From a virus (taxonomy: Duplodnaviria > Caudoviricetes): a DNA stretch of 64,000 nt. Below the pieces are notes generated by a model. That model was not told where the DNA came from. It saw only the letters and a list, made by a program, of their open reading frames with translations, and did no database searches. Shown here in pieces: positions 1 through 64,000 of this stretch. The translations under genes and the position numbers were made by a program. Where the stretch lies: IMG/VR virus record IMGVR_UViG_3300048996_000137, positions 627 through 64,626 of that record. One strand, given 5' to 3'. Within the stretch, counting starts at the first letter, position 1, and every line of letters starts with the position of its first letter.

Positions 1-27
1 GCGCTACTTCCGGATGATGGCGGCGTC

Positions 28-426
28 GTGAGGACGCGCGACGACGTGCTCAAGCGGATCGGCGAGCTGCTCGCGAGCCCCGAGCTCGAGCAAGTGCTGC
101 GCGAGCACGACGAGCCGAAACCGAAGCCGAAGCCGCCGCCCGATCGTCGGCGCCGTCGCGGCTCACCGCCGGAACGGGACCGACGTTCCCTCGAGGAAAA
201 ACTTTTGCTGCAGTTCACACCCGCGAGCGCGTTCGAGTTCATCGTGGAGCGCACGGTCGCGCCAGCGACCGAAGACGGCCTGGTGCTGCTCGCCAGCTAT
301 CCCGAGCTGAGCGCGGCCGCGCCCGAGCTCGTCGCGGACATGGCCGTCGCGTTCCGCGTCAAGGAGCGCCACGAGTACCCGAAGTACTTCGCGCTCGTCG
401 CGGCTCACCACGGGCTCGTGCCGTGA
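28..426 (+). CDS. Hypothetical protein
   Basis: ORF coupled to the next gene by GTGA overlap. Confidence 0.55.
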   Translation: MRTRDDVLKRIGELLASPELEQVLREHDEPKPKPKPPPDRRRRRGSPPERDRRSLEEKLLLQFTPASAFEFIVERTVAPATEDGLVLLASYPELSAAAPELVADMAVAFRVKERHEYPKYFALVAAHHGLVP

Positions 427-617
427 GGCTGCCGTGGCAGCTCAACATGCGCTGCAAGGAGTGCGGCGCCGGCGGCGACATCGACGAAACGTCCTTTACC
501 AAGTCGGTGGACGTCATCAGCCCGCAGAACACGATCGGGTTGCTGCTGTTCGTGCCGGACCGCTGTGCTCGCTGCAACAACATCCGAGCTGTGCCGCCGA
601 GCAAGGAGCCCGGCTGA
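423..617 (+). CDS. Small Cys-rich (CxxC..CxxC) protein
   Basis: CKEC and CARC pairs; coupled on both sides. Confidence 0.55.
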   Translation: MRLPWQLNMRCKECGAGGDIDETSFTKSVDVISPQNTIGLLLFVPDRCARCNNIRAVPPSKEPG

Positions 618-880
618 TGGCATGCATCACGCTGCGCGACGCGAACGGCAACGTGATCGGGCACGCCTGCGGCGTGCGTGTGCCGCGCTGCAAGGAGTGC
701 CGCGCACCGCGCGAGTTTTTGTGTGACTGGAAGCTTGCGGGCGAGAAGGCCGGCAAGACGTGCGACCGCAATCTGTGCGGCCGCTGCGCGCAGTCGCCCG
801 CGCCGGAGAAGCACTTGTGCCCGGAGCATTGGCGAATGTGGCAGTCGCACCCGGCGCGAAAGCGGTCTGACGCGCGATAG
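617..880 (+). CDS. Cys-rich zinc-finger-like phage protein
   Basis: MACITLRD start; CKEC, LCDW, TCDRNLCGRC, LCPEH. Confidence 0.65.
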   Translation: MACITLRDANGNVIGHACGVRVPRCKECRAPREFLCDWKLAGEKAGKTCDRNLCGRCAQSPAPEKHLCPEHWRMWQSHPARKRSDAR

Positions 881-899
881 CCAAAGGAGGCGACTTGCC

Positions 900-1337
900 G
901 TGTGCATTGCCTATTTGGTAGAGGACCCCGAAGTGAAGGATCTGTCGCCCGAGGCGGTCGTGGACATTGTGATCGCGCTCGGACGCCTCGACGTCCGCAG
1001 CCGCCGCGCAGCGCTGATGCGGCTGCGTGGAGCGTTGCTTGCAGATATCGCCCCCGAGCTCGGCGTCAGTCGCGCACGCGCGGGTCAGGTGATCGAGAGC
1101 GCGTTTACCAACATGGCACGGTATCTCACACGCAAGCCGCACGCGGGACTGGTGGCCGCGATCCTCGCTCATGCGCCCGCGAACGTGAACGCTCCAGCGC
1201 GCTTCGAAGCTCGAGCTCCGGTTCCGCGCGCGCCGACGTTCTGCGACTACGCATTTTGCCCGCGGCCGCGGCAGCCGATCCGCGAGGGACGAAAGCACCA
1301 CCAGTGCCGCCTCGAGAGCGCACGACGGAGCCGATGA
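900..1337 (+). CDS. Sigma70 region-4-like HTH regulator
   Basis: AAGGAGG RBS before GTG900; LADIAPELGVSRARAGQVI resembles the region 4.2 HTH. Confidence 0.55.
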   Translation: MCIAYLVEDPEVKDLSPEAVVDIVIALGRLDVRSRRAALMRLRGALLADIAPELGVSRARAGQVIESAFTNMARYLTRKPHAGLVAAILAHAPANVNAPARFEARAPVPRAPTFCDYAFCPRPRQPIREGRKHHQCRLESARRSR

Positions 1338-1690
1338 TGGCATTCAAATGGGAACCGGAACTCAACAGGTGGGTCGACGCGAACACCGGCGCGACGGTGA
1401 TCTGGTTCGAGCTGATTGGCACTGTGGAGCCCAACCAGAAGTACAAAGCGAGCTTCGATATCCGCGAAGACTCGAGTCGGTTCATGATCGTGCTCGACGA
1501 GCGCCGCGGCGAGCTCTCCGAACGCACGCAGGTGGGGCAGGGACTGATCTCGGTCGAGTTCGGAGTCCAGTTCGAAGGCGAGCCTGCGTCGGAGTTCATG
1601 CGGTCCGACAGGTGGTTCCTCGCCGGCCAGATGTACTACCAGTGGAGGCGCATGCGCGAACAGCTGCGGCTGCAAAGGCCGTCGGTATGA
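1334..1690 (+). CDS. Hypothetical protein
   Basis: GGAG RBS; ATGA coupling. Confidence 0.6.
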   Translation: MMAFKWEPELNRWVDANTGATVIWFELIGTVEPNQKYKASFDIREDSSRFMIVLDERRGELSERTQVGQGLISVEFGVQFEGEPASEFMRSDRWFLAGQMYYQWRRMREQLRLQRPSV

Positions 1691-1995
1691 ACAAGCTGCT
1701 CGACAAGTTCGCGATCGCGCAGGTGCTCTTGCAGCGCTGCCAGCGCGAGCTGATGAAGCGCGGCCCTGGCGCGGCCGAGCTCGGCGTGACGATCGTCGTG
1801 CACGCGGCCGTGCCCGATCCCGACAACATGCACATGGCGGTCGCCTCGATGCTGAGCGAGCGCAGTCAGATGCGCGCCGTCTTCGGCACCTGCATCGTGT
1901 CGTCGCTCGCAGCCGAAGGGGTGCCGGAGGACCAGCTCGCCGCGCTTGCGGCGGATGACTACACGCAGCTGTTTCGGCCGAAAGAGGACACATGA
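1687..1995 (+). CDS. Hypothetical protein
   Basis: ATGA coupling at both ends. Confidence 0.6.
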   Translation: MNKLLDKFAIAQVLLQRCQRELMKRGPGAAELGVTIVVHAAVPDPDNMHMAVASMLSERSQMRAVFGTCIVSSLAAEGVPEDQLAALAADDYTQLFRPKEDT

Positions 1996-2279
1996 GCGAA
2001 CCCGCCGACCGCGAACACCACTCGCTCTACTGGAAGCCGCTGCCCAACGGCTTCGAAGTCATCGTGTACGCGATCTTCGGCGGCGCGCGTGTGTGTTTTG
2101 GCCGGATGGACTCCTCCGCCATCGACGACGCGTACTACTACTCGGATCCTATGCTCGCGATCGTTGCCGCCGCGCTCTGGGAGGGCGACGGCGATCCGGT
2201 CGACGGGTGGTTTCGTCACCTCCGGAGCGGTCGCCGACGGCCCGACGGTGATGCAACCAAGGAATACGTGAGGCTGTGA
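1992..2279 (+). CDS. Hypothetical phage protein
   Basis: GAGGA RBS; protein-like composition (W..DGDP.DGW.RH). Confidence 0.65.
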   Translation: MSEPADREHHSLYWKPLPNGFEVIVYAIFGGARVCFGRMDSSAIDDAYYYSDPMLAIVAAALWEGDGDPVDGWFRHLRSGRRRPDGDATKEYVRL

Positions 2280-2842
2280 TGCACACCCCGCCGCGACGAG
2301 AGATCAAGATTCAAGAGCTGGATTTGCTACTCGACGAGATCCGCGATCACGAACGGGTGTTGAAGTTCATCCTCGCGCTCGCCGCCGAACAGTTTCGGTC
2401 GCAGCGCTCTCTCAACTGGCACGCGTACATCGTGCCGGGTGACGCTCAGCAAGGGATCACTTTGGCGTGGGTGGAACTCGAGGGCGAGCCGGCGGGCAAC
2501 GCGGGCTATATCGATTTCCAGCACTGGCTCGTCAACAGCGTGCGTAATGTGTGCGACGGGCTGCGTGCGCAAGCGATCTACGCCGTCTCGGAATGCTGGA
2601 TCGGCGCCGATCCCTACCGGGTCTCGGCTGGGGCGCTCCCCGAGCAAGACCCCGAGCGCAAAGAGGCCGTCCTTGTGGCGCGCGAGCTCGCCGGCGCCGT
2701 CCCGCCTGTCGAAACGTGGGTCGGGCTGATCGAGCGAGACAAGGGCCGACCGCACCTGAAGCCCTGGATCAAAGCGAACAAGCAGGGAGGTCCGCTTTCA
2801 CATTTTTTGCCGGCGCACGTGCACCGAGGAGTCCGCGCGTGA
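2276..2842 (+). CDS. Hypothetical phage protein
   Basis: Coupled 188 aa ORF. Confidence 0.6.
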   Translation: MMHTPPRREIKIQELDLLLDEIRDHERVLKFILALAAEQFRSQRSLNWHAYIVPGDAQQGITLAWVELEGEPAGNAGYIDFQHWLVNSVRNVCDGLRAQAIYAVSECWIGADPYRVSAGALPEQDPERKEAVLVARELAGAVPPVETWVGLIERDKGRPHLKPWIKANKQGGPLSHFLPAHVHRGVRA

Positions 2843-2863
2843 GCGGCACTGGAGATCTACAAA

Positions 2864-3382
2864 ATGCGTCCTGCTGACTTTGAGTTCACGCGCGAACCCA
2901 ACGAACAGATCACGAGAATGGTTCTTGCCAGTGGGCTCGCGATCGATCCCCGCTCGCACCGCCGGCAGAGCTGGAAGCTCGAGCCCGTCGAAAACGGGAT
3001 GGGAACGAGCCTCGGACGCTACCTCGTGTGCTGCCCAGGGCTGCACGCGGCGTGGGAATACTGGCTCATCGGTGTGGTCCACTTGCGGGACGAACCCGGT
3101 TTGCCGCCGGCCGACAACCACCACAGCCATGAGTTGATGGTCGCAGCAATCGAACCTCGCGACGGCATTGATCCGGACGTGCGCGAGACGCTGAAGATCA
3201 TGCAGCCGCTCGACGTCGTGCACCAGTTCACGGTCGGCTCAGATGCGATCGCCGTCGGCCTGCTCGACGAGCTCGTGCGCATGGTGTGCCGCTTCGAGCT
3301 GCACCCCGACAGCGACTTTCGATCCACCTGGCCCGGCGCGGTGGACTACGCGTGCACGCTGTTGGGAAAGCTGGCGACATGA
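2864..3382 (+). CDS. Hypothetical phage protein
   Basis: GGAG RBS; HLRD..G.PP and PDSDFR motifs typical of conserved phage hypotheticals. Confidence 0.65.
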   Translation: MRPADFEFTREPNEQITRMVLASGLAIDPRSHRRQSWKLEPVENGMGTSLGRYLVCCPGLHAAWEYWLIGVVHLRDEPGLPPADNHHSHELMVAAIEPRDGIDPDVRETLKIMQPLDVVHQFTVGSDAIAVGLLDELVRMVCRFELHPDSDFRSTWPGAVDYACTLLGKLAT

Positions 3383-3594
3383 TGGACCGGCGTTGCACCG
3401 GACCACTCAGTGAGGAGACTCGGTGCGGTAAGCCCGCAACGCTCATTTGCACCGACGCCAGCCGGTTGCAGTGGTTTGCGTGTGAAGCGCACAGAGACGA
3501 CGACCACGGCGCAACGGACTGCCGCGGTGTGGTCGTGCACAGCGAGCCGATCTGCGACTGGCTCAAGCGCAACGGCTTGCTGCCCGACGAGTGA
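3379..3594 (+). CDS. Small Cys-rich protein
   Basis: ATGA coupling; CGKPAT, QWFAC..H. Confidence 0.55.
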   Translation: MMDRRCTGPLSEETRCGKPATLICTDASRLQWFACEAHRDDDHGATDCRGVVVHSEPICDWLKRNGLLPDE

Positions 3595-3656
3595 AGCGCC
3601 GCCGTTAGCGGCACGACACAACCGTGCTAATGTTCGGGCATGAGTGGAGGTGTAAG

Positions 3657-3854
3657 ATGGTCACCATCACGGTCGTGCTCGAGCACCAGCCGCACAACGC
3701 CTGCGAGCTACGTTCGATCATGGAAGCGATCCGGCAGCTGCGCGGGGTGAGCGAGGTGCACGCCCAGATCGTGCGGCCTTCGAACAGCAACGACCCGGCG
3801 TTTACCGCGCGCGAGCGCCTGGCCCGCACGCGCGAGCTCGAGCTGACGGAATAG
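3657..3854 (+). CDS. Hypothetical protein
   Basis: GGAGG RBS before ATG3657. Confidence 0.5.
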   Translation: MVTITVVLEHQPHNACELRSIMEAIRQLRGVSEVHAQIVRPSNSNDPAFTARERLARTRELELTE

Positions 3855-3855
3855 C

Positions 3856-3895
3856 AAAAAGCCCGACCCCGCCGGTGAAGGCGAAGTCGGGCTTT
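3856..3895 (-). terminator. Intrinsic terminator between convergent operons (probably bidirectional)
   Basis: AAAGCCCGAC...GTCGGGCTTT stem with A5 on the left and T3 on the right. Confidence 0.75.
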
Positions 3896-3946
3896 CGGGG
3901 GTCGTAAGAGCGAGAGGGTGTCAGTCTCTCTCAGAGGGAACCACGC

Positions 3947-4180
3947 TCATGGTACGCGCGGCCGCCGCGTCGGGCGAGTGCTTGGCCGCTGCCGCTCGCT
4001 CGAGCGCTCCGGTTCGGGCTCGAGCCGGCTCGAAACCCGGTCGTCACCGCCACGGCGGTAGACCTCGAGTAGGGCAAGCTGCAGCGCGAACTGCCGCTTT
4101 GGCGACATGTCCGCACCTGCGTCCCGGACGTTTTTGAGGATCAGCTCGAGCTGATCTTGGACGCGCGCACGGGGGTTCAT
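3947..4180 (-). CDS. Hypothetical protein (end of late operon)
   Basis: Coupled to upstream ORF. Confidence 0.5.
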   Translation of the reverse strand: MNPRARVQDQLELILKNVRDAGADMSPKRQFALQLALLEVYRRGGDDRVSSRLEPEPERSSERQRPSTRPTRRPRVP

Positions 4181-4632
4181 TGGTCGGGCCGCCAGGTGAG
4201 CCGCATCACGCGGCGCGCAGAAAAACTCGGGGGCTCGTTCTTGTTCTCTTCGCGATCGGTCTCGTACGCGTCACCGTAGAACTTGCGCGCGCGCTCGAGC
4301 AGCGCTCCCTTGTCGGGCGCTTTCGAGTACCGCCGGTGCACCTCGAGCTCGGCATGCATGTACACGAGCTCGCGCCACACCAGGGCGAGCTCGGCCTGGT
4401 GGACGTTCGAAAGGCTCGATGCGTGATGGGCGTCCGCGGCCGCGCCCTGCGCCGCGAGCGACGTAGGCGCGATCATCGTCGCGACCGCGGGCCCGTCGAT
4501 GCGCGCAACGATCCACTGCCACGCGAGCGTGATGCCCGTCGCGCTCGCAGTGCCGAGCAACGCCAGCAGGCCAAGCACGACCCGTCCGATCGTCTTTTTG
4601 ACGACTGAGGACGGAACGTGGATGGACTGCAT
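4177..4632 (-). CDS. Membrane protein in lysis module (holin/spanin candidate)
   Basis: N-terminal hydrophobic helix; directly downstream of lysin. Confidence 0.5.
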   Translation of the reverse strand: MQSIHVPSSVVKKTIGRVVLGLLALLGTASATGITLAWQWIVARIDGPAVATMIAPTSLAAQGAAADAHHASSLSNVHQAELALVWRELVYMHAELEVHRRYSKAPDKGALLERARKFYGDAYETDREENKNEPPSFSARRVMRLTWRPDQ

Positions 4633-4641
4633 GTCGCACGA

Positions 4642-5121
4642 TCACAACAGCGGCACGCCCGGCGGCCAGCGGTACTCGAGCAAGCGGATCGCCGGGTAGT
4701 ACTGCTCGCAGACCTCGTTGTGTTGGTTCGCGCCGAGTAGCAGCAGTCGCTCGGCCGAGCTCTTCACGTAGAAGCCGATGTGGCCGTCGCCGACCTGACC
4801 CCTCGGAGCGTCCTTGGTCGTGCGCCAGAGGATCACCAAGCAGCCGAGACGCGGCTCGGTGAGCGCCGAGCCGTAGTGGAGGAAGTTGCGCGCTTTCGCA
4901 TAGCGCGGGTTCGGGAGCTTCTCTTGCTCGAGCACCCAGCACACGAACGCGGCGCAGTGCGCGGTCGCGTCGTGCCAGTACTTCTTGTCGAGGTTCGTCG
5001 TTCTCAGGTACTCGACGATCCGCGGATTGTCGGCGGTGCCGGGCGCTTCTTTCTGCCCGATCTCACCACGCGCGCGGACGTAGTGCGCTGGCTGCCGCGG
5101 TGGGGGTGTTTGCAGCGTCAT
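4642..5121 (-). CDS. Endolysin, TIGR02594-like (CHAP/NlpC-P60 Cys-His peptidase)
   Basis: ARGEIGQKE..G..DNPRIVEY, HCAAFVCWVL, GHIGFY, LLGANQ. Confidence 0.85.
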   Translation of the reverse strand: MTLQTPPPRQPAHYVRARGEIGQKEAPGTADNPRIVEYLRTTNLDKKYWHDATAHCAAFVCWVLEQEKLPNPRYAKARNFLHYGSALTEPRLGCLVILWRTTKDAPRGQVGDGHIGFYVKSSAERLLLLGANQHNEVCEQYYPAIRLLEYRWPPGVPLL

Positions 5122-5690
5122 GCAATCTTGGTGACCTTCGCCACTGCGTCCTCGAGCTGGATCTGATCGCCGTCGGTGGACCCGGTCGCACCGTGCAGCT
5201 GCATTTTGAAGTGACACGCGCCCGCAGACAGCGCGGAGACCGCGATCCGCACCCACAAGTGCAGGATCACCGGCACGACTGCTGCCGGAAGCGTGATGCC
5301 GGTCGAGCTGCCCGTCGAAGCCGTGGAACCGACGCGCGGCGTGCTCGCGCCGAAGTCGTAACCCCAGAAGTCGCCGAGCCATGTCATCGCGCCAGAAAGC
5401 ACGGCCGGTGCGACCACGCAGCGCGCGGTCGTGTGCGACGGGTTGCGAATCGCGCGTCCCGTCAGCTCCAGCAAGTAGATGCCCGTCGATGAGACGGAGA
5501 GATCCGTCAAGCCGGGTATGTCCGCCGGCGTGGGGTACGTTGCGATCGCGGACCCGGACTGCGCTGCCGTGAGTGGTGCCGCGGCCGCCGCCGCCAAAAT
5601 GCTGGCGAGCACACTCTCAGAAACGCCGTACAAGCCGTCGTCATCTTTCTCGAGCGTGTCGTTGAGTCTCGTGCTCAGTGGAATGCCCAT
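5118..5690 (-). CDS. Putative tail-associated structural protein
   Basis: Beta-rich ORF in tail fibre region. Confidence 0.5.
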   Translation of the reverse strand: MGIPLSTRLNDTLEKDDDGLYGVSESVLASILAAAAAAPLTAAQSGSAIATYPTPADIPGLTDLSVSSTGIYLLELTGRAIRNPSHTTARCVVAPAVLSGAMTWLGDFWGYDFGASTPRVGSTASTGSSTGITLPAAVVPVILHLWVRIAVSALSAGACHFKMQLHGATGSTDGDQIQLEDAVAKVTKIA

Positions 5691-5696
5691 GTTTTT

Positions 5697-6332
5697 TTAC
5701 CCATCGACGAGAAAGTCATCGTCGTGCGTGAGCGGCTCCTCGCTGTCGTCGTCCACGAGCGCTTCGGCAGGCACCGCCTCGAAGCGCGTGCGCGCGATCC
5801 AGCGCTGATCGGTCGGGTCCAAGAGCAGAGCCGCGGCCGACTGCGGCGCAACGGCACTCATGACCGAGCGCACCGAGCCCGCGACGACAGCGCCCTGGGG
5901 CGAGCTCAGCGAGACGTTGCTCGGGCCGTGGTTGATGATCGCCTTGCGCACGGCTGCCGCCGTCGGCGGCAGCCCGGTAATCACGATGATGTCGTCGGGG
6001 TTCGCGAGCGCAGTCTTGAGCTCAATGACTGACGCACTAGAAAAGTCGGCTCCGCGCCCGAACCAGTCGCCGGCGGTCATATCGTAGACGCGGTAGGCGA
6101 AGTCTCCACCGTCGCCACTGATCAGGATCGAACTCGACCAATCGCCGTCGCCGATCGTGGCGCTGAGCCGCGTGACGACGCCGGGCACGCCGCCGGGCAC
6201 GACGCGGGTGCGCTTACCGTCGTCGACAACGTCGGCATTCGCAAACGCCAGGCCGTGCCTGCGCGGCAGTGGAGCGCCGTGGTCGCGCAGCTCACACAGG
6301 CCGAGCATGTCGAACACGCTTTGCGTACTCAC
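5697..6332 (-). CDS. Putative tail fibre adaptor protein
   Basis: GTG start coupled to upstream stop; acidic C-terminal L-x-x-D-D repeats. Confidence 0.5.
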   Translation of the reverse strand: MSTQSVFDMLGLCELRDHGAPLPRRHGLAFANADVVDDGKRTRVVPGGVPGVVTRLSATIGDGDWSSSILISGDGGDFAYRVYDMTAGDWFGRGADFSSASVIELKTALANPDDIIVITGLPPTAAAVRKAIINHGPSNVSLSSPQGAVVAGSVRSVMSAVAPQSAAALLLDPTDQRWIARTRFEAVPAEALVDDDSEEPLTHDDDFLVDG

Positions 6333-6835
6333 GCAACCGCTCGCCAGCCCGCGCTGATGCCCGTGCCCGCCGGCACGTACACGAGCTCGACGCATTGATC
6401 GACCTGCAGCCACAGATCTTCTGAGCCCGGCAGCAGCAAGCGGTGCGCCGCGTCGGTTTCGCTCGCGTCGTGCACCAAGAGCAGCGCGGACGGGCCGAGG
6501 TTCACGAGCGTTTTGCGCACCGTGAGTAACCCCGTCGTATCGAGCCCGCGGACCGCAGCCGGCCCGCCCTCGTCGTCCTGCGCGGCGATGCGCACGAGGT
6601 CTGCCGCCGCCAGCTCTGCGTGCGCGAGCAGGGACTCGTCGGTGCCGACCTCGACGTCGATCGCCTGCACCACCGCCCCGCCGCCTTCGAACGTCACCAC
6701 GGTCTGCTCGTTCACCGGGTCGTCTGCAGCCGACACCGCGCCCTCGAAGCTGAGGGCTGCACGCTGCGGTACCGGCGCGCTACCGAGCGCGCGCACGGTT
6801 TTGATCCCGGGAAGGTCGTCGAGGTAGGGAGGCAT
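6329..6835 (-). CDS. Putative tail-associated protein
   Basis: Position after tail fibre; LSFEGAVSAADDP motif related to neighbour. Confidence 0.5.
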   Translation of the reverse strand: MPPYLDDLPGIKTVRALGSAPVPQRAALSFEGAVSAADDPVNEQTVVTFEGGGAVVQAIDVEVGTDESLLAHAELAAADLVRIAAQDDEGGPAAVRGLDTTGLLTVRKTLVNLGPSALLLVHDASETDAAHRLLLPGSEDLWLQVDQCVELVYVPAGTGISAGWRAVA

Positions 6836-8097
6836 CAGGTGTTACGTGGGCCGGGATTGATGATGCGCGCCTGAACGGCTTCGATGAGGTTGCCCGCCGT
6901 GTTCATGGCGATGTCGAGCGTGATCACTTCGTTGTCAGCGACGACGCGGTTGTGGCCGTCGATCGACGTCACAAACGACCCCGACTGCAGGTCCTTGAGC
7001 GCCGGCGCCGGGAGCAAGGGTTCGATGACCCAGAGTGTGGTCCCGACCGACCCGCCGCCCGTCCACGAGACGGTCTTACTGCGCAGCCGGAAGCTGTTCG
7101 CATCGCCGGCGTCGTCGGTGTCCTGCCGGTGCAGCACATCCACCGCGACGAGCGTCGCGCCTGCCGGCAGCCGCAAGCGCACCGTGGCGTGGCCAGGGCC
7201 ACTGCAGTGCAAGGCGTCTTCGCTGGCTTCGTAGGTGACCTCGTGGGTGCCGGGGCTCAAGTGGTAGAGCTGCGCTTCGGACAGCGCCACTTGCAGCGTC
7301 GATGCGGTCGCGGCCGGGTACCGGAAATCGTCTGCTAGGACGTAGTCGTGCGACTTGATCGCGCCGACCGCTTCGATCACACCGTCGGCTTCGATGCGTC
7401 CGAACGACTTGACCTTGCAGTCGACAGTATTGCCCGTGTAGATGCTGTCGGTCGCGATCAGGTGGTGACCGCTCGTGATGTTGCCGCCGCTCGTGATCTC
7501 TGCGCCACTCGTGATGTTGCCGTCGGCATGGACGGTGCCGTCCGCGTCGATGTTGCCGTCCGCGTCGATGTTGCCGTCGGCATGGATGTCCGTGTCGGTA
7601 TCGATGGCCTGGCCCGCGTGAATCCAGGCATCGACGGAGAGATGACCGCCCGCGGAGATGTGCGCGCCCGCTTCGAGGTGCGTGTCCGAGGACACCTTGC
7701 CGCCGGGGCCGGTGTAGATGCTGTCGCCCGCGATCAAGTGGTGACCGCTCGTGATGTCGCCGGTCGTAACGAGCGCGCCGTCGATGTGCTGGTTCTCGGT
7801 GAACTCGTTTTCTTGGTCTTTGAACGCCACGCGCGCATGCACGGCGGCGTTGACGACGCGCTCGTGCTCGATGTTGTCGGCCAGCTGCTGGAGCCCGACG
7901 AGGCTCGCGGCGTCTACAAGCTCGCCGTCTTCGGGCGTCGCGATCGTGGCGTGGTGCTCGTCGTTCGGGGTGTATTCCATGGTTCTAACCGGAGATGTCG
8001 AACGCGCACCGGAGCCGGACCGCGGCGAACACGATGCATTGGCGGCGGCCGCGAGAGCGCCCCAGAGCAAAAAACGACGACTGACGCGCGCGGCCAT
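6835..8097 (-). CDS. Tail fibre/spike with 6-residue beta repeats (start 8097 or 7980)
   Basis: Follows baseplate wall gene; (DGNIDA)n, GNITSG and duplicated ITSGHHLIA.DSIYTG. Confidence 0.7.
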   Translation of the reverse strand: MAARVSRRFLLWGALAAAANASCSPRSGSGARSTSPVRTMEYTPNDEHHATIATPEDGELVDAASLVGLQQLADNIEHERVVNAAVHARVAFKDQENEFTENQHIDGALVTTGDITSGHHLIAGDSIYTGPGGKVSSDTHLEAGAHISAGGHLSVDAWIHAGQAIDTDTDIHADGNIDADGNIDADGTVHADGNITSGAEITSGGNITSGHHLIATDSIYTGNTVDCKVKSFGRIEADGVIEAVGAIKSHDYVLADDFRYPAATASTLQVALSEAQLYHLSPGTHEVTYEASEDALHCSGPGHATVRLRLPAGATLVAVDVLHRQDTDDAGDANSFRLRSKTVSWTGGGSVGTTLWVIEPLLPAPALKDLQSGSFVTSIDGHNRVVADNEVITLDIAMNTAGNLIEAVQARIINPGPRNT

Positions 8098-8189
8098 CCC
8101 CGCCCATCAGTGTTCCAGTCTGGGGGCGCTCGGCAAATGGTCCCAATCGACTAGCCCCCGCACATGGCCAGATTGGTAGAGGTCCAGTT

Positions 8190-8873
8190 TCAGCCCGGAA
8201 TGTACATCGCGGCTGGGTTGCGGTGACTGTGGACGTTCCAAGTGCCGTCGGGTTGCTGCAGGTCCCAGGCGGCCTGATCGAACACCACGATGATGTACTG
8301 ACAGCGCACGTGACCCGGCTTCCACTGCCGCACCAAGCCGCGTAGCGCCAGGACTTCGTAGATCGTCATGTTGGAGCCGTACGTGACGAGCGGATCATGA
8401 AAGTGCTTGCCGTCGCCGGTGGGCGGCGCCCCGTAGCGATACGCGCGCACCCAGGGATGCGGCGGCTTGATCACCACCCAAAACCGCGACCAGTCCGCGG
8501 CGTTGCCGTCCCAGTCCCAGTCGACCGGCTCGCGGATCTCCGCAGACAGCCCCATCGCGTCGAGCTGCTGCAAAACGACGGTGCTCGTGCCGGCGTAGCG
8601 CCACGCCTCCCACGCGTTCATGAGCCGCAGCCGATAGCTGCTGGCAGACTCGTGCGGAAACCGCGGCATGCGCCGCTCGGTGCCGAGCAGCGCGAGCACG
8701 TCCTCGGCTTTGCCGTCGCCCATCGCGAGCGACGGCAGATACAGCGCTTGCTCCATCGCTTCGGAGCTCGAGTCGAGTAGCGATCCCCAGATGCCGACCG
8801 CGAAGCGCTGCGCGGCCTCGCCGGAGAGCGCCTTGTTCGAAAACTCCGCGATCCAATCGCGAAACCTGGTCAT
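8190..8873 (-). CDS. Baseplate wall protein (Mu gp48/P2 gpI position)
   Basis: SYRLRL and RQWKPGHV motifs; downstream of baseplate J. Confidence 0.7.
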   Translation of the reverse strand: MTRFRDWIAEFSNKALSGEAAQRFAVGIWGSLLDSSSEAMEQALYLPSLAMGDGKAEDVLALLGTERRMPRFPHESASSYRLRLMNAWEAWRYAGTSTVVLQQLDAMGLSAEIREPVDWDWDGNAADWSRFWVVIKPPHPWVRAYRYGAPPTGDGKHFHDPLVTYGSNMTIYEVLALRGLVRQWKPGHVRCQYIIVVFDQAAWDLQQPDGTWNVHSHRNPAAMYIPG

Positions 8874-10067
8874 TCAGACGCTCATCACGATCCGCGGCTC
8901 GATCGACAGGCTCGAGAGCACCGCGTACTCGTTTTGCTCGAGCAACTGATCGCCCTCGCCGGGGTCGTCCGGGCTCGGCGTCGTCGGCTTGAAGTTCACG
9001 ACGCCCGGGACCTTCATGATCGCGCCGTAGATCGAGGACAGCGGCAGCATGCCCTGCTCCTCCGGACCGCTGCGAATCCCGCCGATCGGCAACGTCCGGT
9101 AGAGCTCCTTGATCGCTTTGTCCATCGCAGCGATCGCGGTGCTCTGGTAGTCCGCTGCGATGTACGCGACCCCTACGACGGGCAGGTTTTTCGCGACCGC
9201 TTGGCCGACGCTCACGAGCGCGCCGATCGGCGGCCGCACGTGGCCATCGGTCGTGCCGTCCAAGAGCTGGACGATCTTGCTGATGCTGCTCGACATGTCG
9301 ACCGGGCCGTCGCTCGCGACCCACACCTTCAGCGTGCCAGGGCCGAGTGGATTATTGTCGTCGACCCAGACGCGTTTGACCGCCGGGTCCGCGCTGCGCG
9401 CCCAGTACTCGTAGGCTGCGCCCGGAGCGCCGACGGCGAGCGAAGCCCACTTCGTGCTGTTGCGCAGCCGCAGCTGCGGAGTCTCTTCGGCTTCGGCGCC
9501 GACCTGCGTGATCCACGAACCGGGGTTATTGACCGTGACGCCGGCGAGCGTCGTGTTCAGGACGCGGATCGTGTCAGTCGGCTGGTTGCCCTCGAAGCCC
9601 GCGAGCTCCGCTTCGAACAGCGCCGAGCGCGTCGCGTTCGGATTGCCCGCAGCCTCAAGCGCGATCGGAGCGACGTTGCGGTAGGTGTACTTTCCGTCGA
9701 GCGTCGCTGCGACCACTTCGCTCGCGTCGAGGTTGTAAGGGATCGCGCCCGTGTTCGTGAGCACGAGCGTGCCGCGCGTACGCACCGCCGGCAGCCGGTC
9801 GTTGTCGTAGTGACTCTTTGAGAAGATCGTCGAGAACTCGGCTTCGGCCGTCTCGTTGAAACCCTGCCGAGACATCGCGGCTGCGAGCCCGCGCATCTGC
9901 ACCAAACATAGCGCCGGCAGCTCGACGCCGAGCGTGAGCGGCCAGCTTCCCGACTGCCAGCTGGCGGCGTTGCGGAACTTCAGCGACACGAGCATCGCGA
10001 CGACCGTTTCGCGCGCCTCCTCGATCGTGAGCCCGTTCGCGAGCTGCGCGTACGTGTAGAAAGTCAT
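8874..10067 (-). CDS. Baseplate J/gp47 family protein
   Basis: AELAGFEGN, GAEAEET.QLRLR, AYEYWARS, GPGTLKVWV, SIYGAIMKVPGV. Confidence 0.9.
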   Translation of the reverse strand: MTFYTYAQLANGLTIEEARETVVAMLVSLKFRNAASWQSGSWPLTLGVELPALCLVQMRGLAAAMSRQGFNETAEAEFSTIFSKSHYDNDRLPAVRTRGTLVLTNTGAIPYNLDASEVVAATLDGKYTYRNVAPIALEAAGNPNATRSALFEAELAGFEGNQPTDTIRVLNTTLAGVTVNNPGSWITQVGAEAEETPQLRLRNSTKWASLAVGAPGAAYEYWARSADPAVKRVWVDDNNPLGPGTLKVWVASDGPVDMSSSISKIVQLLDGTTDGHVRPPIGALVSVGQAVAKNLPVVGVAYIAADYQSTAIAAMDKAIKELYRTLPIGGIRSGPEEQGMLPLSSIYGAIMKVPGVVNFKPTTPSPDDPGEGDQLLEQNEYAVLSSLSIEPRIVMSV

Positions 10068-10077
10068 GGATTTTTGT

Positions 10078-10479
10078 TCAGACCGCGATCGCGATTTTCG
10101 CCGCGGTCAGCTCCGAGACGGTGAGCGTCAGCGTCACCGGACCACGCACCGAAACGAGCGCGCCGGTGATCTTGAGCGTCCGGCCCTGCGGGAAAAAGGT
10201 GACGCGCACGCTGCACGACGCGACGCGCTCGTCCTTGAGTGCTTCTTGCTCGAGCTCGTTTTCGAGCATGCCGGGACTTGTGACGAACGCCGCGCCCAGG
10301 TGCTGCCCCACGCCGTAGCCGTAGTCCTGGTCGTACCAGAGCGAGCCGCGACGGGTGAGCCAGCGCCGCGCGACCGCTTGCGCGACGCCGCGGAGCGGGT
10401 CGCGCACCGGCGAAAACTCGAAGTCGACGTCCTCGATCCCATCGAGGTCAACGCCAAAGATCTCGTCGTCGGTTGCCAT
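10078..10479 (-). CDS. Baseplate gp46/gpW-like protein
   Basis: LT.RGSLWYD.DYG, DERV motifs; upstream of J. Confidence 0.8.
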   Translation of the reverse strand: MATDDEIFGVDLDGIEDVDFEFSPVRDPLRGVAQAVARRWLTRRGSLWYDQDYGYGVGQHLGAAFVTSPGMLENELEQEALKDERVASCSVRVTFFPQGRTLKITGALVSVRGPVTLTLTVSELTAAKIAIAV

Positions 10480-10496
10480 AACTAGCTAGACGCTAC

Positions 10497-10718
10497 TTAT
10501 TCGCGGGCGGTGGGGGGGCACTGTTCGAGCTTCTGCTGCAGCGCGATGTTTGCGATCGCGAGCTTTTCCGCGCGCGCACGCACGGTCGTCGCGTCTTCGT
10601 CGAGCTTGTAGAGCGCCGTGGTCAGCCGCTCGCTCTTGTCGCGCTGCAGCTGCATTTCGGCTTCGGAGTAGCCGCACGCGCTGATCGTGATCAGCGCGCA
10701 CATTGCGATGCTGTTCAT
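10497..10718 (-). CDS. Small lipoprotein with coiled coil (spanin candidate)
   Basis: MNSIAMCALITISAC lipobox-like signal. Confidence 0.5.
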   Translation of the reverse strand: MNSIAMCALITISACGYSEAEMQLQRDKSERLTTALYKLDEDATTVRARAEKLAIANIALQQKLEQCPPTARE

Positions 10719-11044
10719 AGCTTGGGCACGACCGGCAGTTTTGCAGGGATCATGCGGAGCTCGCGGTCGTTGGCGGCGTCGATGATCCGCCACTCCACGA
10801 GCCACACGCTCGCTCGTTTGATTTTCGCGACTTCGTCCGGGCTGAAGTAGTACTCGGCGTAACCGGGCGACAGGAGCGTGGTCGGCTTGTTGTCGACGAT
10901 GAGCTCGTGCGAATCCTCGTCCTGCACGCGGATCGTGCCGGTCATGCCCTCGAGCGAGACCAAGCGCCCGTTGCGCTTGATCTCGACTGTGATCGGCTCG
11001 AAGTTCGAGTCCGTCACGAGCGGATCGTAGATGAACACCGTCAT
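10715..11044 (-). CDS. BppU-like Ig-fold structural protein
   Basis: VSLEGMTG.I, G.AEYYF, W.VEW pattern. Confidence 0.5.
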   Translation of the reverse strand: MTVFIYDPLVTDSNFEPITVEIKRNGRLVSLEGMTGTIRVQDEDSHELIVDNKPTTLLSPGYAEYYFSPDEVAKIKRASVWLVEWRIIDAANDRELRMIPAKLPVVPKL

Positions 11045-11053
11045 GGGCCGCGA

Positions 11054-11239
11054 TCATTCCTCTTCTTCGGGCGGCTCGGGCGGGTTTTGCACGAGCAGCA
11101 GAAGCCCCTGCAAAATGCAGTAGATCTCGGCGGTGTCTTGGTGCTCGGGCTGCTTGTTCGCGATGCACGTGTTCATCACGCCGATGAGCGTGGCGCGCTG
11201 GTTTTCAGTGATCGGGGCTTCGGGGACCTGGAACTCCAT
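11054..11239 (-). CDS. Small hypothetical protein
   Basis: GGAG RBS; 61 aa. Confidence 0.5.
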   Translation of the reverse strand: MEFQVPEAPITENQRATLIGVMNTCIANKQPEHQDTAEIYCILQGLLLLVQNPPEPPEEEE

Positions 11240-11269
11240 GTGCGTTTCTCCGTTGTGGAAACCAAACTC

Positions 11270-12337
11270 TTACGCGGCCGCGAGCACGAGGATCACTGCG
11301 CCGTCGGAGCCTCTGCCGCCCGCGCCACCCGAGCCCGCGTTATTGGGCGAGCCAGTCGAACTCGCGCCACCACCACCGCCACCACCACCACCACCACCGC
11401 CGCGGCCCATCGTGCCGACGGTACCGACGCTGCCGGTCCCGCCCGTAACTCCGGCGCCGGAATCATTGCCGGCGCCACCTGCACCACCGGCGCCGCCGAC
11501 GCCGCTCGTAGCTGCAGGCAGCGCACCTAAAACGCTCGCACGCTCGTCCCCGGGGGATGACGAGCCGCCACCACCACCACCGCCGCCACCGAAGCGCGTG
11601 CCGCCGGCACTCAGGGCGCCGGTTGCAGCTGCGAGCGGCACATCGACGTAGGCGTCATCGCCAAACGTCAGGACACTGCCAAGCACGGGCACTGTAGCGT
11701 CGGCGCCGCCCGCGCCACTGCCGCCCGCACCGGACGACATGCCGCTCGCGTTCGAAGGCCAGCGCACCATCCCCGCTGCGCCGGCGACGACAGCGCTATT
11801 GGTGGCGCCTGCGGTGATCCCCGCCGCAACGATCGGGGGCGTCGCGACGATCAGTGTCGCGCCGCCCGAGATCGCGATCGCAGTAATGCCGGGCGCCGGC
11901 GAAGCCTGCCCTTGTCCAGTGGCGCCCACGCCGCCGGCACCGCCCGCGCTTCCGAGGCCGACCGTTACAACCAACGTCGAACCCGCGGGTGCTTCGACCG
12001 GAGCGTACCGGATCGAACACGAGCCGCCGGCTTTGCCACCGCCGCCGCCGCCGCCGCCATTCGGACTAACGCCGAAGTAACCGCCGCCGCCACCCCACCC
12101 GCCGTACGCGCCCGGCCGTAACCACGCACCGATCAGCTTGTAGCCGGTCGGAATCACGTACGCGGGGTCGCTCGCGGTGAAGCCCACCAGCAGCACCGGC
12201 GCTCCGATCATCTTCGCGTATGCGAGCGAGGCTGCCGCGAGCAGCGCACCACTGAGATTGGTCGCAACGCCGTAGAGCCCGGTGCCCGCGATGTAGCGCA
12301 GCGTCGCGTCGAACTTCGCGCTGAGATCGAAACTCAT
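11270..12337 (-). CDS. Glycine-rich tail fibre protein, paralog 2
   Basis: Poly-Gly tracts; N and C termini near identical to 12345..13433. Confidence 0.75.
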   Translation of the reverse strand: MSFDLSAKFDATLRYIAGTGLYGVATNLSGALLAAASLAYAKMIGAPVLLVGFTASDPAYVIPTGYKLIGAWLRPGAYGGWGGGGGYFGVSPNGGGGGGGGKAGGSCSIRYAPVEAPAGSTLVVTVGLGSAGGAGGVGATGQGQASPAPGITAIAISGGATLIVATPPIVAAGITAGATNSAVVAGAAGMVRWPSNASGMSSGAGGSGAGGADATVPVLGSVLTFGDDAYVDVPLAAATGALSAGGTRFGGGGGGGGGSSSPGDERASVLGALPAATSGVGGAGGAGGAGNDSGAGVTGGTGSVGTVGTMGRGGGGGGGGGGGGASSTGSPNNAGSGGAGGRGSDGAVILVLAAA

Positions 12338-12344
12338 GGTGTGA

Positions 12345-13433
12345 TCACGCGGCCGCGAGCACGAGGATCACTGCGCCCGCGGACCCGTTGCCGCCGTTGC
12401 CGCCCGCGCCACTTGCGCCACCCGTGACTGATCCGGCACCACCACCACCGCCGCCACCGCCGCCACCACCACCGCGGCCCATCGTGCCGTCGGTGCCGTT
12501 GCCGCCCGCGACGCCCGCGGCACCGACACCCGCGTTATTGCCATTGCCACCGGCGCCGCCGTTGCCCGCAGCGCCGCTCGTAGCTGCAGGCAGTGCGCCG
12601 AGCACGCTCGCACACTCATCACCCGGGGAGCTCGCGCCGCCGCCGCCACCACCGCCGCCGCCTTTTTGTGTGCCACTTGCGGTGCCGTTGATGCCGAAGG
12701 ACGGAACGTTGACGTAGGACTGCGCGCCGAACGGAAGCACAGTCAGCAGAGACGGATTCGCGACGCCCGCGCTCGCCCCGGTGTTGCCGTTGCCTCCACC
12801 GGATCCCGCGAGCCCGTTCGTGTTCGAGGGCCACCTTGGGGTCCCGGTGTTGCTGCCGCCGCCAGATCCGGCAACTAGGCCGCCCGCAGAGGTGCTGCCC
12901 GGCCCGACGGACGACGGAAGACGCGACGCGGTGACGAGCGTCGCGCCACCTGAGATCGCAATCGAGGTGTCAGTCGGGACGACCGCCGCGGCGGACCCGG
13001 TGTTACCCGCGATGCCCGCGGCAGCGGACGCTCCGCCCGCACCACCGACACCACCGACACCGACCGTGATCACCAGCGTCGAACCGGCCGGTGCATCGAC
13101 ATCCGTGTACGCGATCGAGCACGAGCTGCCGCCGTGTCCGCCGGCGCCGCCGCCGCCACTCACCGTGCTTGCGCTGCTACCACCGGCACCACTGGCACCG
13201 CCGCACCCGCCCCACGCACCCGGCCGTAACCACGCACCGATCAGCTTGTAGCCAGCCGGAATCACGTACGCGGCATTGGTCGCCGTGAAGCCCACGTGCA
13301 ACACGGGCAGCCCGTCGAGCTTCGAATACGGCACCGAACCTGCGGCGAGCAGCGTCCCGTCGAGGTTTGGTGCAACGCCGTACAGGCCCGCGAAGTAACG
13401 CAGGGTCGCGTCGAGTTTAGTGCTGAGATCCAT
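12345..13433 (-). CDS. Glycine-rich tail fibre protein, paralog 1
   Basis: Shared DLS.K.DATLRY, YVIP.GYKLIGAWLRPGA, GAVILVLAAA. Confidence 0.75.
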   Translation of the reverse strand: MDLSTKLDATLRYFAGLYGVAPNLDGTLLAAGSVPYSKLDGLPVLHVGFTATNAAYVIPAGYKLIGAWLRPGAWGGCGGASGAGGSSASTVSGGGGAGGHGGSSCSIAYTDVDAPAGSTLVITVGVGGVGGAGGASAAAGIAGNTGSAAAVVPTDTSIAISGGATLVTASRLPSSVGPGSTSAGGLVAGSGGGSNTGTPRWPSNTNGLAGSGGGNGNTGASAGVANPSLLTVLPFGAQSYVNVPSFGINGTASGTQKGGGGGGGGGASSPGDECASVLGALPAATSGAAGNGGAGGNGNNAGVGAAGVAGGNGTDGTMGRGGGGGGGGGGGGAGSVTGGASGAGGNGGNGSAGAVILVLAAA

Positions 13434-13442
13434 CGGACAAAC

Positions 13443-13907
13443 TCAGCCGTACGTGAGCACCGTCGTGTGGTCGCCGTCGTACAAGAAGTCGCTGTGATCG
13501 CCGTCGAAGCCGAGCGGGTCTGCGAGCGCGAGGAGTTTGCGGCCGAGCTCGAGCACCGCTTCGCCCGCAACGACGCTCATCTCGTACGAGTACAGCGTGA
13601 TCGCGCGCGCGGCGCTGCCGGCGTCGAGGTTCGCGAGGTCCGTGTCGCGGTAGCGCACGAAACCGCTTGCGATGATCTGCACCGTTCGGCCGCCCGTCGC
13701 GTCTTGCCGCACTGCGATCGTGCCGCGTCTGCCGGCCGCAGGGTTTGCGAGCGTGACGATGAGGTTCCCCGTCAGCGCGCCGATCGCGAAGTCACTGCAG
13801 AGCGCAGTGTCGAGACTGAGCGCAGACGCGTACGCAACCGACAGCGGCGCGCACAGCTTCGGCGGCGGCACCGTGCCGTCGCGCATCTGCTTTCCGTCGA
13901 GCGGCAT
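13443..13907 (-). CDS. Tail fibre-associated protein
   Basis: TLANPAAG..G.IAVRQDATGGRT motif common in fibre-associated domains. Confidence 0.7.
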   Translation of the reverse strand: MPLDGKQMRDGTVPPPKLCAPLSVAYASALSLDTALCSDFAIGALTGNLIVTLANPAAGRRGTIAVRQDATGGRTVQIIASGFVRYRDTDLANLDAGSAARAITLYSYEMSVVAGEAVLELGRKLLALADPLGFDGDHSDFLYDGDHTTVLTYG

Positions 13908-13913
13908 TTCGCT

Positions 13914-14750
13914 TTACGCCGCGTACTCGAAGTCGATGATGTCGGTCGCCGCGAGCTGGTAGAGAGCCACGGTGCCGACCCAGTAACACAAGTCGCCGGC
14001 GGCGATGTTCGCGATCGTCTTCGCGGTCGTGCCACCGTCGCTCGAGAAATAACAGTCTTTGGTTTTGACGCCATCGCCGAGCGTCGCGCCCAGGCCATTG
14101 ACCGAGATGCGTACGTACGCGTCTTGCGCCGGAGTCGTCACGAGCGCCGTCGCGCACGCCACTTGAAAGTCGGTCGTGGTGACCGACGCAGTCATTCCCT
14201 TGTTGCTCGAGACGTCGAACGCAGCCTGCGTGCCGATGCCGAGGTCGACGATGGTAAGCGGCGTTGTGCCGAGCGTCACGCTGTCGGCGGTCTGCGCGAA
14301 GTCGTGGTTCGCGTAGAGCGTGCCCTGCTCGACGTGGACGTGGAAGCCGCGGACTTCGGCTGCGCTGTCCGCGTCGGCCGCGCGCGTCCAGGCGCCGACC
14401 GCCGCGTTGTAGATGCCGTTCTCGGCCCCCGCCGTATTCGCGCGCACCAAGATGCGATTGGTCGCGACCGGCGTGACGCCGTCGATTGCGGCAAGCCCCG
14501 ACAGCGCGTGGTTACCCGTCGTCGCGCACAGACACTTGTCCTTCCACGGGATCGCGTAGATGTCCGCGAGCCGCGCCGCATCGGTGTCGAGTAGCGGAGC
14601 CCCGAGGCTCGTGATCCGCTGGCTGCCCGCGTTGACGGTGCCAGTCCAGGTGACCGAGCCGTCCGCGCGCAAAATCGTCGCGAGAAATGCGCTCGCGAGT
14701 TTCGCGGCTGCGATCGTACCGTCGCGCAGCTGTTTGCCGTCGATCAACAT
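13914..14750 (-). CDS. Tail fibre-associated protein
   Basis: LSGLAAIDGV...RILV...ENGIY...WTRAADAD fibre motif. Confidence 0.75.
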   Translation of the reverse strand: MLIDGKQLRDGTIAAAKLASAFLATILRADGSVTWTGTVNAGSQRITSLGAPLLDTDAARLADIYAIPWKDKCLCATTGNHALSGLAAIDGVTPVATNRILVRANTAGAENGIYNAAVGAWTRAADADSAAEVRGFHVHVEQGTLYANHDFAQTADSVTLGTTPLTIVDLGIGTQAAFDVSSNKGMTASVTTTDFQVACATALVTTPAQDAYVRISVNGLGATLGDGVKTKDCYFSSDGGTTAKTIANIAAGDLCYWVGTVALYQLAATDIIDFEYAA

Positions 14751-14756
14751 TGGATC

Positions 14757-15131
14757 TCAACCTTCTTCGTAGACAAAGTCGAACACGTCCGATGGCGCGC
14801 ACTCATGCATCGCGACCGTGCCCTGCCAGTAGAGGAGGTCGCCGAGCGTCACCTCACTCCAAAAGAGCGCCGTCGCGCCGCCGTCGCGGCTGAAGTAGCA
14901 ACTGGCCAGCGCGCGCGTGCCGTCGCCGAGGTCCGACTGCATGACGCCGTTGAAGCACACGCCAACAAACGCCGCCGGCATCGCGGTGATCGGGATCGCG
15001 CAGGCAAGCTGACCGTCGGCCGTCGTCAGCAGCGCCGGCATGCGCTTGTTCGAGCGGGTCAGCTCCGAGCGCGTCTCGAACGGCTCGCTCGTGGCCGCCA
15101 ATAGCTCGCCCAGCGTTGTGAGCTCTGGCAT
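14757..15131 (-). CDS. Structural protein paralogous to C-terminal domain of 13914..14750
   Basis: Shared NG...LGDG...CYFS.DGG.TA...GDL.YW.GTVA...DF.Y. Confidence 0.7.
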   Translation of the reverse strand: MPELTTLGELLAATSEPFETRSELTRSNKRMPALLTTADGQLACAIPITAMPAAFVGVCFNGVMQSDLGDGTRALASCYFSRDGGATALFWSEVTLGDLLYWQGTVAMHECAPSDVFDFVYEEG

Positions 15132-15144
15132 CTGCTCTTTCCGT

Positions 15145-15516
15145 TTAGTCGCGAACGATCTCGATCACCTCGACCCAAACAGGCTCGCCGTTGACGGTGA
15201 CGACCTCGCCCAGGTGCGTGACGTACTCGATGCGGGTGCGCCAGATCGGCCACTGAGCCACGGTCACGCGCCACAGCTTCTGCAGCTCGAAGCGGCTCGG
15301 CCGCAGCGCAATCTCGAGCGACAGGGCGCTGCGCTCGAGCGCGAACGTGAGCGCAGGCTGCGCAATCTCGGCAATCGCGCGCGGCCGCGCGATCTCACAA
15401 CGGTAGAAGCGCCGCGCGAGCTCGACCCGGAGCACCGCGGCACGGCACACGCCGAGCGGCCGTGACCCGAGCGTGACCCCGAGCGCTGAGCGGCGGTCAA
15501 CGGCGTAGGTGGACAT
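15145..15516 (-). CDS. Hypothetical tail-region protein
   Basis: ORF in operon orientation; C-terminal VTHLGEVVTVNGEPV. Confidence 0.5.
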   Translation of the reverse strand: MSTYAVDRRSALGVTLGSRPLGVCRAAVLRVELARRFYRCEIARPRAIAEIAQPALTFALERSALSLEIALRPSRFELQKLWRVTVAQWPIWRTRIEYVTHLGEVVTVNGEPVWVEVIEIVRD

Positions 15517-15633
15517 GGGGAAAGTCCGCAGCCAACGGCGGCGCCTGTAACTGCTAGCCCATGCGTGCGCCGCCGTTGGCAGTTGTCGCGTTGCGGGGGC
15601 TAAGCCGGGAGCGCAACCGTGTTCTGCGGGGTG

Positions 15634-16068
15634 CTACTTTGTCGGTTTTTTCGAAGTCTCATCGGCGGCGACCAGCGGCAAGGCATCGCTCGCGAACCTA
15701 ATGTCGTCGGCGTTGAAGTAGTGGCCGCCTTCGCGCAAACACTCGGGGCACTGCCAATCTGTGTGGTAGCCGTGCGGACAGTGAGTGCGAGTGCCTGCGG
15801 GCCTATCAAGCGCGCGCCACTCTTTCGCCTTGTGCTCGCTCACCGCGTGCTCGCACGTCTGGCACACGCCACTGACCACGCGCTGCACCGCGCAGTTCAG
15901 CGCGCAACACGAACACCAGTTGTCGGGGCACGGCGAGAGTGGGAACACCGGCAGCGCGGGATCCGGCCCGCCGGGCAGCTTCTTGAACTGTTCGTAGAGC
16001 TTCGGCCCGACCATGATTTCGTCATCACGCATGTACGGATTGAGCGTGATTTTGATCGAGCCCTTCAC
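15634..16068 (-). CDS. Cys-rich hypothetical protein
   Basis: Multiple CxxC; abuts upstream ORF. Confidence 0.5.
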   Translation of the reverse strand: MKGSIKITLNPYMRDDEIMVGPKLYEQFKKLPGGPDPALPVFPLSPCPDNWCSCCALNCAVQRVVSGVCQTCEHAVSEHKAKEWRALDRPAGTRTHCPHGYHTDWQCPECLREGGHYFNADDIRFASDALPLVAADETSKKPTK

Positions 16069-16070
16069 TG

Positions 16071-16280
16071 CTAGCTCCGCTCGGCGACACCTGCCGCGAT
16101 CAGCGCATCGATCGCGGCGTTGAACTCGGCCGCGAGTTTTCGCACGTCGCGCAGGCTCATGTACGAGCCGTTGAGCCAGTGCTTCACGTAGATCGGCCGG
16201 TCGAGCGATTGGCCATCCGCAAGCTGCTGCGCCGAGACCCACTCGCCCGCGTACAGCTCTTTGACCTTGATGTTGCTCAT
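16071..16280 (-). CDS. Small hypothetical protein
   Basis: MSNIKVKELY start, protein-like composition. Confidence 0.5.
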   Translation of the reverse strand: MSNIKVKELYAGEWVSAQQLADGQSLDRPIYVKHWLNGSYMSLRDVRKLAAEFNAAIDALIAAGVAERS

Positions 16281-16374
16281 CGTGCGCGCTGTCGTCGCTT
16301 CCGTCTGCAGATGTAACATCGGCGCGGGCATATCCCGAGCCGATGCAGCCGTGGGATGCCGAGCCGTAGGACCT

Positions 16375-16629
16375 TCACGCCGCGCGCTTCTGTGGACGCA
16401 CGCGCGACTCACGGCCGGTGATGAGCCAATCGCACGACACGTTGAGGGCCTTCGCGATGATCGCGACCTGAGCCGGAGTCAGACCGCGCTTGCCGGTCTC
16501 GATGCGCCACCAGCTGTTTTGCGGTTTCGCGTATCCGAGTAAACGCGCGAGCATGGTCGCCGAAACAGGCGGGTCTGCTTTGTCGCGCGCGAGCTTGATG
16601 CGTTGTCCCATGCTGAGCGATGTCGACAT
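16375..16629 (-). CDS. XRE-family HTH regulator
   Basis: GQRIKLAR...LARLLG...RIETGKR...IAKALNVSCDWLITG. Confidence 0.85.
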   Translation of the reverse strand: MSTSLSMGQRIKLARDKADPPVSATMLARLLGYAKPQNSWWRIETGKRGLTPAQVAIIAKALNVSCDWLITGRESRVRPQKRAA

Positions 16630-16844
16630 AACGTTCGCCACTCTAGAGCGATCTGCGGGCGTTGCCAAATCGGCTTTGCGCTGAAGTGCACGCTTTGCGG
16701 GAACACGAAGACGAAGAGGAAAATCACCAAGCAGAGCAGCGCCGCTAGCCAATCCACACCGCTCGGCGGTAGAGGCCGCGCAGGGACGGCACGCACGAAG
16801 AGCAGCGCCGCCGAGATGATCAAGAACAATACGAGTGGGGTCAT
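16479..16844 (-). CDS. Two-TM membrane protein (holin candidate); 3' part overlaps XRE gene
   Basis: Two hydrophobic helices in the first 50 aa; starts 2 nt after spike stop. Confidence 0.4.
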   Translation of the reverse strand: MTPLVLFLIISAALLFVRAVPARPLPPSGVDWLAALLCLVIFLFVFVFPQSVHFSAKPIWQRPQIALEWRTLCRHRSAWDNASSSRATKQTRLFRRPCSRVYSDTRNRKTAGGASRPASAV

Positions 16845-16846
16845 AG

Positions 16847-18028
16847 TCAGGGTGGTGGTTGAGGGATCGGAGTGCCGGTTGGGTTACCGGGCGCCGTGCT
16901 TAGATGCACGTGCGTTTGGAGCGAGACCGCGGGCAACGGCACGGGCAGATCCGGCTGCGGCGCCGCGATGCAGTCGCTCGCAGTGACTGTGCCGCTGACC
17001 GTGAGGTCCCCGTCGATCTGTACCGTCGGTGCTTTCAACGTCAGCTTGGTATCGGCATCGATCGCAATCGACAGCACGCTCGAGCCGTCGGCCCACAGCC
17101 CCGCCGCGGGCTTACTCGGATCGCAGTCTTCGTAGAAGAGAATGCAGCGCGAGCCCGGCTTCACCTTCACCGTGCAGCCCGGTAGCCCGTGGCGCAGCGG
17201 CACACGCGAAATGCCGGTCCCGCGCATCAGCTCGTCGTCGGGGTACAGATCCACCGTGTCGTCGTCGACCTGCGCGACGACCTGCGCCGGGTACCACGCA
17301 CCGAAGTCCATGCGGTGCCCGAAGAGCGATTCGACGATGCCCGTAAACGTCCGGCGCATGCGGTCGACGGCGGACGCATCGTCGGCAAACGTCAGCGCTT
17401 GCGTGAGCTCGGAGCTGTTGACCCGAGTCACCACGGTGATGATCTTGCGCGCCACCCCGTCGATCGAGAGCGTCGTGCCGACCGTGATCAGGGGCTCTTC
17501 GACCGACACGACCATCGCCGTGTGGCTGCGCTCGAGCTCGTCGTACTTCGCGCTCGAGGCCGGCCAGCTGTCGGTGCCGAGCCAGAGCGTGCCGTCGCGT
17601 AAGAAGCGCCAGTTGGCTTTGGACTCGCGTGCGATCTGCGCGACCGACGCACCGATGGTTGCGCGTCTGCGCGTGTAGCGTGCGGTCGCGCGCTCGAGCA
17701 CGCGCGCGTCAGTATCCTTCGAAAGTTTCTCGCCGCCGGCGGCCGTCACTTCGGTCAAATGCAACAGCGTGCGTGCGCGCAGATAGTGCTTCGCCGGCAG
17801 CTCTTTTCCGAGCGCGCCGTTACCGCCGACCACTTGCGCGTGAAAGCGGCCGCTCTCGAGCTCGCCGCGCGTGACCGTCCCGAACCACGCAACCCCGTCG
17901 ATGTCGATCGTCACGCGGCCGGAGATCTTCTCTTCGCTGTCGAGCTCGAGCTCGGCCGACCACGCGCCGGTGACGGCCTCGGTGATCGTGGCCGCAAGCA
18001 CGTCTTTGCCGTTGACGGAGGCGGTCAT
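16847..18028 (-). CDS. Fused baseplate hub + spike protein
   Basis: N-terminal hub-like region, gpV OB-fold-like region, C-terminal LQTHVH metal-binding tip. Confidence 0.75.
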   Translation of the reverse strand: MTASVNGKDVLAATITEAVTGAWSAELELDSEEKISGRVTIDIDGVAWFGTVTRGELESGRFHAQVVGGNGALGKELPAKHYLRARTLLHLTEVTAAGGEKLSKDTDARVLERATARYTRRRATIGASVAQIARESKANWRFLRDGTLWLGTDSWPASSAKYDELERSHTAMVVSVEEPLITVGTTLSIDGVARKIITVVTRVNSSELTQALTFADDASAVDRMRRTFTGIVESLFGHRMDFGAWYPAQVVAQVDDDTVDLYPDDELMRGTGISRVPLRHGLPGCTVKVKPGSRCILFYEDCDPSKPAAGLWADGSSVLSIAIDADTKLTLKAPTVQIDGDLTVSGTVTASDCIAAPQPDLPVPLPAVSLQTHVHLSTAPGNPTGTPIPQPPP

Positions 18029-18038
18029 GTTTTTCGTG

Positions 18039-18809
18039 CTACTCGGTGGTCACGCGGCCGGGGAGCTTCGGAAGGAGCTTCCACTTTTCGTTGTATTTGC
18101 CGTACTCCTCGCTGAAGTTGGTGTCGGGCTTCGGCGGCGGCTCGTAGCCCTTCGCCGTGATCTTTTCCATTTCCGCCGCGCGCGTCTCGTCCAAAAACTG
18201 CTGCACCGGAGAGATGGGCAGCACACCCTCGAACGGCACTTCAATCCGCGTATTGCCGAGCTGCCAAACCGTCGGGAAGTCGTCGATCTTTTTCGGTGGC
18301 GACGGGATGAACTCGATCGCTTCGATCGTCATCTCCATGATGCCGTCTTCGATCTCGGGAGCCTTGATGCTCTTGACGTAGATGCGCGTGACACCCATCA
18401 CGGCGAGTGACGGATGCGCCGCGGTCATGTCCTTGCGCTTGCCACCTTTTTTGCGCGGGTGGATGTCGGGCAAGATCTGCTGCAGCGCCTGCCAATCGTC
18501 CTTCGACTCGAGCTTGCCGACGAACGAGACCTCCGCAGCGTCGTAGCCGCGATCCTTGATCTTCGCGCCGTCTTTGCCTTTGCCCTTCTTCTTGTCGATG
18601 TCGCGCGCACACACGCACGACACCTTCCAAATGCCGGGCATCACGTGCTTGCCGAGCTGCAAGCGATCCCAGACGTGCTCGTCGTCGTCCTCGTACCACC
18701 ACGGAATGCGCGCCGGCGCGGGGCCAAGCGCGCGCTTTGCGGCCGCGGGCAGGTCCGTCGGCCTCTTGTCGCGCGGAGGCTGCGCGGCGCGTTCGGTTTC
18801 GTCAGCCAT
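18039..18809 (-). CDS. Tail tube initiator-like protein
   Basis: Between tape measure and hub; D.KKGKGKDGA...GY and HP.L...G motifs. Confidence 0.6.
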   Translation of the reverse strand: MADETERAAQPPRDKRPTDLPAAAKRALGPAPARIPWWYEDDDEHVWDRLQLGKHVMPGIWKVSCVCARDIDKKKGKGKDGAKIKDRGYDAAEVSFVGKLESKDDWQALQQILPDIHPRKKGGKRKDMTAAHPSLAVMGVTRIYVKSIKAPEIEDGIMEMTIEAIEFIPSPPKKIDDFPTVWQLGNTRIEVPFEGVLPISPVQQFLDETRAAEMEKITAKGYEPPPKPDTNFSEEYGKYNEKWKLLPKLPGRVTTE

Positions 18810-18972
18810 GAGCGTGTAGCCACAAGTGCAGGATCAACACGCCCAGTGTTCCACCGACGATGAGCGCGACGCGCAACACGCGCCGCTCGAGCGCCTTGGT
18901 GCGCTGCTCGAGCTCGGTGATCCGGCGATGGGTCAGAGTGCGGCCGCGCGGGGTGGTCGCTTCGTCCGACAT
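18802..18972 (-). CDS. Small coiled-coil/TM protein
   Basis: ITELEQRTKALERR then hydrophobic helix. Confidence 0.4.
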   Translation of the reverse strand: MSDEATTPRGRTLTHRRITELEQRTKALERRVLRVALIVGGTLGVLILHLWLHAHG

Positions 18973-19013
18973 GTCCGAGTACCTACCACAAATAACCAAG
19001 TTGGTAGCCGCGC

Positions 19014-21260
19014 TCACGCGCCGCCAAGCTGCAGCCACATCGTGTCCAGAGCGGAAGATTCCGCGATGCCTGAAACGACGCGTTCACCGGCGCGCTTCGG
19101 ATCACCTTTGTGGTCCATGTCGGTGACGCTGACGTTGACCTCGTGGATGGTGAGGTTCGGTGACTTGCCGCCGTTGGCTGCAGCCGCGATTGCGGGGTTG
19201 AGCTGCGGTTTCGCGCGCCGCGCTTCGATGTCCGCGTTGACGTCGCGCTCTCCCTGCGTCGCGGCCTCGTCCTTTTCGAACGCGCGCGACAGGCCGAGCG
19301 TCGCCAGCCGCAGCCCCCACTTGAACACCCAGCCGATGAAGTCGTCGAGCGTTTGCTTCAGGTTGTCGAAGACGTGCGACATGCCCGCCTTGAGATCGTC
19401 CCAGTAGTGGTAGACCTCCCACGCCACGACGAGCCACGCGATCAGCGCCGCGGTCGTCGCGAGGATCACGCCGACCGATGCGCCGATGACCGCCGCGCCG
19501 ATGATCAGCAGCGCTTCTTTGACTGCGATCGCGGCCGTGACGAGCCAGCCCCACGCCACCCTGCCGCCGGCGAGGCCTGCGGCACCGAGCAAGCGCGATT
19601 GAGTGATCATCACGCGCACAAACGTCGTCATCGCGGCTCTGCCCACGCTGAAGCCTTCGGCGAGCGCCGGCCCGATCGCTCGACCGAAGCGTGCGATCGC
19701 GCGGCCGCTCGCTTGCGCCGCGGTTTTCAGCGCGGTCGTGCCTGCGGTCCAACCCGACTTGATCGTGTTCCAGCTCGCGCGCGTGGTCTGCCGCATCCAC
19801 GCCCAGCTCGAGCGCATGATGTCTTTCCAGCCGCGCGACTGCTTGGCGGGGCCGCCGCCACCGCCGCCACCGCCGCCACCTTCGAAGTCGAGCATGTCAT
19901 CGCGGCCGATGAACTTCTCCGCGACGGCTTTGCCCACCTTGCCGGCGCCCTTGCCGCTCTTGAACGTCGTCAGCAGCGCTCGAACTGCAGCGATGGCCCC
20001 GACGATCTTCCAGATCGTGAAGAGCACGACCGTCAGCACGCCGAGCAGCTGTCCCGCCGGCGTCGACAAGAAGCTGATGATGCCCGCGATCGCTCCGATG
20101 ACGATCAGCACGCCCTTACAAATGTTCGCGATGCCCAGGCCAATGTCGCGCGCGCGCCCGAGCGAGCTCGGCCCGATGAACAGCGACAGCGACGACATCG
20201 CATCCGCCATGCCGTCGCCGAAGCCGACGATCACTTCCTTCACGAGCGGCGCGAGCGTCGCCGCGAGCTCGAGCACGCTCGTGACAAACCGCTCGAAGGG
20301 AGCGGTGTCCATCTTCGTGATCGCGTCGGTGATCGAGCGGATGGCGGTGTTGATCTTCGCGAGCGCGGCCGGCCCCATGTTGTCGGCCATGCGCAGGTAC
20401 ATCTGCGGGCCGAGGTTTTTCAGCCGCTGCACCGCGCCGGCGAACGTGTTCTCGAGAAAGCCCTTCGCGGCTTGGCCCGGAGCGGTCTCGCCGACCTTGT
20501 GCATGATCGCTTGTTTGATCGCCTTGATGCCCTGGTCGGCGGTGATCGCGCCCGTGCCGAGGAGCTTCTTGATCTCGTCCTGACTTTTGCCGAGATTCTT
20601 CGCCAACGCCTCGTACACGAGCACGGTCGAGACGCCGGTCTCTGCAAGCTGCCCGACGAGCTCCTCGGACTGCAGCTTTCCCTTCGCTTTGATCTGCGTG
20701 AGCGCGGTGAGCGCGCGGTTGGCTTGGTCCGAACTCGCGCCGATCGCCTGGAGATCTTGCGACAGCTTGATCAGGTCGGTCGCTTCGCCGACCTTGAACT
20801 GCATCGCGAGCATGTGCTGCAGCTGGTGGCCGACGTTTTCGACACCCATGCCGAACTCGTCTGCGAGCTTTGTCGCCGTCGAAAATGCCGCGTTGCCCTT
20901 CCCCTGATCGTGCAAGAGATAGCCGTACGCGCGCCGCGTGTTCTCCGCGAACATCGCCATGTGCACGACGCCCTGTACGAGCGTCTTGCCCACAAACGCG
21001 CCGAACGCGCTCGCGGCGGCAGTCGCACCCGCCGCGAGGAAGGCCATGCCCTTGCCGAGCACATCCATCCCGCGGCCGATGCCGCGCTTGGCCATCGCGG
21101 TCGCGACCGAGCCCATCTCGCGACTCGTGAGCGAGGCGAGCTTTTGGGTCTTTTTGAGCTTCTTCGCGATCAGGTCGATCTGACTCGCGGCGGCTTTGCC
21201 GGGATCAGTGACCCTGTCGACCAGCTCCAGGCCGAATCGCGCGAAGTCTTCAAGCCCCAT
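19014..21260 (-). CDS. Tape measure protein
   Basis: ALTQIKAKGKLQSEEL..QLAE tape-measure N-domain; Ala/Gly-rich with hydrophobic segments. Confidence 0.9.
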   Translation of the reverse strand: MGLEDFARFGLELVDRVTDPGKAAASQIDLIAKKLKKTQKLASLTSREMGSVATAMAKRGIGRGMDVLGKGMAFLAAGATAAASAFGAFVGKTLVQGVVHMAMFAENTRRAYGYLLHDQGKGNAAFSTATKLADEFGMGVENVGHQLQHMLAMQFKVGEATDLIKLSQDLQAIGASSDQANRALTALTQIKAKGKLQSEELVGQLAETGVSTVLVYEALAKNLGKSQDEIKKLLGTGAITADQGIKAIKQAIMHKVGETAPGQAAKGFLENTFAGAVQRLKNLGPQMYLRMADNMGPAALAKINTAIRSITDAITKMDTAPFERFVTSVLELAATLAPLVKEVIVGFGDGMADAMSSLSLFIGPSSLGRARDIGLGIANICKGVLIVIGAIAGIISFLSTPAGQLLGVLTVVLFTIWKIVGAIAAVRALLTTFKSGKGAGKVGKAVAEKFIGRDDMLDFEGGGGGGGGGGPAKQSRGWKDIMRSSWAWMRQTTRASWNTIKSGWTAGTTALKTAAQASGRAIARFGRAIGPALAEGFSVGRAAMTTFVRVMITQSRLLGAAGLAGGRVAWGWLVTAAIAVKEALLIIGAAVIGASVGVILATTAALIAWLVVAWEVYHYWDDLKAGMSHVFDNLKQTLDDFIGWVFKWGLRLATLGLSRAFEKDEAATQGERDVNADIEARRAKPQLNPAIAAAANGGKSPNLTIHEVNVSVTDMDHKGDPKRAGERVVSGIAESSALDTMWLQLGGA

Positions 21261-21465
21261 CGTCGGCGTCTTCGTCTACCGCTACGGGCACGTCGTCGTC
21301 CTCTTTCACCATCACGCGCCGCAGCACGTGGATGTCGTCGAGGAACTGCACCAAAAGCAAAAGCCCGTCGAAGCGTAGATCTTCGTCCGGGCCATTGCTG
21401 AGTAGCTCGCGCACCGCACGAGCGGCGCCGAGTGGGTTGGCGAGCAGTTCCTCTACAGTTTTTTT
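21250..21465 (-). CDS. -1 frameshift extension of tail assembly chaperone
   Basis: A AAA AAA at 21465-21459; -1 frame open to TGA at 21252-21250. Confidence 0.75.
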   Translation of the reverse strand, partial: KKTVEELLANPLGAARAVRELLSNGPDEDLRFDGLLLLVQFLDDIHVLRRVMVKEDDDVPVAVDEDADDGA

Positions 21466-21785
21466 ACGTCCATCGCCGCGCGGTGACCGCAGAGCTCCCC
21501 GAGCTCGTCACCGATCGTCAGGCCAAGTCCCGGGTACTCCTCCAAGATCTGTTCGAACTTCTCGCCGTCCGGATGCAGACAGCACGCGATGCACAAGCGC
21601 CGGTAGACCGCCTCGGTCTTGCCCTTCGCCTTCGACAAACCCTCGACGAACTCCGACCACACCGGGCGCGACGGCTTCCGGAAGATCATCGGGTACGGAT
21701 CGTCGTAGCCGATGATCTTGTCGTACTCGCTCTTCCACGCAGCGATCTGCTCGCCGGTCAGTCCCGCAAAACCCTTGTCGCCCAT
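21453..21785 (-). CDS. Tail assembly chaperone
   Basis: Between tube and tape measure; EQIAAWKSEY, FRKPSR. Confidence 0.8.
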   Translation of the reverse strand: MGDKGFAGLTGEQIAAWKSEYDKIIGYDDPYPMIFRKPSRPVWSEFVEGLSKAKGKTEAVYRRLCIACCLHPDGEKFEQILEEYPGLGLTIGDELGELCGHRAAMDVKKL

Positions 21786-21822
21786 GTCCGTGTCTCCCAG
21801 TGAGTGTCCCGCTGCGTCGAGC

Positions 21823-22326
21823 TTAGCCGACGAGCGTCAGATTCGGTTTCTTCGTGAGATCGACGGCGCTGAAGCCGTCGGTGATGATCTCCATGATGTC
21901 GAGGTCGACGCTCACGAACAGCGGATCGTTGCCTTCGGAGTACGACTGATCCTCGCTCACGATCCGGCAGCCGCGCAGCACGTCCTTGCTCGGCACGGTC
22001 GCGCCGAACTCGCGGTACGTCACGACGATCGGAAACGCCGCGCACATGTATCCGCCCATCCCCAGCAGCGCGAGCTTGCCCTTGAGCAGCACGTAGTCCT
22101 CTTTGTAGATCTCGAAGCTGCCGTCCGCCTCGTACGTGCCGCGGCTGCGCATGCGGAACTTCGATCCGGTGCCGCGGAACTTCCCAGGGTCGAGCGCGTG
22201 CTTGTATTTGATCGACTTGATGTTGACGATCAGGCCGCCCATCGCGGAGAACTCGATCGAGCTGTAGTCGTACGCGCGACCATTGATCCGCTGCCCAATC
22301 TCACCAACGATCTTCGCGATACCCAT
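21823..22326 (-). CDS. Tail tube protein
   Basis: INGRAYDYSSI, RGTYEADGS; follows sheath. Confidence 0.85.
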   Translation of the reverse strand: MGIAKIVGEIGQRINGRAYDYSSIEFSAMGGLIVNIKSIKYKHALDPGKFRGTGSKFRMRSRGTYEADGSFEIYKEDYVLLKGKLALLGMGGYMCAAFPIVVTYREFGATVPSKDVLRGCRIVSEDQSYSEGNDPLFVSVDLDIMEIITDGFSAVDLTKKPNLTLVG

Positions 22327-22427
22327 TTTGTTGTCTCCTGACGGCGGTGCTTTGCGGACGCGGGTCGGCGATCACGCGACGCCGCAGCGCCGCGAAAAAC
22401 CCTAGAAAACTAGAACGGCAGCTACGT

Positions 22428-23891
22428 CTAACCGAGCGTGTAGCCGAGCTCGGTTTCGATGTTGTCGGTGTAGCCGAGCTGCACAAGCGACACCTTGGTG
22501 CGCAGGCTGCGCGTGACGGCGATGTTGGTGCTGCGGACGATCGTGTACGTGACTTCGCTCACGTGGCCCGGCGTGCCCTCGGCATTGTCGGGTTCCAACA
22601 GCGCCGCGTTGAGGCTGTCGAGCACGGGCTCTTCGAGCCGGATCGCGTCGCGATCATCGATCGTGCCGGTGCCGTCCGGCGTGAGGCGTACCGAGCCGCC
22701 CTGCATACGCATCTGCGCTTTGCGCGTGGTCGCACATGCGAGGTCCATGACGCGGCCGAGGTGCCAGAACTTGTAGTCGCTGTCTTCGCCGGCCATCAGC
22801 CGGCCCTGCGTGGTGAAATAGCCGCGCTCTCCGACGTGCGAGCGCAACGTCGTGAAGCGCGCTTGGTCCATGACTTCGTTGAGCGCTTCGTCGTGGTCGA
22901 GCTTGATGACCTCTTCGAGCGCACCTTCAGCGAAGCGCGCGAGGCTGGTCGAAACGAGCACCGCCGCGCAGCGCGCTGCGACGAGGTCTCCGTCGGGGCG
23001 ACGCGGGTAGGCCCAGCCTGCCATGGGCTTGCGCGTGCGCGACCAGTTGTGGCCGAAGCACGCGTTGACGCGGTCGTTGACGAAGTTCAGGTAGCGGAGC
23101 CGGCCTTCGGTCGTGTCGTCGACTGGGCCGCCCGCGTTCACGATCGCGCGCACGTAGCGGTACTCGTTGAAGAGCTCTTCGGCATAGCCGCCGATCGAAC
23201 CGTTCACGAGCGCGCCGGCTTGCGCCGAGACTGCTTCACCGCTCGCGTAGATGAAGCCGAAGATGGTGCCGCCGACTTTCGCCGCGGCGAGCGCTGCGCC
23301 GAAGCTGGCGCCGTCGTAGTGCGGCATCTTCGTCGTGAACGAAAACGTGTCGCCCGCCTCGAACTCGACCAGGTCGTCGTCGGTGTTCGGCACAAACGTC
23401 AGCACGACGTTGGTGCCGGGCAAATCCGCAACGCTCGGCGTCGCAGACGGAACGATGCGCGAGGGGCTCCAGCTCGAGCCGCCGTCGAGCGTGTAACGCC
23501 ACTCGGCCGTGCCCTTGGGACCGCTCTTCGTGATCTCGACGATCGCTTCGTACGCGTCGTACGCGATGCCGGCGATCGTGAGCGTGCCGGTCGACTCGTC
23601 GAAGCGGTCGACAGCCACCGTCAATGCGGACGCGTTGAGCGGGCTCACCGCGGCCGCGCGCACCACGTAGATCGGACCGCCGCCGCCCGGGTGCACAAGG
23701 CCCGTGCAGACGGCTTCGACGACCGGCCCCTCGCCGAGCTCGTCCACGCAGTCGCTCGGGTTTGCGAACGCGTACAGATGGTTGAGGAGCCCCTTCGAGC
23801 TGCAGCCGATGTAGAGCGGCGCTTTGTCACTCGGGGGTGCAGACGGCAACCCCGGATCGCGCACCTTCAAAGTCTGTTTGGGGATCGACAT
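22428..23891 (-). CDS. Tail sheath protein (DUF2586-like)
   Basis: ELGEGP, ARFTTLR..G..GYF, SDY....GRVMD. Confidence 0.85.
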   Translation of the reverse strand: MSIPKQTLKVRDPGLPSAPPSDKAPLYIGCSSKGLLNHLYAFANPSDCVDELGEGPVVEAVCTGLVHPGGGGPIYVVRAAAVSPLNASALTVAVDRFDESTGTLTIAGIAYDAYEAIVEITKSGPKGTAEWRYTLDGGSSWSPSRIVPSATPSVADLPGTNVVLTFVPNTDDDLVEFEAGDTFSFTTKMPHYDGASFGAALAAAKVGGTIFGFIYASGEAVSAQAGALVNGSIGGYAEELFNEYRYVRAIVNAGGPVDDTTEGRLRYLNFVNDRVNACFGHNWSRTRKPMAGWAYPRRPDGDLVAARCAAVLVSTSLARFAEGALEEVIKLDHDEALNEVMDQARFTTLRSHVGERGYFTTQGRLMAGEDSDYKFWHLGRVMDLACATTRKAQMRMQGGSVRLTPDGTGTIDDRDAIRLEEPVLDSLNAALLEPDNAEGTPGHVSEVTYTIVRSTNIAVTRSLRTKVSLVQLGYTDNIETELGYTLG

Positions 23892-23967
23892 GTCTCAGCA
23901 GCTCCGTGTTGTGCGTTTCGGGGTTGTGCGGGGCGGACGGATTGTGCGTTCGTGAAAACGCGGATCA

Positions 23968-24288
23968 CTACGCGCGCGGCTTGCCGTCGGGCTCGTAGTC
24001 GCCGAGCGCCGGCTCGTGCGCGTGGTACTCACCGGCTTTGTCGGGGACGCGCGCGGCTTTGATCGCTTCCTCGTACTCGGCTTTCGTCAGCCGCTTTTCG
24101 CCGTTCGCGTGCGCCTTGTGGATGCCCCAGTGATGCAAGAGCTCCGCGGGTGCGAACGCGTAGCGCGGCGTGCCGAGCGCGTCGCGCCACTGCTCCGGAC
24201 CCTTCTTGCCGTCGCTCTTTGGCTTGGGCTCGGGTGCGGGTGCGGGCGCCGCGGGCGGCTGCGTGTCTTGGTCTTCAGGATCAAGCAT
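23968..24288 (-). CDS. Hypothetical protein upstream of sheath
   Basis: GGAG RBS; LTKAEYEEAI motif. Confidence 0.6.
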   Translation of the reverse strand: MLDPEDQDTQPPAAPAPAPEPKPKSDGKKGPEQWRDALGTPRYAFAPAELLHHWGIHKAHANGEKRLTKAEYEEAIKAARVPDKAGEYHAHEPALGDYEPDGKPRA

Positions 24289-24796
24289 CGTCGTCTCCTT
24301 GTGGCGGCGGGAATGGCCCCACCTCGATCTCGGGGTCGTTCTCGAGCTCGACCTGCGGCGGCAGCGGGTCTTCGAACAGTTCGAGGTCCCACTGCATGCG
24401 CATGCGAGCGATCTCGGCGCCGCCGGAACTGACGCGCGCTTCGCTCGCACCTTGGGTCGGCCAGTTGCCACCCATGAACCTGCACGCGGTCCCGAACATC
24501 GGCCGAATGACCGAGATGATTCTGCGCCGCACGCGCTCGGTGTCGTCGCGCCTGTCACCGAAGATGACGCACTCGACTGTCCACGTCTCGGTGAGGATCG
24601 CGTGCACGAGCGAGCCGTTTTGCGTGATGCGCGGCCCGGTGCCGACGTTACTGCGCGGCTCAAAATCCGTCGGCACGAACACGACACGCGTGCGTGCGCT
24701 GTTTTCCGACTCGGCGGTCCGGTACGCCGACACCGGCACAGCCGGCATCTTCATCGCCGTCGCGATCTGCTCGACGATCTCTTCGAACTCGTCCAT
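24281..24796 (-). CDS. Tail completion/terminator-like protein
   Basis: Position and size; RVVFVP. Confidence 0.55.
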   Translation of the reverse strand: MDEFEEIVEQIATAMKMPAVPVSAYRTAESENSARTRVVFVPTDFEPRSNVGTGPRITQNGSLVHAILTETWTVECVIFGDRRDDTERVRRRIISVIRPMFGTACRFMGGNWPTQGASEARVSSGGAEIARMRMQWDLELFEDPLPPQVELENDPEIEVGPFPPPQGDDDA

Positions 24797-24808
24797 CTGT
24801 GTAAACAG

Positions 24809-25234
24809 TCAGAGCCGGCCGCGGATGTGCGCGATGAAACCTTCGATTGCGGCGCGCATCAGGCGAGCTCGCCAGCGCAGCGGGAGCTTGCGGTTTCCAT
24901 ACGGGACCATCGCGCGTCGAGGCCTTCGGTTGTGTCTGGGAGCCTGGTGCGCCGCGGCGTAGGGCACGTTCGGCTGCACCAGGAATCTGCGCGCACCGAG
25001 GAAGAGCTTGTGCCAGCCGGGGCGCAGCCGATGCGTCGGGCCGTGCAAGATCGCGTAGCCGTTGGGGCGTTTCTTCGGCGCCCAGGGGTTTTCGTACGGG
25101 TCTTTCTGCCGTTCGAAACCGCGGTCGATCAGCTTCAACACTTCATCGGCCATGCGCGAGCGGATCACGCCGATCGCCACATCGCCCGAACGCATCAGCT
25201 TCGCCCAGTTCTTGAGCTTGCCGTAGTCGTCCAT
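24809..25234 (-). CDS. Phage virion morphogenesis protein (Mu gpG-like)
   Basis: FERQKDP....WAP, NVPYAAAHQ, PRR.MVP. Confidence 0.85.
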   Translation of the reverse strand: MDDYGKLKNWAKLMRSGDVAIGVIRSRMADEVLKLIDRGFERQKDPYENPWAPKKRPNGYAILHGPTHRLRPGWHKLFLGARRFLVQPNVPYAAAHQAPRHNRRPRRAMVPYGNRKLPLRWRARLMRAAIEGFIAHIRGRL

Positions 25235-25362
25235 ACCTGACCGTTGCTTTTCAAAAGCAACGCTGCGGCCGTTGACTTTACTGCACCCAGACGGTCAGCG
25301 GACCGCGGCGGCAATCGCGCGTCTGTAGCCTCCAGCAGGGCTCAGCCACGCGAGTGCGAACA

Positions 25363-25647
25363 TCAGCTCGCCGGCGGCGCCTGGCTGAAATGCTTGTCGA
25401 CCGCGGCGCGCATCAGCACCGCTTCGGTCTCGGTCGGTTTCTTCACGCTGACAAGACCCTTCGCGCGCCGCACGGCTTGCACCGGCGAGTTGTACGCGAT
25501 CGCTCCGTACGCCGCCCCGAGCGTGCCGACGATCGCGACCAGCGTCTCGATGTTGCTCTTGAGCAGCCACACGAGCAGGGCGATCAGCGCGCCGAAGATG
25601 GCGAAGCCACCGAGTTTGATCAGCTTGTCGATGGCAGCGTCACTCAT
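25363..25647 (-). CDS. Two-TM membrane protein (holin candidate)
   Basis: Two hydrophobic helices and basic tail. Confidence 0.55.
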   Translation of the reverse strand: MSDAAIDKLIKLGGFAIFGALIALLVWLLKSNIETLVAIVGTLGAAYGAIAYNSPVQAVRRAKGLVSVKKPTETEAVLMRAAVDKHFSQAPPAS

Positions 25648-25865
25648 TTTTTGTCTCGCAGTGGGCCGGGGCACTCCGCCGTCGCGTCCACATCAGGCCG
25701 CGAACAGATCACGCACGAGCCGTCGGAGAGCAGGATGTGCTGCTTACTCCACAAGAGCGCGGCCGCGCGCTCTTCGCGCGGCGTCTTCTTGCGCGAAAAC
25801 TTCGCGATTCTTTGTCCGAGTCCTAACAGCACGTCTGCCACGAACCCCGCTGGATCGACTGCCAT
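25644..25865 (-). CDS. Small hypothetical protein
   Basis: Coupled on both sides. Confidence 0.5.
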   Translation of the reverse strand: MAVDPAGFVADVLLGLGQRIAKFSRKKTPREERAAALLWSKQHILLSDGSCVICSRPDVDATAECPGPLRDKK

Positions 25866-26581
25866 TAGCGATGCGCCCAGCCGCGTGCGGGCCGGCTCAC
25901 CATGAAAGACTCTTGCGCGCTCTCACCCGGAGTGGAGTCCTCGATCGTCGGGTCGTTCGCGGCGCCTGGGCCAGCCAGCCACTTGAGCGCGTCGTCGTAA
26001 CCCATCCGGATGATCTTGTCGTTGTCAGGGTCGAAGCCGCGCCGCTTCATCACGTGGTACGCGATCATGTTCGCGACGTGCATCCGCATCGCGCCGCCCC
26101 AGCTCACGAGCGGCATCGTGCGGCCCTTCGCTGCAAGACTCGCTGCTTCGTCGGTCGCGACGAGACTCACCTCGCCGAGCACTTCCGGCGACACGCCCTC
26201 GAGCGTGACTTGCGGAAGCGACAGGTTTTTGACGTCTTGCCCGGTCGCGTACAGCTGGTGGCTCACGCCGGCGAGCTCGAAGCTCGAGCTCACTCCGAGC
26301 GGGAACGTCCACTTCGCTTTGAGCAGTCGGCCGCAGCGCGCGAGCTTGATCTCCTGCGCGCCGGGGCCTTGCACCTTCGTGTAGAAGATCTCGGTCCAAG
26401 CTCCCGCGAGCGTGGTCGCAGTGAGAATGCGCAGCTCGAACGCGCTGTCGTCGCTGAGGCTGTCGACGTCGAGGCTCAGCACCGCATAGCTACGGTCTGG
26501 CGCGAGCACGACGGGCAGGCCTTCGCCGCTCGCGTTCGAGACGGCGCGCGCCGCAAGCACGATGGGTTTCGGGTCGGCCAT
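25865..26581 (-). CDS. Head-tail adaptor (gp36/DUF1320-like) with N-terminal extra domain
   Basis: YAT.QDV, PL.SW, IAYH...RG, YDDALKWL. Confidence 0.75.
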   Translation of the reverse strand: MADPKPIVLAARAVSNASGEGLPVVLAPDRSYAVLSLDVDSLSDDSAFELRILTATTLAGAWTEIFYTKVQGPGAQEIKLARCGRLLKAKWTFPLGVSSSFELAGVSHQLYATGQDVKNLSLPQVTLEGVSPEVLGEVSLVATDEAASLAAKGRTMPLVSWGGAMRMHVANMIAYHVMKRRGFDPDNDKIIRMGYDDALKWLAGPGAANDPTIEDSTPGESAQESFMVSRPARGWAHR

Positions 26582-26609
26582 GTCGTCAGCGTCGTGATCT
26601 CGGGGGAGC

Positions 26610-26978
26610 TCACACGAACTCGCCGGTGATCGAGCGCGTGACCGTCGGCGTCGCGCTTCCGCCGAGCACTTCGTGTGCGCGCACGAATCGATCGCAGCCC
26701 GAAAAGCACTTGCGCTCGCGCGTCACACCAGTGGCTTGCGTGAACGCGGCAAGGTTACGCCACGTCACTTTGTCCTCGCTCGTCTGGATCGTCACATCGA
26801 GCGTGGGGTCGGTGCCGCTGACGGCGGTGACTGCGAGCGCGAGCCGCACCGTGCCGCGGTCGGTTTCGATCGCGTCGCTGTCGCGGTTCGCGAGCAGGAC
26901 GCCGTCACCGAAGTGCGCTTCATCGGCGTCCGCGAACTCACCGTTGTCTTTGAAGTAGCCCATGTGCAGTCCTTTCAC
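26610..26978 (-). CDS. Beta-sandwich virion protein
   Basis: VTAVSGT.PTLDVTIQTS.D..TW, RFVR. Confidence 0.65.
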   Translation of the reverse strand: MKGLHMGYFKDNGEFADADEAHFGDGVLLANRDSDAIETDRGTVRLALAVTAVSGTDPTLDVTIQTSEDKVTWRNLAAFTQATGVTRERKCFSGCDRFVRAHEVLGGSATPTVTRSITGEFV

Positions 26979-27301
26979 TCGGTCACCAGTGGGAGCGGTA
27001 TCGGCAGCGTGACGGCTTTTGCGAGCGCCGCGAGCACTTCGCGCGCTTCAGTGGGCGTGAGGCCCGCGACGTAGACAAGCTCGAGTTCGTCGGCGCTCGA
27101 GCGGTCGGACACGAGGTCCTCGAGCACGTCGTAGCCGGCGGCGCGCAGCTGCGCGACGTAAGGCAGGGCCGGCAGCGGCGTTGCCGGCGTGCACCGTTCT
27201 TGTTTGGATCGCCATACGCCCTCGAGCTCGTAATCACCCCGTTCGCGCGCGTTCAAACGCTCACGGTGGTAATAACGCCGCGGCGAGCCGTACAGGGCCA
27301 T
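26975..27301 (-). CDS. Hypothetical protein with HhH-like C terminus
   Basis: LRAAGY..LEDL...DELEL..VAGL. Confidence 0.6.
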   Translation of the reverse strand: MALYGSPRRYYHRERLNARERGDYELEGVWRSKQERCTPATPLPALPYVAQLRAAGYDVLEDLVSDRSSADELELVYVAGLTPTEAREVLAALAKAVTLPIPLPLVTE

Positions 27302-27304
27302 GGC

Positions 27305-27652
27305 CTACTTCTTCGCGTGCTTCTTGTCGTGCTCGGGCTTTTCGATCGGCGGCAACGCTTCGCCCGAGCCGTCCCCGCTCACTTCGTTGCCCGCCGCCGC
27401 TTTCCGTTGCGCGCGCTCTTCGGAGCGCACGCGCGGATCGTTTTGCTTCGCTGCTTCGACGTTGACCTCGGGAGTCTTGCCTCTCGCGATGTCTTCTGGC
27501 TTGTCCATCTGCGCCTCCTGGTTCGGTTGCGTCACGCGGCTGCTGTCACGAACAGCCGCCAACTCGAACTTCGCGTTGTACTCGCGAGCCTCCGCCGCAA
27601 GCACTGCACGACGCTGCTTCGCAGCAGCGTTGTGACGGCGGTAAACCGTCAC
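27305..27652 (-). CDS. Hypothetical charged protein
   Basis: Coupled ORF. Confidence 0.5.
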   Translation of the reverse strand: MTVYRRHNAAAKQRRAVLAAEAREYNAKFELAAVRDSSRVTQPNQEAQMDKPEDIARGKTPEVNVEAAKQNDPRVRSEERAQRKAAAGNEVSGDGSGEALPPIEKPEHDKKHAKK

Positions 27653-28137
27653 CGGATCGACCGGCCGATGATGTGCACGTAGCCCGCGCCCGCCGTGAAC
27701 GCCGAGGTGATCCGGTCGAACCGGATCTCGGTGTCCTCGTCGAGCACGACCAACTTCGGATCGGCACTGAAGCTCACGCCGAGCGTACCGGCACGCACCC
27801 CAGCGACGAGCGTCGCAGCCACATCGCCGGCCGCACCACCCAAGAGATCACCCTTGGTCGTGTGCGGAGCGACGCTCGCGGAAAGCCCGATCGCCGAACT
27901 CGTTCCACCGGTAAAGCCGGTGACGATCTCCCAGAAGATCTGCTCGACGAGCAAGCGCAGGCCCTTTTCGATCTTGTACAGGACCGCCGCATCGGCGAGG
28001 TCCTTGCTGATCGCGAGCGGGATGTCGATGGTCTCGCCGCCCACGCTGCCCGTGAACTCGCTGTTGCGCTCCCAGACGCCCGTAACTGGATTCATTCGGC
28101 CCTTGGGATGGCCAAGCGGCGAAAGACTATCACTCAT
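27649..28137 (-). CDS. Capsid decoration-like protein
   Basis: Follows major capsid; AGGAG RBS; IVTGFTGG, FTAGAG. Confidence 0.6.
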   Translation of the reverse strand: MSDSLSPLGHPKGRMNPVTGVWERNSEFTGSVGGETIDIPLAISKDLADAAVLYKIEKGLRLLVEQIFWEIVTGFTGGTSSAIGLSASVAPHTTKGDLLGGAAGDVAATLVAGVRAGTLGVSFSADPKLVVLDEDTEIRFDRITSAFTAGAGYVHIIGRSIR

Positions 28138-28239
28138 GGTTTTGTCTCCTGACGGTCCGTGCCCTGACGACTCGCGTATCCGATTGTTGTGTGTGGCCTC
28201 GCGGGCGCCGCAAGCGCACCCGCGTCAGCCGGACGGTAT

Positions 28240-29109
28240 CTACTTGGTCGTGATCTTGATCACGCCCGGCTTGGTCGAGCCGCGCACGCGACGGTAGCGG
28301 TGCGCCGCCCAGTACGTGTGCATCGCGATCAAGTCGGTGTCCGCGAGCGCGTCGTAGTCGGTGACGACCTTCGGCGGCGCCTGCCACCAGTACGCGAGCG
28401 CGGCTTCTTTCATCAGCAGCATCTCGTACTTCTGCGCGCCGTCGTTGAACGTCTTCATCTTGTCCGACACGACGACCGGGATCCCGTTGAACATCGGGAT
28501 CGGCTCGGCGCGCGTCGGCGTCGTCATCAACTGCTTTCCCGTCGAGTCCTTCAACTTCATCAGGTCGCGATACAGCTTCGAGTGCATCGCGAGCAGACGG
28601 ATCGCGTCCTGCTGATCGCCCCACAGGCCCGTCGCGTCGATGATGACGTCGATGTCGATCTTGCCGCTGCCGATGCCGCTCACATCGAGAGTGAACTCGG
28701 CCGGCACGCCGGTGTTCGCGACTTCGATCAAGGCCTTGTCGACGCGCCGCGTGTTGATCACGCGGAACTGTCGTCCGGCTTCCGCGTACGGATCGCCGAG
28801 CGAAGCCATGCGCGCCCACTCGGTGATCTCGAACGCTTTGCCCGAGTGCCTCACCGTCGCGGTATCCGCGTCCATGCTGATGCTTTCGGGCGTCAGCGCA
28901 TCGCCTTCGTTGACGATGTCCTCCATCTCACCGAGCGTGCCGAAGTAGGGCACCGTGACGGTGTCGCCACCGCGCTTGTCCATCGGCAGCGTGTTGCTCA
29001 TGACGGCAACGCCGCTGCCGACGAGCACGTTTTGTCCCTCGAACTCGCCCTGTACTGCGTCGACGAGGATCTCTGGAATGACGAGGTCACTACGTTTGGT
29101 CAATGCCAT
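28240..29109 (-). CDS. Major capsid protein
   Basis: DL.IPEI, GDTVTVPYF...G, EGDAL, GDPY.EA.RQ, MHSK. Confidence 0.9.
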   Translation of the reverse strand: MALTKRSDLVIPEILVDAVQGEFEGQNVLVGSGVAVMSNTLPMDKRGGDTVTVPYFGTLGEMEDIVNEGDALTPESISMDADTATVRHSGKAFEITEWARMASLGDPYAEAGRQFRVINTRRVDKALIEVANTGVPAEFTLDVSGIGSGKIDIDVIIDATGLWGDQQDAIRLLAMHSKLYRDLMKLKDSTGKQLMTTPTRAEPIPMFNGIPVVVSDKMKTFNDGAQKYEMLLMKEAALAYWWQAPPKVVTDYDALADTDLIAMHTYWAAHRYRRVRGSTKPGVIKITTK

Positions 29110-29165
29110 TGCCGCGGCCCTTCTCCTTGGATGTCAGTGTGATCAGCCCAGTGAGCGGGGCGCGG

Positions 29166-30476
29166 TTAGCGCTGCTCCTGTTGCGCTCGCATCGCGGCGT
29201 ACTGCTCGCGATTGTCGACGTAGAGCTCGTGGCGCTCCTGAGGCTTCAGCTCGCCCCACTTCTTGCCCTTCCACTTCAGCTCGATCTCGGAGTCGTCGTT
29301 GCCGCCGCCGCCGCCATCCGCGGCAACCGTCTTGGGCTGCTTGACGGGTTTGCCGTCGATCGACAGCACGTGCGGCGCGACCTGCAGAAAGGCCTCGAGC
29401 TCGCTGACGGAGCGGCTCTCGTAGTGCTTCTCGAGCGCCGGCGTGAGCTTGCGACCCTTCGGATCGGCCTTGTCGGCGGCGAGCAGCGTCACGCGCTTTT
29501 GCGCGTCGAGCGCAGCTGCATGCGAGCTCGCGTCGGACAGGAGCTTCGGCACCTGCGCCGCGGCTTCGGCCATGCCGCGCAGCGCCCCGAGTACTTCCTC
29601 GTCGTTGTCGCGCTTGGTGATCGCTCGCAGCTCGACCATCAAGCTGGTCGAGCGCTGGTGCTGCTGCTTCATGCGGTCGATCGCGTGAAGCACTGCCGAT
29701 TCGTCTGCGTTTCCGTTCGCGCCGAGCGCGAGCGCAATGGCCGTGAGACTCATGTCGTCTGTCCTTTCGTTGTCGTCGTCGTGCAGCGAGCCGTGGTCGC
29801 CGCGCTCGTCGTCTTCCGCGCCGCTGCGCAACAGAAATGCGCTTCGGCACGCGTGCATCACATCGGCCGGCACGTGCTCGTAGCCGTAGCGACCGAGATC
29901 GAAGTGCAGTCGCACCGACTTCGGCGCCGTCACGTTCTTGCCGCGCACGACTTCATCGACGAGGCCTCGCTCGAGCGCCTGGTCGGGCGTGAGCCACGTC
30001 TCAGCCCGCATCAGCTCGAGCATTTCTTCTTTGGGCTTGCCGCAGCGCTGCGCGTACAGCAGCGCCGCTTCATCGCTGATCGCGCGGAGCCGATTGATCG
30101 ACTTCTGATGCGCGACGTCGTCACCGAACGTGTTGCCGCGCGCGGTGTGCATCATGTAGCTCGAGCCCTGATGCATCCGGACGCGGTCGGCCGCGGTGCA
30201 CAGCACGCTCGCGACGCTCGCGGCGAGGCCTTCGACGTCGATTTCGACTTTCGCCGGATGCGAGGCGAGCATCGAGCGCATCGTCATGCCGTCAAACGCG
30301 TTGCCGCCCGCCGACGACAGCTTGATGTTGATCAGCTCAACGTTCGGGTTTTCCTTCAACCGCTCCGCGAGCCAGGTCGGCCCGATGCCGTCGCGGAAAA
30401 TGAAGTGCTCGCCGATGTCGCCGTACATCTGCAGTTGCAGCTGTGCGCCGCCCGCGAGAAGGAGGGCCTTGTGCAT
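29166..30476 (-). CDS. ClpP-like head maturation protease with scaffold extension
   Basis: SSAGGNAFDG, EGLAASVAS, MMH, ETWLT..AL..GLVDEV; then MSL..IA.ALG scaffold region. Confidence 0.9.
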   Translation of the reverse strand: MHKALLLAGGAQLQLQMYGDIGEHFIFRDGIGPTWLAERLKENPNVELINIKLSSAGGNAFDGMTMRSMLASHPAKVEIDVEGLAASVASVLCTAADRVRMHQGSSYMMHTARGNTFGDDVAHQKSINRLRAISDEAALLYAQRCGKPKEEMLELMRAETWLTPDQALERGLVDEVVRGKNVTAPKSVRLHFDLGRYGYEHVPADVMHACRSAFLLRSGAEDDERGDHGSLHDDDNERTDDMSLTAIALALGANGNADESAVLHAIDRMKQQHQRSTSLMVELRAITKRDNDEEVLGALRGMAEAAAQVPKLLSDASSHAAALDAQKRVTLLAADKADPKGRKLTPALEKHYESRSVSELEAFLQVAPHVLSIDGKPVKQPKTVAADGGGGGNDDSEIELKWKGKKWGELKPQERHELYVDNREQYAAMRAQQEQR

Positions 30477-30501
30477 TGGGGAGCCTTCGGTGAAGTGCCG
30501 C

Positions 30502-31200
30502 TTACGGCTGCAGCGTCTTTTTGCGGCGCGCGCGCTGCTTCTGTTCGTGCTGCGCGAGCGCAGTGGGGTCGTACGAGCTGCGGTCGAGCTCGAGCTCGGC
30601 GCGCACCGGAGGCGCGTAGCCAAAGCCCGGCTGCGGTTGGTGCTTACTCTTGATGTGCGCGCTCACTCCGTGCCGCGAAGCGGTGCTCGCGCTCACGCCG
30701 CGAACCCCCAACCGGCAGCCGTGATGCAGTGGCGGCCACATCAGCAGAAGCCCGGGGTTGTTCGCGCGCACCACCGTGCGATGGAGCGAGCGGCACAGCT
30801 TGGTCGTGCCGCTATCGAGCACGGCCCAGTACATCCGAAAGGGCTTCTGCCCGAGCTCGAGCTGCTCCCAGCGCCCCACGTTGAGCGCGGTCTGCGTCTG
30901 CGTCTGAAACGTCGTCTTGAGCCGGTGGCTATCCACCTGCGCGAAGTCGTCGCGAAGCTTCTTTTTGAGGTGCGCCTGAAAGCCGGCGAAGTCGTCGCCC
31001 TTTTTCACTGCCGCGGCGAGCGCGTTGAGCGCGGCTTGCACGACGTTGAGCTGCGTGACGCCGCTGATCGTGAATGCGGTCAGCTTCGCGCGCCGCTCGA
31101 GCGCGGCGTACTGAGCGTCAGTCACGGCCGTGCGCGAACGAAACCACTTCACCGCCGCGCGTCGCTCGAGCGGGCTCGTCGGGACTTTGCGCCAGGCCAC
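30502..31200 (-). CDS. Phage MuF-like minor head protein (short, no toxin tail)
   Basis: AFTISGV, GRWEQ, YWAVLDS.T...C..L, PPLHHGCR. Confidence 0.9.
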   Translation of the reverse strand: MAWRKVPTSPLERRAAVKWFRSRTAVTDAQYAALERRAKLTAFTISGVTQLNVVQAALNALAAAVKKGDDFAGFQAHLKKKLRDDFAQVDSHRLKTTFQTQTQTALNVGRWEQLELGQKPFRMYWAVLDSGTTKLCRSLHRTVVRANNPGLLLMWPPLHHGCRLGVRGVSASTASRHGVSAHIKSKHQPQPGFGYAPPVRAELELDRSSYDPTALAQHEQKQRARRKKTLQP

Positions 31201-31203
31201 CGA

Positions 31204-31458
31204 TCACTCCAGCGCGTCGTCGTCATCGTCTTCGCGCACGAAGTAGTAGGTGCCGCTGAGAGCTCGATCTACGGCTGCGTAATACGCTGCGCCGTTGGCG
31301 GGCGTCAGCAGCCCCGCGCCCGTGACGATGGTCTTGATGTGCGGGTAGAGATCCAGCGTCGCGGGCGGATCGACGACAACTTGCCCGCCCACGAGCTCGA
31401 ACGTGCACAGCGTCTCGTGTTCGAGGCTGTCCGGATCAACTTGGATGAGGCGTTTCAC
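31204..31458 (-). CDS. Small acidic protein; candidate partner/immunity of the portal-fused kinase
   Basis: GTGA-coupled to portal-kinase stop; TPANG.AY...L.GTY motif. Confidence 0.6.
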   Translation of the reverse strand: MKRLIQVDPDSLEHETLCTFELVGGQVVVDPPATLDLYPHIKTIVTGAGLLTPANGAAYYAAVDRALSGTYYFVREDDDDDALE

Positions 31459-34337
31459 TTGGTCTTCCGCGAAAGCCGCGTGATCTCTTCGAGGTCTTTC
31501 TTCGAGAGCTCGTCTCTGCGAAACCGCTCTTCGGGAATCGCGTTGATCCAGTGGTGAACCGACTCGGCTGCGTCGTGCGCCGCGCTCCAGCGATAGCCAT
31601 CCTGAAACTGGCGCGGCTCGTGCTGCAGCGAACGCACGCGCGCGAGCGTGGATGCGATCTGGTGCTCGGTGATGCCGTGGTCGTGCAGCATCGAGGCCAC
31701 GTGCTCGAGCTTGAGGCTCTGGAGCGCCGAGACGTGCTCGGGCTGAAACTTCACAACTTCCTCGGCGAACGAAGGTGTTTGCTCGATCGCAAACAGGAAC
31801 CGCGCCGGCCTCTCCGGAAATGTCAGGCCATGGTCGATCGCGACTGGGCGAAACGGATGCGCGTCGGGACCGTCCTCATGCCACAACGTGTTTTGCGGGT
31901 TGCGATCGTCGTTGCCGGCGATGAGGTCGAGCATCAGCATCCGCTTCGAGGCCGGATGCGCGCCGAGCTTGGCGAGCTCGGCGTCCCTGGAATCACGCGG
32001 ATCTGCCGACGACCGCTGCTCAGCTCGCCCGATCGAATCGAAGTACACATTCATGCTCGACTTCGCGTTGGGCTCCCACGCCTGCAGCGAGCCGTCCTTG
32101 CCGTCGTGCTCGCGGTGCACGGTGTGCGGCACCATCTTGTCGCCGGCCAACATCTGATCGAGCTTGTGAAACGCCTGTTCGCGACGACCCATCGAGCCAT
32201 TCGCAAGACCCGCGCGGTACTCCTCCATCTGCGGGATCGGCGGGTTGGCCTTCCAGATCGCGTGCTGCTCGTGGCCGTTTTTGTCGCGCAGCGTGAGGCG
32301 CTTCGAACCGAAGTTGCCCGTGTTCACATCGGTGGTGCTGACAACGTTGAGCTTCTCAGCCGTCATCCACTCGGGAGCCGCAGAAGCACCGCCGGGGGCT
32401 TTCTTGTCGGCAGCAGTCTTGCGCGATTTGCCGCTACGAGCTGGTTTGTCGCCATGCTCGGTCCCGCTTGCCGCTTTCTTCGTCTTCGTCGTCCTGGCGG
32501 CCGCTGGCTTCGCCGCGCGCGCCTTCACCTTTGCGATCCGCTCACGTGATGCTTTGCCGCGCTTGGCTGCAGCGCCGCCCGGACGCGATGCGAACCGCCC
32601 ACCCTTGCCGTGGTTCGGGTTGAACAGCTCGGGCTCGAGCGACAGCCCAGGCTCGAGCTCTTCGTCGTCTTCGTCCTCTTCGTCGTCCTCGTCGACCGCG
32701 TGACGGCCCGCGAGGTTCGCCATCACGATGCCCGCTTCCAGAATCTCAGCGAGCGTGTCGGGATCCTGCTCGTCCGCGAAGGCCTTCAAGATCGCCGCGC
32801 GAGCACTCACGTAGTCCGTTGCGCCATCGACGGCCGCAACCAAGCGATCGACGAGCGGCTGCAGCGCCTGCGCACCCTGCGCGACCGAAGCGTCCGCGAC
32901 GTCGTCCACGTAGAGCTGACCGTTTACGAAGCCGGTGCTCGACTCTTCTTCTTCGTCGTCGTCGGCCGCGAGCCTGGCGCCCGGCTTGCGGGTCGGCTTG
33001 GTGCTACTGGGGAGTTTTTTTTTCAGGCCGCCACCGCCGCCGCCACCAGCTGCGCCCGGTGGAACGGGTGGAGGATTGGCCGCGTCCTTCTCGGCCTGGC
33101 TCATCTCAGTGAGCTTGACGCCGTACTGCTCTTCGATCTCCGCGGCGGTGAGCTTGAAGCCCGCTTGCTGGATCGCGCCGAGCGCGGTGCCGAGTGTCGC
33201 GAGCGTTTCGACCTTCGCGCCTTTGTCCTCGGGCGGGTCGGTGTTGTAGCGAGGGAACGGCGCGAGGCCGCGATCGCCGAAGTTGTACTCAGCCCACCAC
33301 GGCAAGCTCTGCTCTTGCAGAATCCGTCCGAGCTTCTTCGACATGTACCTGAACACGCGGAGCTCTTTGCGCTCATGCGTGTTCGCGGCGGCGTAGCTGC
33401 CGCCCTCCACTTCGGTCGTGAGGTTTTGCCCGACGAGCGCAAGCGTGAAGCCCATGTTCGCGGCTTCGATCTGCGCCTTGTAAATCGACTCGGTGCCGGC
33501 GGTCAGCTCGACGAGCTCGAGCGTGAACCCCTGCGGCAAACTGATGACCGCGTCCTTCGCGAGGTTGAAGATCTCGTTCGCGAGCGCGCGCCGGTCTTCG
33601 GGCAGCGCGCCTTCATTTGAGTTGAGGACGAGCTTCGAAGCTTTCTCCGAATGCACGCCCCAGTCGCTCATCGCGTAGCGCTTGAGCATCCACCACGGCG
33701 AGCAGCCTCGCCATTTGCCGTTCGACCACGGCCGGTAGTCACCCTTGAGCGTGCCGATGATCCATTCGCCGTCGCCGGCGACGATGGGCGTGTCGCGACC
33801 GCTCTCGTCGCGGAACAGCCACGTGTTGTGCTCCCAGTCCCAGCGAAAGTGTTTCGGGTGGTACGTCTTGAAGACGGGCAAGACGCGTCCGCCAGACTTC
33901 GAGGGAAGCCACTGCACGTGCCGCCCGAACGCCAGGCCCACGATCTCGAGCCAATCGAGAAAGCTCGCGAGCTCGTCTTCGCCGTACGCGAGCGGCCAGT
34001 CTTCCTCGAGCTCGGCGGCTTTCTCCGCATCGCCGAGTGTCGAGCGCGCGTCCTTCTCGAACGACAGATCACAGCCGAGCACGCCGCCGCTGACGTCATC
34101 GAGCAGCTTGTTGATCCGATCGTCGGCGATCATCTGATCGCCGAGATCACCGAGCCGAATCAGATCGCCGCTGTCCGCAGTCGCAGTGAGCGTTTGCAGC
34201 GAGCGCGGCGTCCAGTGGAGATAGCTCCGAATGGACGGCTGACTGAGAACCTGCCCCTTGCCACCCTGAATGAGCTGCAGGTGGCCGCGCCGGTTTTTCT
34301 CCGGCGTGCCCGCAGTGGGTGGTCTACGGATGGCCAT
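31455..34337 (-). CDS. Portal protein (DUF935/Mu gp29-like) fused to C-terminal PI3/4K- or HipA-like kinase domain
   Basis: Portal motifs LVGQNLTTE..GGSYA...HE and C-terminal ANLAGR; then AIWK, RREQAFHKLD, VPHTV, GSLQAW, LDLIAGNDDR..N, AIDHGLTF. Confidence 0.85.
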   Translation of the reverse strand: MAIRRPPTAGTPEKNRRGHLQLIQGGKGQVLSQPSIRSYLHWTPRSLQTLTATADSGDLIRLGDLGDQMIADDRINKLLDDVSGGVLGCDLSFEKDARSTLGDAEKAAELEEDWPLAYGEDELASFLDWLEIVGLAFGRHVQWLPSKSGGRVLPVFKTYHPKHFRWDWEHNTWLFRDESGRDTPIVAGDGEWIIGTLKGDYRPWSNGKWRGCSPWWMLKRYAMSDWGVHSEKASKLVLNSNEGALPEDRRALANEIFNLAKDAVISLPQGFTLELVELTAGTESIYKAQIEAANMGFTLALVGQNLTTEVEGGSYAAANTHERKELRVFRYMSKKLGRILQEQSLPWWAEYNFGDRGLAPFPRYNTDPPEDKGAKVETLATLGTALGAIQQAGFKLTAAEIEEQYGVKLTEMSQAEKDAANPPPVPPGAAGGGGGGGLKKKLPSSTKPTRKPGARLAADDDEEEESSTGFVNGQLYVDDVADASVAQGAQALQPLVDRLVAAVDGATDYVSARAAILKAFADEQDPDTLAEILEAGIVMANLAGRHAVDEDDEEDEDDEELEPGLSLEPELFNPNHGKGGRFASRPGGAAAKRGKASRERIAKVKARAAKPAAARTTKTKKAASGTEHGDKPARSGKSRKTAADKKAPGGASAAPEWMTAEKLNVVSTTDVNTGNFGSKRLTLRDKNGHEQHAIWKANPPIPQMEEYRAGLANGSMGRREQAFHKLDQMLAGDKMVPHTVHREHDGKDGSLQAWEPNAKSSMNVYFDSIGRAEQRSSADPRDSRDAELAKLGAHPASKRMLMLDLIAGNDDRNPQNTLWHEDGPDAHPFRPVAIDHGLTFPERPARFLFAIEQTPSFAEEVVKFQPEHVSALQSLKLEHVASMLHDHGITEHQIASTLARVRSLQHEPRQFQDGYRWSAAHDAAESVHHWINAIPEERFRRDELSKKDLEEITRLSRKTK

Positions 34338-34364
34338 GTTGGTAGAAGGGCGGGGGAGGCAGAC

Positions 34365-34748
34365 GTGACGAAAATCACTGACGAAGAAGCCATCGCCGCG
34401 GGTGCAGAGCCGGAGGACACCGACTCGCTGCACGCCGCGCGGCTGCAAGAAGAGAAAGCGCAGCTGCTCGAGCGCGACCTGGTCACCGCCCGCATCGACG
34501 TTCAAAACCGGACACAGTGTCTGCAGCGTGCGGTGCGGGTGCTGCAGACCTTCAAGAGCAATGCCGAGCTCGCGCAAGCGAAAGCGGCCGATGTGGAAAA
34601 GATGCTGAGCGAGCGCGCAATCGACGCCGGCGACGAATACACCGAGGGCACGAGCTGGAAAGAGCTTGGGCTAAAGCACGCTGCCGCCGCGGAAGCGTGG
34701 ACCAAGGCGGCGCAGCTGCTGCGCGAAGCGCTACAGGCTTACGTATGA
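34365..34748 (+). CDS. Helical hypothetical protein, antisense to late operon
   Basis: GGAGG RBS before GTG; fills terminase-portal gap. Confidence 0.6.
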   Translation: MTKITDEEAIAAGAEPEDTDSLHAARLQEEKAQLLERDLVTARIDVQNRTQCLQRAVRVLQTFKSNAELAQAKAADVEKMLSERAIDAGDEYTEGTSWKELGLKHAAAAEAWTKAAQLLREALQAYV

Positions 34749-34764
34749 ACGACGGGCGCTACGA

Positions 34765-34956
34765 ATGAACGTGCAACTCGAACTGTTCCCGTTACCGGCG
34801 ACGACCTGTCGCTGCGGGCGCGCCCTGACGGCTTTCATCAACTGCTACCGCGAGCGTTGCGATCACTGCATCTTGCGCGAGGGTCCGCCGCCGGCCGGCG
34901 AAGATCCGGAGGCCAAGCGCGTCGCCCTCAAGCGTTGGCTGAACGCTCAGGTGTAG
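34765..34956 (+). CDS. Small Cys-rich protein
   Basis: QLELF, CRCG, CDHC. Confidence 0.5.
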   Translation: MNVQLELFPLPATTCRCGRALTAFINCYRERCDHCILREGPPPAGEDPEAKRVALKRWLNAQV

Positions 34957-36425
34957 CGACCGCCGCCGCCGAGCACTCCGTAATCGTCGAGGTACAACAG
35001 CGCCGCATCGACACCGCTGACAATCGCATCCGTTTGATCGGACACGTCCTGCTCTGCGCCGGTGAAGCTCGTCAGCTCATCGACGAACACCGGCTGCCAC
35101 GGGTGCGCCTCGATGTCTTCGGGCACAAGAATGCGGCCGAGGTTCCAGAGCTCGCTCGAGGTGAGCGAGCGCGTCAGCTTGTCGCGACCCTTCGGGTCCA
35201 TCACGACGAGCGGGATGCCCTTTTCGCGAATGAACGAAGCGCAGCCCGCTTCAGTGCCCGACGCGTACCAGTAGAACTTCGCGCGACGTGTCGAAAACGC
35301 TGCCTTGAGCGTCAGCGTGAAGCTCGGCGCCTCGACCTGCTTGCGCTGCACATCCACGACGTAGAACAGATAATCTTCTTTGCGCTGCTTCTCGCCGCGT
35401 TTGGTCTTCGCCGGCGGCACAACCCACAGCGTCACGAGCACGCTCCAGTCCGCGCGCGTTTTCGCGGTGTACGCGAGGTCTACGCCGTACACGACGCGGA
35501 AGCCCTCGGTGGGCAACTCGCGATAGTACGTCGGCGTCTTGAAGAGCGTTCCGCCGCGAGGCTGCGGCTGGCCCTGATACAGACTCGCGAAGTTCCACTG
35601 GTTGGCGAGCTGCCGCTCGAGCAGCATCGACAGTGGCCGGTGCGCTTCCCACAGCGCTTCGCCAACCGCCCGCTCGTCGCCGGCGGGCATGTCCTCGCCG
35701 TCGCAAATCGCTTTGAGGTTGATGTACTCGAACCCCTGCTCGCGCACGAGGTAGCCGGACAGATCGTCCGGATGCCAGCGCGTCGCCATCACGATCACGC
35801 TCGAGCCCGGATGAAGCCGCGACTCGACGGTGCCGTGGTACCAGTCCTGCTGGTACGCGCGCGTCGCTTGAGATTCCGCTGCGCCGCGATCCTTGAGCGG
35901 ATCGTCGACCATCATCACGCCGTCGATCGGCTCTCCGGTGAGCCCGCCGCCGACCGAGGTCCACACCACTTGGCCGAGCTCTTCGTTGAGCCACAGGCCA
36001 CCGTTCGCGACGGTCAGCGGCACGCGCGCGCGCTGCGCCGTTACGAGCGCTTTGCGCGAGACGCGTCGCGCGCGATCGTCGTTGTACGTCGCGTACGCGA
36101 ATCGCAGCGCGGGCCACTTGCGCAGCCAGAAGCAAATCGCGTGGACAACCGTTTCGGTCTTGCCGTGCTGCGGCGGAGCCGCGAACACGATCCGCAAGTT
36201 CGCGCCCGGCGCCCGCTCGAGCACATCGACGTAGGGCTTGAGATGGAGCGGCGGTTCCCAGCGCGGTGTGATCCGCGGGATCCACTCCATCAGCGCGTCA
36301 GTGAACTGAGTTGGGTCCTGACTTAGGTCCGCGAGCAGCAGGCGCTGGCGGACTTTCTCTTCGAGCGAGGTATGCCGAGCAGAGTGCGCGGAAAACTTCT
36401 GGCTCAAGTAGCCCTTGGGCAACAT
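34947..36425 (-). CDS. terL: Terminase large subunit (start uncertain, perhaps nearer 36290)
   Basis: APPQHGKT Walker A, GG.LTG, VDDP.K, TRWHPDDL.G, LYQGQP, VDLA, FT...DQ.DA. Confidence 0.95.
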   Translation of the reverse strand: MLPKGYLSQKFSAHSARHTSLEEKVRQRLLLADLSQDPTQFTDALMEWIPRITPRWEPPLHLKPYVDVLERAPGANLRIVFAAPPQHGKTETVVHAICFWLRKWPALRFAYATYNDDRARRVSRKALVTAQRARVPLTVANGGLWLNEELGQVVWTSVGGGLTGEPIDGVMMVDDPLKDRGAAESQATRAYQQDWYHGTVESRLHPGSSVIVMATRWHPDDLSGYLVREQGFEYINLKAICDGEDMPAGDERAVGEALWEAHRPLSMLLERQLANQWNFASLYQGQPQPRGGTLFKTPTYYRELPTEGFRVVYGVDLAYTAKTRADWSVLVTLWVVPPAKTKRGEKQRKEDYLFYVVDVQRKQVEAPSFTLTLKAAFSTRRAKFYWYASGTEAGCASFIREKGIPLVVMDPKGRDKLTRSLTSSELWNLGRILVPEDIEAHPWQPVFVDELTSFTGAEQDVSDQTDAIVSGVDAALLYLDDYGVLGGGGRYT

Positions 36426-36900
36426 CGAGGAACTCGTTGAGCTGGTCGTCGATCGTGTGAACGACGCGTGGCGACCAGTGCTGCGGGTTGCGGAGCGCCA
36501 GGCGTTGGAACGCGACCATCGCGGCCGATTCCTTCACCTTCTGCGCGGCGCCCATCTCGCCGGCGAGCTGCAACATCTCATCGGTTGTGATCGCGTAGCG
36601 GTGCCCGCAGCGCTCGCACGCGACCGGCTTGTGGTCGAGGTTCGCCGCGCGCGCGGTCGTGATCACGTCGTTGACTTCGCCCTCGTCGGACGCCTTCTGC
36701 GCCTCTTCGAGAAAGAGCGTGTACTTGTTGCGTTTGCCCGCGGCCGCGGCCGCACGCCACTCGTGCAGCCGCTGGCGGCGGATGCCGCACGCAGACAGCG
36801 CGGTGGAAAGCGTATTGCCGCCTCGGACCAGCAGAAGCACGCGCTCTCGAACTTCTTCGAGGCGCTTGGGCGCTTCAGACTTCTTCTTCGGCGGCAGCAC
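36298..36900 (-). CDS. Terminase small subunit-like protein (HTH + CxxC)
   Basis: N-terminal HTH (GNT..A...CGI....L.EW); L.LR.PQ.W; upstream of terL. Confidence 0.7.
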   Translation of the reverse strand: MLPPKKKSEAPKRLEEVRERVLLLVRGGNTLSTALSACGIRRQRLHEWRAAAAAGKRNKYTLFLEEAQKASDEGEVNDVITTARAANLDHKPVACERCGHRYAITTDEMLQLAGEMGAAQKVKESAAMVAFQRLALRNPQHWSPRVVHTIDDQLNEFLDVAQGLLEPEVFRALCSAYLARRESPPAPAARGPKSGPNSVH

Positions 36901-37990
36901 GCGCTACGTCCGTCAGCGGTTCTTCGTCTGCTTTTTCTTCGTCTTCTTGGCCGACTTCTTCGCTGCCTTCGCCGGTGCGCTCGGCGCTTTCTGTGCCGTT
37001 CTCTTCGTCATGCTCGTCTCCAACAACGGGGTGCTCTTCGTCCTGTTCGAGCTCGGGTAGTTCGCGGTCGACGATCGGGATCGCCACGAGCGCATCGCGC
37101 GCCATCGCGGCCTCGCGCTCAGTCATCTGCGTGATCTCACGGGCGGCGGCTTCGCGCGACTGCTCCGCGATGCGGGTCTGCTCGGCGCGCTGCTGCTGGT
37201 AGAGCGGCTCGAGCAGCGCATGCAGGCGCTTGCCGTCCTGGAATGTGTTGATCTCGAGGCCGAGCGTTGTCATGAACTTCTCGCTGTCCTCGACGTCCTT
37301 GAACACCACCACGATGTAGAAGTGCTCGCGATCGCGGCCCGCGTTCAGGTTCGCAGTCACCGCGTCGATCGCACCGCTCACATCGCGCTGCGCCTGCGCG
37401 AGCGCTTGCAGCTCCACGCCATGCTCGAGCGCAAAGGGGCTCTCCCCCAGCACGTGCATGATGTCCGCCATGTCGAAGCCGGTGGCTTCGAGGCGCAAAC
37501 CCTCGGTCCGCAGCGCCGCATCGAGCTTTTCGAGATCGAACAGCCCGTGCGTCTCGGGGTTGTTCAGCAGGATGTTCGCCTCGACCTCTTCGGCGAACGT
37601 GAGATCGACCTCCGCAACCTGCAGCGCGTACGCGGGCTTGCCGCCCGCGAGCTTGTCGAGCAGAGCGAGGCGCTGATGGCCGCCGACGAGCGTGCCACTG
37701 CGCCCGTTCCATACGAGCGGCTGGAGCAAGCCCAGCTTCTCGAGCCCGCCGCGCAGCTTCTTACGAGACTGGTCGCTGATCACGCGCGGGTTGTATTCGG
37801 CGTTCTTGATGTCCGCGCGCCAGATCGTGCGAGCTCGGTACTTCTGAAGCGGATGCACGTGCGCCAGCAGGTCGGCGCCGACGTCGCGTTCGGCTCCCCC
37901 TCCCACTGCAGCCATTCTCGGTGCATCCCCTGCTACCGCAGCACTTAGCGGGGAGACCGGGTCGTCGGTGGGCTCAGATGCCGACGCCAT
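36875..37990 (-). CDS. ParB/Srx-like domain protein
   Basis: AEYNPRVIS, GLLQPLVWN..SG.LVGGHQRL, E..ANI.LNN. Confidence 0.9.
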   Translation of the reverse strand: MASASEPTDDPVSPLSAAVAGDAPRMAAVGGGAERDVGADLLAHVHPLQKYRARTIWRADIKNAEYNPRVISDQSRKKLRGGLEKLGLLQPLVWNGRSGTLVGGHQRLALLDKLAGGKPAYALQVAEVDLTFAEEVEANILLNNPETHGLFDLEKLDAALRTEGLRLEATGFDMADIMHVLGESPFALEHGVELQALAQAQRDVSGAIDAVTANLNAGRDREHFYIVVVFKDVEDSEKFMTTLGLEINTFQDGKRLHALLEPLYQQQRAEQTRIAEQSREAAAREITQMTEREAAMARDALVAIPIVDRELPELEQDEEHPVVGDEHDEENGTESAERTGEGSEEVGQEDEEKADEEPLTDVARAAAEEEV

Positions 37991-38645
37991 AAAACTCTCG
38001 TCGCTTCACGATCGCGTGCACGAAGGGAAACACCGCGCGCAGCTTCGCGTAGTCGTTCGGAAACTTGTCGTGCAGCCAAAGCACATCGGGCGTCGCAAGC
38101 CCGATGCCCGTCATCGCTCCGCCGCTCGACTCGGGCAGCGGGATCTTGTGCACCGCCAAGTAGCCGAGCACGTCGGCTTTGCCCCAGCCGACGAGCGGAT
38201 GCATCACGTCGGTGTAGTGAGCGGTGTTAGCGAGGTTGCGCTTGCGCCAGAGCGAATCGCCGCGGCGCGCGCCCGTCGCGATCATCTTGATGCCCGTGCG
38301 ATCGATCATCAGGTTGTAGATGTCGCGCAGCTTCACCTCGGGCAGGTCTTCGAGCTTCCAGCTCGGGAACATGTAGAAGCCGTACTTGAGCGAGCGCGCC
38401 ACCGTCCAGTGCGGCACCTGATGGATCGTGACGCCGTAGCGACTGCGCGCGAGCTCGAGCCGCCGCTCGATCACCTCGAGCCCCGGGATGAAGTACATGA
38501 AGAACGCTTCGACCCGCGCGAACGTGCGCACGCACATGTCGAGGACGCACAGCGAATCCTTGCCCGCGCTGAACGACACGAGGCACGCGTCGCTGCGCTC
38601 CTTGGCCTTGTTCAGGATCCCGAACGTTTCCTGCAGCGGGTCCAT
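37974..38645 (-). CDS. PAPS-reductase-like (PP-loop/adenine nucleotide alpha hydrolase) protein
   Basis: SFSAGKDSL, TGARRGDSL.R, PL..W...DV..Y. Confidence 0.9.
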   Translation of the reverse strand: MDPLQETFGILNKAKERSDACLVSFSAGKDSLCVLDMCVRTFARVEAFFMYFIPGLEVIERRLELARSRYGVTIHQVPHWTVARSLKYGFYMFPSWKLEDLPEVKLRDIYNLMIDRTGIKMIATGARRGDSLWRKRNLANTAHYTDVMHPLVGWGKADVLGYLAVHKIPLPESSGGAMTGIGLATPDVLWLHDKFPNDYAKLRAVFPFVHAIVKRREFYGVGI

Positions 38646-38654
38646 CGGCGCGGA

Positions 38655-38891
38655 TCAGCCCGCGCCGCCGCGCGAGAACTTGCCGCCCTTCTCGTGGCGG
38701 TAGTCGCCTTTGCCACCGCCGCCGCCGCCGCCGCCGCCGCCAAAAAGACGACGAAGAGCCGCGCCCGCTGCAGCGGCCGCCGTCTTGATCGAGAACGTGC
38801 GGCCGCTCTTCTTCTTCTTGCGCGAGCCCGAGGAGCGCCTCAGCGCGGCTGTGCCGCCGCCGAATCGACCACCAACGTTTGTCGTCGCCAT
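38655..38891 (-). CDS. Basic Gly-rich peptide B (78 aa)
   Basis: GAGG RBS; ends GGKGDYRHEKGGKFSRGGAG. Confidence 0.75.
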   Translation of the reverse strand: MATTNVGGRFGGGTAALRRSSGSRKKKKSGRTFSIKTAAAAAGAALRRLFGGGGGGGGGGKGDYRHEKGGKFSRGGAG

Positions 38892-38967
38892 CGTCGAAGC
38901 CCCTCGGTTGAAAGTCCAAAACGAGAAAGAGGGCACGCGGCTGCGTGCCCTCTTTCGGAACTCGGGA

Positions 38968-39114
38968 TCAGCCCGCGCCGCCGCGCGAGAACTTGCCGCC
39001 CTTTTCGTGGCGGTAGTCGCCCTTGCCGCCTTTGCCGCGGCCTTTCTTCGACTTGCCCGCGCCCGCCGCAGCGCCCGCCGTTTTCACTGCCATCGTTACG
39101 TTTTTGCGTGCCAT
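38968..39114 (-). CDS. Basic Gly-rich peptide A (48 aa; below ORF-track cutoff)
   Basis: GAGGAG RBS; hand translation MARKNVTMAVKTAGAAAGAGKSKKGRGKGGKGDYRHEKGGKFSRGGAG. Confidence 0.75.
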   Translation of the reverse strand: MARKNVTMAVKTAGAAAGAGKSKKGRGKGGKGDYRHEKGGKFSRGGAG

Positions 39115-39270
39115 GGAGTCTCTCCTCGCGCGCGTGCGCGTCTGTGTCCGGTTGTCCGGCTCAAGCGCGGCTCGAACTGCCGGTCAATCTCGTCCTCGAC
39201 TGCTGACGACACAACCCCAGTGACATGCACCGAGGCTGCGCGAGCCCTATGAATGGGTGCTGCGCCAGCC

Positions 39271-39306
39271 GTCGCCCGTTGTCGCTGGCTGTCGCTCGCT
39301 GTCGCT
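39271..39306. repeat. Four GTCGC repeats at exact 10-bp spacing
   Basis: GTCGC at 39271, 39281, 39291, 39301 in divergent intergenic region. Confidence 0.7.
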
Positions 39307-39333
39307 CCAATCGTCGTCTAGTGTGCGGCTGCG

Positions 39334-39564
39334 ATGGACCAAAACCCTACAGACGACGAAGACCACGTGCCGACGGGCCCAAGCGCAGCGCTGCTCGGTC
39401 TCGACGGCGAAGACCTGTTCACCGAGATCGTCGAGCTCGTGCGCGACAAGGACGCGTGGCTCGCGTTCATCGCGAGCAAAGAAGCCGAAATCCGCGCGAT
39501 GGCGCTCGATGACGAGGCCGCGGAGCTGATTTTGCGACGGTTGCGCGGCGAAACGGACGAGTGA
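39334..39564 (+). CDS. Acidic hypothetical protein
   Basis: Coupled to next ORF. Confidence 0.5.
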   Translation: MDQNPTDDEDHVPTGPSAALLGLDGEDLFTEIVELVRDKDAWLAFIASKEAEIRAMALDDEAAELILRRLRGETDE

Positions 39565-39986
39565 TGGTCCGCAAGCGCAAACGAGGCCGTGTGGTCAAAG
39601 CTGTGCCGCCCGAGCTCGCGCTGCCGACGCCGGTCTCGCCCCTGGTCGCGATCGGCATGGCCGACCACCTCGGCAAGTTCATGGCGCTGCCGTCGCGCAT
39701 CCGGACCGCCGGCGAGCTCGTCCACGAAGCCGACGTCGGCGACGTCTCCGTGAGCGGAACCCGCAACGCACTCAAGCTCGCGAAGGCGTTGCTCGAGCAA
39801 GCGGCGCGCGACGTGGACAAGCGGCTGGCCACGCTCGAAGAGAAGCTCGAGCGCGCCGTCAACGAAAAACTGACGAGCGTCGAAACGACCGCGACAAACG
39901 ACGCCGCGCGGCAAAATTCAAAAGCGAAAGCGAAACCCCTTCGGGGTTCGAAGGGGAAGAGGGGCCGGGGGCGCGAGCCGTTCTGA
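39561..39986 (+). CDS. Hypothetical coiled-coil protein
   Basis: Coupled ORF. Confidence 0.55.
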   Translation: MMVRKRKRGRVVKAVPPELALPTPVSPLVAIGMADHLGKFMALPSRIRTAGELVHEADVGDVSVSGTRNALKLAKALLEQAARDVDKRLATLEEKLERAVNEKLTSVETTATNDAARQNSKAKAKPLRGSKGKRGRGREPF

Positions 39987-40057
39987 AGCCGGAAAACTCC
40001 CGCACTCTGCACGGACGTTTGCGCGAGTTTCGCGCGTTGGTATGCTCGCCGGCCGAG

Positions 40058-40477
40058 ATGGCGAACACGCGACCCGTCACCTACACGACCCGCGTCTCGG
40101 TCCCGATCACGGCCGGACACCGCGAGGCGCTGCGACAGTGGTGCTCCGAACACGACACCGGCATGGGAATGCTGCTGCGCGAGAGCGCGCTCGAGTTCAT
40201 CGGACGCGCGGACCTGAGCCGCGCCGGCGACGCCCCGCCCATCACGGTCGGTCAGATGCTGCAGCGCCAGCCGTACACCCGGCAGGCCAAGCGCCACGGC
40301 CCCCGAATCGTCGTGCACTTCACGAAGCAGCAGCGCGCCGCGCTCGAGCACGCCGCGCTCGAGCGGAACGTGTCGCTCGCCAGCCTCATCCGAGACGCCT
40401 CGCTCGCCGCCATCGGCCTCAAGCCCGCGCCGCCCCTCGGGCGTGGTCGCCCGCTCGGCAGCCGGGCCGCCTCCTGA
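40058..40477 (+). CDS. Tandem ribbon-helix-helix DNA-binding protein
   Basis: Two RHH-like units: RVSVPIT....AL...LLRE.AL..IG and RIVVHFT....AL..AA....SLASLIRD..L..IG. Confidence 0.7.
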   Translation: MANTRPVTYTTRVSVPITAGHREALRQWCSEHDTGMGMLLRESALEFIGRADLSRAGDAPPITVGQMLQRQPYTRQAKRHGPRIVVHFTKQQRAALEHAALERNVSLASLIRDASLAAIGLKPAPPLGRGRPLGSRAAS

Positions 40478-40812
40478 GCTCTGTGTGTGTGGCAGGCCCT
40501 CCCTGTTGTGGGGGGCGCTCCCCCCAGTGAGGGGTGCAAGTGGCCTTGCAGACAGGCCCCAGGCCCCCCCAGGGCCCCAGGCCCCTCAGGCCCCCCAGGC
40601 AGGCCCCAGGGCCCTCAGGCCCCAGGCAGGGCCCCAGGCAGGCCCCAGGGGGCCCTGTTGACACCATCCCAGGACCATGCCAGCATACCAACTCCCCCCT
40701 CACTGGGGGGCGCAAGGGGCCCCTCAGGGGGCCTGGAATGCTCCCACATGCCCCCTCCTGAGGGGGGCCAGCTGGACAGCTGCCTAGGCCCCCCACAGGG
40801 GGGAAACCTGGC
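40478..40812. repeat. CpG-depleted non-coding island with CAGG/C-run repeats and 15-bp inverted repeat
   Basis: Only two CG dinucleotides seen; AGGCCCC-type repeats 40554-40650; IR 40520-40534/40696-40710. Confidence 0.85.
40658..40686 (+). promoter_or_regulatory. Candidate sigma70-type early promoter
   Basis: TTGACA-N17-CAGCAT upstream of early operon. Confidence 0.5.
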
Positions 40813-40935
40813 GCCGTTCTCTGAAAACTGAATCAGCCCAGACAGCTCGACGCCCCCTGGGGGGGCTCCTAGCCGGTCTCGTTCAACGCCGCGCAACACG
40901 CGCGGCGTTGATAAGGCCGGAATAGGAGCATACCA

Positions 40936-41322
40936 ATGTCGTCGAAGCATCATCAGCACCAACAGAGTCGGCAGCAGCCGGCTCAGCCTGCCGCAACGAC
41001 GGTCGTCGCAATCGCGCCGCCTGCCGCTGCACCGGGGGCCAAGCCTGTAGAGGCAACGCCGCCGGCGGAGGCCAAACCTGAAGCCAAGCCAGAAGCGAAG
41101 CCGGAGGGGAAGCCTGCGAAGCGGGCCGTGGTGCTGGGGGAACACGAGACGAAGATGCTGGAGATCAATCCCAACGACATCCTGTTGTTGGTCAAGAGCT
41201 ACGCGTTGACGCTCGGGTGCACTGCAGACCAGATCGCGGCGATCAACGCCGCACTGGTCAAAAAGCACGGCGACGCACTGGAAGCGATCGCTGCGGTGTT
41301 TCCCCCAGTACCTGCGGACTGA
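40936..41322 (+). CDS. Early hypothetical protein with PEAK repeats
   Basis: AGGAG RBS. Confidence 0.7.
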   Translation: MSSKHHQHQQSRQQPAQPAATTVVAIAPPAAAPGAKPVEATPPAEAKPEAKPEAKPEGKPAKRAVVLGEHETKMLEINPNDILLLVKSYALTLGCTADQIAAINAALVKKHGDALEAIAAVFPPVPAD

Positions 41323-41435
41323 CATCCCTGTGGGGGCGCGCACTGCGCGTGCGCGCTCCCCACGCCCCACGCCACGAGATGTTTCGTGACGTGAGGCGTG
41401 TGGCGGCAAGTCGCCGCCCACGGGGAGTTGTTCCG

Positions 41436-41669
41436 ATGAAGTACGACGTTGTTGTGCATCGCACCGGTCACGTGTGGCCGGCGCAGACCGAAGCTGAAGC
41501 GATTGCGACTGCTCGCACCGTTTCACGCAACGAGCTCGGCCCAGTGTTCACGTTCGTGAACGGCCAGCAGGATCGCGAGTACACGAACGGCAAGTGCGTG
41601 GCGCGTTACTACCGCCACAGCACCCCGGCGAAGAAAGCGGTCAAGAACCGAAGCCGCAAGGCTGCTTAG
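41436..41669 (+). CDS. Early hypothetical protein
   Basis: GGGAG RBS; MKYDVVV start. Confidence 0.65.
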   Translation: MKYDVVVHRTGHVWPAQTEAEAIATARTVSRNELGPVFTFVNGQQDREYTNGKCVARYYRHSTPAKKAVKNRSRKAA

Positions 41670-41771
41670 TCCCGACGGCTTGGCGCGCACGGATGCGCGC
41701 CGCTTGTCGCCAGGCACTCACAACGGTGGGCGCTTGGCGCAAGGCAATCCGCCGAAACGAAAGGGACGTGA

Positions 41772-41972
41772 ATGACTCTGACTCGAGACCAGCTCGAGGC
41801 TGGCAATCACGAATGCGTGCGAGCGCAGTCGTGGTGGGAACACGACGCGCAAGGCATTCCGCTCTGCCGCGTGTGTGACGAGTGCCGCGAAGCAAAGCTG
41901 TCGCGGTACAGGCCGGAGATTCTCACCGGCTACGACCAGAGCGATGTGAACGAGCCGATCGAGGCCGATTGA
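41772..41972 (+). CDS. Small Cys-containing phage protein
   Basis: DAQGIPLCRVC..C...KL..YRPEI. Confidence 0.7.
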   Translation: MTLTRDQLEAGNHECVRAQSWWEHDAQGIPLCRVCDECREAKLSRYRPEILTGYDQSDVNEPIEAD

Positions 41973-42175
41973 TGATCTGGGCGCACCCCTCGCCGAACGT
42001 GTGGACGCACGGTGACTGGAGCATCGAGCGCGTCGGTCATGGCTTCCAAGTCTGGCGCGTGCTCGACCCCAGGACGCGCCTGAGAAAGAAGCGCGGCAGC
42101 TACGCGTCGCTGGACGACGCGAAGCAGGCCGTCGCTGAAATGATCGCGGCGCTCTACGCACTCGGAGAGCCGTGA
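41972..42175 (+). CDS. Early hypothetical protein
   Basis: TGATG coupling; SLDDAKQA. Confidence 0.6.
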   Translation: MIWAHPSPNVWTHGDWSIERVGHGFQVWRVLDPRTRLRKKRGSYASLDDAKQAVAEMIAALYALGEP

Positions 42176-42271
42176 ACGCCCCGCGTACCTCCCGGTACGC
42201 GGCAGCAGCTGACGCATGGCCGCCGTCAGCTGCTGCCGCGTGCTGAACCCAGCACGGGAAAGGAGGCAAAA

Positions 42272-42562
42272 ATGAACTACCGCAAAGTCGCGACCAAGTT
42301 CCCCCTCGGGCGCGTGGTCACGACGCCGAACGCCGCGAACGAGGTCGCTCAACCGACCCTGCTCGCGGCGCTCGCGCGTCATGCCAACGGCGACTGGGGT
42401 GAAGTGCACGCAGACGATGTCGGTGCCAATGACCGCGCGCTCAAGGCTGGCGATCGGCTCCTGTCGGTCTACCCGATCACACCCGAGTCGTCGGAGCGCT
42501 TCTGGATCATCACCGAAGCCGACCGCAGCTCCACCACGATCTTGCTGCCCGAAGACTACTGA
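42272..42562 (+). CDS. Conserved plasmid/phage leading-region protein
   Basis: F.LGR.V.TP.A, RH..GDWG, RLLS.Y, WIITEADRS.TTILLPEDY. Confidence 0.85.
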   Translation: MNYRKVATKFPLGRVVTTPNAANEVAQPTLLAALARHANGDWGEVHADDVGANDRALKAGDRLLSVYPITPESSERFWIITEADRSSTTILLPEDY

Positions 42563-42571
42563 CAGCTGACG

Positions 42572-42675
42572 CACGGGGCGTCGAAACGCGTCCGCCGCAC
42601 AAGCGCGCGATGCCAGCGGCGACGGACGCGTCCGCACGGAATGGACCGTGCGCTGATGAGATGGAGTTCCCCGTG
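42572..42675 (+). ncRNA. Hammerhead ribozyme, type II (copy 1)
   Basis: GTC-GAAA-C stem III (GCGTCCG/CGGACGC) GTC, stem I CGCACGG/CCGTGCG, CTGATGA-GAT; outer stem CACGGGG/CCCCGTG. Confidence 0.88.
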
Positions 42676-43092
42676 TTGATCATTGAAAACCAAAACTACT
42701 TCGAGAAGGTGCTGCGCTTCGCGCGCGCGACCGACCAGTTGCCGAAGCTACTCAAAGAGCTTTGGCGCCTGCACACGTTCGGGCAAGCACGCGAAGTTCC
42801 CGACCAGCCGCCCGCATTCGCCGAGGGCTGCGGACAGTTTCCGCCACCCGAATGGACGAAGTACGGCGACCAAACGCAGTGCTTTCTACACTCGGACTTC
42901 GCGCCGGCGAGCTTTTACTTTGTGCTCGAGAAGGGCGGCCAGCGCTGGTTCAACGGCGGGCTCATCTACCACGGCAAACAAGCGGGCTGGACGATGCCCA
43001 ACGGCCAAGTCATCCCCGAAGGCTTCGGTGTCGAGACCTTCAACGTGCAGCTCGTGAGCTCTCCCGAAAACCCCTGGAGCATCAACACATGA
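42673..43092 (+). CDS. DUF4120-like protein
   Basis: DFAP.SF.F, NGGLIYHG, F.V.L....WSINT. Confidence 0.7.
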   Translation: MLIIENQNYFEKVLRFARATDQLPKLLKELWRLHTFGQAREVPDQPPAFAEGCGQFPPPEWTKYGDQTQCFLHSDFAPASFYFVLEKGGQRWFNGGLIYHGKQAGWTMPNGQVIPEGFGVETFNVQLVSSPENPWSINT

Positions 43093-43262
43093 GCCGGCCC
43101 GACAGCTATCCGGAGCCCACAGACGAAGAGCCGAGCCACGATCAGCTCCAAGAGTGGGTGTGCGACAGCATGTGCGAAGCGACCGACGGTTGCTGCATCG
43201 AACCCGATGGCATCTGCGAGCACGGTCACCCGAGCTGGCTCATTCACTACGGCTTGATCTAG
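43089..43262 (+). CDS. Small Cys/His phage protein
   Basis: CEATDGC.IEPDG.CEHGHPSWL. Confidence 0.75.
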   Translation: MSRPDSYPEPTDEEPSHDQLQEWVCDSMCEATDGCCIEPDGICEHGHPSWLIHYGLI

Positions 43263-43316
43263 GTCGAAACGCGCGGAGCTCCGCGCGTCGCGCCGTATAC
43301 GGCGCCTGATGAGACC
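43262..43316 (+). ncRNA. Hammerhead ribozyme, type II (copy 2)
   Basis: GGTC-GAAA-CGCGCGG agct CCGCGCG-TC-GCGCCG tata CGGCGC-CTGATGA-GACC. Confidence 0.92.
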
Positions 43317-43330
43317 AACGGAGCATACCA

Positions 43331-43573
43331 ATGATGTTACGACGTGACGAATATCTGTACGTGGCCATGCCGAACGACACGCTCGTTCGCGTGGCCGCGA
43401 TTTTCCCGACGGTTGCGGCTGCGAACGCGCACTTGCACGAGCATCCGCACCACATGGTGGCCGCGCGCTTCGAGAAAATGATCGTGCTGTGCGCGGTGCG
43501 CGACTCGGGCTTCCATCCGCCGAGCGAGCTCCTGCGCAAGCGCAAGGCCAAGCGACGCAAGAGCCCCAAGTGA
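43331..43573 (+). CDS. Early hypothetical protein (paralog of 44509..44745)
   Basis: RV.AIF.....AN.H..EH shared with 44509..44745. Confidence 0.65.
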   Translation: MMLRRDEYLYVAMPNDTLVRVAAIFPTVAAANAHLHEHPHHMVAARFEKMIVLCAVRDSGFHPPSELLRKRKAKRRKSPK

Positions 43574-43887
43574 CGACGCACATCACAGACAATCACAAGC
43601 GCGCGCTCGACTGGATCATCGAATGTCCGGACAACGTTGCCCTCGTGTCGTGTTTCGTGGACGGCAAACCGACCGCGGCGATCGTCGCAGTCAGCGACGA
43701 TCGGGCCGGACCCGTGCTGCAAGCGCTGTTCATCGCGCCGACCGACGAGATGGTGCTCACCGAGCACCACGAGGCGCGAACGCCCGCTGAGCAACGTGTC
43801 TGGGAGTTGCTCGAGAAAGCCCAGATGGCCGAGGCGAACATCGAGCCCGACGAGCTCTTGCGCGCGCTGCGAGGAGGTGACTCGTGA
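43570..43887 (+). CDS. Hypothetical protein
   Basis: GTGA coupling; ALVSC..DG.P.A.I. Confidence 0.6.
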   Translation: MTTHITDNHKRALDWIIECPDNVALVSCFVDGKPTAAIVAVSDDRAGPVLQALFIAPTDEMVLTEHHEARTPAEQRVWELLEKAQMAEANIEPDELLRALRGGDS

Positions 43888-44273
43888 CGCCCGAATCGTT
43901 CGGCCACGTCTACTGGCTGCCTCGGCTCGGAAACTGGTCCGACGACAAGTTGCCGCGCCGTCGCGGCAACCTCGTTCTGCAGCGCTGGATCTGCGCCGGC
44001 AAACACCATCGTCCGATGGTCGTTCGCGAGAGCGTGCTGCGCGCGGTCTTGCGATCGGTGCGCAAGCGCAACCCCTCGGTCGTCGTGCGCTCGCACGCGA
44101 TCGAGGTGCAGTACGACCGGGGCCGCATCTGCCTGCACTTGCACGACGCGACCGAAGTGCTCGGCAAGCTGTTTCACTTTCACCTGCAGCAACAGCCCGC
44201 ACTCACGCCGCCGACCGTCCATCCGCTCGAGCTCGCCGAGGTTGAGGAACTAAAACAAAGGACAACGCCATGA
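43884..44273 (+). CDS. Hypothetical protein
   Basis: GGAGG RBS; coupled. Confidence 0.55.
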   Translation: MTPESFGHVYWLPRLGNWSDDKLPRRRGNLVLQRWICAGKHHRPMVVRESVLRAVLRSVRKRNPSVVVRSHAIEVQYDRGRICLHLHDATEVLGKLFHFHLQQQPALTPPTVHPLELAEVEELKQRTTP

Positions 44274-44512
44274 ACCGTGATTACGAAGACGGCTACATGC
44301 CTCGCTTCGAAGACGACTACGACCCCGACGACTACGACCCCGAGTTCGCGCACCCCGGCGGCGAAAGCGCGCTGCGCGCAGCAGGCCCCGACAACCCGCG
44401 CAACCTCCCATGCCCCAACTGCGGCGAGCCCGATCGGCTCACGCCCAAGGACAGGTCGCTCGGCTATCAGTGCGATGCGTGTGCGCGCGCGGCTGAAGGC
44501 TGGGGACCGTGA
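44270..44512 (+). CDS. Small Zn-ribbon phage protein
   Basis: PGG.SALRAA...NPRNLPCP.CG...RLT..D...GYQCD.CA. Confidence 0.75.
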   Translation: MNRDYEDGYMPRFEDDYDPDDYDPEFAHPGGESALRAAGPDNPRNLPCPNCGEPDRLTPKDRSLGYQCDACARAAEGWGP

Positions 44513-44745
44513 CAACGCTCCTCGGCCACGAGATCTACATCCGCTCCGGCCTCGGGCGCATGCTGCGCGTCACCGCGATCTTCACCGACGCCGAGCAAGC
44601 CAACGAGCACATGCTCGAGCACGCCGGTCAAAGCGTCATCGCAGTGATCGGCCCAACCTCCGACCCCGCGTTCATCCTGCTCGCCGAGGTGGCTGACAAG
44701 GGCTTCGCGCTCCGCCGGCCTGCAGTGGACACAACGCCCAAATAG
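44509..44745 (+). CDS. Early hypothetical protein (paralog of 43331..43573)
   Basis: LRVTAIFTDAEQANEHMLEH. Confidence 0.65.
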   Translation: MTTLLGHEIYIRSGLGRMLRVTAIFTDAEQANEHMLEHAGQSVIAVIGPTSDPAFILLAEVADKGFALRRPAVDTTPK

Positions 44746-44794
44746 AGCATACCATTCGCCCTCACCCACACCCCCCAAGGAGCACGGTCCAAAC

Positions 44795-45238
44795 ATGCTC
44801 TACTCGATTGGATATTCAGGGCTGAGCCCTCAGGAGCTCAAGCGCATGCTCGATCGGCTCGGCGTCGATGTACTCGTCGATGTTCGTGCCAAGCCGATGT
44901 CGCGCAAGCCCGGGTTCAGCAAAAAGGCGCTGCAGACTCAGCTCGGCGCGCGCTACGCATGGCATGGCGATGTGCTCGGTGGTCCAGGCGGCGGCGGCGC
45001 CGTGCAACCGCGCGGCCTCGCACTGCTCAAGCGTCTTCACGACTCCGGCAAGACCGTCATGATCATGTGCCTCGAACACAAACCTGAGCACTGCCATCGC
45101 CACACCGACATCGCGGCCAAGCTCTTGCCCGCGATCGAGGTCGAGCACGTGTTCGAAGACTCGATCGTGCTTGCGAGCGAGCTGCAGCACGCGCTCGACA
45201 CCGACGTCGCTGCGAAGCTCTACGACTTGCCGGAGTGA
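44795..45238 (+). CDS. DUF488 family protein
   Basis: YSIGY, LVDVR..P.SR.PGFSK, LGG, MC.E..P..CHR. Confidence 0.9.
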   Translation: MLYSIGYSGLSPQELKRMLDRLGVDVLVDVRAKPMSRKPGFSKKALQTQLGARYAWHGDVLGGPGGGGAVQPRGLALLKRLHDSGKTVMIMCLEHKPEHCHRHTDIAAKLLPAIEVEHVFEDSIVLASELQHALDTDVAAKLYDLPE

Positions 45239-45537
45239 ATCGAACTGCTGCAAGATTCGATAAGATGAAACGCGTTTACAAATACCAGCTCGGCATGCGC
45301 GGCACGTCGCAAATCATCGACATGCCCGCCGGCGCCGAGCTGCTAGCGGTTCAAGTGCAACACGATGTGCCGTGCATCTGGGCGCTGGTGAACCTCGACA
45401 ATCCGATGACGCAACGAGAGTTCCTGATCGTCGGCACCGGGCACAATCTTCCCGAGCGTTACGGCGGACACGTCGGCACGTTTCAGCTGGACGGCGGCAG
45501 CTTTGTCTTTCACGTGTTCGAGTGTTCGAGGTTGTGA
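45235..45537 (+). CDS. Conserved phage hypothetical protein
   Basis: VYKY.L, MP.GA..L.VQ.Q...IWALV, GTGH, GTFQ...FVFHVFE. Confidence 0.75.
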   Translation: MNRTAARFDKMKRVYKYQLGMRGTSQIIDMPAGAELLAVQVQHDVPCIWALVNLDNPMTQREFLIVGTGHNLPERYGGHVGTFQLDGGSFVFHVFECSRL

Positions 45538-45541
45538 TGAG

Positions 45542-45760
45542 CTACTCGGGCAACCCCGCGATCACCTCGTCGGCGGCATGCGGGAATGCATGCCGCAGCT
45601 GATCGCGACACGTGTAGTAATACCGACCACGCTGCGTGCACGCGCCCTCGCGCTTGAGCCAGCGGCGCACGCGCCAACTTGGCCAGCCGAGCACCTCCGC
45701 CACTTCGGCGATGGTCCATACCACCCGCCCCGGCGGCGCTGCGTTGACTCCCCTGCGCAT
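45542..45760 (-). CDS. Excisionase/MerR-like HTH protein
   Basis: WTIAEVAEVLGW....VRRWL. Confidence 0.65.
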   Translation of the reverse strand: MRRGVNAAPPGRVVWTIAEVAEVLGWPSWRVRRWLKREGACTQRGRYYYTCRDQLRHAFPHAADEVIAGLPE

Positions 45761-45846
45761 GGCGGCGTAGTCTCCGGCCTACCTGTTCGGGGTTAGCCCT
45801 CGGTCGCAAGTGCTCGGCACTACGGCCGGGGGTTTTGCGTTTCTAC

Positions 45847-46491
45847 TCACGCCGCGATGCGGCCGCCGGCGACGGCTCGCCACGCACCGCGCGCCTGCCG
45901 CTCGAGCAGCTTCGCTTGCGCCGCGCAGTACGCGAGCGCTTGGCCGCGCTCGCGCCGCGGCTGCGCGCGCTGCACCTTCACGATCACTTCGATCTGCTCC
46001 TCGTCGCTGAGCTCGAGCCGCGAATCCTTGCGCGCCTTGGCGATGAGCGCGCGGCCCTTCACCGTGACGTGAAAGAGTGCGCCTTGCCGTCCGTACGGCT
46101 GATCGAGTCCGTCTTGCGTGGCCCAGCGCTGGCCCATGTCGCCGTACCAGAGCTCGAGCACGAGCACGCTGATCGGGCTGAGGCGCTCGAGCCGTTTCAG
46201 CTTCGCGCTGACGGTCGCGTACGTTTCCATCTGCGCTTCGTTCGGCACGTAGCCGCCGATGCTCCGCAGCTCGGCCGTCGGTCGTGCATCGAGCACGTCT
46301 CGCCAACCGATCACTTGCCCGTGCTTGCCGAACACCGGCGCGCGCTCGACCGCGTACTCGCGAGCGATCGAGTACATCTCTGCGCGCTCGAACATGCCGC
46401 CGCTTGTACTGCGCTCAAATGCCGTCTGACCACGTGAGAAAAACCACTCCAAATGCTGCTCGTCTTGGACTGAGATCGGCTCATCGCGCAT
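45847..46491 (-). CDS. Hypothetical protein (late regulator position)
   Basis: End of replication operon; VLELWYG motif. Confidence 0.55.
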   Translation of the reverse strand: MRDEPISVQDEQHLEWFFSRGQTAFERSTSGGMFERAEMYSIAREYAVERAPVFGKHGQVIGWRDVLDARPTAELRSIGGYVPNEAQMETYATVSAKLKRLERLSPISVLVLELWYGDMGQRWATQDGLDQPYGRQGALFHVTVKGRALIAKARKDSRLELSDEEQIEVIVKVQRAQPRRERGQALAYCAAQAKLLERQARGAWRAVAGGRIAA

Positions 46492-46680
46492 GCACGGCGG
46501 CTCCCGGTTTTTGTCGGTATGGACGACTGCATGACCAGCCTGCCTCAAACGACGTAGCGCACACAAGCGAGCGCGAGCAGACCGAGCGCCGCCGCCCACA
46601 GCGTCAAGACGATGACGGTCGGCACATCGGGGTCCGCCGGCCTAAACATGAGGTAGGTCCTTCGGTTGCCAAGTTGGCAG

Positions 46681-47289
46681 TCAGCCCACAAGCCGAAGCC
46701 CTTGCGGACGGGGCTCGAGCGCTTTCGCCTGTGGTTTCGTGGCGTCCCACAGCAGCGCCGGGTCGTTTCCGAGCACCTGCCAACCTGGCCGCGGGGCTCG
46801 GCCGAAGAGCTCGGTGTAGGGGCCGCGGCACAAGCGCCGCGCGATCGCGAAGATCTCGTCCGGCTTTTCTGAGTGTTTGCGCACCACGGCTTTGAACTTC
46901 GTGCGGATCGAATGGTTGCGCACGGCGGGCCGACCGCGCACCGCGATCAGACACGTCTCGTGGCTGGCGCGTAGGATGCGGCCCTGGCCGAAGTGGTCTT
47001 TGCCGTTTTTCGTGATCTTGTCCCAGACGAGCTCGGTCTTCACTTCGAAGCCCCATGCATCGAGCACGGCGAAGGCCTCTTTCTGCATGCTCGAGACGCG
47101 CCAGAAGAACATCAGGCAATCGTCGTGCATCGGCGGCAGTTCGATCAGCTCGAGCTCTTCGACCGTCATGCACGGGTAGCGATGGGCCGCGCCCTTCTTG
47201 CCGAGCGGATCGTCATGCTTCCACGGGCAATCGACGTGCAGCACGCGCGCGCGTCGGAGCGGGACACAACCGAAACGAATCTTTGTCAC
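46681..47289 (-). CDS. MT-A70 family adenine methyltransferase
   Basis: DCPW, HRYPCM, LDAWGF, VWDK, G.G...R..HE.CL...RG, HSEKPD, ELF.R..RPGW...GN. Confidence 0.92.
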   Translation of the reverse strand: MTKIRFGCVPLRRARVLHVDCPWKHDDPLGKKGAAHRYPCMTVEELELIELPPMHDDCLMFFWRVSSMQKEAFAVLDAWGFEVKTELVWDKITKNGKDHFGQGRILRASHETCLIAVRGRPAVRNHSIRTKFKAVVRKHSEKPDEIFAIARRLCRGPYTELFGRAPRPGWQVLGNDPALLWDATKPQAKALEPRPQGLRLVG

Positions 47290-47885
47290 GCGGCCTCCCG
47301 AACGCTCTTTGGAAAGCGCGAGAGCACGCGCGCCGAAAAGCTCGCCCACAAGCCGATCAAGATGGCTTCGGCCTGGTCGTCGCTGTTTACGGCGCCCGGA
47401 AAGAGCGCTCGAGCTCGAGCGACCGCGAGCGCTTTCCACTGCTCGCGCGTGAGCCCGCGTGCAGCGCCGAGAATGCGCGCGCGCCACGTCATCGCGTGCA
47501 CGCGCTCGATGCGACGCTCGCTGCCGCCGGCGAGCACCCACTGCCGCCGCCAGACGCCGATCGCACCGCCGAGCCCCACGGCCGCGCTCATGTGCCCACT
47601 GTTCCAGGGCTTTTCGATCACCATCACCGTCGAGCGCATCCGCGCTTTGTCGCGGTCCGGCCCGCCGAGCGCGAGCTCGACCACGGCATCGATGTCGTGC
47701 GAATGCAGGTCGACCGTCCCGCTCGAGAGCAGTTTTCCCGCGAAATAGACCGCCCAGCCGCTCGAGCGCGCGCCATCGATGGCGAGCAGCCAGCCCGCCG
47801 CGGGTGTGTAGAGCGCCACGAAGGGGCTGCGCCGGAGGCCGCTCGAGCGCGCAGCCATGCGCTTCGCGAAGCGTCGCGCTCTCAT
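47286..47885 (-). CDS. RuvC-like Holliday junction resolvase
   Basis: LAIDG..SGWA, VIEKP, TWR, DDQAEAILI. Confidence 0.75.
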   Translation of the reverse strand: MRARRFAKRMAARSSGLRRSPFVALYTPAAGWLLAIDGARSSGWAVYFAGKLLSSGTVDLHSHDIDAVVELALGGPDRDKARMRSTVMVIEKPWNSGHMSAAVGLGGAIGVWRRQWVLAGGSERRIERVHAMTWRARILGAARGLTREQWKALAVARARALFPGAVNSDDQAEAILIGLWASFSARVLSRFPKSVREAA

Positions 47886-48070
47886 TCGAGCACCCGGCCA
47901 TCTGCGCTCAGGCACAACGGGTCACCGCTCGGCTGCACCCGCACGTGACCGCCGCGACGTTTGCAGTCCTGTTCGTGCTGATGCCAGCAGTTGGCGAGCG
48001 CGTAGAACGCGACGATGAAGCAGGCGAAGGCGCAGCCCATCGTGACCAGCGCAAGCATGCCGCGCTTCAT
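47882..48070 (-). CDS. Small membrane-anchored protein
   Basis: N-terminal TM; C...GG...LCL..DGR. Confidence 0.55.
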   Translation of the reverse strand: MKRGMLALVTMGCAFACFIVAFYALANCWHQHEQDCKRRGGHVRVQPSGDPLCLSADGRVLE

Positions 48071-48741
48071 CGTGCGGCCCCGTACTTGATCCGCAGGTCC
48101 GGCCCGGTGTCGGTCACGAACACCGCCTGCTGCCCCAGGCGCGACGTGATGCGCGGGTCCGAGTAGCGCCGCGCGAAGTCGGAATCGGGCATGTTGAACG
48201 TCACGACCGTGCGGCAGTCGGTGTTCTTGCGTGCCTCGAGGAGGCGCACGAGCGACGGCTGCAGCTTCGCGCTCGAGCGTTCGGTCCCGAGGTCGTCGAT
48301 CACGAGCAGCGAGCACTCCATCGCGCGTTCCTGCATGTCTGCGAGTGGGCCAAACCCCGCCGCGAACGAGCGCTCGAGCGCTTGGGCTGAAAACCACGCG
48401 ACGGGGCCGGGCCCGTTCGCGATCGCGTAGGCCGAAGCGACGCTCTTGCCGCAGCCCGTGCCGCCCCGCAGAAAGAGCCACGGCGGGACGTCGGTCTTGC
48501 GTAGCCATCTGCGGACGGCCTCGAGGGAAGTGCCGACGTGCGGCATGGCCGCGCCCGCGATGATGGCTTTGCGGCAGTGCTCGACGAGGGGGACGCGCTC
48601 GGCATCGAGCCGCTGCTTGCGGCCGGCGCGCGCTTGGGCCTCGGCGGACTCGCGGTTATTGCGTTCGATGCGGGCCGCACCCTCGTCGTCGATGATCAGG
48701 GGTTCTAGGCGCGCCAGGACGGCTCGTAGTCGCTCGGTCAT
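48067..48741 (-). CDS. DnaC/IstB-like AAA+ helicase loader
   Basis: GGTGCGKS, LLVIDDLGTE, T.N, RI.SRL. Confidence 0.9.
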   Translation of the reverse strand: MTERLRAVLARLEPLIIDDEGAARIERNNRESAEAQARAGRKQRLDAERVPLVEHCRKAIIAGAAMPHVGTSLEAVRRWLRKTDVPPWLFLRGGTGCGKSVASAYAIANGPGPVAWFSAQALERSFAAGFGPLADMQERAMECSLLVIDDLGTERSSAKLQPSLVRLLEARKNTDCRTVVTFNMPDSDFARRYSDPRITSRLGQQAVFVTDTGPDLRIKYGAAR

Positions 48742-49745
48742 CGGGGGTCTCCCATCCACTCCGGGTTCTGTTGCGCCGCGTCTGTGAACTCCTGCTCGGT
48801 GCCGACGCGGCCCATCGATGCGTCGCCCGCCGCGACCGTCGTGAACCAGCGACCGGGATCGTTGGCCCACGCCCAAAACGGCCAGCCGCCGGCCTTGCCC
48901 TCTTTGTCGCCGCGCGAGAATTCCAAAAAGTTTTTGATGCTCACCCGGCACGCCGCGAGCGGTTCTTTCGGGTCCTCCTCGAGGGCCCACGCGACAGCGG
49001 ACTGCGCGCGGTCGTAGTCGGTGCGTTTCTGCTGGAAGCTGCCGCCGCCAGCTTCACGGCGCAGGTCTGAGAACGCTCCGATGATCACGCTCGAATCAAA
49101 CAACCTGATGTGAGTCACCCCTGGGGGTGACTCTTCGTGCGCGCGCACGCGCGTCTGGGTTCCAGTTCCAGTTCTAGATCCAATTCCCTTCCCTTCCCTT
49201 CCCCCGGTGTCTGCCGGGGTAGGAGCGGCACGGGTGATTTCGGCCGCGCCGACCGTCGCCGGCCCCGATTCCACGCGTGCCGACGCGTGACCCACGCGTG
49301 ACCCACGCGTCACTGACGCGAGTTTCTCGGCTGCCTGCGCGATGCCCGGCGCGACGGGTACGGGCTCGGGCAGCGATTGGCCGTTGTCGTTGGCCGCGAT
49401 GGCGCTCGGCGGCGGCGGCGGCAGCTTCGACTGCTGCTCCTTCGGGTTGATGACCTGGTGCTTTTTGAACGTCCGCACCCAGCCGTACGAGCGACCCTCG
49501 AACTCGTAGCGGACGATGAACTTCGGGGCGAGCGTGTCCATCGCCGCCGCGAAGTCGCCCTCCCACCACGGCAAGATCACGGTCTTGAGCCGCCGCGGCC
49601 GCCACTCGAAACGCCCGTCCCGATCGCTGTAGTTCCACAGGCCCGTGAACAGGCGGTAGAGCGGCATGCCGCTCTGCTCTTCGAGATCCCACAGCTCCTC
49701 GTCCAAATGCACTTCGGGTTTGATGCTGCGGATGCGCGGGATCAT
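48738..49745 (-). CDS. Replication initiator protein (lambda O position)
   Basis: RIRSIKPE, GLW..SD.DGRF, F.KHQ.IN....SKLP, GREGKG; upstream of loader. Confidence 0.85.
   Translation of the reverse strand: MIPRIRSIKPEVHLDEELWDLEEQSGMPLYRLFTGLWNYSDRDGRFEWRPRRLKTVILPWWEGDFAAAMDTLAPKFIVRYEFEGRSYGWVRTFKKHQVINPKEQQSKLPPPPPSAIAANDNGQSLPEPVPVAPGIAQAAEKLASVTRGSRVGHASARVESGPATVGAAEITRAAPTPADTGGREGKGIGSRTGTGTQTRVRAHEESPPGVTHIRLFDSSVIIGAFSDLRREAGGGSFQQKRTDYDRAQSAVAWALEEDPKEPLAACRVSIKNFLEFSRGDKEGKAGGWPFWAWANDPGRWFTTVAAGDASMGRVGTEQEFTDAAQQNPEWMGDPR
49271..49320. repeat. Iteron-like ACGCG(T) repeats in initiator gene (candidate origin)
   Basis: CCACGCGTG/ACCCACGCGT units at ~10-11 bp spacing. Confidence 0.6.
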
Positions 49746-50629
49746 GCCGTCTCCTGCTCGGGTTCGGTGTCGTTGACTGCAGCCAGGAGCGGCAGCGGCG
49801 GCGGGGGCGAAGAAAGCGGAAGCCTCACCTGCGAGAGCTCGGTGTGCGCCGCGCGCAGCTGCTTCGCGGAGTGCTCGAGCTGCTGCGCGTAGATCACGAG
49901 CTGCTTGTCGCCGAGCTCGAGCGCGACCCCGACCGCCGCGCCCATCTTGCCGTGGTTCCAGCCGTCGATGCGCACGCCCGACTTGCGCTCGAACTCGTCG
50001 GTGATCTCGTTACGACGCGTCAGCTCGCGCCGCACGTCTTCGAGCGCGTACTCCATGCGCCGCAGCTGATCGCGCAGCACTTCGGCGTCGGCACTGACGG
50101 GCTCCGCGTTCTGCAGCTTGAGCTCGTCGAGCACGCGCTGTCTGAGCCCGCTCTCGTAGTCGGCGCGATTGCGCAGCACGGCCGCGACGAAATCCGTGCG
50201 CAGCGGCTCGGCTTTGCGCCGCGGCGCCTCTTTGACCACGTCGCACTTGTTCCGGGTCACCTCGATCAGGCCCCACGCGACCGGCAGCTCGTGCAGCTTC
50301 ACGATGCCCGGCGGCGTCGCGACCCACTGGTACTCGCAGTACTTGCTGATCGCTTCGGCCTTTTCGGGCTGCACGAGCTCGCGCAGCCAATCGCTGCGCG
50401 AGACCTTCACCTCGACCGCCGCAAACCAGATGCCGCGCGACGGCCACAGCGACACGACCAGCGCGTCGGCCGTGCGCGCGAAGCTCGCGTAGCCGGTCGC
50501 GTTGCGGACCTCGCTCAGCATCGCGTGCCCCGGCGCCTTGAACTTCGACAGGCTCAGCCGCCGCAGCACCTCGCCGGCGTTCGTGATCTCAGGCTGTTTT
50601 TTGCCGACGGGTTTGCTTTTCGCGTTCAT
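49742..50629 (-). CDS. MmcB-like PD-(D/E)XK nuclease with coiled coil
   Basis: EV..TG, ADAL...LWPSRG, EVKVSRSDWLREL..PEK, ELP..WGL. Confidence 0.8.
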   Translation of the reverse strand: MNAKSKPVGKKQPEITNAGEVLRRLSLSKFKAPGHAMLSEVRNATGYASFARTADALVVSLWPSRGIWFAAVEVKVSRSDWLRELVQPEKAEAISKYCEYQWVATPPGIVKLHELPVAWGLIEVTRNKCDVVKEAPRRKAEPLRTDFVAAVLRNRADYESGLRQRVLDELKLQNAEPVSADAEVLRDQLRRMEYALEDVRRELTRRNEITDEFERKSGVRIDGWNHGKMGAAVGVALELGDKQLVIYAQQLEHSAKQLRAAHTELSQVRLPLSSPPPPLPLLAAVNDTEPEQETA

Positions 50630-51006
50630 GACACGCCTCCAATCCAAAAGACGTCGACCGGCTTGCTGCACATGCCGCCGGGAAGCTTCCGGTGGTTTGC
50701 GCGCGTGGTGATGACGAGCAGCTGCATCACGCGCTCGTCGCCGGCGATCGTGCGCGCGCGCAAAAACACTTCGTCGAAGCTCTCGCGCTGCGCGACGATC
50801 ACCGCGTAGCCGAGCTGCGAAAGAAAATCGATGTGGCCCGCGTTATAAGGAAGCTGCACGTGCGCCGTCAGCGCGATGCCCGAGTGCATCAGACACTTGT
50901 GAAGTCGCGCCCGCATCTCGGCCTCGTTCTGCGTCGAGACCAGATGCGCCCTCATGCAGCCGAAGATGACGAGCTTTTCTACGTCGATCGCATCGGTTGC
51001 GCTCAT
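50626..51006 (-). CDS. Degenerate restriction-endonuclease-fold-like protein
   Basis: E......L...GI...V.L....IDFL pattern; lacks E-x-K. Confidence 0.45.
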   Translation of the reverse strand: MSATDAIDVEKLVIFGCMRAHLVSTQNEAEMRARLHKCLMHSGIALTAHVQLPYNAGHIDFLSQLGYAVIVAQRESFDEVFLRARTIAGDERVMQLLVITTRANHRKLPGGMCSKPVDVFWIGGVS

Positions 51007-51260
51007 TCCGAGTTTTGGTGGTATCTACCAACTCGGATGTAGGCGTCAATGGCCGTCGCTAGCCAGTTTGGTAGAACATGCGGAGGTCCTCGAGTCCCGC
51101 CGTTGACTGTTGATCCCGGACGGCTCGACGCTGCATGGTTGTGCCGGAACGTGCCGGTCGGCCGTAGACAGTCCAAACCGTCCGTCGGCAGAAGACGGGT
51201 TCCCGTCGTGAAAATACGGGCGCCGGTCACTTTTTTCCCGGGTAACTTCGGTTCGCGACC

Positions 51261-51962
51261 ATGAACAGCACACGCGGTAACGGCGGCAAAAAGAAGAGCT
51301 CTCGCAAGGAACGGCTCGCGCGCATGCGCAAAGAGCAGGGAGCGCGCGCCACTGAAGCGCGCAAGCACGCGAACATCAGTCAAATCGAAATGGGCCGAAT
51401 GCTCGCGCACGAGTTCAAGCTCAAAGCGCCGCAGATGTATTTTCGGCAAGAGACCGGCATTCGCGGTCTGTCTGCGGATCAGTTGAAGTTCATCGCGCGG
51501 CACTGCGGCGTGCGTCTCGACTGGCTGACGTTCGGCGAAGGCTCGATGCTCGCCGATGGCCTCAAGCCTCTGGCGCGTGCCGGCGGCGTCAACGATGCGC
51601 ACGAGCTCGAGCAGCCGATCATGGATCTGTGGAACGACGGCTGCTGCAATCCGATTTCACCGGCGGACGTGGCGTGGTTGCGTTGGGAGCTCGAGCGGGG
51701 CATCGGACCCGACGTCGAGAGCCTCGAGCTCTCGCTCAAGGGCCATCGCTGCGCCGACAATCCGAGCGAGGAAAACCTGCGCGTGTTCAACGAGGCCTGC
51801 GACCGCCGCCGCCGTGAGCAAGGCATGCACAACTACCATTCGAGCGCGCCGCCGCCGAGCTCGGGTTTTCCCGACCACGAGGACGAGGACCTGCCGATTC
51901 TGAAGGCGCCGCCGGCGCCGCGGCTGCCGGCCGGAATGACCGAGCGCCGCAAGCGCGACTGA
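51261..51962 (+). CDS. XRE-family repressor (CI position)
   Basis: AR....SQ.E......ETG.R...IA...GV.LDWL..GEG; divergent from replication operon. Confidence 0.8.
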   Translation: MNSTRGNGGKKKSSRKERLARMRKEQGARATEARKHANISQIEMGRMLAHEFKLKAPQMYFRQETGIRGLSADQLKFIARHCGVRLDWLTFGEGSMLADGLKPLARAGGVNDAHELEQPIMDLWNDGCCNPISPADVAWLRWELERGIGPDVESLELSLKGHRCADNPSEENLRVFNEACDRRRREQGMHNYHSSAPPPSSGFPDHEDEDLPILKAPPAPRLPAGMTERRKRD

Positions 51963-51963
51963 C

Positions 51964-52431
51964 TCAAGCGCGCGCGGCGCGCACGACCGACAGCCGCGTC
52001 CGGTCCGACAGGTCTTCGATGCGCCGCTCGATGAAATCGCGCCGCGCGAACGGATAAAGCTTCATCAGCGTCTCGACATCGTGAACCGTGCGAATGTCGC
52101 GGGCGAAAAACTCCGCCGGTAGCGCGAGCGCGCGCGCCACATGTTCGACGTGCGCGGGGCCAAAACTCTCGTCGGCCGCCATCAACATCGAACGCCCGAT
52201 GCAGCGCACCACATCGCTTTCGCGATCGCGCTCGCACAAGTCGAAGTTGATCGGCACAAACAGCATGCCGCGCACCTGCTTGGTCGATAGGCGCACCGGA
52301 CGATCCGCCCATGGCAACACGGTGAAGCCGAGCGCGACCGCGTAGAAAGTTCCGCGCGCTCGGCGCGGATTGGGCCGAAGTCGATGCAGCAAAACGCGCA
52401 CGCGGTGTTCGATCTGGCCGGCAGTGGGCAT
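51964..52431 (-). CDS. ImmA/IrrE-like protein lacking HExxH
   Basis: Convergent with repressor; E..ARALALP..F resembles ImmA C-terminal motif. Confidence 0.4.
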   Translation of the reverse strand: MPTAGQIEHRVRVLLHRLRPNPRRARGTFYAVALGFTVLPWADRPVRLSTKQVRGMLFVPINFDLCERDRESDVVRCIGRSMLMAADESFGPAHVEHVARALALPAEFFARDIRTVHDVETLMKLYPFARRDFIERRIEDLSDRTRLSVVRAARA

Positions 52432-52679
52432 GGGTCCGGAAGTTTCCGGACGCGTGCAGAGTTCTGCAACGGAGATCGTCGTCTCCGTCACAACTTTCCA
52501 CACTACTACCAACTCGGCTAGCGGCAGCCACACCCCACGAATGGAAGCGCGCACACGCGTTCAGACATCCATCTCACGAACGTCGGGCGTCGAGGAGATC
52601 GCTGGACCGAAAAGTTTTTATCACCCCGTGGGGTGACAAGACTGTCGATTTCCCCCGGTCAACCCCCGCTTGTGGACCC

Positions 52680-52696
52680 TCTACCAACATGGTAGA
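52680..52696. promoter_or_regulatory. Best copy of palindromic operator-like motif
   Basis: TCTACCA-ACA-TGGTAGA upstream of recombination operon. Confidence 0.7.
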
Positions 52697-52741
52697 AACC
52701 ACAGTCCACCAATGGACTGAAACATACCACAGAGGTTGCGG

Positions 52742-54001
52742 ATGGGTTATCAGGACAAGGGTCGCAGCGCCCGGACGGCTGCGGAGCGGGAGCGGGACCC
52801 GCAGCACGGGGAGGACTTCAGAACGAATCCCGACCCGCAGCCCTCCGCTGCGCTCGCGCAAGTGACCGGCAGCTTTTCGGACGCGCGCGTTGCAAACGAG
52901 CGCCTAGCGTTCGCGAACGCGAACTTCCATCTCGTCTCGCCCTCGAGCAACTGCGGCACGCTGCAAGTCGGCTGCGAGCTCGCGCTCTCGGCCGTGATGA
53001 TCGACATCAAGGAGGAGACCTACGACGTGGGCCTCGGCAAGCGGGCGCTGCACAAGGCTCCGCTCGAGAAGATCGCGGCTGCGATTGGCCTGTCGTGGAT
53101 TCGCAACGGCTGCCATCGGCTCGATGACGGCTCAGACCCGCACTACGCGCACTTCTGCGTTGCGGGCGCCTACAAGTCGTTCGACGGCCAGATGCTCGTC
53201 GTCACGGGCGAAAAGGAAATGGACCTGCGCGAAGGCAGCGTCCGCGTGCTCGAGATCAACCGCCGAGCGGATCTCTACAACAAGAAAAACCGTCGCAGAG
53301 AGGACTTCAAGCAGCGCTACCCGGACGACCAAATCCGCATGGAACGGATGAACATCCTGTCGCACGCCGAGACCAAGGCGAAGCTGCGCGCGATCCGCTC
53401 GCTTGGCCTGCGCGCAGCGTACAAGCCGGAGGCTCTTGCGAAACCGTTCGTGTGCGCGCGCGTGATGTTCACGGGCCGCACCGACGATCCCGAGCTCGCG
53501 AAGCTGTTCGCGGGCGCGATCGCGAGCTCGTACCTCAACTCCCAAGTTGTCGGGTACGGCTCGCAGCTTCCGGCACTGCCCGCCGCAGCGCCCTCAGGCA
53601 ACGACAACCGCGATCGCGAGCCACCCGTCACGGTGAACGCCGAAGTGATCGAGCGCCACGCGCCTCCGAAGGTCGGCGAGCGTGTGTCGCCGACCGAACG
53701 CGAGGACGACGAGCTCGACCCGGACGACGACGGTGACGACTACGGGAGTGGGCCGCGCAGCGACCCACCGCCGCCACCAGCAGCAGCCGCAAGGCGCGCG
53801 CGGCCGCGGCAACAGCCGGAGCACCTCATGCCCGCCGGTCCGGAACGCGACATGCCGCTGTCGAAGGCCTCGAACGCGCAGTTGCAGTTCTGGAGTAACC
53901 GCCTGCGCGATGACCTCGACGCGGGCAACAGCCGCGACCCCGAAGCCGACGAAGACCTGTTCGAGGCGATGCTCGACGAGCTCAAGGTCAAGGACCGGTG
54001 A
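52742..54001 (+). CDS. Putative recombination/strand-annealing protein
   Basis: AETKAKLRAIRSLGLR..Y...L.KPFV; acidic disordered tail; precedes SbcD/SbcC. Confidence 0.55.
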   Translation: MGYQDKGRSARTAAERERDPQHGEDFRTNPDPQPSAALAQVTGSFSDARVANERLAFANANFHLVSPSSNCGTLQVGCELALSAVMIDIKEETYDVGLGKRALHKAPLEKIAAAIGLSWIRNGCHRLDDGSDPHYAHFCVAGAYKSFDGQMLVVTGEKEMDLREGSVRVLEINRRADLYNKKNRRREDFKQRYPDDQIRMERMNILSHAETKAKLRAIRSLGLRAAYKPEALAKPFVCARVMFTGRTDDPELAKLFAGAIASSYLNSQVVGYGSQLPALPAAAPSGNDNRDREPPVTVNAEVIERHAPPKVGERVSPTEREDDELDPDDDGDDYGSGPRSDPPPPPAAAARRARPRQQPEHLMPAGPERDMPLSKASNAQLQFWSNRLRDDLDAGNSRDPEADEDLFEAMLDELKVKDR

Positions 54002-55218
54002 AGTTCCTCGGCCTGGGTGACCTGCACTGGCTCGAGCGTTCGCGCTTGGGCGAGTGCAGGCGCATCCACGACTACATCCTCGAGCTCGTGCGCGCACACC
54101 GCCCCGATGGCGTCTTGTGCGGAGGTGACGTCTACGACGGGGCTTCGACTCCGTACGAGCGGTCGCTGGTCGCGCAGTTCTGGCAGGCCGTCGCGGAGGT
54201 CTGCCCGGTCATCATCGCGAAGGGCAACCACGACCGCCTGCTCGACTGCGCGCTGCTCGCGCGCCTCAAGTCGAAACACCCGATCATGGTCCAGGAAGCC
54301 GCGGGCATCCATCGGATCGGGGACGCGCTGATCGCAGTCGTCGCGTGGCCGGAGCGCCAGTCGATCCTCAGCTGGTCGCGCGCGCACAAGCTCGAGCCGG
54401 ACGCGCTCGAGCAGACCGTGCTGCAAAACATCCTGCGAGGCTTGGGCGCCGAGCTCGCGAAGCACAACGGCCCGAAGCTCGCGCTCGGCCACTTCATGGT
54501 GTCGGGCGCGTCTGTGAGCACGGGCCAGCCGCTGCTCGGTCAACCGATGACGGTGTCGCTCGCGGACCTGTCGCTCTTGCAAGCGCCCGTCGTGCTGATG
54601 AGTCACATCCACAAGCCGCAGACGTTCGAGTTTGGCGATCAGCGGTTTTTGTACATGGGTTCGCCGTACCGCACGAGCTACGGAGAGACCGAGGACAAGA
54701 GCGTCACCCTCGTCGAGTTTGATGACGACGACGACATCACTCCAGGCAGAGTCCTCCTTGGTGGTTTGCGCCCGGGTGCTGCACCCAGCTGCGCGCGCCT
54801 GATCCTGCCGTGCGCGCACATGTACCTGATCGATGCGGAGTGGGAGCACGACGTCTTAGCCGACGGATACGCGCTGCGGTCGGAGGACCGATGGCTGTCG
54901 ACCCTTTCAACATTCCCTGGCGACGTGAGCAACGCCGAGATTCGCTTGCGCTACACCGTCGACCCCGATCGACGTGAAGCCGCGGCCGCCGTGGCCGCAG
55001 CCTTGGAGCAGAAGTGGTACGAGCGCGGGGCCGCGGACGTGAAGCTCGACCCGTGCGTGCGTACGAGCGTGCGCGCGCGAGCGCCCGAAGTCGCGCAAGC
55101 GACGACGCTACCGGACAAGCTGAGCGCGCTCTGGAACGCGCGCAACGCAATGCCCGACGACGCGCGAAAAGAACGCCTTTTTGAGCTGGCTTCTGAGCTC
55201 GAACGCAGTACGGAGTGA
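53998..55218 (+). CDS. SbcD/Mre11-like metallophosphoesterase nuclease
   Basis: GDLH, GGDVYD, GNHD, GHF, SHIHKPQ, YMGSP. Confidence 0.92.
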   Translation: MKFLGLGDLHWLERSRLGECRRIHDYILELVRAHRPDGVLCGGDVYDGASTPYERSLVAQFWQAVAEVCPVIIAKGNHDRLLDCALLARLKSKHPIMVQEAAGIHRIGDALIAVVAWPERQSILSWSRAHKLEPDALEQTVLQNILRGLGAELAKHNGPKLALGHFMVSGASVSTGQPLLGQPMTVSLADLSLLQAPVVLMSHIHKPQTFEFGDQRFLYMGSPYRTSYGETEDKSVTLVEFDDDDDITPGRVLLGGLRPGAAPSCARLILPCAHMYLIDAEWEHDVLADGYALRSEDRWLSTLSTFPGDVSNAEIRLRYTVDPDRREAAAAVAAALEQKWYERGAADVKLDPCVRTSVRARAPEVAQATTLPDKLSALWNARNAMPDDARKERLFELASELERSTE

Positions 55219-55219
55219 C

Positions 55220-57640
55220 ATGCGCTACGACCATTTGACGATCCGAGACTTGGGGCCGTTCAAACACGTCGACCTCGACTTCGCCGCCATCAGCGGCAAG
55301 CTCGTCGCCGTCTGCGGAGACAACGGCTCGGGCAAAACCACGCTGCTCGAGCTCTTGCCCGGAGCGCTCTACCGCAACTGCCCGACGCGCGGCAGCCTCA
55401 CTGACCTTGCGACCAGCCGCAACGCATTCGTGGAGGTCGCGGCCGCGAACGGCAAGGCCTGGACGATCCGACAGAGCGCCGACGGCACGTCCGGCAAGAG
55501 CGAGGCCCTCATCCTGAACTCGGCCGGTGCGCCCGTGCTCGAAAGCGCGAAGGTGCGCGATGCGGACGCGTGGGTCGCGCGACACCTGCCACCGCCCGAA
55601 GTGATGTACGCGTCGAGTTTCCTCGCGCAGCAGTCGACCGGGTTTTTGGAGCTGTCCGCAGCCGAGCGTAAGCGCGTGCTCTTGCGGCTGCTTCGCATCG
55701 AGCGCTACGAGCGCATGGCGGAGCGTGCACGCGAAAAGTCGCGCGGCAGCAAGGCCGAGTGCGAGACGCTTCGCGCGCGCATCGAGGAAGCCCGCGGTGA
55801 GGACGTCGAAGCGCTCACGACCGCGCGCGCCGAGCTCGTGGTCCAACAGTCAGAGCTCGCGCTCGAGTGCACCGAGCTCGAGCAGCGGCTTGCGACGGTG
55901 CGGCAAGAGCTCGCGACCGTCAACGCCACCGTGACCCAGTCGCAGAAGCGACTGCCGCTCGAAGCGCACCTGGGCGAGCTCGAGCGCGATCACAAGCTCG
56001 CGCGCGATCGCATCGCGAATAACCGCCGGCTGATCGCGGACGAGGTCAAGATCCGAGCGCGGGCCACGCAGCAGCGCGAGCTCACGAAAGAGCGCGACGA
56101 AAACGCAAACGAACGAACCACCATGCAGCCCGCGATCGCAGGCAAGCTCGAGGAGTCGCGCGCGGCTACGGCTCGGCGTGATCGCGCGCTCGAGCGGGTG
56201 CACGAATCTGAAGCGGAGATCGAGAGCCGCAAGGCGCAAAAGGCCGCGGCTGCCAAAGCCGAAACCGCGCGCGCGAAGCTGCCCGCTGCGCGTGCGGCGC
56301 ACGAAGCCGCGAGAACCAAGCTGCGCGAGATCGACGAAAAGCTGAGCGAGGCGCGCAAGCTCCTGGTCGACGGTCGCGACGCGCGGATCGGCAAGCTGCG
56401 CACGGGCCTGGTCGTGATCGGCAAGGGCACCGCCAATCCGAAGCGCACCGCGTCGAGCACGCTCGAGGACGACGACGGGCTCGTGCGCGCACAGCGCGCT
56501 GCGCCCGCGACGATCAAGCGCCTGGAAGCCTCGCGCGACGCGGCCGACACCGGCTGCGACGAAGCGAATGAAGCGCTCGCAGAGCTTCGCGAGCTCGCGA
56601 ACGCCAAGGACGGCAAGGATGCGGAGCGCGCGCTCGCGACGGCTCAAACGGCCCTCGCGCGAGCCGAAGCTGAAGCGGAGACCGAAGGCAACGCCGCCGT
56701 CGTCGCGAGCCTCGAAATGAAGAAACTGCGCGGGCAAGCGAACAAGCTCGACAAGCGGCTCGCGTTTCTCAACACGTCACTGATGCAACCGGACGTGGCT
56801 GGCGCGCTCGAGCTCGAAAAAAAGCTCGAAGGTGCGCATGCCCGAATCGAAGAGCTCGAGCCATCCGAAAAGCGCATGGCCGCCGAGCTCGAGCGGCTGC
56901 GCGCGGAGATCGCGTCGCTGCCTGCCGCACCCGGCCCGCGCCTGGTCGAGCTCGATGGAGTCATTCGGCTGGTGCAGACCACGCTCGAGCAAAAGCGTGG
57001 TCGCAGCGGCCAGCTGGTGCAGAACATCGCTGCACTGGCGCAGCGGATCACGACTGCCGAAGCCGCGGACGTGCGTGCACGGACGTTTGAGACTTCGCTC
57101 GAGCTCGCCGAACGTGAACTCGCCGACTACACGCGCCTCGGCCAGGACCTCGGCAAGGACGGTTTGCAAGCGCTCGAGATCGACGCGAGCATTCCCGAGC
57201 TCAACACGCTGGCGAACGACCTCTTGCACACGTGTCACGGTGGGCGCTTCACGGTCGAGCTCCGGACCGACCGCGTTGCGGCCGACGGCAAGCGCATGTT
57301 GGAGGACCTCGAGGTGCGGGTGATCGACACCGAGCACGGCCGCGATGCGCCCGTCGAGACGTATTCGGGGGGCGAAAAGGTGATCGTCGGGGAAGCGATC
57401 AGCCTCGCGCTCACGATGGTTGCGTGCCATCGCGCGGGACTGACCGCGCCTACGCTCGTGCGCGACGAATCCGGCGCCGCGCTCGACCCCGGTAACGGGC
57501 GCTCGTACATCGCGATGCTTCGCCGAGCCGCGGAGCTCGTCGGTGCGGACAAGGTGCTGTTCGTGACCCACGACCCCGAGCTGCAAGCGCTTGCGGACGC
57601 ACGGATCGATGTGGGTGACGGAACTGCTGTGATTGCATGA
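55220..57640 (+). CDS. SbcC/Rad50-like SMC ATPase
   Basis: GDNGSGKTT, long coiled coil, YSGGE, DE..AALD, VTH. Confidence 0.92.
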   Translation: MRYDHLTIRDLGPFKHVDLDFAAISGKLVAVCGDNGSGKTTLLELLPGALYRNCPTRGSLTDLATSRNAFVEVAAANGKAWTIRQSADGTSGKSEALILNSAGAPVLESAKVRDADAWVARHLPPPEVMYASSFLAQQSTGFLELSAAERKRVLLRLLRIERYERMAERAREKSRGSKAECETLRARIEEARGEDVEALTTARAELVVQQSELALECTELEQRLATVRQELATVNATVTQSQKRLPLEAHLGELERDHKLARDRIANNRRLIADEVKIRARATQQRELTKERDENANERTTMQPAIAGKLEESRAATARRDRALERVHESEAEIESRKAQKAAAAKAETARAKLPAARAAHEAARTKLREIDEKLSEARKLLVDGRDARIGKLRTGLVVIGKGTANPKRTASSTLEDDDGLVRAQRAAPATIKRLEASRDAADTGCDEANEALAELRELANAKDGKDAERALATAQTALARAEAEAETEGNAAVVASLEMKKLRGQANKLDKRLAFLNTSLMQPDVAGALELEKKLEGAHARIEELEPSEKRMAAELERLRAEIASLPAAPGPRLVELDGVIRLVQTTLEQKRGRSGQLVQNIAALAQRITTAEAADVRARTFETSLELAERELADYTRLGQDLGKDGLQALEIDASIPELNTLANDLLHTCHGGRFTVELRTDRVAADGKRMLEDLEVRVIDTEHGRDAPVETYSGGEKVIVGEAISLALTMVACHRAGLTAPTLVRDESGAALDPGNGRSYIAMLRRAAELVGADKVLFVTHDPELQALADARIDVGDGTAVIA

Positions 57641-57666
57641 CGGACCTCTCCGACTAGGGTGACGAA

Positions 57667-59529
57667 ATGACGAAACATGCTCTGGCGCTGTCGAAGGACC
57701 TGACACTACCGGCCGACGCAGCGACGCAGACGTTTGCGTTCCTCGGACGGAAGGGTAGCGGCAAAACTTACGCCGCGGGCAAGCTCGTCGAACTTTTGCT
57801 CCAAGCGCAGACGCAAGTCGTGATCTTGGACACGGTCGGCAACTGGTACGGGTTGCGCCTCTCCGCCGACGGCAAGAAGCGCGCGTTCGACATTCCGGTG
57901 ATCGGTGGACTGCGCGGAGATGTGCCGCTCGAAGCCGAAGGCGGGGCGCTCATCGCAGACACGCTGATGGACACCGGTCGCAGCGCGATCGTGGACATCT
58001 CGCAGTTTTCGAAGGCCGCGCGGCAGCGTTTTGCGACGGCGTTCGGTGAGCGGCTGTGGCAGCGAAAAAAAGCCGACCACCATCCGGTACCGCTGACGTT
58101 GGTGATCGAAGAGGCTCAGCTCATCGTGCCGCAGGCGGTCGCCGGCGACACCGCGCGCATGGTGGGCATCTACGAGGAGATCATTCGGCTCGGCCGCAAC
58201 TACGGCATCGGCGTCGTGATGATCTCCCAGCGCCCGCAGTCGGTGAACAAAGAAGTCCTCAATCAAACCGAGTGTCTGTGCGTGTTTCAGACGTCGGGCG
58301 CGCAGGAACGCGACGCGCTCAAAAAGTGGATCGTGGATCAGGGCGGCAGCGTCGACCTGATCAAGGAGCTGCCGAGCTTGCCGATCGGCACGGGCTACTT
58401 GTGGAGCCCGCAGTGGTTGCAGGTGTTCAAGCGGATCACGATCGCGCCGAAGACGACGTACGACTCGACCGCAACGCCCAAGCCCGGCCAGAAGCGCGCG
58501 ACCGCGAAGCTCGCGCCGCTCGACTTGGATGACCTGGCCACGCGCATGAAAGAGGTAGTCGAGCGCGCGAAGCAGGACGATCCGAAGGCCTTGCGCAAGC
58601 GCATCGCCGAGCTCGAGCGGGACGCCGAACAGCGCCGGCTGGTCAGCGAGAAGTGGGCGCAGCGAGAGCACGAGCTCCTTCTGAAGCTCGACAAAAAGAA
58701 GCCGGGTAAGCCCGTCGAGATCAAGGCGCCGGTGCTCGACCCAAAGGCGCGCGCGATGCTCGACACGTTGGTGAAAGCCGGACGGCAGGCCTCGACCCAG
58801 CTCGAAGCGTTGCAAAAGCGCGTCCTCGCGGCCGCAACTCAACCGCCGCACGACCCGCGGCAGCTGTCGATCGAGCAGCTCGCGGGTGCGGTGATCTCTC
58901 CGCCGCCGCGGCACGGCAAGAGGATTGCGATGCAGGCGATCGCGAACCTGCAGAACGCCCGACCCATCACGCTCGCCGACTTCGAGGCAACGGCGAAGGC
59001 TCAAACCCAATCGACGACGCGGGCTTTCTTCGGCATCGATCACGCAGCGAAGGACGGCAACGGACACGCCGATGCGCACGTGGGCGACGGGGAGCGAAAA
59101 ATCCTCACCGCGGCAGCGCAAAATCCAGACGGCGCGTCGCGCGAGCAGCTGACGCTGTTCACCGGCTACAAGCGCTCGACGCGCGATCGCTACATCCAGC
59201 GCTTGCGCCAGAAGGACCTCGTGCTCGAACAGGGCGGGCAGATCGTTGCGAGCCCGGCCGGAGTTGCGTGGCTCGGCGACGACTATGTGCCGCTGCCGCG
59301 CGGAGCGGCACTCCTGCATCACTGGATGGGGCGCTTGCCCGAAGGCGAGCGCGCAGTGCTTCAGGTCGTGGTGCATCACCACCCGCAGGCCGTACCGCGC
59401 GATGAGATCAGCGAAGCGACGGGCTACAAACGTTCGACGCGCGATCGCTACTTGCAGCGCCTCGCACTTCGCAAGCTCGTGAGCAACGCCGACCGCGACG
59501 GCATCGTCGCGAGCAAAGAGCTGTTTTGA
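57667..59529 (+). CDS. HerA/DUF87-like ATPase with duplicated C-terminal wHTH
   Basis: GRKGSGKT, IEEAQ, GRNYGIG...ISQRP; two TGYKRSTRDRY.QRL repeats. Confidence 0.88.
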   Translation: MTKHALALSKDLTLPADAATQTFAFLGRKGSGKTYAAGKLVELLLQAQTQVVILDTVGNWYGLRLSADGKKRAFDIPVIGGLRGDVPLEAEGGALIADTLMDTGRSAIVDISQFSKAARQRFATAFGERLWQRKKADHHPVPLTLVIEEAQLIVPQAVAGDTARMVGIYEEIIRLGRNYGIGVVMISQRPQSVNKEVLNQTECLCVFQTSGAQERDALKKWIVDQGGSVDLIKELPSLPIGTGYLWSPQWLQVFKRITIAPKTTYDSTATPKPGQKRATAKLAPLDLDDLATRMKEVVERAKQDDPKALRKRIAELERDAEQRRLVSEKWAQREHELLLKLDKKKPGKPVEIKAPVLDPKARAMLDTLVKAGRQASTQLEALQKRVLAAATQPPHDPRQLSIEQLAGAVISPPPRHGKRIAMQAIANLQNARPITLADFEATAKAQTQSTTRAFFGIDHAAKDGNGHADAHVGDGERKILTAAAQNPDGASREQLTLFTGYKRSTRDRYIQRLRQKDLVLEQGGQIVASPAGVAWLGDDYVPLPRGAALLHHWMGRLPEGERAVLQVVVHHHPQAVPRDEISEATGYKRSTRDRYLQRLALRKLVSNADRDGIVASKELF

Positions 59530-59530
59530 A

Positions 59531-59884
59531 ATGACGTGTCCGCGCTGCGACAAGCCGCTCGGCCCGAACGACGCGCCGATCATCGACGTCGCCGGCGGCA
59601 AGCTCTTGTGCCCGCACTGCCATAAGTCGCTGCAGGTCACGCGGGCGCCGCCGCCGCGGACGCGCGCCGAGACCGATGCGATCGTCGTGCGCAGCATCAT
59701 TCCGCGCTGCAAGACGTGCGCCCACCATGCGCACGTTCCGAACCCTGAGGTCCCATGGGGCCACTGCACGTTGCTCGAGCGAGACGTTTCTTTGCTCGTG
59801 AACGCGGGCGGCGGGCCGGAGTACTTCGAAATCGAAACGCACGAGAACTTTGGCTGCGTCGAACACAAGCCGGAGGGAACATGA
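59531..59884 (+). CDS. Cys-rich hypothetical protein
   Basis: CPRC, CPHC, CKTC.H, FGC..H. Confidence 0.6.
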   Translation: MTCPRCDKPLGPNDAPIIDVAGGKLLCPHCHKSLQVTRAPPPRTRAETDAIVVRSIIPRCKTCAHHAHVPNPEVPWGHCTLLERDVSLLVNAGGGPEYFEIETHENFGCVEHKPEGT

Positions 59885-60141
59885 TCTTTTGGGTCTGGGT
59901 CGAGGCCGTGCACAGCGACAGCGTCCGCGGCGATCGCATCGCCGCAGACAGCCACAAACAAGCTGCGGAGCACTGGTGCGAGCTGCACTACCAGTGCACC
60001 GAGCTCAGCGCCGCCGCGTTCCGCATCCCGCAAGTGCGTGTCAGCGAGGAGGGACCCGCAGCCACCGTCAAACACTTCGCCGTCCAAGGCATCGTCGTCA
60101 TGAACTTCCACGCAACCGAAGTCGTCGAGGTCAAACTGTGA
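59881..60141 (+). CDS. Hypothetical protein
   Basis: GGAGG RBS; coupled. Confidence 0.55.
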   Translation: MIFWVWVEAVHSDSVRGDRIAADSHKQAAEHWCELHYQCTELSAAAFRIPQVRVSEEGPAATVKHFAVQGIVVMNFHATEVVEVKL

Positions 60142-60301
60142 AAGCGAACGACTCAGAAGAAACGCGCGCGCTGCGCGAAGCGATCAGCGCCGAGATCAAG
60201 ACGTTGACCGCGCAGTGGCGTAAGCCCGTCGGCAGTGAGATCTGCCAACCGGCCCGCGAGCGCTGCGCCAAAGATCTCGAAGAGCTCCTCGGGAAGTTCG
60301 C

Positions 60302-60511
60302 ATGACGTACGCGCAAGCGATCGCGCTGTTGCAAGCGGGCCTCGCGCACAACGATCTCGTCGCTGCGATCGAGGCGGAGCACGACCGGCTCACCGGCATT
60401 CTTGCCCGCTGCAGCGAGCTCCACAACCGCAGCAACTGCGCCGCGTCGTACTGCCAGCTGTGCCACGAGCTCGAGCCCCACGGCCAGGTCGAGCGGAGCA
60501 TGCCGTCATGA
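60302..60511 (+). CDS. Small hypothetical protein
   Basis: ATGA coupling at both ends. Confidence 0.5.
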   Translation: MTYAQAIALLQAGLAHNDLVAAIEAEHDRLTGILARCSELHNRSNCAASYCQLCHELEPHGQVERSMPS

Positions 60512-61425
60512 GCGAGCTCGAGCGCATCATCGCGGCGTCCGGCGAGCGCGCCGACTCGCTCAAGCTGGTGTGCGACGAGGTGATTGCCGTACGCCGCGAG
60601 CGCGACGCGCTGAAGGCGGACTTGGAGGCGGAGCAGAAGCTGACCGCAGACGTCGACCGACTGACGGGTGAGAATCTGCGCCTGAAGGCGGAGTTGGAGG
60701 CGGAGCGCCAGGAGGTGGAACTGAAGCGTGCCGCGATGAACGGCATGCAGGCGGAGCAGGCCGAGTTGAAGGCCAAGCACACCAACATCCTGGCTACCGA
60801 CGAGCTGGTCGTGGCTGCACTGCGCGGCGACTACGAGCGGCTGCGGACGGAGTGCGACGCCTGGAAGGTTCTGCACGCGGGCCTCGATCGACAGAGTGCT
60901 GCTGAGGTCGCGCAGCTGCGCGCGGAGTTGGAAGAGTCGAGGCTTGGACCGCACACCGAAGCGGTCGACAAGGCCATGTTCCATTTTCACCGCAAGCGCA
61001 GCGAAGTGCTCTTCACCCAACTCCACGAGGTGCGCGAGGCGGCGGAGGCGCTGGCTGCAACATGGCGCGAGGCTGCCGAGAACTACCCAAAACAGAGCGT
61101 CGTCCTACTCGACTGCGCGAACAAGGTCGCCGTGCTCGCCAAGACGAGGCCGCTCGCCGAGCCGAAGCCGGACGAACAGGCGCGGCCGCCACGGAGCTTC
61201 GAAATCAACGTCGGCTTGCCGGACGGCCGGTCGATGCGCGCCGTCATCGACATCGACGCGGAACTGATCGGCAGGCTGCGGCTGTGCGAGTTGAGCGACT
61301 ACGTGAAACTCCGCGATGAGGCTGAGAGCATGCACGCGGTGCTCGGTCGCTACTACGACAGGGACCTGGACGCGAAGGCTGCATGGGATGAGGCAAACGC
61401 CGTGCTCGCCAAGGTGAGATCGTGA
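60508..61425 (+). CDS. Coiled-coil hypothetical protein
   Basis: Heptad-rich E/A/L/R sequence. Confidence 0.65.
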   Translation: MSELERIIAASGERADSLKLVCDEVIAVRRERDALKADLEAEQKLTADVDRLTGENLRLKAELEAERQEVELKRAAMNGMQAEQAELKAKHTNILATDELVVAALRGDYERLRTECDAWKVLHAGLDRQSAAEVAQLRAELEESRLGPHTEAVDKAMFHFHRKRSEVLFTQLHEVREAAEALAATWREAAENYPKQSVVLLDCANKVAVLAKTRPLAEPKPDEQARPPRSFEINVGLPDGRSMRAVIDIDAELIGRLRLCELSDYVKLRDEAESMHAVLGRYYDRDLDAKAAWDEANAVLAKVRS

Positions 61426-61622
61426 GCCGCGGCTACGGCGTGGTGCTCGCCAACTCGTTTTCGTACGACGAGGTGAAGGCGCTGCTCGACCTGCACAGCT
61501 CGGTGCTGCGCGGGGCCAACGAGCACGCGTGCGTCGTCGCAGCGAGCCCCGAGCTCGTGAAGGTCGTCCAAAAGTTTCGGCGCATGCGAACGAAGTACGA
61601 AGACGCGAGGCCAGACAAATGA
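61422..61622 (+). CDS. Small hypothetical protein
   Basis: Coupled ORF. Confidence 0.55.
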   Translation: MSRGYGVVLANSFSYDEVKALLDLHSSVLRGANEHACVVAASPELVKVVQKFRRMRTKYEDARPDK

Positions 61623-61861
61623 AACTCGATGAAAGCAGTGCGGACCTCGTCAGCGTCGGCTTGGCCGTTGCGGTCTCGCTGCACATCACGGGCCGCGACG
61701 ACGTGCTCCGGCGCTTGAAAAACCGCAGCTTTCGGCTGCGTGCGTGCGAGCTTATCCTCGAGCAGCTGCGCAAGGAGCTCGCGGACGTGGCGTGGCAACC
61801 GCCGCCCGACTCCGAATACCGCGAGCTGCTCGACAAGATCATCGCGGCCGCGCACGACTGA
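61619..61861 (+). CDS. Small hypothetical protein
   Basis: Coupled ORF. Confidence 0.55.
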   Translation: MKLDESSADLVSVGLAVAVSLHITGRDDVLRRLKNRSFRLRACELILEQLRKELADVAWQPPPDSEYRELLDKIIAAAHD

Positions 61862-62079
61862 TGGATAACGCGCTCGAGTGCCCGCACTGCGGTCGCGCCA
61901 TGTTCTGGGCGCAGACTCGGCGCGGCACCAAGCTCGAGCTCGACGCGGAGCCGGACCCGGACGGTAAAATCGCAGTCACGATCGAAGACGGTGGCTACGT
62001 CGCGTTCGTGCACCGTGCGGAGTGGCCCGCCCACGCGCTGCGCTTCTCGAGTCACCTCAAGACGTGTCCGGGCAGGTAG
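61861..62079 (+). CDS. Small Zn-binding phage protein
   Basis: C..CG....W..T..G....LD.EP...G, SH..TCP. Confidence 0.7.
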   Translation: MDNALECPHCGRAMFWAQTRRGTKLELDAEPDPDGKIAVTIEDGGYVAFVHRAEWPAHALRFSSHLKTCPGR

Positions 62080-62216
62080 CCACATCTACCAACTTGGCAA
62101 GAACCCGGAAGGCCGGTAAAACGTTCTGGCAGAAGTCAAAAAACTCGCGGTGACGCTCGTCGGGTATTGGCAAAGCGCCTCTGCTGGTTTACCAACCTCT
62201 ACCTAGTTGGCAATCG

Positions 62217-62426
62217 ATGGACCTCGATAAAGCTGCGTTGCTCAAGAAGCTGCGGAAGATGGAAGAGACCGCCTCCAAGCAGCAACGCGACATCAACGAG
62301 CTCATCGTCCAACTCGACGATCCGAAGACCAAGGCCGAGCTCCGCAAGCATTTGCGGGATACGTGCAAGGCGCGGCCGGAAGATCTCGAGCGGGAAGCCA
62401 AACGCATACGCGAGAAAGGTTGGTAA
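62217..62426 (+). CDS. Small helical protein upstream of integrase
   Basis: 69 aa ORF ending 4 nt before integrase ATG. Confidence 0.55.
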   Translation: MDLDKAALLKKLRKMEETASKQQRDINELIVQLDDPKTKAELRKHLRDTCKARPEDLEREAKRIREKGW

Positions 62427-62430
62427 CCGA

Positions 62431-63792
62431 ATGGGTCGTAAACTTGAGGGATCGGTGTTGGAGTACCGGGGCCGCCACAAGGCGAGCGTCGGCGAGAAGT
62501 ACTTAGGCATTTTCAATACAGCTGCGGACGGCTGGCGCGCAGTCGACGCGTATCTCATCAACAAGCGCGCGCGTGAAGCCGAAGCGGGCCTGACGACGCT
62601 GCGGCTCTGGGGCGAGGTGTTCTTCGAGGAGCGCGAGCTCGCCGGCGTCGTGCGCAACACCGACAAAGAACGCAGCGTGTGGAACCGGCACGTCATCGGG
62701 AGCGAGAAGTCGCCCGGGGCGGTCTTCATCGATTGGCCGATGACGAAGATCCAGCCGATTCTGTGCAAGCAGTTTCTCGAAGGGCTGCTCCGGAAAAAAG
62801 TCACGAACGCGCACGTCACCAAGGACGGCGAGATCGTCTACAAGAAAAACAAACGCACGCTCAGCCGCAAGGTCGTCACCAACGTGCGCACGCTGCTCAA
62901 AGCCTGCTTCGGGCAGGCCGTCCTCAACAAACAACGCACGCGCCTGGCCGCCAACCCGATCACCGAGGACGTGGTCGTGCCGGAGATCGCCCGCGTCGTC
63001 GAAAACGAAGAGCTGATCAATCACCTCGAGCTCGAGGAGATCACCAAGCTCTTCGCAATCTTGCCGGACGCGCGTCGCAAGGCGTACTTCGGCATCGCGA
63101 TCTACGCGGGGCTACGCGATGGCGAGATCATCGGGCTGCGCTGGCGCGACATCTTGCTCGATGCGAAGCGGCCGACGATCGAAGTGCGTCGCAGCTACGA
63201 CGGTGCGACCAAAACGAAGAACAGCCGTCGCAACGTTCCGATCCTGAACGAGCTGCGGCCGTACTTGCGCGCGTGGCGGACCGAGCTGCTCACCGGAACG
63301 ACCGAGGAGACGCGACGCGGAGCGGTGGTGCCGGTGAAGTTCGGAACCCGCGACGTGCAGCTCGACTCGGTGGTGTTCCCCGCGCCCGGTGGCGGCTGCT
63401 ACCACGACGGCTACGACTGCGACTGGCGTCACCGCTCGCAGCGCATCAGCGCGACCGAGGTGAAGGTGCGGCCGGGCTGGCGCGCGCGCGCCGGCATCCG
63501 CGACAGCGTGACGTTCCACGACCTGCGACACACCTGCGCTGCGCATCTCGTGATGGGCAGCTGGGGCGTGAAGCTCGACATGTACGAGCTGTCGAAATGG
63601 CTCGGCCACTCGGACATCCAAGTGACCCAGCGCTACGCCGATCTGAGCCCCGACTTCTTGCACGAGAAGGTGGCTCGAACGAACGAGGCTGCGCGCAAAC
63701 TTCGCGACCAAGAAGTCGCGGAGCGTGTCGACGAAAAAGTCGCCGATGCGGCGTCGAAATCGGGTCGCAAAAGCCGCCCCGATTCCGACTGA
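62431..63792 (+). CDS. int: Tyrosine integrase
   Basis: YAGLRDGE..GL.W.D, TK, FHDLRHT, LGHS, TQRYA. Confidence 0.95.
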   Translation: MGRKLEGSVLEYRGRHKASVGEKYLGIFNTAADGWRAVDAYLINKRAREAEAGLTTLRLWGEVFFEERELAGVVRNTDKERSVWNRHVIGSEKSPGAVFIDWPMTKIQPILCKQFLEGLLRKKVTNAHVTKDGEIVYKKNKRTLSRKVVTNVRTLLKACFGQAVLNKQRTRLAANPITEDVVVPEIARVVENEELINHLELEEITKLFAILPDARRKAYFGIAIYAGLRDGEIIGLRWRDILLDAKRPTIEVRRSYDGATKTKNSRRNVPILNELRPYLRAWRTELLTGTTEETRRGAVVPVKFGTRDVQLDSVVFPAPGGGCYHDGYDCDWRHRSQRISATEVKVRPGWRARAGIRDSVTFHDLRHTCAAHLVMGSWGVKLDMYELSKWLGHSDIQVTQRYADLSPDFLHEKVARTNEAARKLRDQEVAERVDEKVADAASKSGRKSRPDSD

Positions 63793-63813
63793 CGCTGTGT
63801 ACCCATCCAGGGT

Positions 63814-63986
<173 letters not shown>

Positions 63987-64000
63987 GCGCCAGACACCGT

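Follow-up and report, generated by a model that had tools for sequence, protein, structure and literature searches.

A Mu-type phage portal protein with a C-terminal kinase-like domain and a translationally coupled small gene

The locus

The window that we analysed is a stretch of 64,000 nucleotides from a virus of the Caudoviricetes (IMG/VR record IMGVR_UViG_3300048996_000137, positions 627 to 64,626). Its head genes follow each other in the order terminase, portal, 84-aa ORF, MuF, ClpP protease and capsid. The features that matter for the following discussion are these.

34947..36425, minus strand: terminase large subunit gene, upstream of the portal (phrog_38, E 8e-57)
32703..34337, minus strand: core of the Mu-type portal (residues 1-545), with ..GIVMANLAGR at its end (Pfam Portal_Mu, phrog_113, relatives)
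33015..33023, minus strand: A9 run, codons KKK, residues 439-441, in a Gly/Lys loop of the portal
32625..32702, minus strand: acidic linker, residues 546-571, with D/E at 15 of 26 positions (composition; equivalent stretch in cargo-bearing relatives)
32592..32624, minus strand: FNPNHGKGGRF motif, residues 572-582 (aligned to five cargo-bearing portal relatives)
32373..32591, minus strand: basic Lys/Ala-rich spacer, residues 583-655, net charge +17 (composition)
31458..32372, minus strand: putative type-II-PI4K-like kinase cassette, residues 656-960 (model, profile, conserved residues)
31204..31458, minus strand: acidic 84-aa partner, a candidate for an inhibitor or an immunity protein; its GTG start and the stop of the portal gene overlap in GTGA
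30502..31200, minus strand: short MuF head protein, 232 aa, without C-terminal cargo (Phage_Mu_F, phrog_220)
29166..30623, minus strand: ClpP-type head maturation protease with a scaffold-like C-terminus (CLP_protease; phrog_94, phrog_2976)
28240..29109: major capsid gene

Counted from the first TTG, the open frame of the portal gene covers 31455..34577 on the minus strand. Read from the ATG at 34337, a start backed by those of its relatives (P0154 begins with MARKPP..GGKG, to be compared with MAIRRPP..GGKG here), the ORF 31455..34337 is stop-free over 960 aa, laid out as a Mu-type portal, an acidic linker, FNPNHGKGGRF, a Lys/Ala-rich spacer and a 305-aa kinase domain. Pfam Portal_Mu (PF06074, DUF935) matches residues 65-407 with 141.2 bits for a cut-off of 23.9 (E 7e-41), phrog_113 matches residues 149-569, and the portal core is 36-72% identical to 45 portal relatives. 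A preliminary description of this DNA had seen the portal run without a stop past its expected end, MANLAGR (residues 539-545), into a domain with kinase hallmarks. The fused gene for portal, linker and kinase is confirmed: in the relatives of ordinary length the chain ends 5-70 residues past ..LAGR, and codon-position GC (highest in third position, lowest in second) follows a single frame over residues ~1-930 and dips in the low-complexity linkers only. All the motifs then quoted lie where they had been placed: FNPNHGKGGRF at residues 572-582 (window 32592-32624), AIWK at 693-696, RREQAF at 718-723, GSLQAW at 749-754, DLIAGNDDRNPQN at 804-816 and IDHG at 834-837. A second assembly (a Logan contig of 18.8 kb, word depth ~92) reproduces positions 31150-34400 without any difference or gap; its source is probably the same soil sample, so that it counts as an independent assembler, not as an independent sample. 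Among sequencing runs the locus is listed for the soil metagenome from which it probably stems (contigs only), and for no RNA run.

That the fusion be an artefact, due to a stop that was overlooked, to an erroneous frameshift or to the chimeric assembly of a portal gene with a separate kinase gene, is a natural suspicion for a metagenome assembly without isolate, with no second portal-kinase fusion found in the data searched, but it can be practically dismissed in view of coding signal in one frame throughout, of an identical 3.25 kb given by another assembler at ~92x word depth, of a portal-linker-motif-spacer-cargo layout repeated in five independent relatives on other contigs, and of a contig that is a complete genome and bears terminal repeats.

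The A9 run within the portal core is the longest A/T homopolymer in the window, and one of only five runs of at least 7; a -1 shift at this place is predicted to meet a stop after 3 codons, which would leave a core portal of ~445 aa. A frameshift located just before the cargo was also considered, and rejected: the stretch from residue 520 to residue 660 contains no canonical slippery heptamer (X XXY YYZ).

The neighbouring MuF protein is short and has no toxin tail, as had been remarked earlier: its sole Pfam match is Phage_Mu_F, over residues 59-163 (E 1e-10), together with phrog_220 (E 7e-34), and PADLOC has no match for either this protein or the kinase. The product of 29166..30623 matches CLP_protease (E 4e-19), Mu-like_Pro weakly, and phrog_94 and phrog_2976, which are head maturation proteases. 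The phage carries temperate markers, with an integrase at 62167..63792 (phrog_1, E 2e-39); genes for a tail sheath and for a tape measure are present too. As for the host, the portals of the nearest isolates (Meiothermus phages, 32%, and Myxococcus phage Mx4, 29%) and the nearest genomic kinase-partner pair, that of a Sandaracinaceae metagenome-assembled genome (MAG), are too weak for naming one, and the matches of the terminase are scattered over phyla.

The kinase domain

PI3/4-kinases and HipA had been put forward as the folds with which the tail should be compared, and the comparison sides with the former. The AF2 model of the 305-aa domain (pLDDT 92.6, pTM 0.92) has PI4KIIalpha (4hnd) as its best Foldseek match (E 8e-9). 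With the VIA fold comparison it superimposes on 4hnd/4pla over 251 residues (Z 19.7, rmsd 3.7), the next family coming at 13.5, HipT at 10.3 and HipA at 10.2 and 9.7. A profile of 56 family sequences retrieves PI4KIIalpha among PDB sequences (E 6e-16), and aligns with it the K, LD..N.DR..N and AIDNGL.FP motifs. Simpler searches stay at the border of detection: Pfam PF00454 (PI3_PI4_kinase) scores 27.0 bits with the domain alone and 24.8 with the whole protein, just below its cut-off of 27.1, and against PDB sequences phmmer with the kinase domain returned chance-level rows only (E 0.12 and 1.3), while a five-sequence profile (A6) had no match. Model and profile together support a kinase fold of the PI3/PI4-kinase kind, closest to the type II PI4K (human PI4KIIalpha/beta; PDB 4hnd, 4pla, 4wtv), which is both the best structure match and the best profile match. 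The phage domain differs from these enzymes in that it is 19% identical to them, borne by a phage and without the eukaryotic insertions. To our knowledge, phosphatidylinositol is absent from most bacteria.

The conserved residues of the domain are K696, E720, D804, D811-R812-N813..N816 and D835. The 56 family sequences show no variation at the corresponding K, E, D, D-R..N and D, and all of these are retained here, K696, D811-R812..N816 and D835 sitting in invariant columns, which makes the kinase most likely competent for catalysis, as judged from these columns. The near-invariant family histidine of D-R-H is replaced by Asn813; this is not disqualifying, because the solved relative PI4KIIalpha has a glycine there. 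The exchange, and a portal-kinase fusion that is unique in the data searched, might nevertheless evoke an inactive relic that serves as a structural plug or as a decoration of the portal crown. We hold this to be very improbable: every invariant family residue is kept, the nearest solved enzyme departs from the histidine as well, and the gene of the inhibitor-like partner is intact and coupled.

Exchangeable cargo and exchangeable carriers

A search of 1.84 billion representatives retrieved 177 kinase homologues at E<=1e-3. Among the best 80 of these 177, 56 match PI3_PI4_kinase (E<=1e-3), 26 Phage_Mu_F, two ADPrib_exo_Tox, one PT-HINT and one InPase; HipA_2 and HipA_C match three and one of them, and a portal family matches none. 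Homology to the MuF-borne kinases extends from P-EWMT to the last residues. The PT-HINT protein, P0017, ends in the kinase domain, and there are multi-effector head proteins that pair this domain with Zeta-toxin, ART and InPase domains. In the viral kinase loci the portal that precedes the carrier gene belongs to a different Pfam family, PF04860 or PF06381. These comparisons support the view that the portal-borne kinase is a cassette also carried by MuF polymorphic-toxin-like proteins. The loci were recovered by alignment-based scans of viral contigs; a single-protein scan of the same kind found no kinase locus, and one distant portal locus when run with the portal. A tblastn search of 50,697 GenBank phage records with the kinase domain had no match, and a word-indexed protein search, of limited sensitivity, found no fused form of 528-1680 aa at E<=0.001.

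The portal shows the other side of this exchange. Six of its 45 relatives are longer (712-989 aa) and have C-terminal tails: a DRAT-like ART in P0154 and P0189, a GNAT in P0164, an InPase in P0197 (locus L066), and unnamed cargo in P0155 and P0156. The linker motif is common to five of these six cargo-bearing proteins, where FNPNHGKGGRF aligns with YNHNHGADGKF, QPRVP..GG[RKQ][FW] or LGRF. The first ~15 residues of the spacer are also found in P0154, with its ART-like cargo, and the two proteins diverge after that. The alignments support the notion that related portals bear exchangeable cargo behind a similar linker.

The 84-amino acid partner

The overlap of the GTG start with the portal stop bears out the translational coupling that had been proposed for the small gene. 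Its product belongs to no family in Pfam, PHROG, NCBIfam or PADLOC, and the ESM Atlas has no usable match for it; a word-indexed profile search gave ten unnamed relatives of 81-105 aa. Its genomic company is more telling. Thirty viral kinase loci were collected, two of them incomplete at the locus edge, and a partner homologue flanks the kinase gene in 25 of the 28 that can be evaluated, as the next gene downstream in the same orientation in 24 and convergent in one; near-duplicates among the 30 (L005/6/7, L011/12, L014/15, L021/28, L026/27 and L030-32) leave ~18 independent cases. The three other loci, which are distant, have an unrelated 66-aa ORF instead. The kinase-partner pairing is also present in the Sandaracinaceae MAG, and no partner homologue occurs in any of 61 related-portal loci, nor in any of 18 distant-kinase genome loci. 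The pairwise identities of kinases and partners vary together (r 0.76; Mantel, 0 of 2000 permutations). The idea that portal tail and downstream ORF would swap together is upheld in part, as the partner accompanies the kinase on MuF carriers and is missing where related portals lack the kinase. Taken over all loci, these associations support a partner that follows the kinase domain whatever the carrier.

Modelling the small protein with the kinase, as had been suggested, gave a consistent complex. The ipSAE values are 0.87, 0.85 and 0.89, with 0.00 for the best of three controls. The mark attained here was also attained by 58 of 80 solved complexes, and by 2 of 110 mismatched pairs, a calibration that is only rough because custom alignments were used. 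The partner has a pLDDT of 86-87 and at least 90% of the contacts agree between runs. The predicted contacts bring together residues 20-31, K47, Q103, 106-111, 161-167 and 185-186 of the kinase domain and residues 64-75 of the partner, the conserved G-[ST]-aromatic strand of which is placed in the active site of the kinase. The partner would cover the region of the Gly-rich loop, the hinge, the catalytic loop and the Asp of DxG, that is, the whole nucleotide site. The co-folds support the prediction that the partner binds the active site, and suggest that it probably keeps the kinase off. Taken alone, the partner model has no Foldseek match at E<=0.001, and its best VIA rows (HipS 7vkb_B, Z 3.4, and 7ab3_B, Z 3.2; then, among others, two HipA N-subdomains, Z 3.0) are all in the noise range. 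The contact residue of the partner is Ser or Thr in 16 of 18 family sequences, and Ala or Met in the other two. A Ser/Thr residue located in the cleft is compatible with a substrate as well as with an inhibitor.

The small protein could, then, be a substrate of the kinase, its activator or a co-packaged adaptor. In favour of such a role are that Ser/Thr, which the model sets next to the catalytic Lys and Asp, and the case of locus L022, where both the kinase ORF and the preceding ORF have a partner-related domain fused to their N-terminus. We think it unlikely all the same: the Ala or Met of two members suits a pseudosubstrate, the partner blankets the entire nucleotide site in the co-fold, and a toxin gene followed by a small coupled ORF is the order of polymorphic toxin-immunity pairs as described in passages of PMC5576092.

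Relation to known systems

The system closest in logic is that of the MuF polymorphic toxins, which the passages available from Jamet et al. 2017 (PMC5576092) describe with the same kind of head-interior carrier beside the portal, a variable C-terminal toxin, a small immunity-type gene and a temperate phage. There it is the MuF domain that heads the toxin; here the carrier is Portal_Mu, and MuF is on a separate protein of 232 aa. The toxin domain itself is shared, since the kinase ends the 26 MuF proteins and the PT-HINT protein counted above among the best 80 homologues. The word 'kinase' is absent from the main text of PMC5576092, the supplementary tables of which may list such domains.

The preliminary description had presented the portal itself as the carrier of the effector. 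This is true of the 960-aa gene, but the principle is not new: portal-effector fusion as such is already published (Iyer 2017, PMC5512222), in passages that list portal or MuF proteins fused to PBECR, 2H and InPase domains, presumed to be packaged and injected. Our portal-InPase relative P0197 matches the portal-InPase class described there. The kinase of the same passages is a truncated one of the Ser/Thr/Tyr type, without C-terminal subdomain, from prophages of Verrucomicrobia and Bacteroidetes, and it differs from the complete PI4KII-like fold, with its partner, of the present phage. In the literature, as far as its accessible passages go, we found no description of the kinase cargo, of the partner family or of the swappable portal tail, and the passages of PMC5512222 do not have the linker module of this clade with its swappable cargo either.

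For the pair of proteins, HipBST and HipBA come to mind, where according to passages of PMC10627512 a protein of ~100 aa neutralises a kinase toxin by contacting its Gly-rich loop and inserting a residue into the active site. In the present case there is no HipB, the kinase gene precedes the small gene, and the kinase resembles PI4KII more than it does HipA; the likeness to HipBST is a working analogy, not membership. For the carrier, finally, the comparison is with gp29 of phage Mu, a portal of the same family, whose last 124 residues are missing from the virion structure, an absence that passages of PMC11915804 ascribe to protease I; the Mu tail has no enzyme domain. The passages available from the JBD30 paper (PMC11445458) contain nothing on portal processing.

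A proposed mechanism

We favour, as the probable reading, a portal-borne version of the phage polymorphic effector, paired with its inhibitor or immunity protein, from which the kinase would be freed and injected. The C-terminus of the portal, inside the capsid, would have acquired a mobile cassette made of a tether (acidic stretch, GG[RK]F, basic spacer), the kinase and the coupled 84-aa gene. Upon late expression the G-[ST]-aromatic strand of the small protein, set against the catalytic Lys and Asp as in the model, would hold the kinase off in the producer cell. The portal dodecamer would then nucleate the prohead with the kinase tails inside, as portal architecture suggests, and the ClpP-type head protease may trim the tail in the linker, in the way thought to apply to the C-terminus of Mu gp29. 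The freed kinase would exit with the DNA and act in a new host, away from its inhibitor. Up to 12 copies per virion, and a role in host takeover or anti-defence, had been conjectured earlier, and may be entertained by precedent. By analogy with the logic of MuF toxins we propose that a lysogen in which the small gene is expressed would withstand the kinase brought by related phages; this phage does have an integrase. It speaks against the scheme that twelve tails of 415 residues would have to fit beside the DNA at the portal, and that a folded kinase of 35 kDa must unfold to pass the tail.

The kinase may also never be injected, and act in the producer cell or in the assembling head, for instance at a late stage of infection through phosphorylation of scaffold, capsid, portal or a host factor. 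The small protein would in that case time or localise its activity, and the fusion only bring the enzyme to the prohead. The domain is nearly always found on head-interior assembly proteins, in the morphogenesis module, and there is a precedent in a T7 portal, reported in the abstract of PMC13483052 to act on the host RelA/SpoT inside the infected cell. We give this scheme a rather small chance, comparable to that of a substrate or activator role for the partner. The same domain ends the PT-HINT protein P0017 and is combined with Zeta-toxin, ART and InPase in multi-effector head proteins, and the ART, GNAT and InPase tails swapped among related portals speak for exchangeable conflict cargo rather than for a conserved assembly function. 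A dedicated partner predicted to bind the active site is also more in keeping with a dangerous enzyme than with one for housekeeping.

The injected effector that we favour can be extended into a broader conjecture, which we put forward tentatively and would not bet on. There might exist an unnamed and widespread family of virion kinase toxins with the PI4KII fold, each with a HipS-like pseudosubstrate, forming a two-gene cassette that moves between head-interior carriers; in one clade of Mu portals the C-terminus, with its acidic stretch, motif and spacer, would have become a cargo dock for kinases, ADP-ribosyltransferases, acetyltransferases or peptidase-like domains brought in by recombination, where GG[RK][FW] would mark the protease cut, the basic DNA-binding spacer would exit on the DNA, and slippage at the A9 run would mix short core subunits with subunits that bear cargo and so set the dose per virion.

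Significance

The locus adds a new class to the cargoes of phage heads, a complete PI4KII-like kinase with 177 homologues and no named family past a borderline Pfam match. It also adds a new family of small proteins, nearly always found with this kinase and predicted to plug its active site, which would make a ready toxin-inhibitor pair for biochemistry. The related portals with their differing cargoes constitute a natural series on how a portal-tethered protein is freed and leaves the capsid, and the same series bears on the use of portals to load chosen proteins into phage heads.

The phage and the integrity of the fused gene

The IMG/VR record spans 64,626 bases with direct terminal repeats and is rated complete; only its first 626 bases are omitted from the window, the G+C content of which is 65%. 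The virus is a temperate, contractile-tailed phage, as its genes for a tyrosine integrase, a tail sheath and a tape measure protein indicate. A myxobacterial lineage is a weak candidate for its host. Its head module is organized as follows:

34947..36425, minus strand: large terminase
31455..34337, minus strand: portal-kinase gene, after the terminase
31204..31458, minus strand: partner, an 84-aa ORF, after the portal-kinase gene
30502..31200, minus strand: MuF protein, 232 aa
29166..30623, minus strand: ClpP-type protease-scaffold
28240..29109, minus strand: major capsid protein

Two further regions deserve a comment. Directly upstream of the terminase genes (36875-38645, minus strand) lie genes for a ParB-like nuclease/methyltransferase-associated protein (371 aa) and a PAPS-reductase-like protein (223 aa), a pairing known from DNA-modification modules. 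The plus-strand stretch 53998-59529 has genes for SbcD-like and SbcC-like proteins and, after them, one for a 620-aa protein, the N-terminal 220 residues of which match a large-terminase PHROG (E 1e-22), remote from the real terminase.

Translated from the ATG at 34337, a start also seen in relatives, the portal-kinase gene is open over all of its 960 residues. The codon-position G+C signature remains in one frame over the whole ORF, weakening only in low-complexity linkers, and switches frame exactly at the start of the 84-aa ORF, where a GTGA overlap combines the stop of the portal-kinase gene with the GTG start of the partner. Over 31150-34400, no difference appears in a second assembly, probably of the same soil sample, whose contig measures 18.8 kb and has a word depth of about 92x. 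The single ORF proposed in the preliminary description is thus confirmed by the lack of a stop, the one-frame coding signal and the identical second assembly, and the motifs quoted there were all found at their places.

Pfam Portal_Mu matches residues 65-407 (141 bits), and the match to a PHROG portal family reaches about residue 569. Ordinary portal relatives stop a few to about 70 residues past the ..LAGR end; here, it is followed by an acidic linker of 26 residues (15 of them Asp or Glu), the FNPNHGKGGRF motif, a basic spacer of 73 residues (21 Lys/Arg, 21 Ala) and finally a 305-residue domain, residues 656-960. Within the portal half, the longest A/T homopolymer of the window, an A9 run (33015-33023, minus strand) among only five runs of at least seven, codes for KKK in a Gly/Lys loop at residues 439-441. 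A -1 shift there would meet a stop three codons on, so that the portal would be about 445 aa long. Natural relatives of about that length exist (the one at viral locus L033 has 459 aa, with the protease gene directly after), and the crown segment is absent from P0154, a long portal relative. Slippage at the A9 run could mix short and cargo-bearing portal subunits.

A kinase related to type II phosphatidylinositol 4-kinases

Residues 656-960 score 27.0 bits against Pfam PI3_PI4_kinase (cut-off 27.1) and match NCBIfam TIGR03843 partially, far below the cut-off of that model. Searched exhaustively with HMMER, 1.84 billion representatives yielded 177 homologues at E<=1e-3, 55 of them at <=1e-10. 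The AlphaFold2 model built on an alignment of 55 homologues (pLDDT 92.6, pTM 0.92) has as its top Foldseek match the catalytic domain of human PI4KIIalpha (E 8e-9), which VIA-align places first with a Z of 19.7 and an rmsd of 3.7 over 251 residues, followed by Fam20 (13.5), CtkA (12.9) and HipT/HipA (about 10). PI4KIIalpha is also matched in sequence by the family profile (E 6e-16), the VWKP, LLD..NDDRH.GN and AIDNGL.FP motifs of the family aligning on its own. The columns invariant in 56 sequences are all filled here (K696, E720, P737, D804, D811, R812, N816, D835, R900); the sole departure is Asn813, where 90% of these sequences have His, and PI4KIIalpha itself has Gly. With both fold and family profile matching PI4KIIalpha, and these residues retained, the suspected kinase is indeed one, and from its sequence it looks catalytically active. 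The domain has the fold of a lipid kinase, but Fam20, CtkA and HipA, related in fold, phosphorylate proteins.

A partner linked to the kinase and predicted in its active site

Thirty loci with the kinase came from a scan of IMG/VR; in two of them its ORF runs off the contig, leaving 28 that can be evaluated. Searched with an HMM of the small protein, 24 of these show a partner homologue immediately downstream of the kinase gene and co-oriented with it, and one more, L008, shows it in convergent orientation (5894-6157, immediately after the kinase gene on the opposite strand). The partner gene is linked to the kinase, then, in 25 of 28 evaluable viral loci, which represent about 18 independent cases, several of the 30 loci being near-duplicates. 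The three most distant kinase loci have an unrelated 66-aa ORF in its place. Many pairs share the 4-base overlap of the window, as does a pair in a Sandaracinaceae genome bin. The small protein is absent from all 61 related-portal loci and from all 18 genomic loci with distant kinases, is present as a single copy in the window and received no name from any of the libraries tried. Pairwise identities of kinases and partners correlate (r 0.76, reached by none of 2000 Mantel permutations), as expected anyway for linked genes.

The preliminary description had called for modelling kinase and partner together. Co-folding, each with its alignment, gave ipSAE values of 0.87, 0.85 and 0.89, the best of three controls reaching 0.00; in the calibration of the tool, only roughly valid here because custom alignments were supplied, 58 of 80 solved complexes attain the ipSAE mark, as do 2 of 110 mismatched pairs. 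The partner has a pLDDT of 86-87, and at least 90% of contacts agree between runs. On the partner side, the confident contacts come from the conserved G-[ST]-aromatic strand (residues 64-75); 16 of 18 sequences have Ser or Thr as the central contact residue. On the kinase side, four elements take part: the first beta-hairpin, the hinge, K696 and the catalytic loop together with D835. The partner is thus predicted to occupy the active site.

Modelled alone (pLDDT 91), it finds no match with Foldseek; among its best PDB matches are HipS, from two structures of HipBST, and HipA, by its N-terminal subdomain, with Z of 3.0-3.4, at noise level. HipS is described as inactivating the HipT kinase by a residue wedged into its active site (PMC10627512). 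This makes HipT-HipS the nearest working analogy for our pair, not a family assignment. At L022 (2144-3670 and 3693-5372), a partner-related domain is fused to the N-terminus of both the kinase ORF (E 5e-4) and the preceding ORF (E 7e-7), with a free downstream copy also present; we liken this arrangement to Hip kinases, where HipA is the fused form and HipS plus HipT the split one.

The same kinase on other carriers

Among the 80 best of the 177 kinase homologues, 56 match PI3_PI4_kinase, 26 have a Phage_Mu_F domain, two an ADP-ribosyltransferase domain, and one each PT-HINT and InPase; a portal family domain is found in none, and the portal half used as a phmmer query has no match among 150 listed kinase homologues. 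In MuF carriers the kinase is the C-terminal domain, and homology to these copies, at 34-40% identity, extends from the conserved P-x-WMT through to the last residues. The ten kinase ORFs scanned from IMG/VR loci comprise five with MuF, one of these with a Zeta-toxin between MuF and kinase, one with VG15 and none with a portal domain. At all four loci checked, the gene directly upstream of the carrier encodes a portal assigned to PF04860 or PF06381, Pfam families other than that of the window portal. These architectures mark the kinase as a C-terminal cargo that moves among head-interior proteins of unrelated phage lineages. The portal-kinase fusion is unique within the data searched.

Some of these loci are worth describing. 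At L021 (2066-4906), a 947-aa head protein combines MuF, Zeta-toxin (E 4e-21) and kinase, with the partner gene next. Upstream of the closest MuF-kinase gene, the 982-aa portal at L003 (883-3828) contains a LAGLIDADG domain (E 5e-8) that probably stems from the insertion of an intein or homing endonuclease. Two homologues lack any phage head domain: P0017 displays a Flp/Fap-pilin-like N-terminus, a PT-HINT pretoxin domain, then the kinase, while P0009 has a faint Flp/Fap match only (E 0.0096). P0017 at least suggests a further use of the cassette, in a secreted polymorphic toxin of bacteria.

The portal as a possible cargo dock

A search restricted to 528-1680 aa gave 45 relatives of the portal half, 39 of 528-621 aa and six of 712-989 aa. 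The preliminary description had suggested collecting such portals; the kinase is absent from them, and the six long ones bear other C-terminal cargoes:

Cargoes of the long portal relatives
P0154: DRAT-like ADP-ribosyltransferase
P0189: same domain as P0154, 40% identity over 133 residues
P0164: GNAT acetyltransferase
P0197: InPase
P0155: unnamed domain in which an HExxH string was spotted by eye
P0156: small unnamed domain

The layout of the portal-kinase protein recurs in five of these: portal, acidic stretch, aromatic-..-GG[RKQ][FW], basic Lys/Ala/Pro spacer, cargo. P0154 and the window portal even have DPEL[FY]N.NHG..G[RK]FA and GGAAAKRG[KR]A.RER in common, then differ in cargo. Long forms also account for two of 61 related portal loci in IMG/VR, one portal-InPase and one portal-MuF. 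Such a pattern, in which carrier and tether are conserved and the C-terminal domains recombined, is the signature of polymorphic toxin systems.

Large phage head proteins repeatedly have motifs of the QPR..GG[RK][FW] or RD..G[RK][FW] type between their domains, as in the portal-kinase protein (residues 572-582), P0123, P0139, P0140, P0155, P0156, P0164 and P0189. The 2111-aa P0140 has four copies, the last one 35 residues ahead of the kinase. The 150 listed kinase homologues contain nine matches, against 0.62 expected from shuffling (maximum four in 200 shuffles). The motif may be a processing or docking mark.

Prior art and proposed working

MuF polymorphic toxins have been described in an article whose main text lacks the word 'kinase' (PMC5576092). 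A study of polyvalent proteins reports PBECR, 2H and InPase domains fused to portal or MuF proteins, together with a different, truncated kinase (PMC5512222). In the text searched of the 2012 polymorphic-toxin survey, the only kinase is of the lantibiotic-synthetase type (PMC3482391). Full-text searches combining MuF, kinase and polymorphic toxin did not return a description of this kinase, though supplements may hold more; those combining PI4-kinase, prophage, toxin and immunity protein found nothing, and those on portal-fused ejected effectors found neither this kinase nor the series of portal cargoes. The principle of fusing effectors to portal or MuF proteins is therefore already published; new relative to the literature searched, supplements aside, are the kinase cargo, the partner family and the swappable portal tether.

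Portal C-termini lie inside the capsid, and it is there that the kinase tails would be housed, portal symmetry alone setting what would be an upper bound of 12 copies per virion. The head protease would release them, by analogy with Mu gp29, the last 124 residues of which are reported missing from the virion, a loss ascribed to protease I (PMC11915804). The freed kinase would exit with the DNA and act early in the next cell, while the producing cell and lysogens would be protected by the partner.

Follow-up and report, generated by a model that had tools for sequence, protein, structure and literature searches.

A conserved peptide at the junction of a portal–kinase fusion points to a putative widespread family of passenger-module motifs in tailed viruses

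The portal protein of a soil-metagenome myophage (64.6 kb, with a Mu-like head module) carries a short peptide between its portal core and a kinase-like cargo. To judge from its translation, this peptide clearly belongs to a motif family, [FY]-N-P-x-H-[DG]-x2-3-G-[KR]-F-[AST]-x-G-G. This short linear motif is very widespread among tailed viruses and stands where variable passenger modules begin, the modules being either fused to head-assembly proteins or encoded next to them. It is apparently new to the literature. An earlier note on this DNA had proposed that one tag, H-x-K-G-G-[KR]-F, shared by the portal and two basic peptides (pep1 and pep2), sorts cargo into the prohead or to the ejection channel. 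A prohead-sorting role for the portal-fused domain is unlikely; docking or hand-over after assembly is our best guess. The features of the head module, in the 64-kb stretch of DNA that was analyzed (the window), are as follows.

28240..29109, minus strand: major head protein (PHROG 247, E 3.7e-29)
29166..30623, minus strand: ClpP-type head maturation protease and Mu gpI/Z-like scaffold region, fused (Pfam CLP_protease, E 4e-19; Pfam Mu-like_Pro; PHROGs)
30502..31200, minus strand: MuF-like minor head protein, 232 aa (Pfam Phage_Mu_F, E 9.7e-11)
31458..32390, minus strand: cargo, PI3/PI4-kinase-like domain (Pfam PI3_PI4_kinase, E 2.8e-5, under the gathering score)
32388..32573, minus strand: Lys/Arg/Ala-rich basic tract after the motif (24 Lys and Arg in the 100 residues following it)
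32574..32624, minus strand: full junction motif FNPNHGKGGRFASRPGG (translation; profile score 26.7 bits, E 2e-7)
32592..32612, minus strand: motif copy 1, H-G-K-G-G-R-F, in the portal ORF, within EPELFNPNHGKGGRFASRPGG (regex, six-frame translation)
32625..32693, minus strand: acidic linker DEDDEEDEDDEELEPGLSLEPEL from portal core to motif (15 Asp and Glu in the 40 residues preceding the Phe of the motif)
32694..34337, minus strand: Mu-type portal core (Pfam Portal_Mu, E 8e-41; PHROG portal; likely start MAIRR, 34337)

The portal protein is thus a fusion of five parts: the Mu-type core, which has 33 homologues at 30%–70% identity, the acidic linker, the motif, a polycationic tract of 60–70 residues, and the kinase-like domain. 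An AF2 model of this domain (pLDDT 89.2, pTM 0.90) has human PI4KII-alpha as its top PDB match (4hnd_B, E 4.5e-9), and column conservation (alignment A4) places DRN where the catalytic loop would have DRH. In an AF2 model of the junction, the motif falls within a stretch of pLDDT <50 that adjoins the confident three-helix end of the portal, and the peptide region is predicted to be disordered. The MuF-like protein, which has no cargo extension and matches PHROG 220 ("minor head protein and DNA pilot"), is a candidate partner of the motif.

The family profile was built from 160 instances in other phages, and the best of 20 shuffles of the portal copy scored 10.5 against it. A DNA pattern for NPNHDxxG[KR..]F was found in at least 133 IMG/VR viral stretches versus 6 with a reversed-codon control, and positions left free by the pattern are also conserved in the 160 instances, namely hydrophobic-x-K-[FY] ahead of the motif and [AST]-[ST]-G-x-G-G behind it. 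Among the matches listed, Pfam domains occur in 43 of 76 motif ORFs: 21 have a head-assembly domain (10 portal, 6 MuF, 3 S78, 1 ClpP, and 1 capsid) and 22 have other domains only, of which 20 are effector type or DUF/polyvalent associated, including ART, Zeta, InPase, LPD3, and NUDIX, and the remainder are Rho_N and DUF2213. Within these same listed matches, the motif lies downstream of the portal domain in 10 of 10 portals, no tail or replication domain was found on the 43 ORFs, and the motif stands in the last 110 residues of 5 of the 76 NPNHD ORFs (two of the five are cut by the locus end) and at the extreme C terminus of none. Two sister forms of the family were found, ...QPRVPAG-x3-GGQF... 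and HPRD..G.F. The first occurs in 52 stretches and 43 ORFs, 21 of them with Pfam matches (portal or MuF in 12 of the 21), and its ORFs include portals fused to Acb1, an anti-CBASS domain. In prokaryote genomes, where the motif-bearing set includes archaeal MAG contigs, 56 ORFs of ≥160 aa were scanned; the 23 with Pfam matches comprise 15 with head domains, 6 effectors, and 2 chance matches in housekeeping genes, and no conjugation domain was among them. The statement in the earlier note that H..G[KR]F motifs stand ahead of cargo domains in head-associated proteins therefore holds, on profile score, enrichment, and fusion contexts alike.

Conservation in homologous portals, on which the earlier note had staked its proposal, was also found. 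All cargo-bearing portal relatives, namely P0003, P0004, P0005, P0016 (long extensions), P0033, and L201, have a variant of the motif at the same junction, and the cargo behind it differs between them. That of P0003 has a precomputed match to the DRAT family, and by our own reading of the sequences, others may be zincin-like (HExxH) or GNAT-like. The order acidic–motif–basic is seen in six of seven portal fusions of the clade. The strict motif is present in only 1 of 150 kinase homologues; 9 of 27 homologues scanned are MuF fusions, and at least one portal–MuF–kinase fusion, P0173, is without it. Among related loci of the clade, the motif is missing from 14 of 15 MuF–cargo fusions, a finding that speaks against its being a sorting tag in general and favors a later event (for instance release, hand-over, or ejection). 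MuF fusions that do have it are those of L021, L023, L029, L034, L079, L080, L151, L189, and L201. Moreover, a kinase fused to the portal is already inside the head, so that here the motif is probably no entry ticket.

Our leading reading, which we hold tentatively and at somewhat less than even confidence, is that the motif holds a freed passenger, or hands it to the exit route, after assembly, and that the basic peptides are DNA-binding head peptides sharing the same partner. The passenger would be released from the portal when the head protease removes the C-terminal part of the Mu-type portal. Acting with the DNA-binding basic tract, the motif would then hold it on some conserved element of the exit route or deliver it there, and the passenger would leave together with the genome. 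Candidates for this element are MuF (the "DNA pilot"), the portal channel, and the DNA end. According to passages of PMC11915804, the last 124 residues of the Mu portal are missing from the virion structure, and the authors credit cleavage by protease I. The motif is near-invariant though portal, MuF, protease, and capsid are very different, which is awkward for protein–protein docking; an intrinsic chemistry or a universal ligand would fit better.

The link between the peptides and the partner of the motif is weaker than the portal case. The peptide genes and their surroundings comprise four features.

38655..38891, minus strand: pep2, 78 aa from ATG, pI 12.0, with the same 18-aa tail as pep1 (ORF and translation)
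38676-38696, minus strand: motif copy in pep2, ending KGDYRHEKGGKFSRGGAG-stop (regex, six-frame translation)
38925..38956, minus strand: terminator-like hairpin directly 3′ of pep1 (14-bp stem and T-run)
38968..39114, minus strand: pep1, 48 aa, Gly/Lys-rich, pI 11.2, ending KGDYRHEKGGKFSRGGAG (ORF and translation), with its motif copy at 38989-39009, minus strand, before the stop (regex, six-frame translation)

As the earlier note had counted, H-x-K-G-G-[KR]-F has exactly three matches in the six-frame translation of the 64-kb window (regex H.KGG[KR]F), all three on the minus strand. The peptide genes, however, are paralogues in tandem, so the independent occurrences in unrelated proteins are two, not three. 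They share a 78-nt 3′ repeat at 91% identity, and only two synonymous differences separate the coding sequences of their identical 18-aa tails. The looser pattern GG[KRQE]F[AST]x0-3GG finds only the same three sites (shuffle mean 0.03). That the peptides bear the same tag could not be upheld. Their tails keep only the second half of the family motif (HEKGGKFSRGG), lack the Asn found in every true variant seen, and stand at the extreme C terminus with no cargo behind. Against the full profile they score 3.2–3.7 bits, which is not significant, and with a half-motif profile they reach 8.1 and 6.8 bits, inside the shuffle range (12 of 40 shuffles reach 8.1). They are not demonstrable members of the family on these sequence comparisons.

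It is a serious, if still doubtful, alternative that the likeness is one of chance between Gly/Lys-rich, low-complexity sequences, and that the genes are a leader or attenuator of a late operon, DNA-binding regulators, or partners of neighboring genes. Besides the profile scores, this is supported by a search for homologues of pep1 and pep2 that found none, by the strong terminator after pep1 and a weak, subthreshold Thr_leader match (26 versus 55 bits), and by the position of both genes upstream of the terminase module and outside the portal-to-capsid block, where the adjacent genes are PAPS-reductase-like and ParB-like. Against chance, the exact seven-residue pattern occurred in 0 of 300 shuffles in which residues were shuffled inside 1,352 six-frame segments. 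In a composition-controlled, ungapped BLOSUM62 scan of 69 putative proteins (16,172 aa, peptides excluded), the top match of the peptide core HEKGGKF was exactly the portal site, the sole true family site, with a score of 31. Of 2,000 permutations of the 7-mer, 9 scored as high; the portal-site score was reached by 16 of 2,000 for a 9-mer and 1,089 of 2,000 for an ungapped 13-mer, the last not significant; the three lengths were picked post hoc. The tail GGKFSRGGAG is nearly the junction GGQFSRGGAG of the P0005 portal, and it is unchanged between paralogues that have otherwise diverged. Basic proteins in the structural modules of unrelated podoviruses end similarly, in ...KGGKF[ST]RGG-stop (4 of 4 IMG/VR pattern matches, 2 of 44 metagenome matches). 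In our preferred reading, pep1 and pep2 would be lineage-specific, disordered polycations ending in a degenerate half-copy (Y-R-H-E-K-G-G-K-F-S-R-G-G), most likely abundant DNA-binding peptides of the head interior, whose tail engages the same partner as the portal motif. The ESM Atlas model of pep2 has a pLDDT of 0.42, and pep2 has an additional GGRF close to its N terminus (38862-38873). pep1 has AGGAGA 7 nt ahead of its ATG and a GC3 of 0.80; as a called protein it is known from its own contig only.

A role of the motif as the place where modules are cut, by the prohead protease or by Asn-Pro self-cleavage, thereby freeing passengers from carriers retained in the capsid, is unlikely, although a good deal speaks for it. 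In multi-module proteins the motif is found at every module boundary (e.g., eight copies in L078 and five in L014); it occurs in portal, protease, and capsid fusions and is mostly absent from those of MuF, which may itself be ejected; and the hydrophobic-x-Lys-[FY] ahead of it is conserved. N-P-x-H also resembles the NPTH of FlhB/YscU, which cleave themselves at N|PTH. However, the motif conserves ∼17 residues, more than a cut would need; 11 of the 160 instances have E, M, or D in place of Pro; stand-alone proteins that begin directly with MGNPNHD or MSNPNHD have nothing to remove; and the peptide tails are without Asn-Pro. Processing of the Mu portal C terminus is indeed reported in passages of PMC11915804, but by homology the Mu cut would lie >100 residues upstream of the motif position here, so release would need no motif.

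Less probable still is that the motif and its Gly-rich linker form a module border without a binding role, tolerating and, by homology, promoting swaps of cargo. Portals 43%–70% identical do bear unrelated cargoes straight after the motif, and in L201 the portal and MuF bear paralogous cargo, each preceded by it. The kinase family is mostly without the motif, which is thus a property of the junction rather than of the cargo. Against a mere border, conservation at the protein level extends over GC contents and domains of life, including the archaeal contigs, and exceeds by far what recombination among relatives would preserve. Portal and peptide copies show no DNA similarity beyond that imposed by their common residues, and where a stand-alone protein bears the motif at its N terminus, there is no partner upstream to recombine with. 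Binding of a universal cell component (nucleic acid, ribosome, or protease) after injection, which would localize, activate, or time the destruction of effectors, is improbable: the motif is near-invariant among phages of very different hosts and accompanies the host-acting domains ART, Zeta, RNase, Acb1, and kinase, but it is also on portal or protease tails with no recognizable effector behind (L011, L049, and L076), and its occurrence in both bacteria and archaea leaves few common protein targets.

The capsid targeting sequence of T4 (IPI-III and Alt) is an N-terminal leader of ∼10 residues; it attaches to the scaffolding core and is cleaved off by gp21 at L/I-x-E. Like it, the present motif is a short peptide common to unrelated proteins, those of T4 ending up in the head and being injected, but there is no sequence likeness, and the motif is internal, repeated at module borders, and present in many phage groups. 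Encapsulin cargo-loading peptides are terminal, stand behind a flexible Gly/Ala/Pro-rich linker, and bind the HK97-fold shell protein itself; the pep1 and pep2 tails, in which a conserved C-terminal peptide comes after a run of Gly, resemble them in layout alone, as the sequence differs. In polymorphic toxins, Zhang et al. are said to have described in 2012 the pre-toxin borders VENN (CdiA) and PxxxxDPxGL (Rhs), between a conserved delivery part and interchangeable C-terminal effectors. The similar portals with different cargo after the motif recall this arrangement, whereas sequence and delivery machine are different, and the phage motif is found, in addition, at the front of stand-alone proteins and in several copies within one protein.

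The closest phage systems are the MuF toxins (Jamet et al., 2017, PMC5576092) and the polyvalent proteins described by Iyer, Burroughs, Anand, de Souza, and Aravind (2017, PMC5512222), whose effectors, fused to portal or MuF, are assumed to be packaged and then injected. The motif family has the same effector repertoire as given in passages of PMC5512222 (ART-PolyVal, InPase, PBECR, LPD3, and Zeta), where packaging of Alt in T4 is also mentioned. The cargo here is, unlike in the passages on those systems, PI3/PI4-kinase-like and its carrier a Mu-type portal, and the main-text passages of PMC5512222 and PMC5576092 describe no conserved junction peptide. That pep1 and pep2 might be polycations inside the head has a precedent in mycobacteriophage Patience, whose small head-module proteins gp111 and gp9-gp18 appear in Table 1 of Pope et al. 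(2014, PMC4324244) among the virion proteins identified by mass spectrometry. The small basic proteins of Patience have a computed pI of ∼12 and no G-x-F motif, so basic head peptides do not need the motif. They are encoded between portal and protease, whereas pep1 and pep2 lie ahead of the terminase genes and end in the half-motif.

The window comprises nearly all of a single 64,626-base contig with a G+C content of 65%. Among the listed sequencing runs, one soil-metagenome DNA run contains the stretch, and no RNA run carrying it is among them. The late operon lies on the minus strand, with its genes ordered from high to low coordinates:

38968-39114, minus strand: pep1, a small basic peptide of 48 aa
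38925-38956, minus strand: terminator-like hairpin with a 14-bp stem, directly after pep1
38655-38891, minus strand: pep2, a second small basic peptide, 78 aa counted from the ATG
36875-38645, minus strand: PAPS-reductase-like gene and ParB-like gene, lying after pep2 and before the terminase genes
after the ParB-like gene and before TerL, minus strand: possible small terminase
34947-36425, minus strand: TerL
31455-34577, minus strand: portal ORF of 1,040 codons, start probably MAIRR at 34337
32592-32612, minus strand: H-x-K-G-G-[KR]-F site within the portal ORF, between the portal core and a kinase-like domain
between portal and MuF, minus strand: ORF of 84 aa
30502-31200, minus strand: MuF
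after MuF, minus strand: ClpP-type protease fused to a Mu gpI/Z-like region
after the protease, minus strand: major head protein, followed by sheath, tube and tape-measure genes

This gene content and order mark the phage as a myophage whose head module is Mu-like. The closest named relatives of its portal come from phages of Meiothermus and Thermus and from Myxococcus phage Mx4 (28-32% identity), and a portal on a Polyangiales MAG contig is 35% identical to it. The PAPS-reductase-like and ParB-like genes overlap as a pair, an arrangement that we take to resemble the IbrA/IbrB-type pairs of prophages.

The pattern H.KGG[KR]F has exactly three matches in the six-frame translation of the window and was seen in none of 300 residue shuffles. 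The earlier note had counted these as three copies in unrelated late proteins and proposed a capsid cargo-sorting tag. The count stands, but the genes for pep1 and pep2 are paralogous, so that the motif occurs independently in two places rather than three: their 3' ends form a 78-nt repeat (91% identical), the last 18 residues, KGDYRHEKGGKFSRGGAG, are common to both with only two synonymous differences, and upstream of this shared tail the genes have diverged through indels. When the core of the peptide tail was compared with 69 putative proteins (16,172 aa), its best match was exactly the portal site, at a score equalled by 9 of 2,000 permutations for a 7-mer and 16 of 2,000 for a 9-mer. An ungapped 13-mer of the tail was not significant (1,089/2,000 permutations), and at the DNA level the portal copy resembles the peptide copies in no more than the shared residues.

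The portal copy reads N-P-N-H-G-K-G-G-R-F and belongs to a family of junction motifs, [FY]-N-P-x-H-[DG]-x2-3-G-[KR]-F-[AST]-x-G-G, defined from 160 instances. It has the core Asn, His, Gly and Phe; the Gly at its D/G position is shared by 4 of the 160 instances among the matches listed. Against the profile of the 160 instances, the site scored 26.7 bits (E 2e-7 over 1,352 six-frame segments), and the best of 20 runs on shuffled sequence reached 10.5 bits. The [AST]-x-Gly-rich linker that follows the core (columns 16-23 of the profile) is ASRPGG in the portal and SRGGAG in the peptides. Along the portal ORF, the head domain (Portal_Mu, residues 145-487) is followed by the motif (652-668) and then by the passenger, the kinase, from residue ∼740.

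A search with the portal extension first uncovered L001, a 110-kb IMG/VR contig in which three adjacent genes between a MuF-like gene and scaffold/capsid genes hold seven NPxH[DG]..G.F copies, one of them FNPNHGKGGRFASSPG. A degenerate DNA pattern for NPNHDxxG[KR..]F was then run over IMG/VR and matched at least 133 stretches, against 6 for a control with the codons in reverse order. Conservation was judged at positions outside the pattern, on 160 distinct instances among the matches listed. In these, Lys precedes the motif in 107, Val, Ile or Leu stands three residues ahead of that Lys in 99, and Phe or Tyr comes before the motif in 104; Ala, Ser or Thr follows it in 149, then Ser or Thr in 110, and a Gly-rich run comes next. 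Multi-copy proteins contain the variants NPN, NPY, NEN, NPH, NMN and NDN, with Asn, His and G-x-F constant.

Among the matches listed there are 76 distinct motif ORFs, 43 of which have Pfam matches (E ≤ 1e-4) and 33 none. A head-assembly domain is present in the same ORF in 21 of the 43 (Portal_Mu 4, Phage_portal 5, Phage_portal_2 1, Phage_Mu_F 6, Peptidase_S78 3, CLP_protease 1, capsid 1). The other 22 have other domains only, effector-type or DUF/polyvalent-associated in 20 (ART-PolyVal, ADPrib_exo_Tox, Zeta_toxin, InPase, LPD3, NUDIX, DUF3626, DUF6321, DUF7178, DUF7717) and Rho_N and DUF2213 in the remaining two. Pfam identified no tail or replication protein among the 76 listed. In two contigs, L079 and L080, MuF and a PI3_PI4_kinase domain share one motif ORF. 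The motif is C-terminal to the portal domain in all 10 motif-bearing portals among the matches listed; over the 76 ORFs, it lies in the first 70 residues in 35, internally in 36 and within the last 110 residues in 5, of which 2 are truncated where the locus ends.

A second form, (K/R)-Y-(S/N)-P-D-QPRVPAG-x3-GGQF-A-x-GGG, has the same prefix and suffix as the first and was found in 52 IMG/VR stretches and 43 ORFs. Of these ORFs, 21 have Pfam matches: a portal or MuF domain in 12, and effectors alone in 9. Bearers of this form include two portals with Acb1 (anti-CBASS) and a type IB topoisomerase. In the IMG/VR contigs L163 and L192, Phage_portal_3 is fused to Acb1 behind QPRVPAG..GGQF, and L192 has an ART domain in addition; portal cargo thus includes a known counter-defence enzyme. 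In prokaryote genomes, the first pattern matched 80 stretches; the phyla are very diverse, and some of the contigs belong to archaeal MAGs under the labels Methanosaeta, Methanotrichaceae and Nitrososphaeraceae. The Pfam scan covered the 56 ORFs of at least 160 aa out of 79 distinct ones and excluded two whose motif context contains a stop. Matches were obtained for 23 of the 56: 12 portals (three with a CdiA-CT RNase A domain), 1 MuF, 1 S78, 1 S49, 6 effectors and 2 evident chance matches in housekeeping genes; no conjugation domain was detected by Pfam in the 56. On the Alphaproteobacteria MAG contigs L295, L337 and L293, the CdiA-CT-type RNase A domain sits behind an NPNHD motif in prophage portals, and in L293 on a stand-alone motif protein too. 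Six archaeal-MAG contigs, in which a binning error is possible, carry NPNHD..GRF (L302, L324, L325, L341, L362, L363), with an ADP-ribosyltransferase domain behind two of the copies.

Homologues of the window portal with 30-70% identity were retrieved and read (33 sequences). The four portals with long extensions all carry a variant of the motif at the same junction: P0003, YNHNHGADGKFAGSGGAG; P0004, FQPKRDKLGRFAPMAGSG; P0005, QPRVPRGSSSGGQFSRGGAGGG; and P0016, QPRVPAGYGGGGRFTKG. In P0033, the junction QPRVPAGNPHGGEFAP is followed by a 75-residue tail. About 10 others have tails of 40-70 residues with neither motif nor cargo, and the remainder end with the portal core. A single-sequence portal search of viral and genome contigs gave no matches, and an alignment-based search returned 45 more distant portal loci. 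Among these only L201 has a cargo-bearing portal, with the degenerate junction VQHYPAGSSKGGQF, and its MuF gene has GQPRVPAGSSKGGQW followed by a cargo paralogous to the portal's. The two L201 cargoes (6240-9350 and 10028-11827) are zincin-like (HExxH), each behind PAGSSKGGQ[FW], and the portal copy has an additional Lys/Ala tract of ∼130 residues.

The cargo differs between portals: it is a kinase in the window and has a precomputed DRAT family match in P0003, and from sequence we read that of P0005 and L201 as zincin-like (HExxH) and that of P0016 as GNAT-like. In six of seven portals an acidic stretch, the motif, a polycationic tract (24-35 K+R per 100 residues) and the cargo follow one another. 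These comparisons place the portal-kinase fusion of the window in a lineage of portals that swap cargo. The earlier note would have given up its proposal had homologous portals lost the motif; since the cargo-bearing ones all keep a variant, that objection falls away for the portals. The phage Mu portal has neither extension nor motif. A 45-aa portal junction segment matched nothing at E ≤ 10 among longer proteins, and the 24-aa junction had no tblastn match in the phage collection, the query probably being too short and of low complexity. A second element, D-P-x-Q/E-x-x-L-x-F, occurs directly after the portal core in P0010, P0027, P0016, L201 and the window (32625-32640, as EPELF), and is present even in cargo-free portals of the clade.

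The passenger in the window is joined to Portal_Mu (Pfam E 8e-41) in one polypeptide, the makeup of a portal-fused effector or polyvalent protein of phage type, and the gene is flanked by those for TerL, MuF, protease and capsid. The model of the extension (pLDDT 89.2, pTM 0.90) matched human PI4KII-alpha best (4hnd_B, E 4.5e-9, TM 0.55), with further structural matches to mTOR, PIKK and Vps34 kinases; a PDB sequence search with the extension returned nothing meaningful. Its catalytic loop, GNDDRNPQN with IDHG, compares with G-N-x-D-R-H-x-x-N and I-D-x-G of PI3/PI4 kinases. The loop His, nearly invariant in the alignment of relatives, is Asn in the window (31458-32390, minus strand), and the domain may represent a kinase variant or an inactive kinase. 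At E ≤ 1e-3, 157 relatives of the extension were found. Among the 150 of these that were listed, the strict motif was found in one (QPRDExGRW, twice) and looser forms such as HPRDxxG[KE]F in ∼6. Pfam analysis of 27 relatives, chosen as top matches and long proteins, gave 9 MuF fusions, 1 with PT-HINT, and included P0173, a portal-MuF-kinase fusion without the motif. As the kinase relatives mostly lack it, the motif is a property of the junction and not of the kinase family.

Pep1 and pep2 are Gly/Lys/Ala-rich (pI 11.2 and 12.0), and each has a plausible ribosome-binding site. Disorder is predicted for pep2 (Atlas model pLDDT 0.42), and the ESM Atlas yielded no usable look-alike of it. A homologue search with pep1 among proteins of 26-84 aa returned only itself, the 45 related portal loci hold no similar Gly/Lys peptides, and a metagenome scan for YRHEKGGKF gave 0 stretches. 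The tails read D-Y-R-H-E-K-G-G-K-F, without Asn-Pro and with Glu at the D/G position. Their best domain scores against the full family profile (3.2-3.7 bits) were not significant; against a 13-column half-motif profile they scored 8.1 and 6.8 bits, and 8.1 was reached by 12 of 40 shuffles. The motif ends seven residues ahead of the stop with no domain behind it, a position unlike that in the family. Given the low scores, the missing invariant Asn and the near-stop position, family membership of the tails is not established.

The link between peptides and portal nevertheless stays alive because of the permutation result, a near-identity with P0005, whose junction reads GGQFSRGGAG against GGKFSRGGAG in the peptides, and tails in podoviruses. 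In HTVC023P/CRP-901-like podovirus contigs, basic proteins encoded beside the head-tail adaptor gene end in ...RGMGAATKGGKF[ST]RGG at the stop. They occur as a 79-aa form and as forms of 295-350 aa with LysM and KKTKGMAKGG repeats (L259 1161-2048, L241 611-850 and L286-L289, marine podovirus-like contigs). Such proteins account for all 4 IMG/VR pattern matches and for 2 of the 44 stretches from a metagenome scan with KGGKF[ST]RGG; the other 42 look like chance. CRP-901 and DSL-LC04, relatives of the L259 contig, have no basic tail protein, and the phage collection yielded no tblastn match to the 79-aa L241 protein, probably on account of a short query of low complexity. A peptide motif unrelated to that of the portal is the less probable reading, with an appreciable chance of being right. 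Mycobacteriophage Patience encodes small proteins beside its portal that mass spectrometry places among the virion proteins (PMC4324244 Table 1). Their pI, computed from the sequences, is ∼12, and unlike pep1 and pep2 they have no such motif. We regard pep1 and pep2 as orphan polycationic peptides and candidate internal head proteins.

The junction model has a confident three-helix portal end followed by ∼100 residues at pLDDT 48-59, with the motif itself below 50. This low pLDDT over linker and motif points to a short linear motif within a predicted disordered linker; a folded mini-domain is unlikely with pLDDT below 50 over the motif. A portal-fused domain requires no signal to enter the prohead. 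In the portal's clade, 14 of 15 MuF-cargo fusions are without the motif, and the cargo-bearing portals all have it. In the Mu virion structure, the last 124 portal residues are absent, which its authors read as cleavage by protease I (PMC11915804). By homology, such a cut would free the C-terminal helices, acidic linker, motif, basic tract and kinase as one piece. The motif would link passengers, whether cut free or encoded on their own, to the exit route, be it MuF, the DNA end or the portal channel, and the basic tract would bind DNA. Tentatively, we favor a post-assembly docking or hand-over signal over each of its rivals. Its main difficulty is the near-invariance of the motif among phages whose head proteins differ greatly, and in bacteria as well as archaea, for which no simple protein-protein docking model accounts.

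Next in weight is a processing or self-cleavage site, which we consider unlikely. The NPTH autocleavage site offers an analogy for self-cleavage at N-P-x-H. In FlhB/YscU the N|PTH site lies in a folded domain, in the turn that joins two strands, and its Asn and Pro are essential. Here no folded domain surrounds the motif (pLDDT below 50), which rejects a site of that type; the Pro is replaced in 11 of the 160 family instances among the matches listed, and the peptide tails have no N-P. A cassette border without a binding role, which would merely mark where cargoes are exchanged, is less probable still, and a host-directed function is the most improbable of the three. The capsid targeting sequence of T4 type is an N-terminal leader, dependent on the scaffold core and cut by the prohead protease at L/I-x-E. 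The motif has no sequence likeness to it and is internal in the portal and C-terminal in the peptides. A bolder reading, and a doubtful one, is that a near-universal peptide signal of bacterial and archaeal tailed viruses marks proteins carried within the capsid that leave with the DNA and is read by a conserved exit-route element or by DNA; in the window phage, the full signal would sit on the portal-borne kinase and a C-terminal half-signal would load the polycationic peptides. If so, sequence alone would suffice to predict packaged effectors, and an addition of ∼17 residues could bring foreign proteins into phage heads.

To our knowledge, the organization, release and delivery of passengers are poorly understood outside T4. 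Portal- and MuF-fused effectors are already described (PMC5512222, PMC5576092). No description of the junction peptide was found in open-access literature text, and supplementary alignments (PMC5512222) and preprint supplements might show the motif. Phage head cargo itself is known; a conserved motif at the junction is new, as is the half-form that polycationic peptides may carry at the C-terminus. The motif occurs in hundreds of viral and prophage sequences, where it heads ART, Zeta-toxin, RNase, Acb1 (anti-CBASS), topoisomerase and kinase modules. It offers a testable handle for finding injected effectors and counter-defence proteins by sequence and for the step that it serves (docking, cutting or ejection), and could possibly be used for loading designed cargo into the phage capsids of laboratory strains.

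Some minor features of the window were also observed. The hairpin after pep1 is strong and stands at the head of the late operon. Rfam gave sub-threshold matches only over 38000-40000, among them a weak one to Thr_leader at 38924-39026 (26 bits against a gathering score of 55), and no sigma-70-like promoter was found at 38400-39700; the region could be an attenuator or antitermination point. Between TerL and portal, on the opposite strand, a 63-aa Cys-rich ORF (CxC...CxxC; 34765-34956, plus strand; GC3 0.81) may be a real small zinc-ribbon gene within the late operon. Two long Gly-rich frames (11273-13442, minus strand) match the Gly-rich part of the profile weakly and many times over and may be collagen-like tail-fibre repeats.

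Follow-up and report, generated by a model that had tools for sequence, protein, structure and literature searches.

What do two short, basic peptides with the same C terminus do at the head of a phage late operon, directly ahead of a PAPS-reductase-like enzyme and a ParB-like protein? The PAPS-reductase-like/ParB pair at the terminase is among the commonest unexplained phage cassettes, and annotations routinely assign it to 'sulfur metabolism' or mark it as an 'auxiliary metabolic gene'. The window, i.e. the whole stretch of 64,000 nucleotides that was analysed, comes from a complete temperate phage genome of 64.6 kb (64,626 bp) with its late operon on the minus strand. The genes were ordered as peptide 1, terminator hairpin, peptide 2, PP-loop enzyme, ParB-like protein, TerS and TerL. 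An earlier note on this DNA had placed the peptides as the first late-operon genes, followed by PP-loop, ParB and terminase genes, and the Pfam and PHROG matches agreed with that layout. The features are as follows.

39115..39333, no strand: divergent intergenic region separating the minus-strand late operon from plus-strand genes
38968..39114, minus strand: peptide 1, 48 aa, pI 11.2, opening the late operon
38915..38956, minus strand: terminator- or attenuator-like hairpin between both peptide genes
38655..38891, minus strand: peptide 2, 78 aa from ATG, pI 12.0, paralogous to peptide 1
37974..38645, minus strand: PP-loop ATP pyrophosphatase, PAPS-reductase-like, 223 aa
36875..37990, minus strand: ParB/Srx-like protein of 371 aa; GGHQR motif, C-terminal tail strongly acidic
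36298..36900, minus strand: terminase small subunit (TerS), weak phrog_4102 match
34947..36425, minus strand: terminase large subunit (TerL), phrog_38, E 8e-57

No sigma-70 consensus was found in 39115..39333, and a single-protein search of IMG/VR with TerL found no relatives. Homologs at 66-77% identity (P0005, P0006 and P0009) mark the nearest relatives of the window. One DNA run, from a soil metagenome, is listed for the phage, and no RNA run.

The ORF translations confirmed that both peptides end in the identical 20 aa (GGKGDYRHEKGGKFSRGGAG, terminating in GGAG), encoded at 38971-39030 in peptide 1 and 38658-38717 in peptide 2 and present just twice in the whole 64,626-bp genome. The N termini had been described as largely different; the shared tail stood, and the peptides proved to be paralogous over their whole length. 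Both carry an MA..NV start, and besides a direct repeat of 78 nt (38652-38729 / 38965-39042, 91% identity), a second repeat (38759-38786 / 39057-39084, 89% identity) encodes (V/I)KTAxAAAGA. Shine-Dalgarno-like sequences (GAGGAG / GAGGGG) lie upstream of the two genes, and their GC3 values were 0.80 and 0.78 vs 0.76-0.90 in the adjoining genes. Gly accounts for 27% of peptide 1 and 31% of peptide 2, the latter with an internal Gly10 run, an alternative upstream GTG start that gives 93 aa, and an Atlas model of pLDDT 0.42, i.e. disordered. The stop of peptide 2 is 9 nt ahead of the PP-loop gene start.

Comparison of the 20 tail codons, which span 14.7 synonymous and 45.3 non-synonymous sites, showed 3 synonymous and 0 non-synonymous differences between the copies, so that the synonymous-only pattern reported from the letters was borne out; by simple arithmetic, the chance of all three being synonymous is ~0.015. 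Peptides from two other loci (L122 and L152 in our numbering) differ by 13 synonymous and 2 non-synonymous changes. Both comparisons support the selection on the peptide that had been proposed: the peptides are under purifying selection at the amino-acid level, and selection thus acts on the translated product.

Pfam gave no match for either window peptide with E up to 1. Across Pfam, PHROGs and NCBIfam, the window peptides and their relatives had no family, save for one weak PHROG match of one relative (phrog_18219, unknown function, E 0.007). Homolog searches with the window peptide returned its own paralog only, with none in IMG/VR or GenBank phages; tblastn of a GGxGG-family peptide against GenBank phages gave no match, and an ESM Atlas search with the window peptide gave no usable one. 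The Pfam KGG stress-protein repeat was considered on account of the KGG motifs of the peptides, and it too was absent from the Pfam search at that threshold. A beta-grasp fold (ThiS/MoaD, ubiquitin-like) was rejected on the disordered or helical predictions and the lack of a Pfam match. A literature search, with supplementary files lying outside it, found no description of such peptides.

The PP-loop enzyme belongs to the PP-loop ATP pyrophosphatase / PAPS_reduct superfamily. It matched PAPS_reduct (PF01507) at E 1.7e-7, with 31.9 bits against a cut-off of 22.5 bits, and it carries the SGGxDS motif, whose region holds the residues S26, G28, K29 and D30 that are invariant in 30 homologs. Foldseek matches of its AF2 model (pLDDT 92.2) were TilS, TtuA, LarE, APS reductase and CysD (E 2e-7 to 1e-5, TM about 0.5). 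Its best PHROG was 424 (2e-12), with phrog_2302 weaker (2.7e-9). At E 1e-30 or lower, its clade is represented by 533 clusters of 50% identity. The 30-sequence alignment contained no Cys position that was invariant or close to it, and adenylation-ligation is accordingly favoured over a persulfide mechanism. The hallmark of CysH, the assimilatory PAPS/APS reductase, is a catalytic C-terminal Cys on the ECGLH arm; this identity was ruled out by the lack of a conserved Cys and by the NCBIfam models for CysH and APS reductase, whose scores fell far below their cut-offs. A DndC/TtuA-type Fe-S sulfurtransferase was likewise rejected, as no conserved Cys is available for a [4Fe-4S] cluster. IbrA carries a C-terminal DUF3440 domain, and the window enzyme, at 223 aa with PF01507 as its sole Pfam match, does not.

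The window ParB-like protein matched phrog_9353/620, and at related loci the gene after the PP-loop gene is also phrog_9353. A ParB-anchored search recovered the PP-loop gene together with this ParB type in 59/60 loci, the remaining one having no PP-loop gene. The pairing is almost obligate, so co-occurrence cannot assign the peptide to the one or the other. The acidic ParB tail was considered as a general partner of the basic peptides and was rejected, being present in the window and in only 2/37 other ParBs. A Gly-tailed basic ORF, a PP-loop gene of the clade and a phrog_9353-type ParB were found together in the window and its relatives, joined to differing TerS and TerL PHROGs across loci. 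The unit appears to be a mobile phage cassette of peptide (often duplicated), Cys-less PP-loop enzyme and ParB/Srx-like protein, and it precedes terminases of many types.

The survey that the earlier note had suggested, for such peptides beside homologous PP-loop genes, was run and was positive. Among 82 loci where 200 nt or more of sequence precede a homologous PP-loop gene, a Gly-ended small ORF was found at the gene start in 38 under a strict rule and 58 under a loose one, compared with 61 and 506 of 7750 random positions and 9 and 56 of 805 long-ORF starts. After dereplication into clusters, a small basic Gly-tailed ORF ended at the PP-loop gene in 42/64 loci, and 368/5935 random positions (6.2%) scored positive; the other 22 loci had no such ORF by the rule used. 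Distant PAPS-reductase relatives had a Gly-tailed ORF in 0/23 loci. In bacterial and archaeal assemblies, the peptide was found at 14/17 full-length homologs of at least 33% identity and at 0/8 of the rest. In the reverse direction, a DNA pattern for RRKSxGGxGG-stop had 45 matches in IMG/VR, 36 of them with a PP-loop gene directly downstream, and 7 of the remaining 9 were not ORFs. Spurious high-GC ORFs were ruled out, given hits at 32-50% GC, controls from the same contigs and low dN/dS. Small basic Gly-tailed ORFs are clearly linked, specifically and recurrently, to this PP-loop clade.

The class comprises strongly basic peptides of about 25-120 aa, disordered or helical, with a flexible Gly-rich C terminus. 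The stop codon lies at most 15 nt from the enzyme start (as estimated from the profile) in 58/78 unique peptides and often overlaps the enzyme ATG as TAATG; the peptide gene is thus translationally coupled to the enzyme gene. Duplicated copies with conserved tails were also found in L047 and L052-54, and copies flank the enzyme gene on both sides in L097 and L156. The uncharged Gly tail at the extreme C terminus, not the basic body, is the most strongly conserved part, and the body diverges extremely fast. Of 41 tails, 11 had GGC as the penultimate Gly codon, 10 had GGG, 11 GGT and 9 GGA; such free variation indicates selection on Gly rather than on a GGAGG ribosome site, and a Shine-Dalgarno artefact was rejected. 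The last residues of 42 dereplicated peptides were GG in 22, xG in 10 and others in 10, including GGA, GAD, AGQ, SGQ and GGH, indicating that a strictly required Gly carboxylate is not universal. The earlier reading was upheld for the module and the peptide/PP-loop linkage. Its mechanism, an adenylated substrate or carrier that is attached to DNA or protein, stays conjectural, and not every peptide of the class ends in Gly.

Tail type is co-inherited with enzyme clade: on the enzyme tree, the GGxGG class required 8 changes vs 29.9 in shuffles, with 0/500 as low. The GGxGG family is predicted to form two basic helices with a free tail (pLDDT 68.7). Clade I, to which the window belongs, consists of low-complexity Lys/Ala/Gly polycations, which look more like DNA counter-ions than like specific substrates.

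The hairpin that separates the peptide genes has a 4-nt loop on a stem of 14 bp, all of them paired and 9 of them GC, and is followed by TCGTTTTGG. Its MFE is -40.1 kcal/mol (z -4.1), and 0/200 shuffles were equally stable. A hairpin with a U-run also lies 3' of the peptide gene in L044, L060, L066, L111, L166 and L170.

Because the peptide genes stand directly ahead of the enzyme and ParB genes in many phages, the peptides are probably the missing third component of the PP-loop/ParB pair. They belong to a widespread unnamed class, encoded by the first gene of the cassette; more tentatively, the enzyme may use these peptides through the Gly tail as a protein substrate or carrier. The basic body would bind DNA, the ParB-like protein would bring the enzyme to DNA when packaging occurs, and the Gly tail would be threaded into the PP-loop active site. 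The most likely route would be adenylation of the C-terminal carboxylate and capture by an N (or S) nucleophile; the product would be an amide, isopeptide, DNA adduct or thiocarboxylate. The terminator behind the peptide 1 gene would lead to an excess of peptide 1 over the enzymes, as expected of a consumed substrate.

Our best guess, with the tail serving as substrate or carrier inside the PP-loop site, is modelled on two defence systems. The PP-loop enzymes Cap9 (bioRxiv 10.1101/2025.04.06.647259) and QatC (PMC13279940) are reported to take into the active site a flexible Gly-bearing terminus of CD-NTase and QatB, respectively, and in both type IV CBASS and QatABCD the enzyme adjoins a partner with a disordered small-residue/Gly terminus. 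Cap9 (9nto) ranked near the top when the enzyme profile was searched, although its match was weak (E 2e-4). Cap9 and QatC, however, are of the QueC family (PF06508) and serve host defence, whereas the window enzyme is PAPS_reduct-like and its cassette is a phage late/packaging one with ParB. The CD-NTase and QatB motifs are reported to be N-terminal (MGGS / MGTS) with an amine nucleophile, whereas the conserved end here is the C terminus. The substrate reading thus has against it precedents that employ an N-terminal amine and not a C-terminal carboxylate, as well as the 22/64 loci without the ORF, the non-Gly ends, the clade-I polycations and the lack of fusions (none convincing in 13 longer homologs). 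Co-folding of the PP-loop protein (30-row alignment) with peptide 1 and ATP, run without controls, scored 0.02 vs a mark of 0.32, which speaks neither for nor against the reading.

The main rival, which appears somewhat unlikely, is a protamine-like counter-ion: the peptides would be abundant DNA-condensing or co-packaged polycations and not enzyme substrates, made as late transcription starts and adjoining the PP-loop and ParB genes only since all act at packaging. A pI of 11-12, a Lys/Arg/Ala/Gly-rich composition and predicted disorder are consistent with it, as are the clade-I relatives that look like histone-H1-type AKK repeats (L044, L062, L100), the high expression implied by the terminator after peptide 1 and the peptide's absence from one third of cassettes. 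It does not, however, account for the best conservation falling on the uncharged tail or for the tight stop-start coupling with the enzyme gene; moreover, the peptide follows the PP-loop clade across differing terminase families, and hence probably across differing capsids, and it is missing at the distant PAPS-reductase loci.

We hold it to be unlikely that the peptide is a non-covalent subunit, which would anchor the PP-loop/ParB machine to DNA or activate it, the tail docking chemically unaltered on a protein surface and the true enzyme substrate being DNA or a nucleotide. The forward, reverse and dereplicated surveys fit this equally, and so do the two helices and free tail predicted for the GGxGG family. 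Phage ParB-like activators of DNA-modifying enzymes have been described, and one such protein is reported to be required as activator of a DNA dioxygenase on dsDNA (PMC13229309). Over-production of peptide 1 relative to the enzymes, as the terminator suggests, nevertheless fits a stoichiometric subunit poorly, as does the extremely fast divergence of the body.

A decidedly improbable extension of the substrate/carrier reading is a minimal ubiquitin-/Pup-like system. The ParB-like clamp would load the Cys-less PP-loop enzyme on DNA, and the enzyme would adenylate the Gly end of the DNA-bound peptide and, during packaging, ligate it to an acceptor, either the phage DNA or a protein (packaging or host); peptide-decorated DNA would then resist host nucleases. 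Very little credence can be given to a regulatory leader ORF, in which a functionless peptide is encoded merely to attenuate the enzyme genes or to couple their translation, since the common stop-start overlap and the hairpins behind some copies that would suit it are set against amino-acid-level purifying selection (13 vs 2; window 3 vs 0), a Gly tail conserved despite free codon choice, and retained paralogs.

Other systems share parts of the substrate/carrier arrangement. In TtuA/TtuB, Ncs6/Urm1 and ThiS/MoaD, a small GG-ended protein is likewise delivered to a PP-loop enzyme, and the TtuA-TtuB complex 5gha was among the fold matches of the enzyme. ThiS/MoaD-type sulfur carriers use GG-thiocarboxylate chemistry, adopt a beta-grasp fold and depend on an E1-like activator, and TtuA binds its Fe-S cluster through Cys residues; the peptides of the class, in contrast, are predicted to be disordered or helical, many of their tails are not GG-ended, and the enzyme is without an invariant Cys. 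Pup and the microcin C precursor MccA are disordered peptides whose C-terminal end undergoes activation, and RiPP precursor genes have a read-through hairpin (attenuator) behind them, so that peptide exceeds enzyme. The likeness lies in a short unstructured encoded peptide with a conserved C-terminal end and in the hairpin after the precursor gene. Their activating enzymes, however, have other folds (glutamine-synthetase-like in PafA, E1-like in MccB), and the cassette has neither a leader/core architecture nor other RiPP enzymes. Adenovirus VII and Mu are also small, late, Lys/Arg-rich, DNA-condensing viral peptides with Gly-Gly motifs, but there Gly-Gly is a protease cut site before or after the basic part, whereas here Gly is the encoded end and linked to a PP-loop enzyme; no link of the window peptides to a maturation protease was seen.

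IbrA/IbrB-type pairs of phages and prophages, and DndC/DndB, similarly combine a PP-loop protein of the PAPS-reductase superfamily with a ParB/Srx-like one, often beside the terminase, and no mention of a peptide partner was found for either. The window enzyme differs from IbrA/IbrB in its single domain of 223 aa, in PHROG 424 rather than 2302 and in a ParB of phrog_9353 rather than 2159, and from DndC in lacking the DndC-type Cys.

About two thirds of the cassettes open with a Gly-tailed peptide, which provides a concrete candidate substrate for the enzyme. The cultured Bacteroides phage BS-TP2 carries a cognate trio (gp53, gp54 and gp55). Should the C terminus of the peptide be activated, the cassette would represent a new PP-loop protein- or DNA-conjugation chemistry and a new phage genome protection; if the peptide is a counter-ion only, it would still be unusual, since gene-encoded peptides that condense DNA are rare in tailed phages. 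Phage records annotate the PAPS-reductase and ParB genes as pairs, and the peptide gene is usually left unannotated or labelled hypothetical.

The window covers almost all of a complete virus record of 64,626 bp that has direct terminal repeats. The genes concerned are arranged as follows.

38968-39114, minus strand: peptide 1, a 48-aa ORF
38655-38891, minus strand: peptide 2, a 78-aa ORF from ATG (93 aa with an upstream GTG)
37974-38645, 3' of peptide 2, same strand: the enzyme, a PP-loop protein of PAPS_reduct type (PF01507 above the gathering score; phrog_424)
36875-37990, 3' of the PP-loop gene, same strand: ParB-like protein (phrog_9353/620)
After the ParB-like gene, same strand: TerS and TerL
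After TerL, same strand: portal, protease, major head protein, sheath, tape measure and baseplate
Elsewhere in the window genome: integrase, DNA methyltransferase and SbcCD-like genes

Given these structural genes, the integrase and the other genes, the phage is temperate and myovirus-like, with a late operon that opens with the two peptide genes; gene order and Pfam/PHROG matches agree with the earlier note, which had placed them there ahead of the PP-loop, ParB and terminase genes. The sole sequencing run holding the phage was a soil metagenome, and the closest enzyme homologs among assemblies were from Acidobacteriota. The portal ORF (31455-34577, minus strand) encodes 1040 aa, with the portal match spanning residues 229-649 and ~390 C-terminal residues unexplained. 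A 620-aa ORF beside the SbcCD-like genes (57667-59529, plus strand) matched the 'terminase large subunit' phrog_2666 (E 1e-22); lying far from the true packaging module, it probably encodes a related ATPase or nuclease.

Both peptide ORFs were confirmed, with the same C-terminal end, GGKGDYRHEKGGKFSRGGAG, as had been proposed; this tail occurs only twice in the 64,626-bp record. A direct repeat of 78 nt with 91% identity (38652-38729 vs 38965-39042) underlies it. The claim that the tail DNA differs only synonymously also held, with 3 synonymous and 0 non-synonymous differences in the 20 codons (14.7 synonymous and 45.3 non-synonymous sites), a pattern with a chance of ~0.015 by our arithmetic. 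The N termini had been described as largely different, but an MA..NV start and a second repeat encoding (V/I)KTAxAAAGA (38759-38786 and 39057-39084, 89% identity) are common to both, and the peptides are paralogs along their entire length. Both genes are preceded by a Shine-Dalgarno-like sequence, and their GC3 (0.80 and 0.78 for peptides 1 and 2) is that of the adjoining genes (0.76-0.90). Glycine makes up 27% and 31% of the residues, and peptide 2 was predicted to be disordered.

Direct searches of IMG/VR and GenBank phages detected no homologs of the window peptides outside their own genome, and the regions upstream of enzyme homologs were therefore surveyed. A 30-sequence alignment of enzyme homologs was used as query and retrieved 30 metagenome and 80 IMG/VR loci. 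The forward survey covered 86 closer loci (L007-L012, L037-L116; not dereplicated), 82 of them with at least 200 nt upstream. Under the strict rule, an ORF had to end in Gly within -200 to +80 nt of the match start, with at least 3 Gly in the last 6 residues; under the loose rule, an ORF ending in the same interval had to be at most 130 aa long, with a net charge of at least +6 and at least 2 Gly in the last 8 residues. These rules are simple and the start codons uncertain, and by them 38/82 loci were strict and 58/82 loose positives. Random positions within these loci gave 61/7750 and 506/7750 by the same procedure, and the starts of ORFs of at least 150 aa gave 9/805 and 56/805. After near-duplicates were collapsed, 42/64 clusters were positive by the loose rule against 368/5935 random positions (6.2%) and 0/23 testable loci of distant PAPS-reductase relatives (L013-L036), so the survey that the earlier note had called for came out in its favor. 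Positive loci ranged from 32% to 70% GC.

For a reverse test, IMG/VR was scanned with a DNA pattern for RRKSxGGxGG plus stop, the peptide end of a family of relatives (GGxGG family). A PP-loop gene (profile E 1e-15 or better) began directly after 36 of the 45 matches, many of these 36 being close relatives of each other. Seven of the remaining nine were not ORFs of this shape (6-21 residues), one was at a contig end and the ninth was a second peptide gene just downstream of the same contig's PP-loop gene. An independent replication in assemblies of bacteria and archaea found 14/17 full-length homologs with at least 33% identity and 0/8 weaker or partial homologs to be positive, the hosts belonging to Acidobacteriota, Planctomycetota, Bacillota, Actinomycetota and Desulfovibrionaceae. 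The closest relatives of the window enzyme were 66-77% identical to it. In the closest locus read, L037 (54% identity to the window enzyme), what lies 18 nt upstream of the enzyme gene is a (KKGG)n peptide of 24 aa, provided with a ribosome site; the stretch upstream of the peptide (~4680-4750) looks tRNA-gene-like by eye. A cultured carrier is Bacteroides phage BS-TP2, whose gp53 (53 aa) ends in ...GANGSNG. Riemerella phage RAP44 (L005) is a possible second, with an unannotated 44-aa basic ORF (3860-3994, net +9, end ...KANGAI) 7 nt upstream of its annotated PAPS-reductase-family gene.

The enzyme clade comprises 533 cluster representatives (clustering at 50% identity; E 1e-30 or better). As in the window, the phrog_9353 ParB-like gene came first or second among the ORFs following the enzyme in 38/60 clusters with downstream ORFs, a lower bound with crude ORF picking. 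In a ParB-anchored search, a PP-loop gene lay directly upstream in 59/60 unique testable IMG/VR loci, 39 of the 59 with a loose-rule peptide within 1.3 kb. Because of this pairing and the variety of downstream TerS (PHROGs 309, 4102, 57, 1889, 2538) and TerL (979, 2, 38, 15, 3717, 5909), the enzyme and the ParB form a nearly obligate pair that passes from one packaging module to another; the peptide accompanies it in roughly two thirds of cases. A quick tree of 101 enzyme sequences, which includes loci picked by the peptide pattern and near-copies that cluster by themselves, placed the window enzyme in a 40-row clade (support 99) with Lys/Ala/Gly-rich peptides of poly-Gly or xG ends. Only a 48-row subclade carried the RRKSxGGxGG type (8 label changes vs 29.9 in shuffles; 0/500 as low). 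Full-text searching of the literature found no description of such Gly-tailed peptides, and no model for them exists in Pfam, PHROGs or NCBIfam; the peptide partner thus appears new, the cassette itself being of a known, uncharacterised kind.

The window enzyme was modelled confidently (pLDDT 92.2) with a generic PP-loop fold, nearest to TilS, TtuA, LarE, APS reductase and CysD (TM ~0.5); the sequence profile's best matches among solved structures were CysD (1.5e-4) and Cap9 (2e-4), both weak. In the 30-sequence alignment the PP-loop residues were invariant and no Cys was conserved, which rules out, for the enzyme itself, a chemistry of the CysH, DndC or TtuA type. PP-loop enzymes commonly adenylate an oxygen before a nucleophile attacks, and this chemistry remains for the enzyme.

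Genetically, the enzyme/ParB pair is tied to a small protein that is conserved, under selection and co-translated and whose Gly tail is anchored at the C terminus. The reading ranked first, tentatively, is that the peptide may be the enzyme's substrate or carrier. The Gly tail would enter the PP-loop site and the peptide would be activated at its C-terminal carboxylate, its basic body meanwhile holding DNA. This rank rests on precedents for PP-loop enzymes acting on protein termini and for ParB-like helpers. Cap9, a PP-loop enzyme that works on the flexible, Gly-bearing end of the protein next to it, conjugates deazaguanine to its CD-NTase at the N terminus (bioRxiv 10.1101/2025.04.06.647259); the precedent, however, uses the partner's N terminus, whereas the conserved end of the phage peptides is the C terminus. 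ParB-like helpers of DNA-modifying enzymes, from phages and defence systems, include the 5mYOX activator (PMC13229309) and DpdB and DndB (PMC12839542). Against a substrate or carrier, 10/42 dereplicated peptides do not end in Gly and about one third of cassettes have no peptide. It is doubtful that the peptides, with pI 11.2 (peptide 1) and 12.0 (peptide 2), are protamine-like counter-ions, and somewhat less likely still that they form a non-covalent DNA-anchoring subunit of the enzyme/ParB pair.

That the peptide genes are regulatory leader ORFs is very improbable; hairpins do accompany some of them, and their codon changes indicate that the Gly-tailed peptides are translated and constrained. 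Between L122 and L152 of the GGxGG family there are 13 synonymous and 2 non-synonymous changes. The Gly tail as a by-product of the ribosome-binding site was rejected, since Gly codons vary (penultimate codon of 41 unique tails: GGC 11, GGG 10, GGT 11, GGA 9) and such tails are rare before other genes. The peptide stop lay within 15 nt of the enzyme start (profile-based estimate) in 58/78 unique peptides, often overlapping an ATG as TAATG; in the window, 9 nt separate the peptide 2 stop from the next gene. Gaps of at least 40 nt occurred in 16 cases, with a strong hairpin and U-run inside the gap in L044, L060, L066, L111, L166 and L170. The same design follows window peptide 1, where a perfect 14-bp hairpin and then a T-run lie between the peptide genes (-40.1 kcal/mol as RNA, z -4.1).

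Duplicated peptides whose bodies diverge but whose tails are conserved recurred in L047 and L052-54; in L097 and L156 one copy lies on each side of the enzyme gene. The window end ...KFSRGGAG resembles the L047 ends ...RFSAWLGGSG and ...KFRAGLGGAG, a likeness too short for testing. The GGxGG family has 40 members among 5.8 billion proteins (E 0.01 or better), all annotated 'hypothetical' except one mislabelled ribosomal protein S20, and was predicted as two basic helices with a free tail (pLDDT 68.7). In L138, L149 and L150, the frame seems interrupted or shifted relative to the 52-aa version in L124, the last 12 codons alone being in frame with a start; these breaks may be assembly error or decay.

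In low-GC phage L097, the second peptide gene lies between the enzyme and ParB genes (1147-1287), as does the second copy in L156, and the cassette ParB-like gene (1468-2739; 424 aa, phrog_59 + phrog_9353) carries an N-terminal HNH endonuclease module. An ASCH-domain gene, annotated as such in BS-TP2, lies just upstream of the cassette in several phages (L006 3385-3774, L005 3370-3828, and upstream ORFs of L011, L106-L108, L115, L116 and L162) and in some occupies the peptide's place; outside BS-TP2 the likeness was judged by eye from a common ...KTIE.R.W... motif. The window ParB-like protein has a strongly acidic C-terminal tail of ~80 aa (36875-37120, minus strand) that overlaps the TerS start, with a net charge of -23 over the last 60 residues and -37 over the whole protein. 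Binding of the basic peptides by this tail is conceivable, but it is not a general feature: of 37 related ParB ORFs, L044 and L069 alone have a comparable one.
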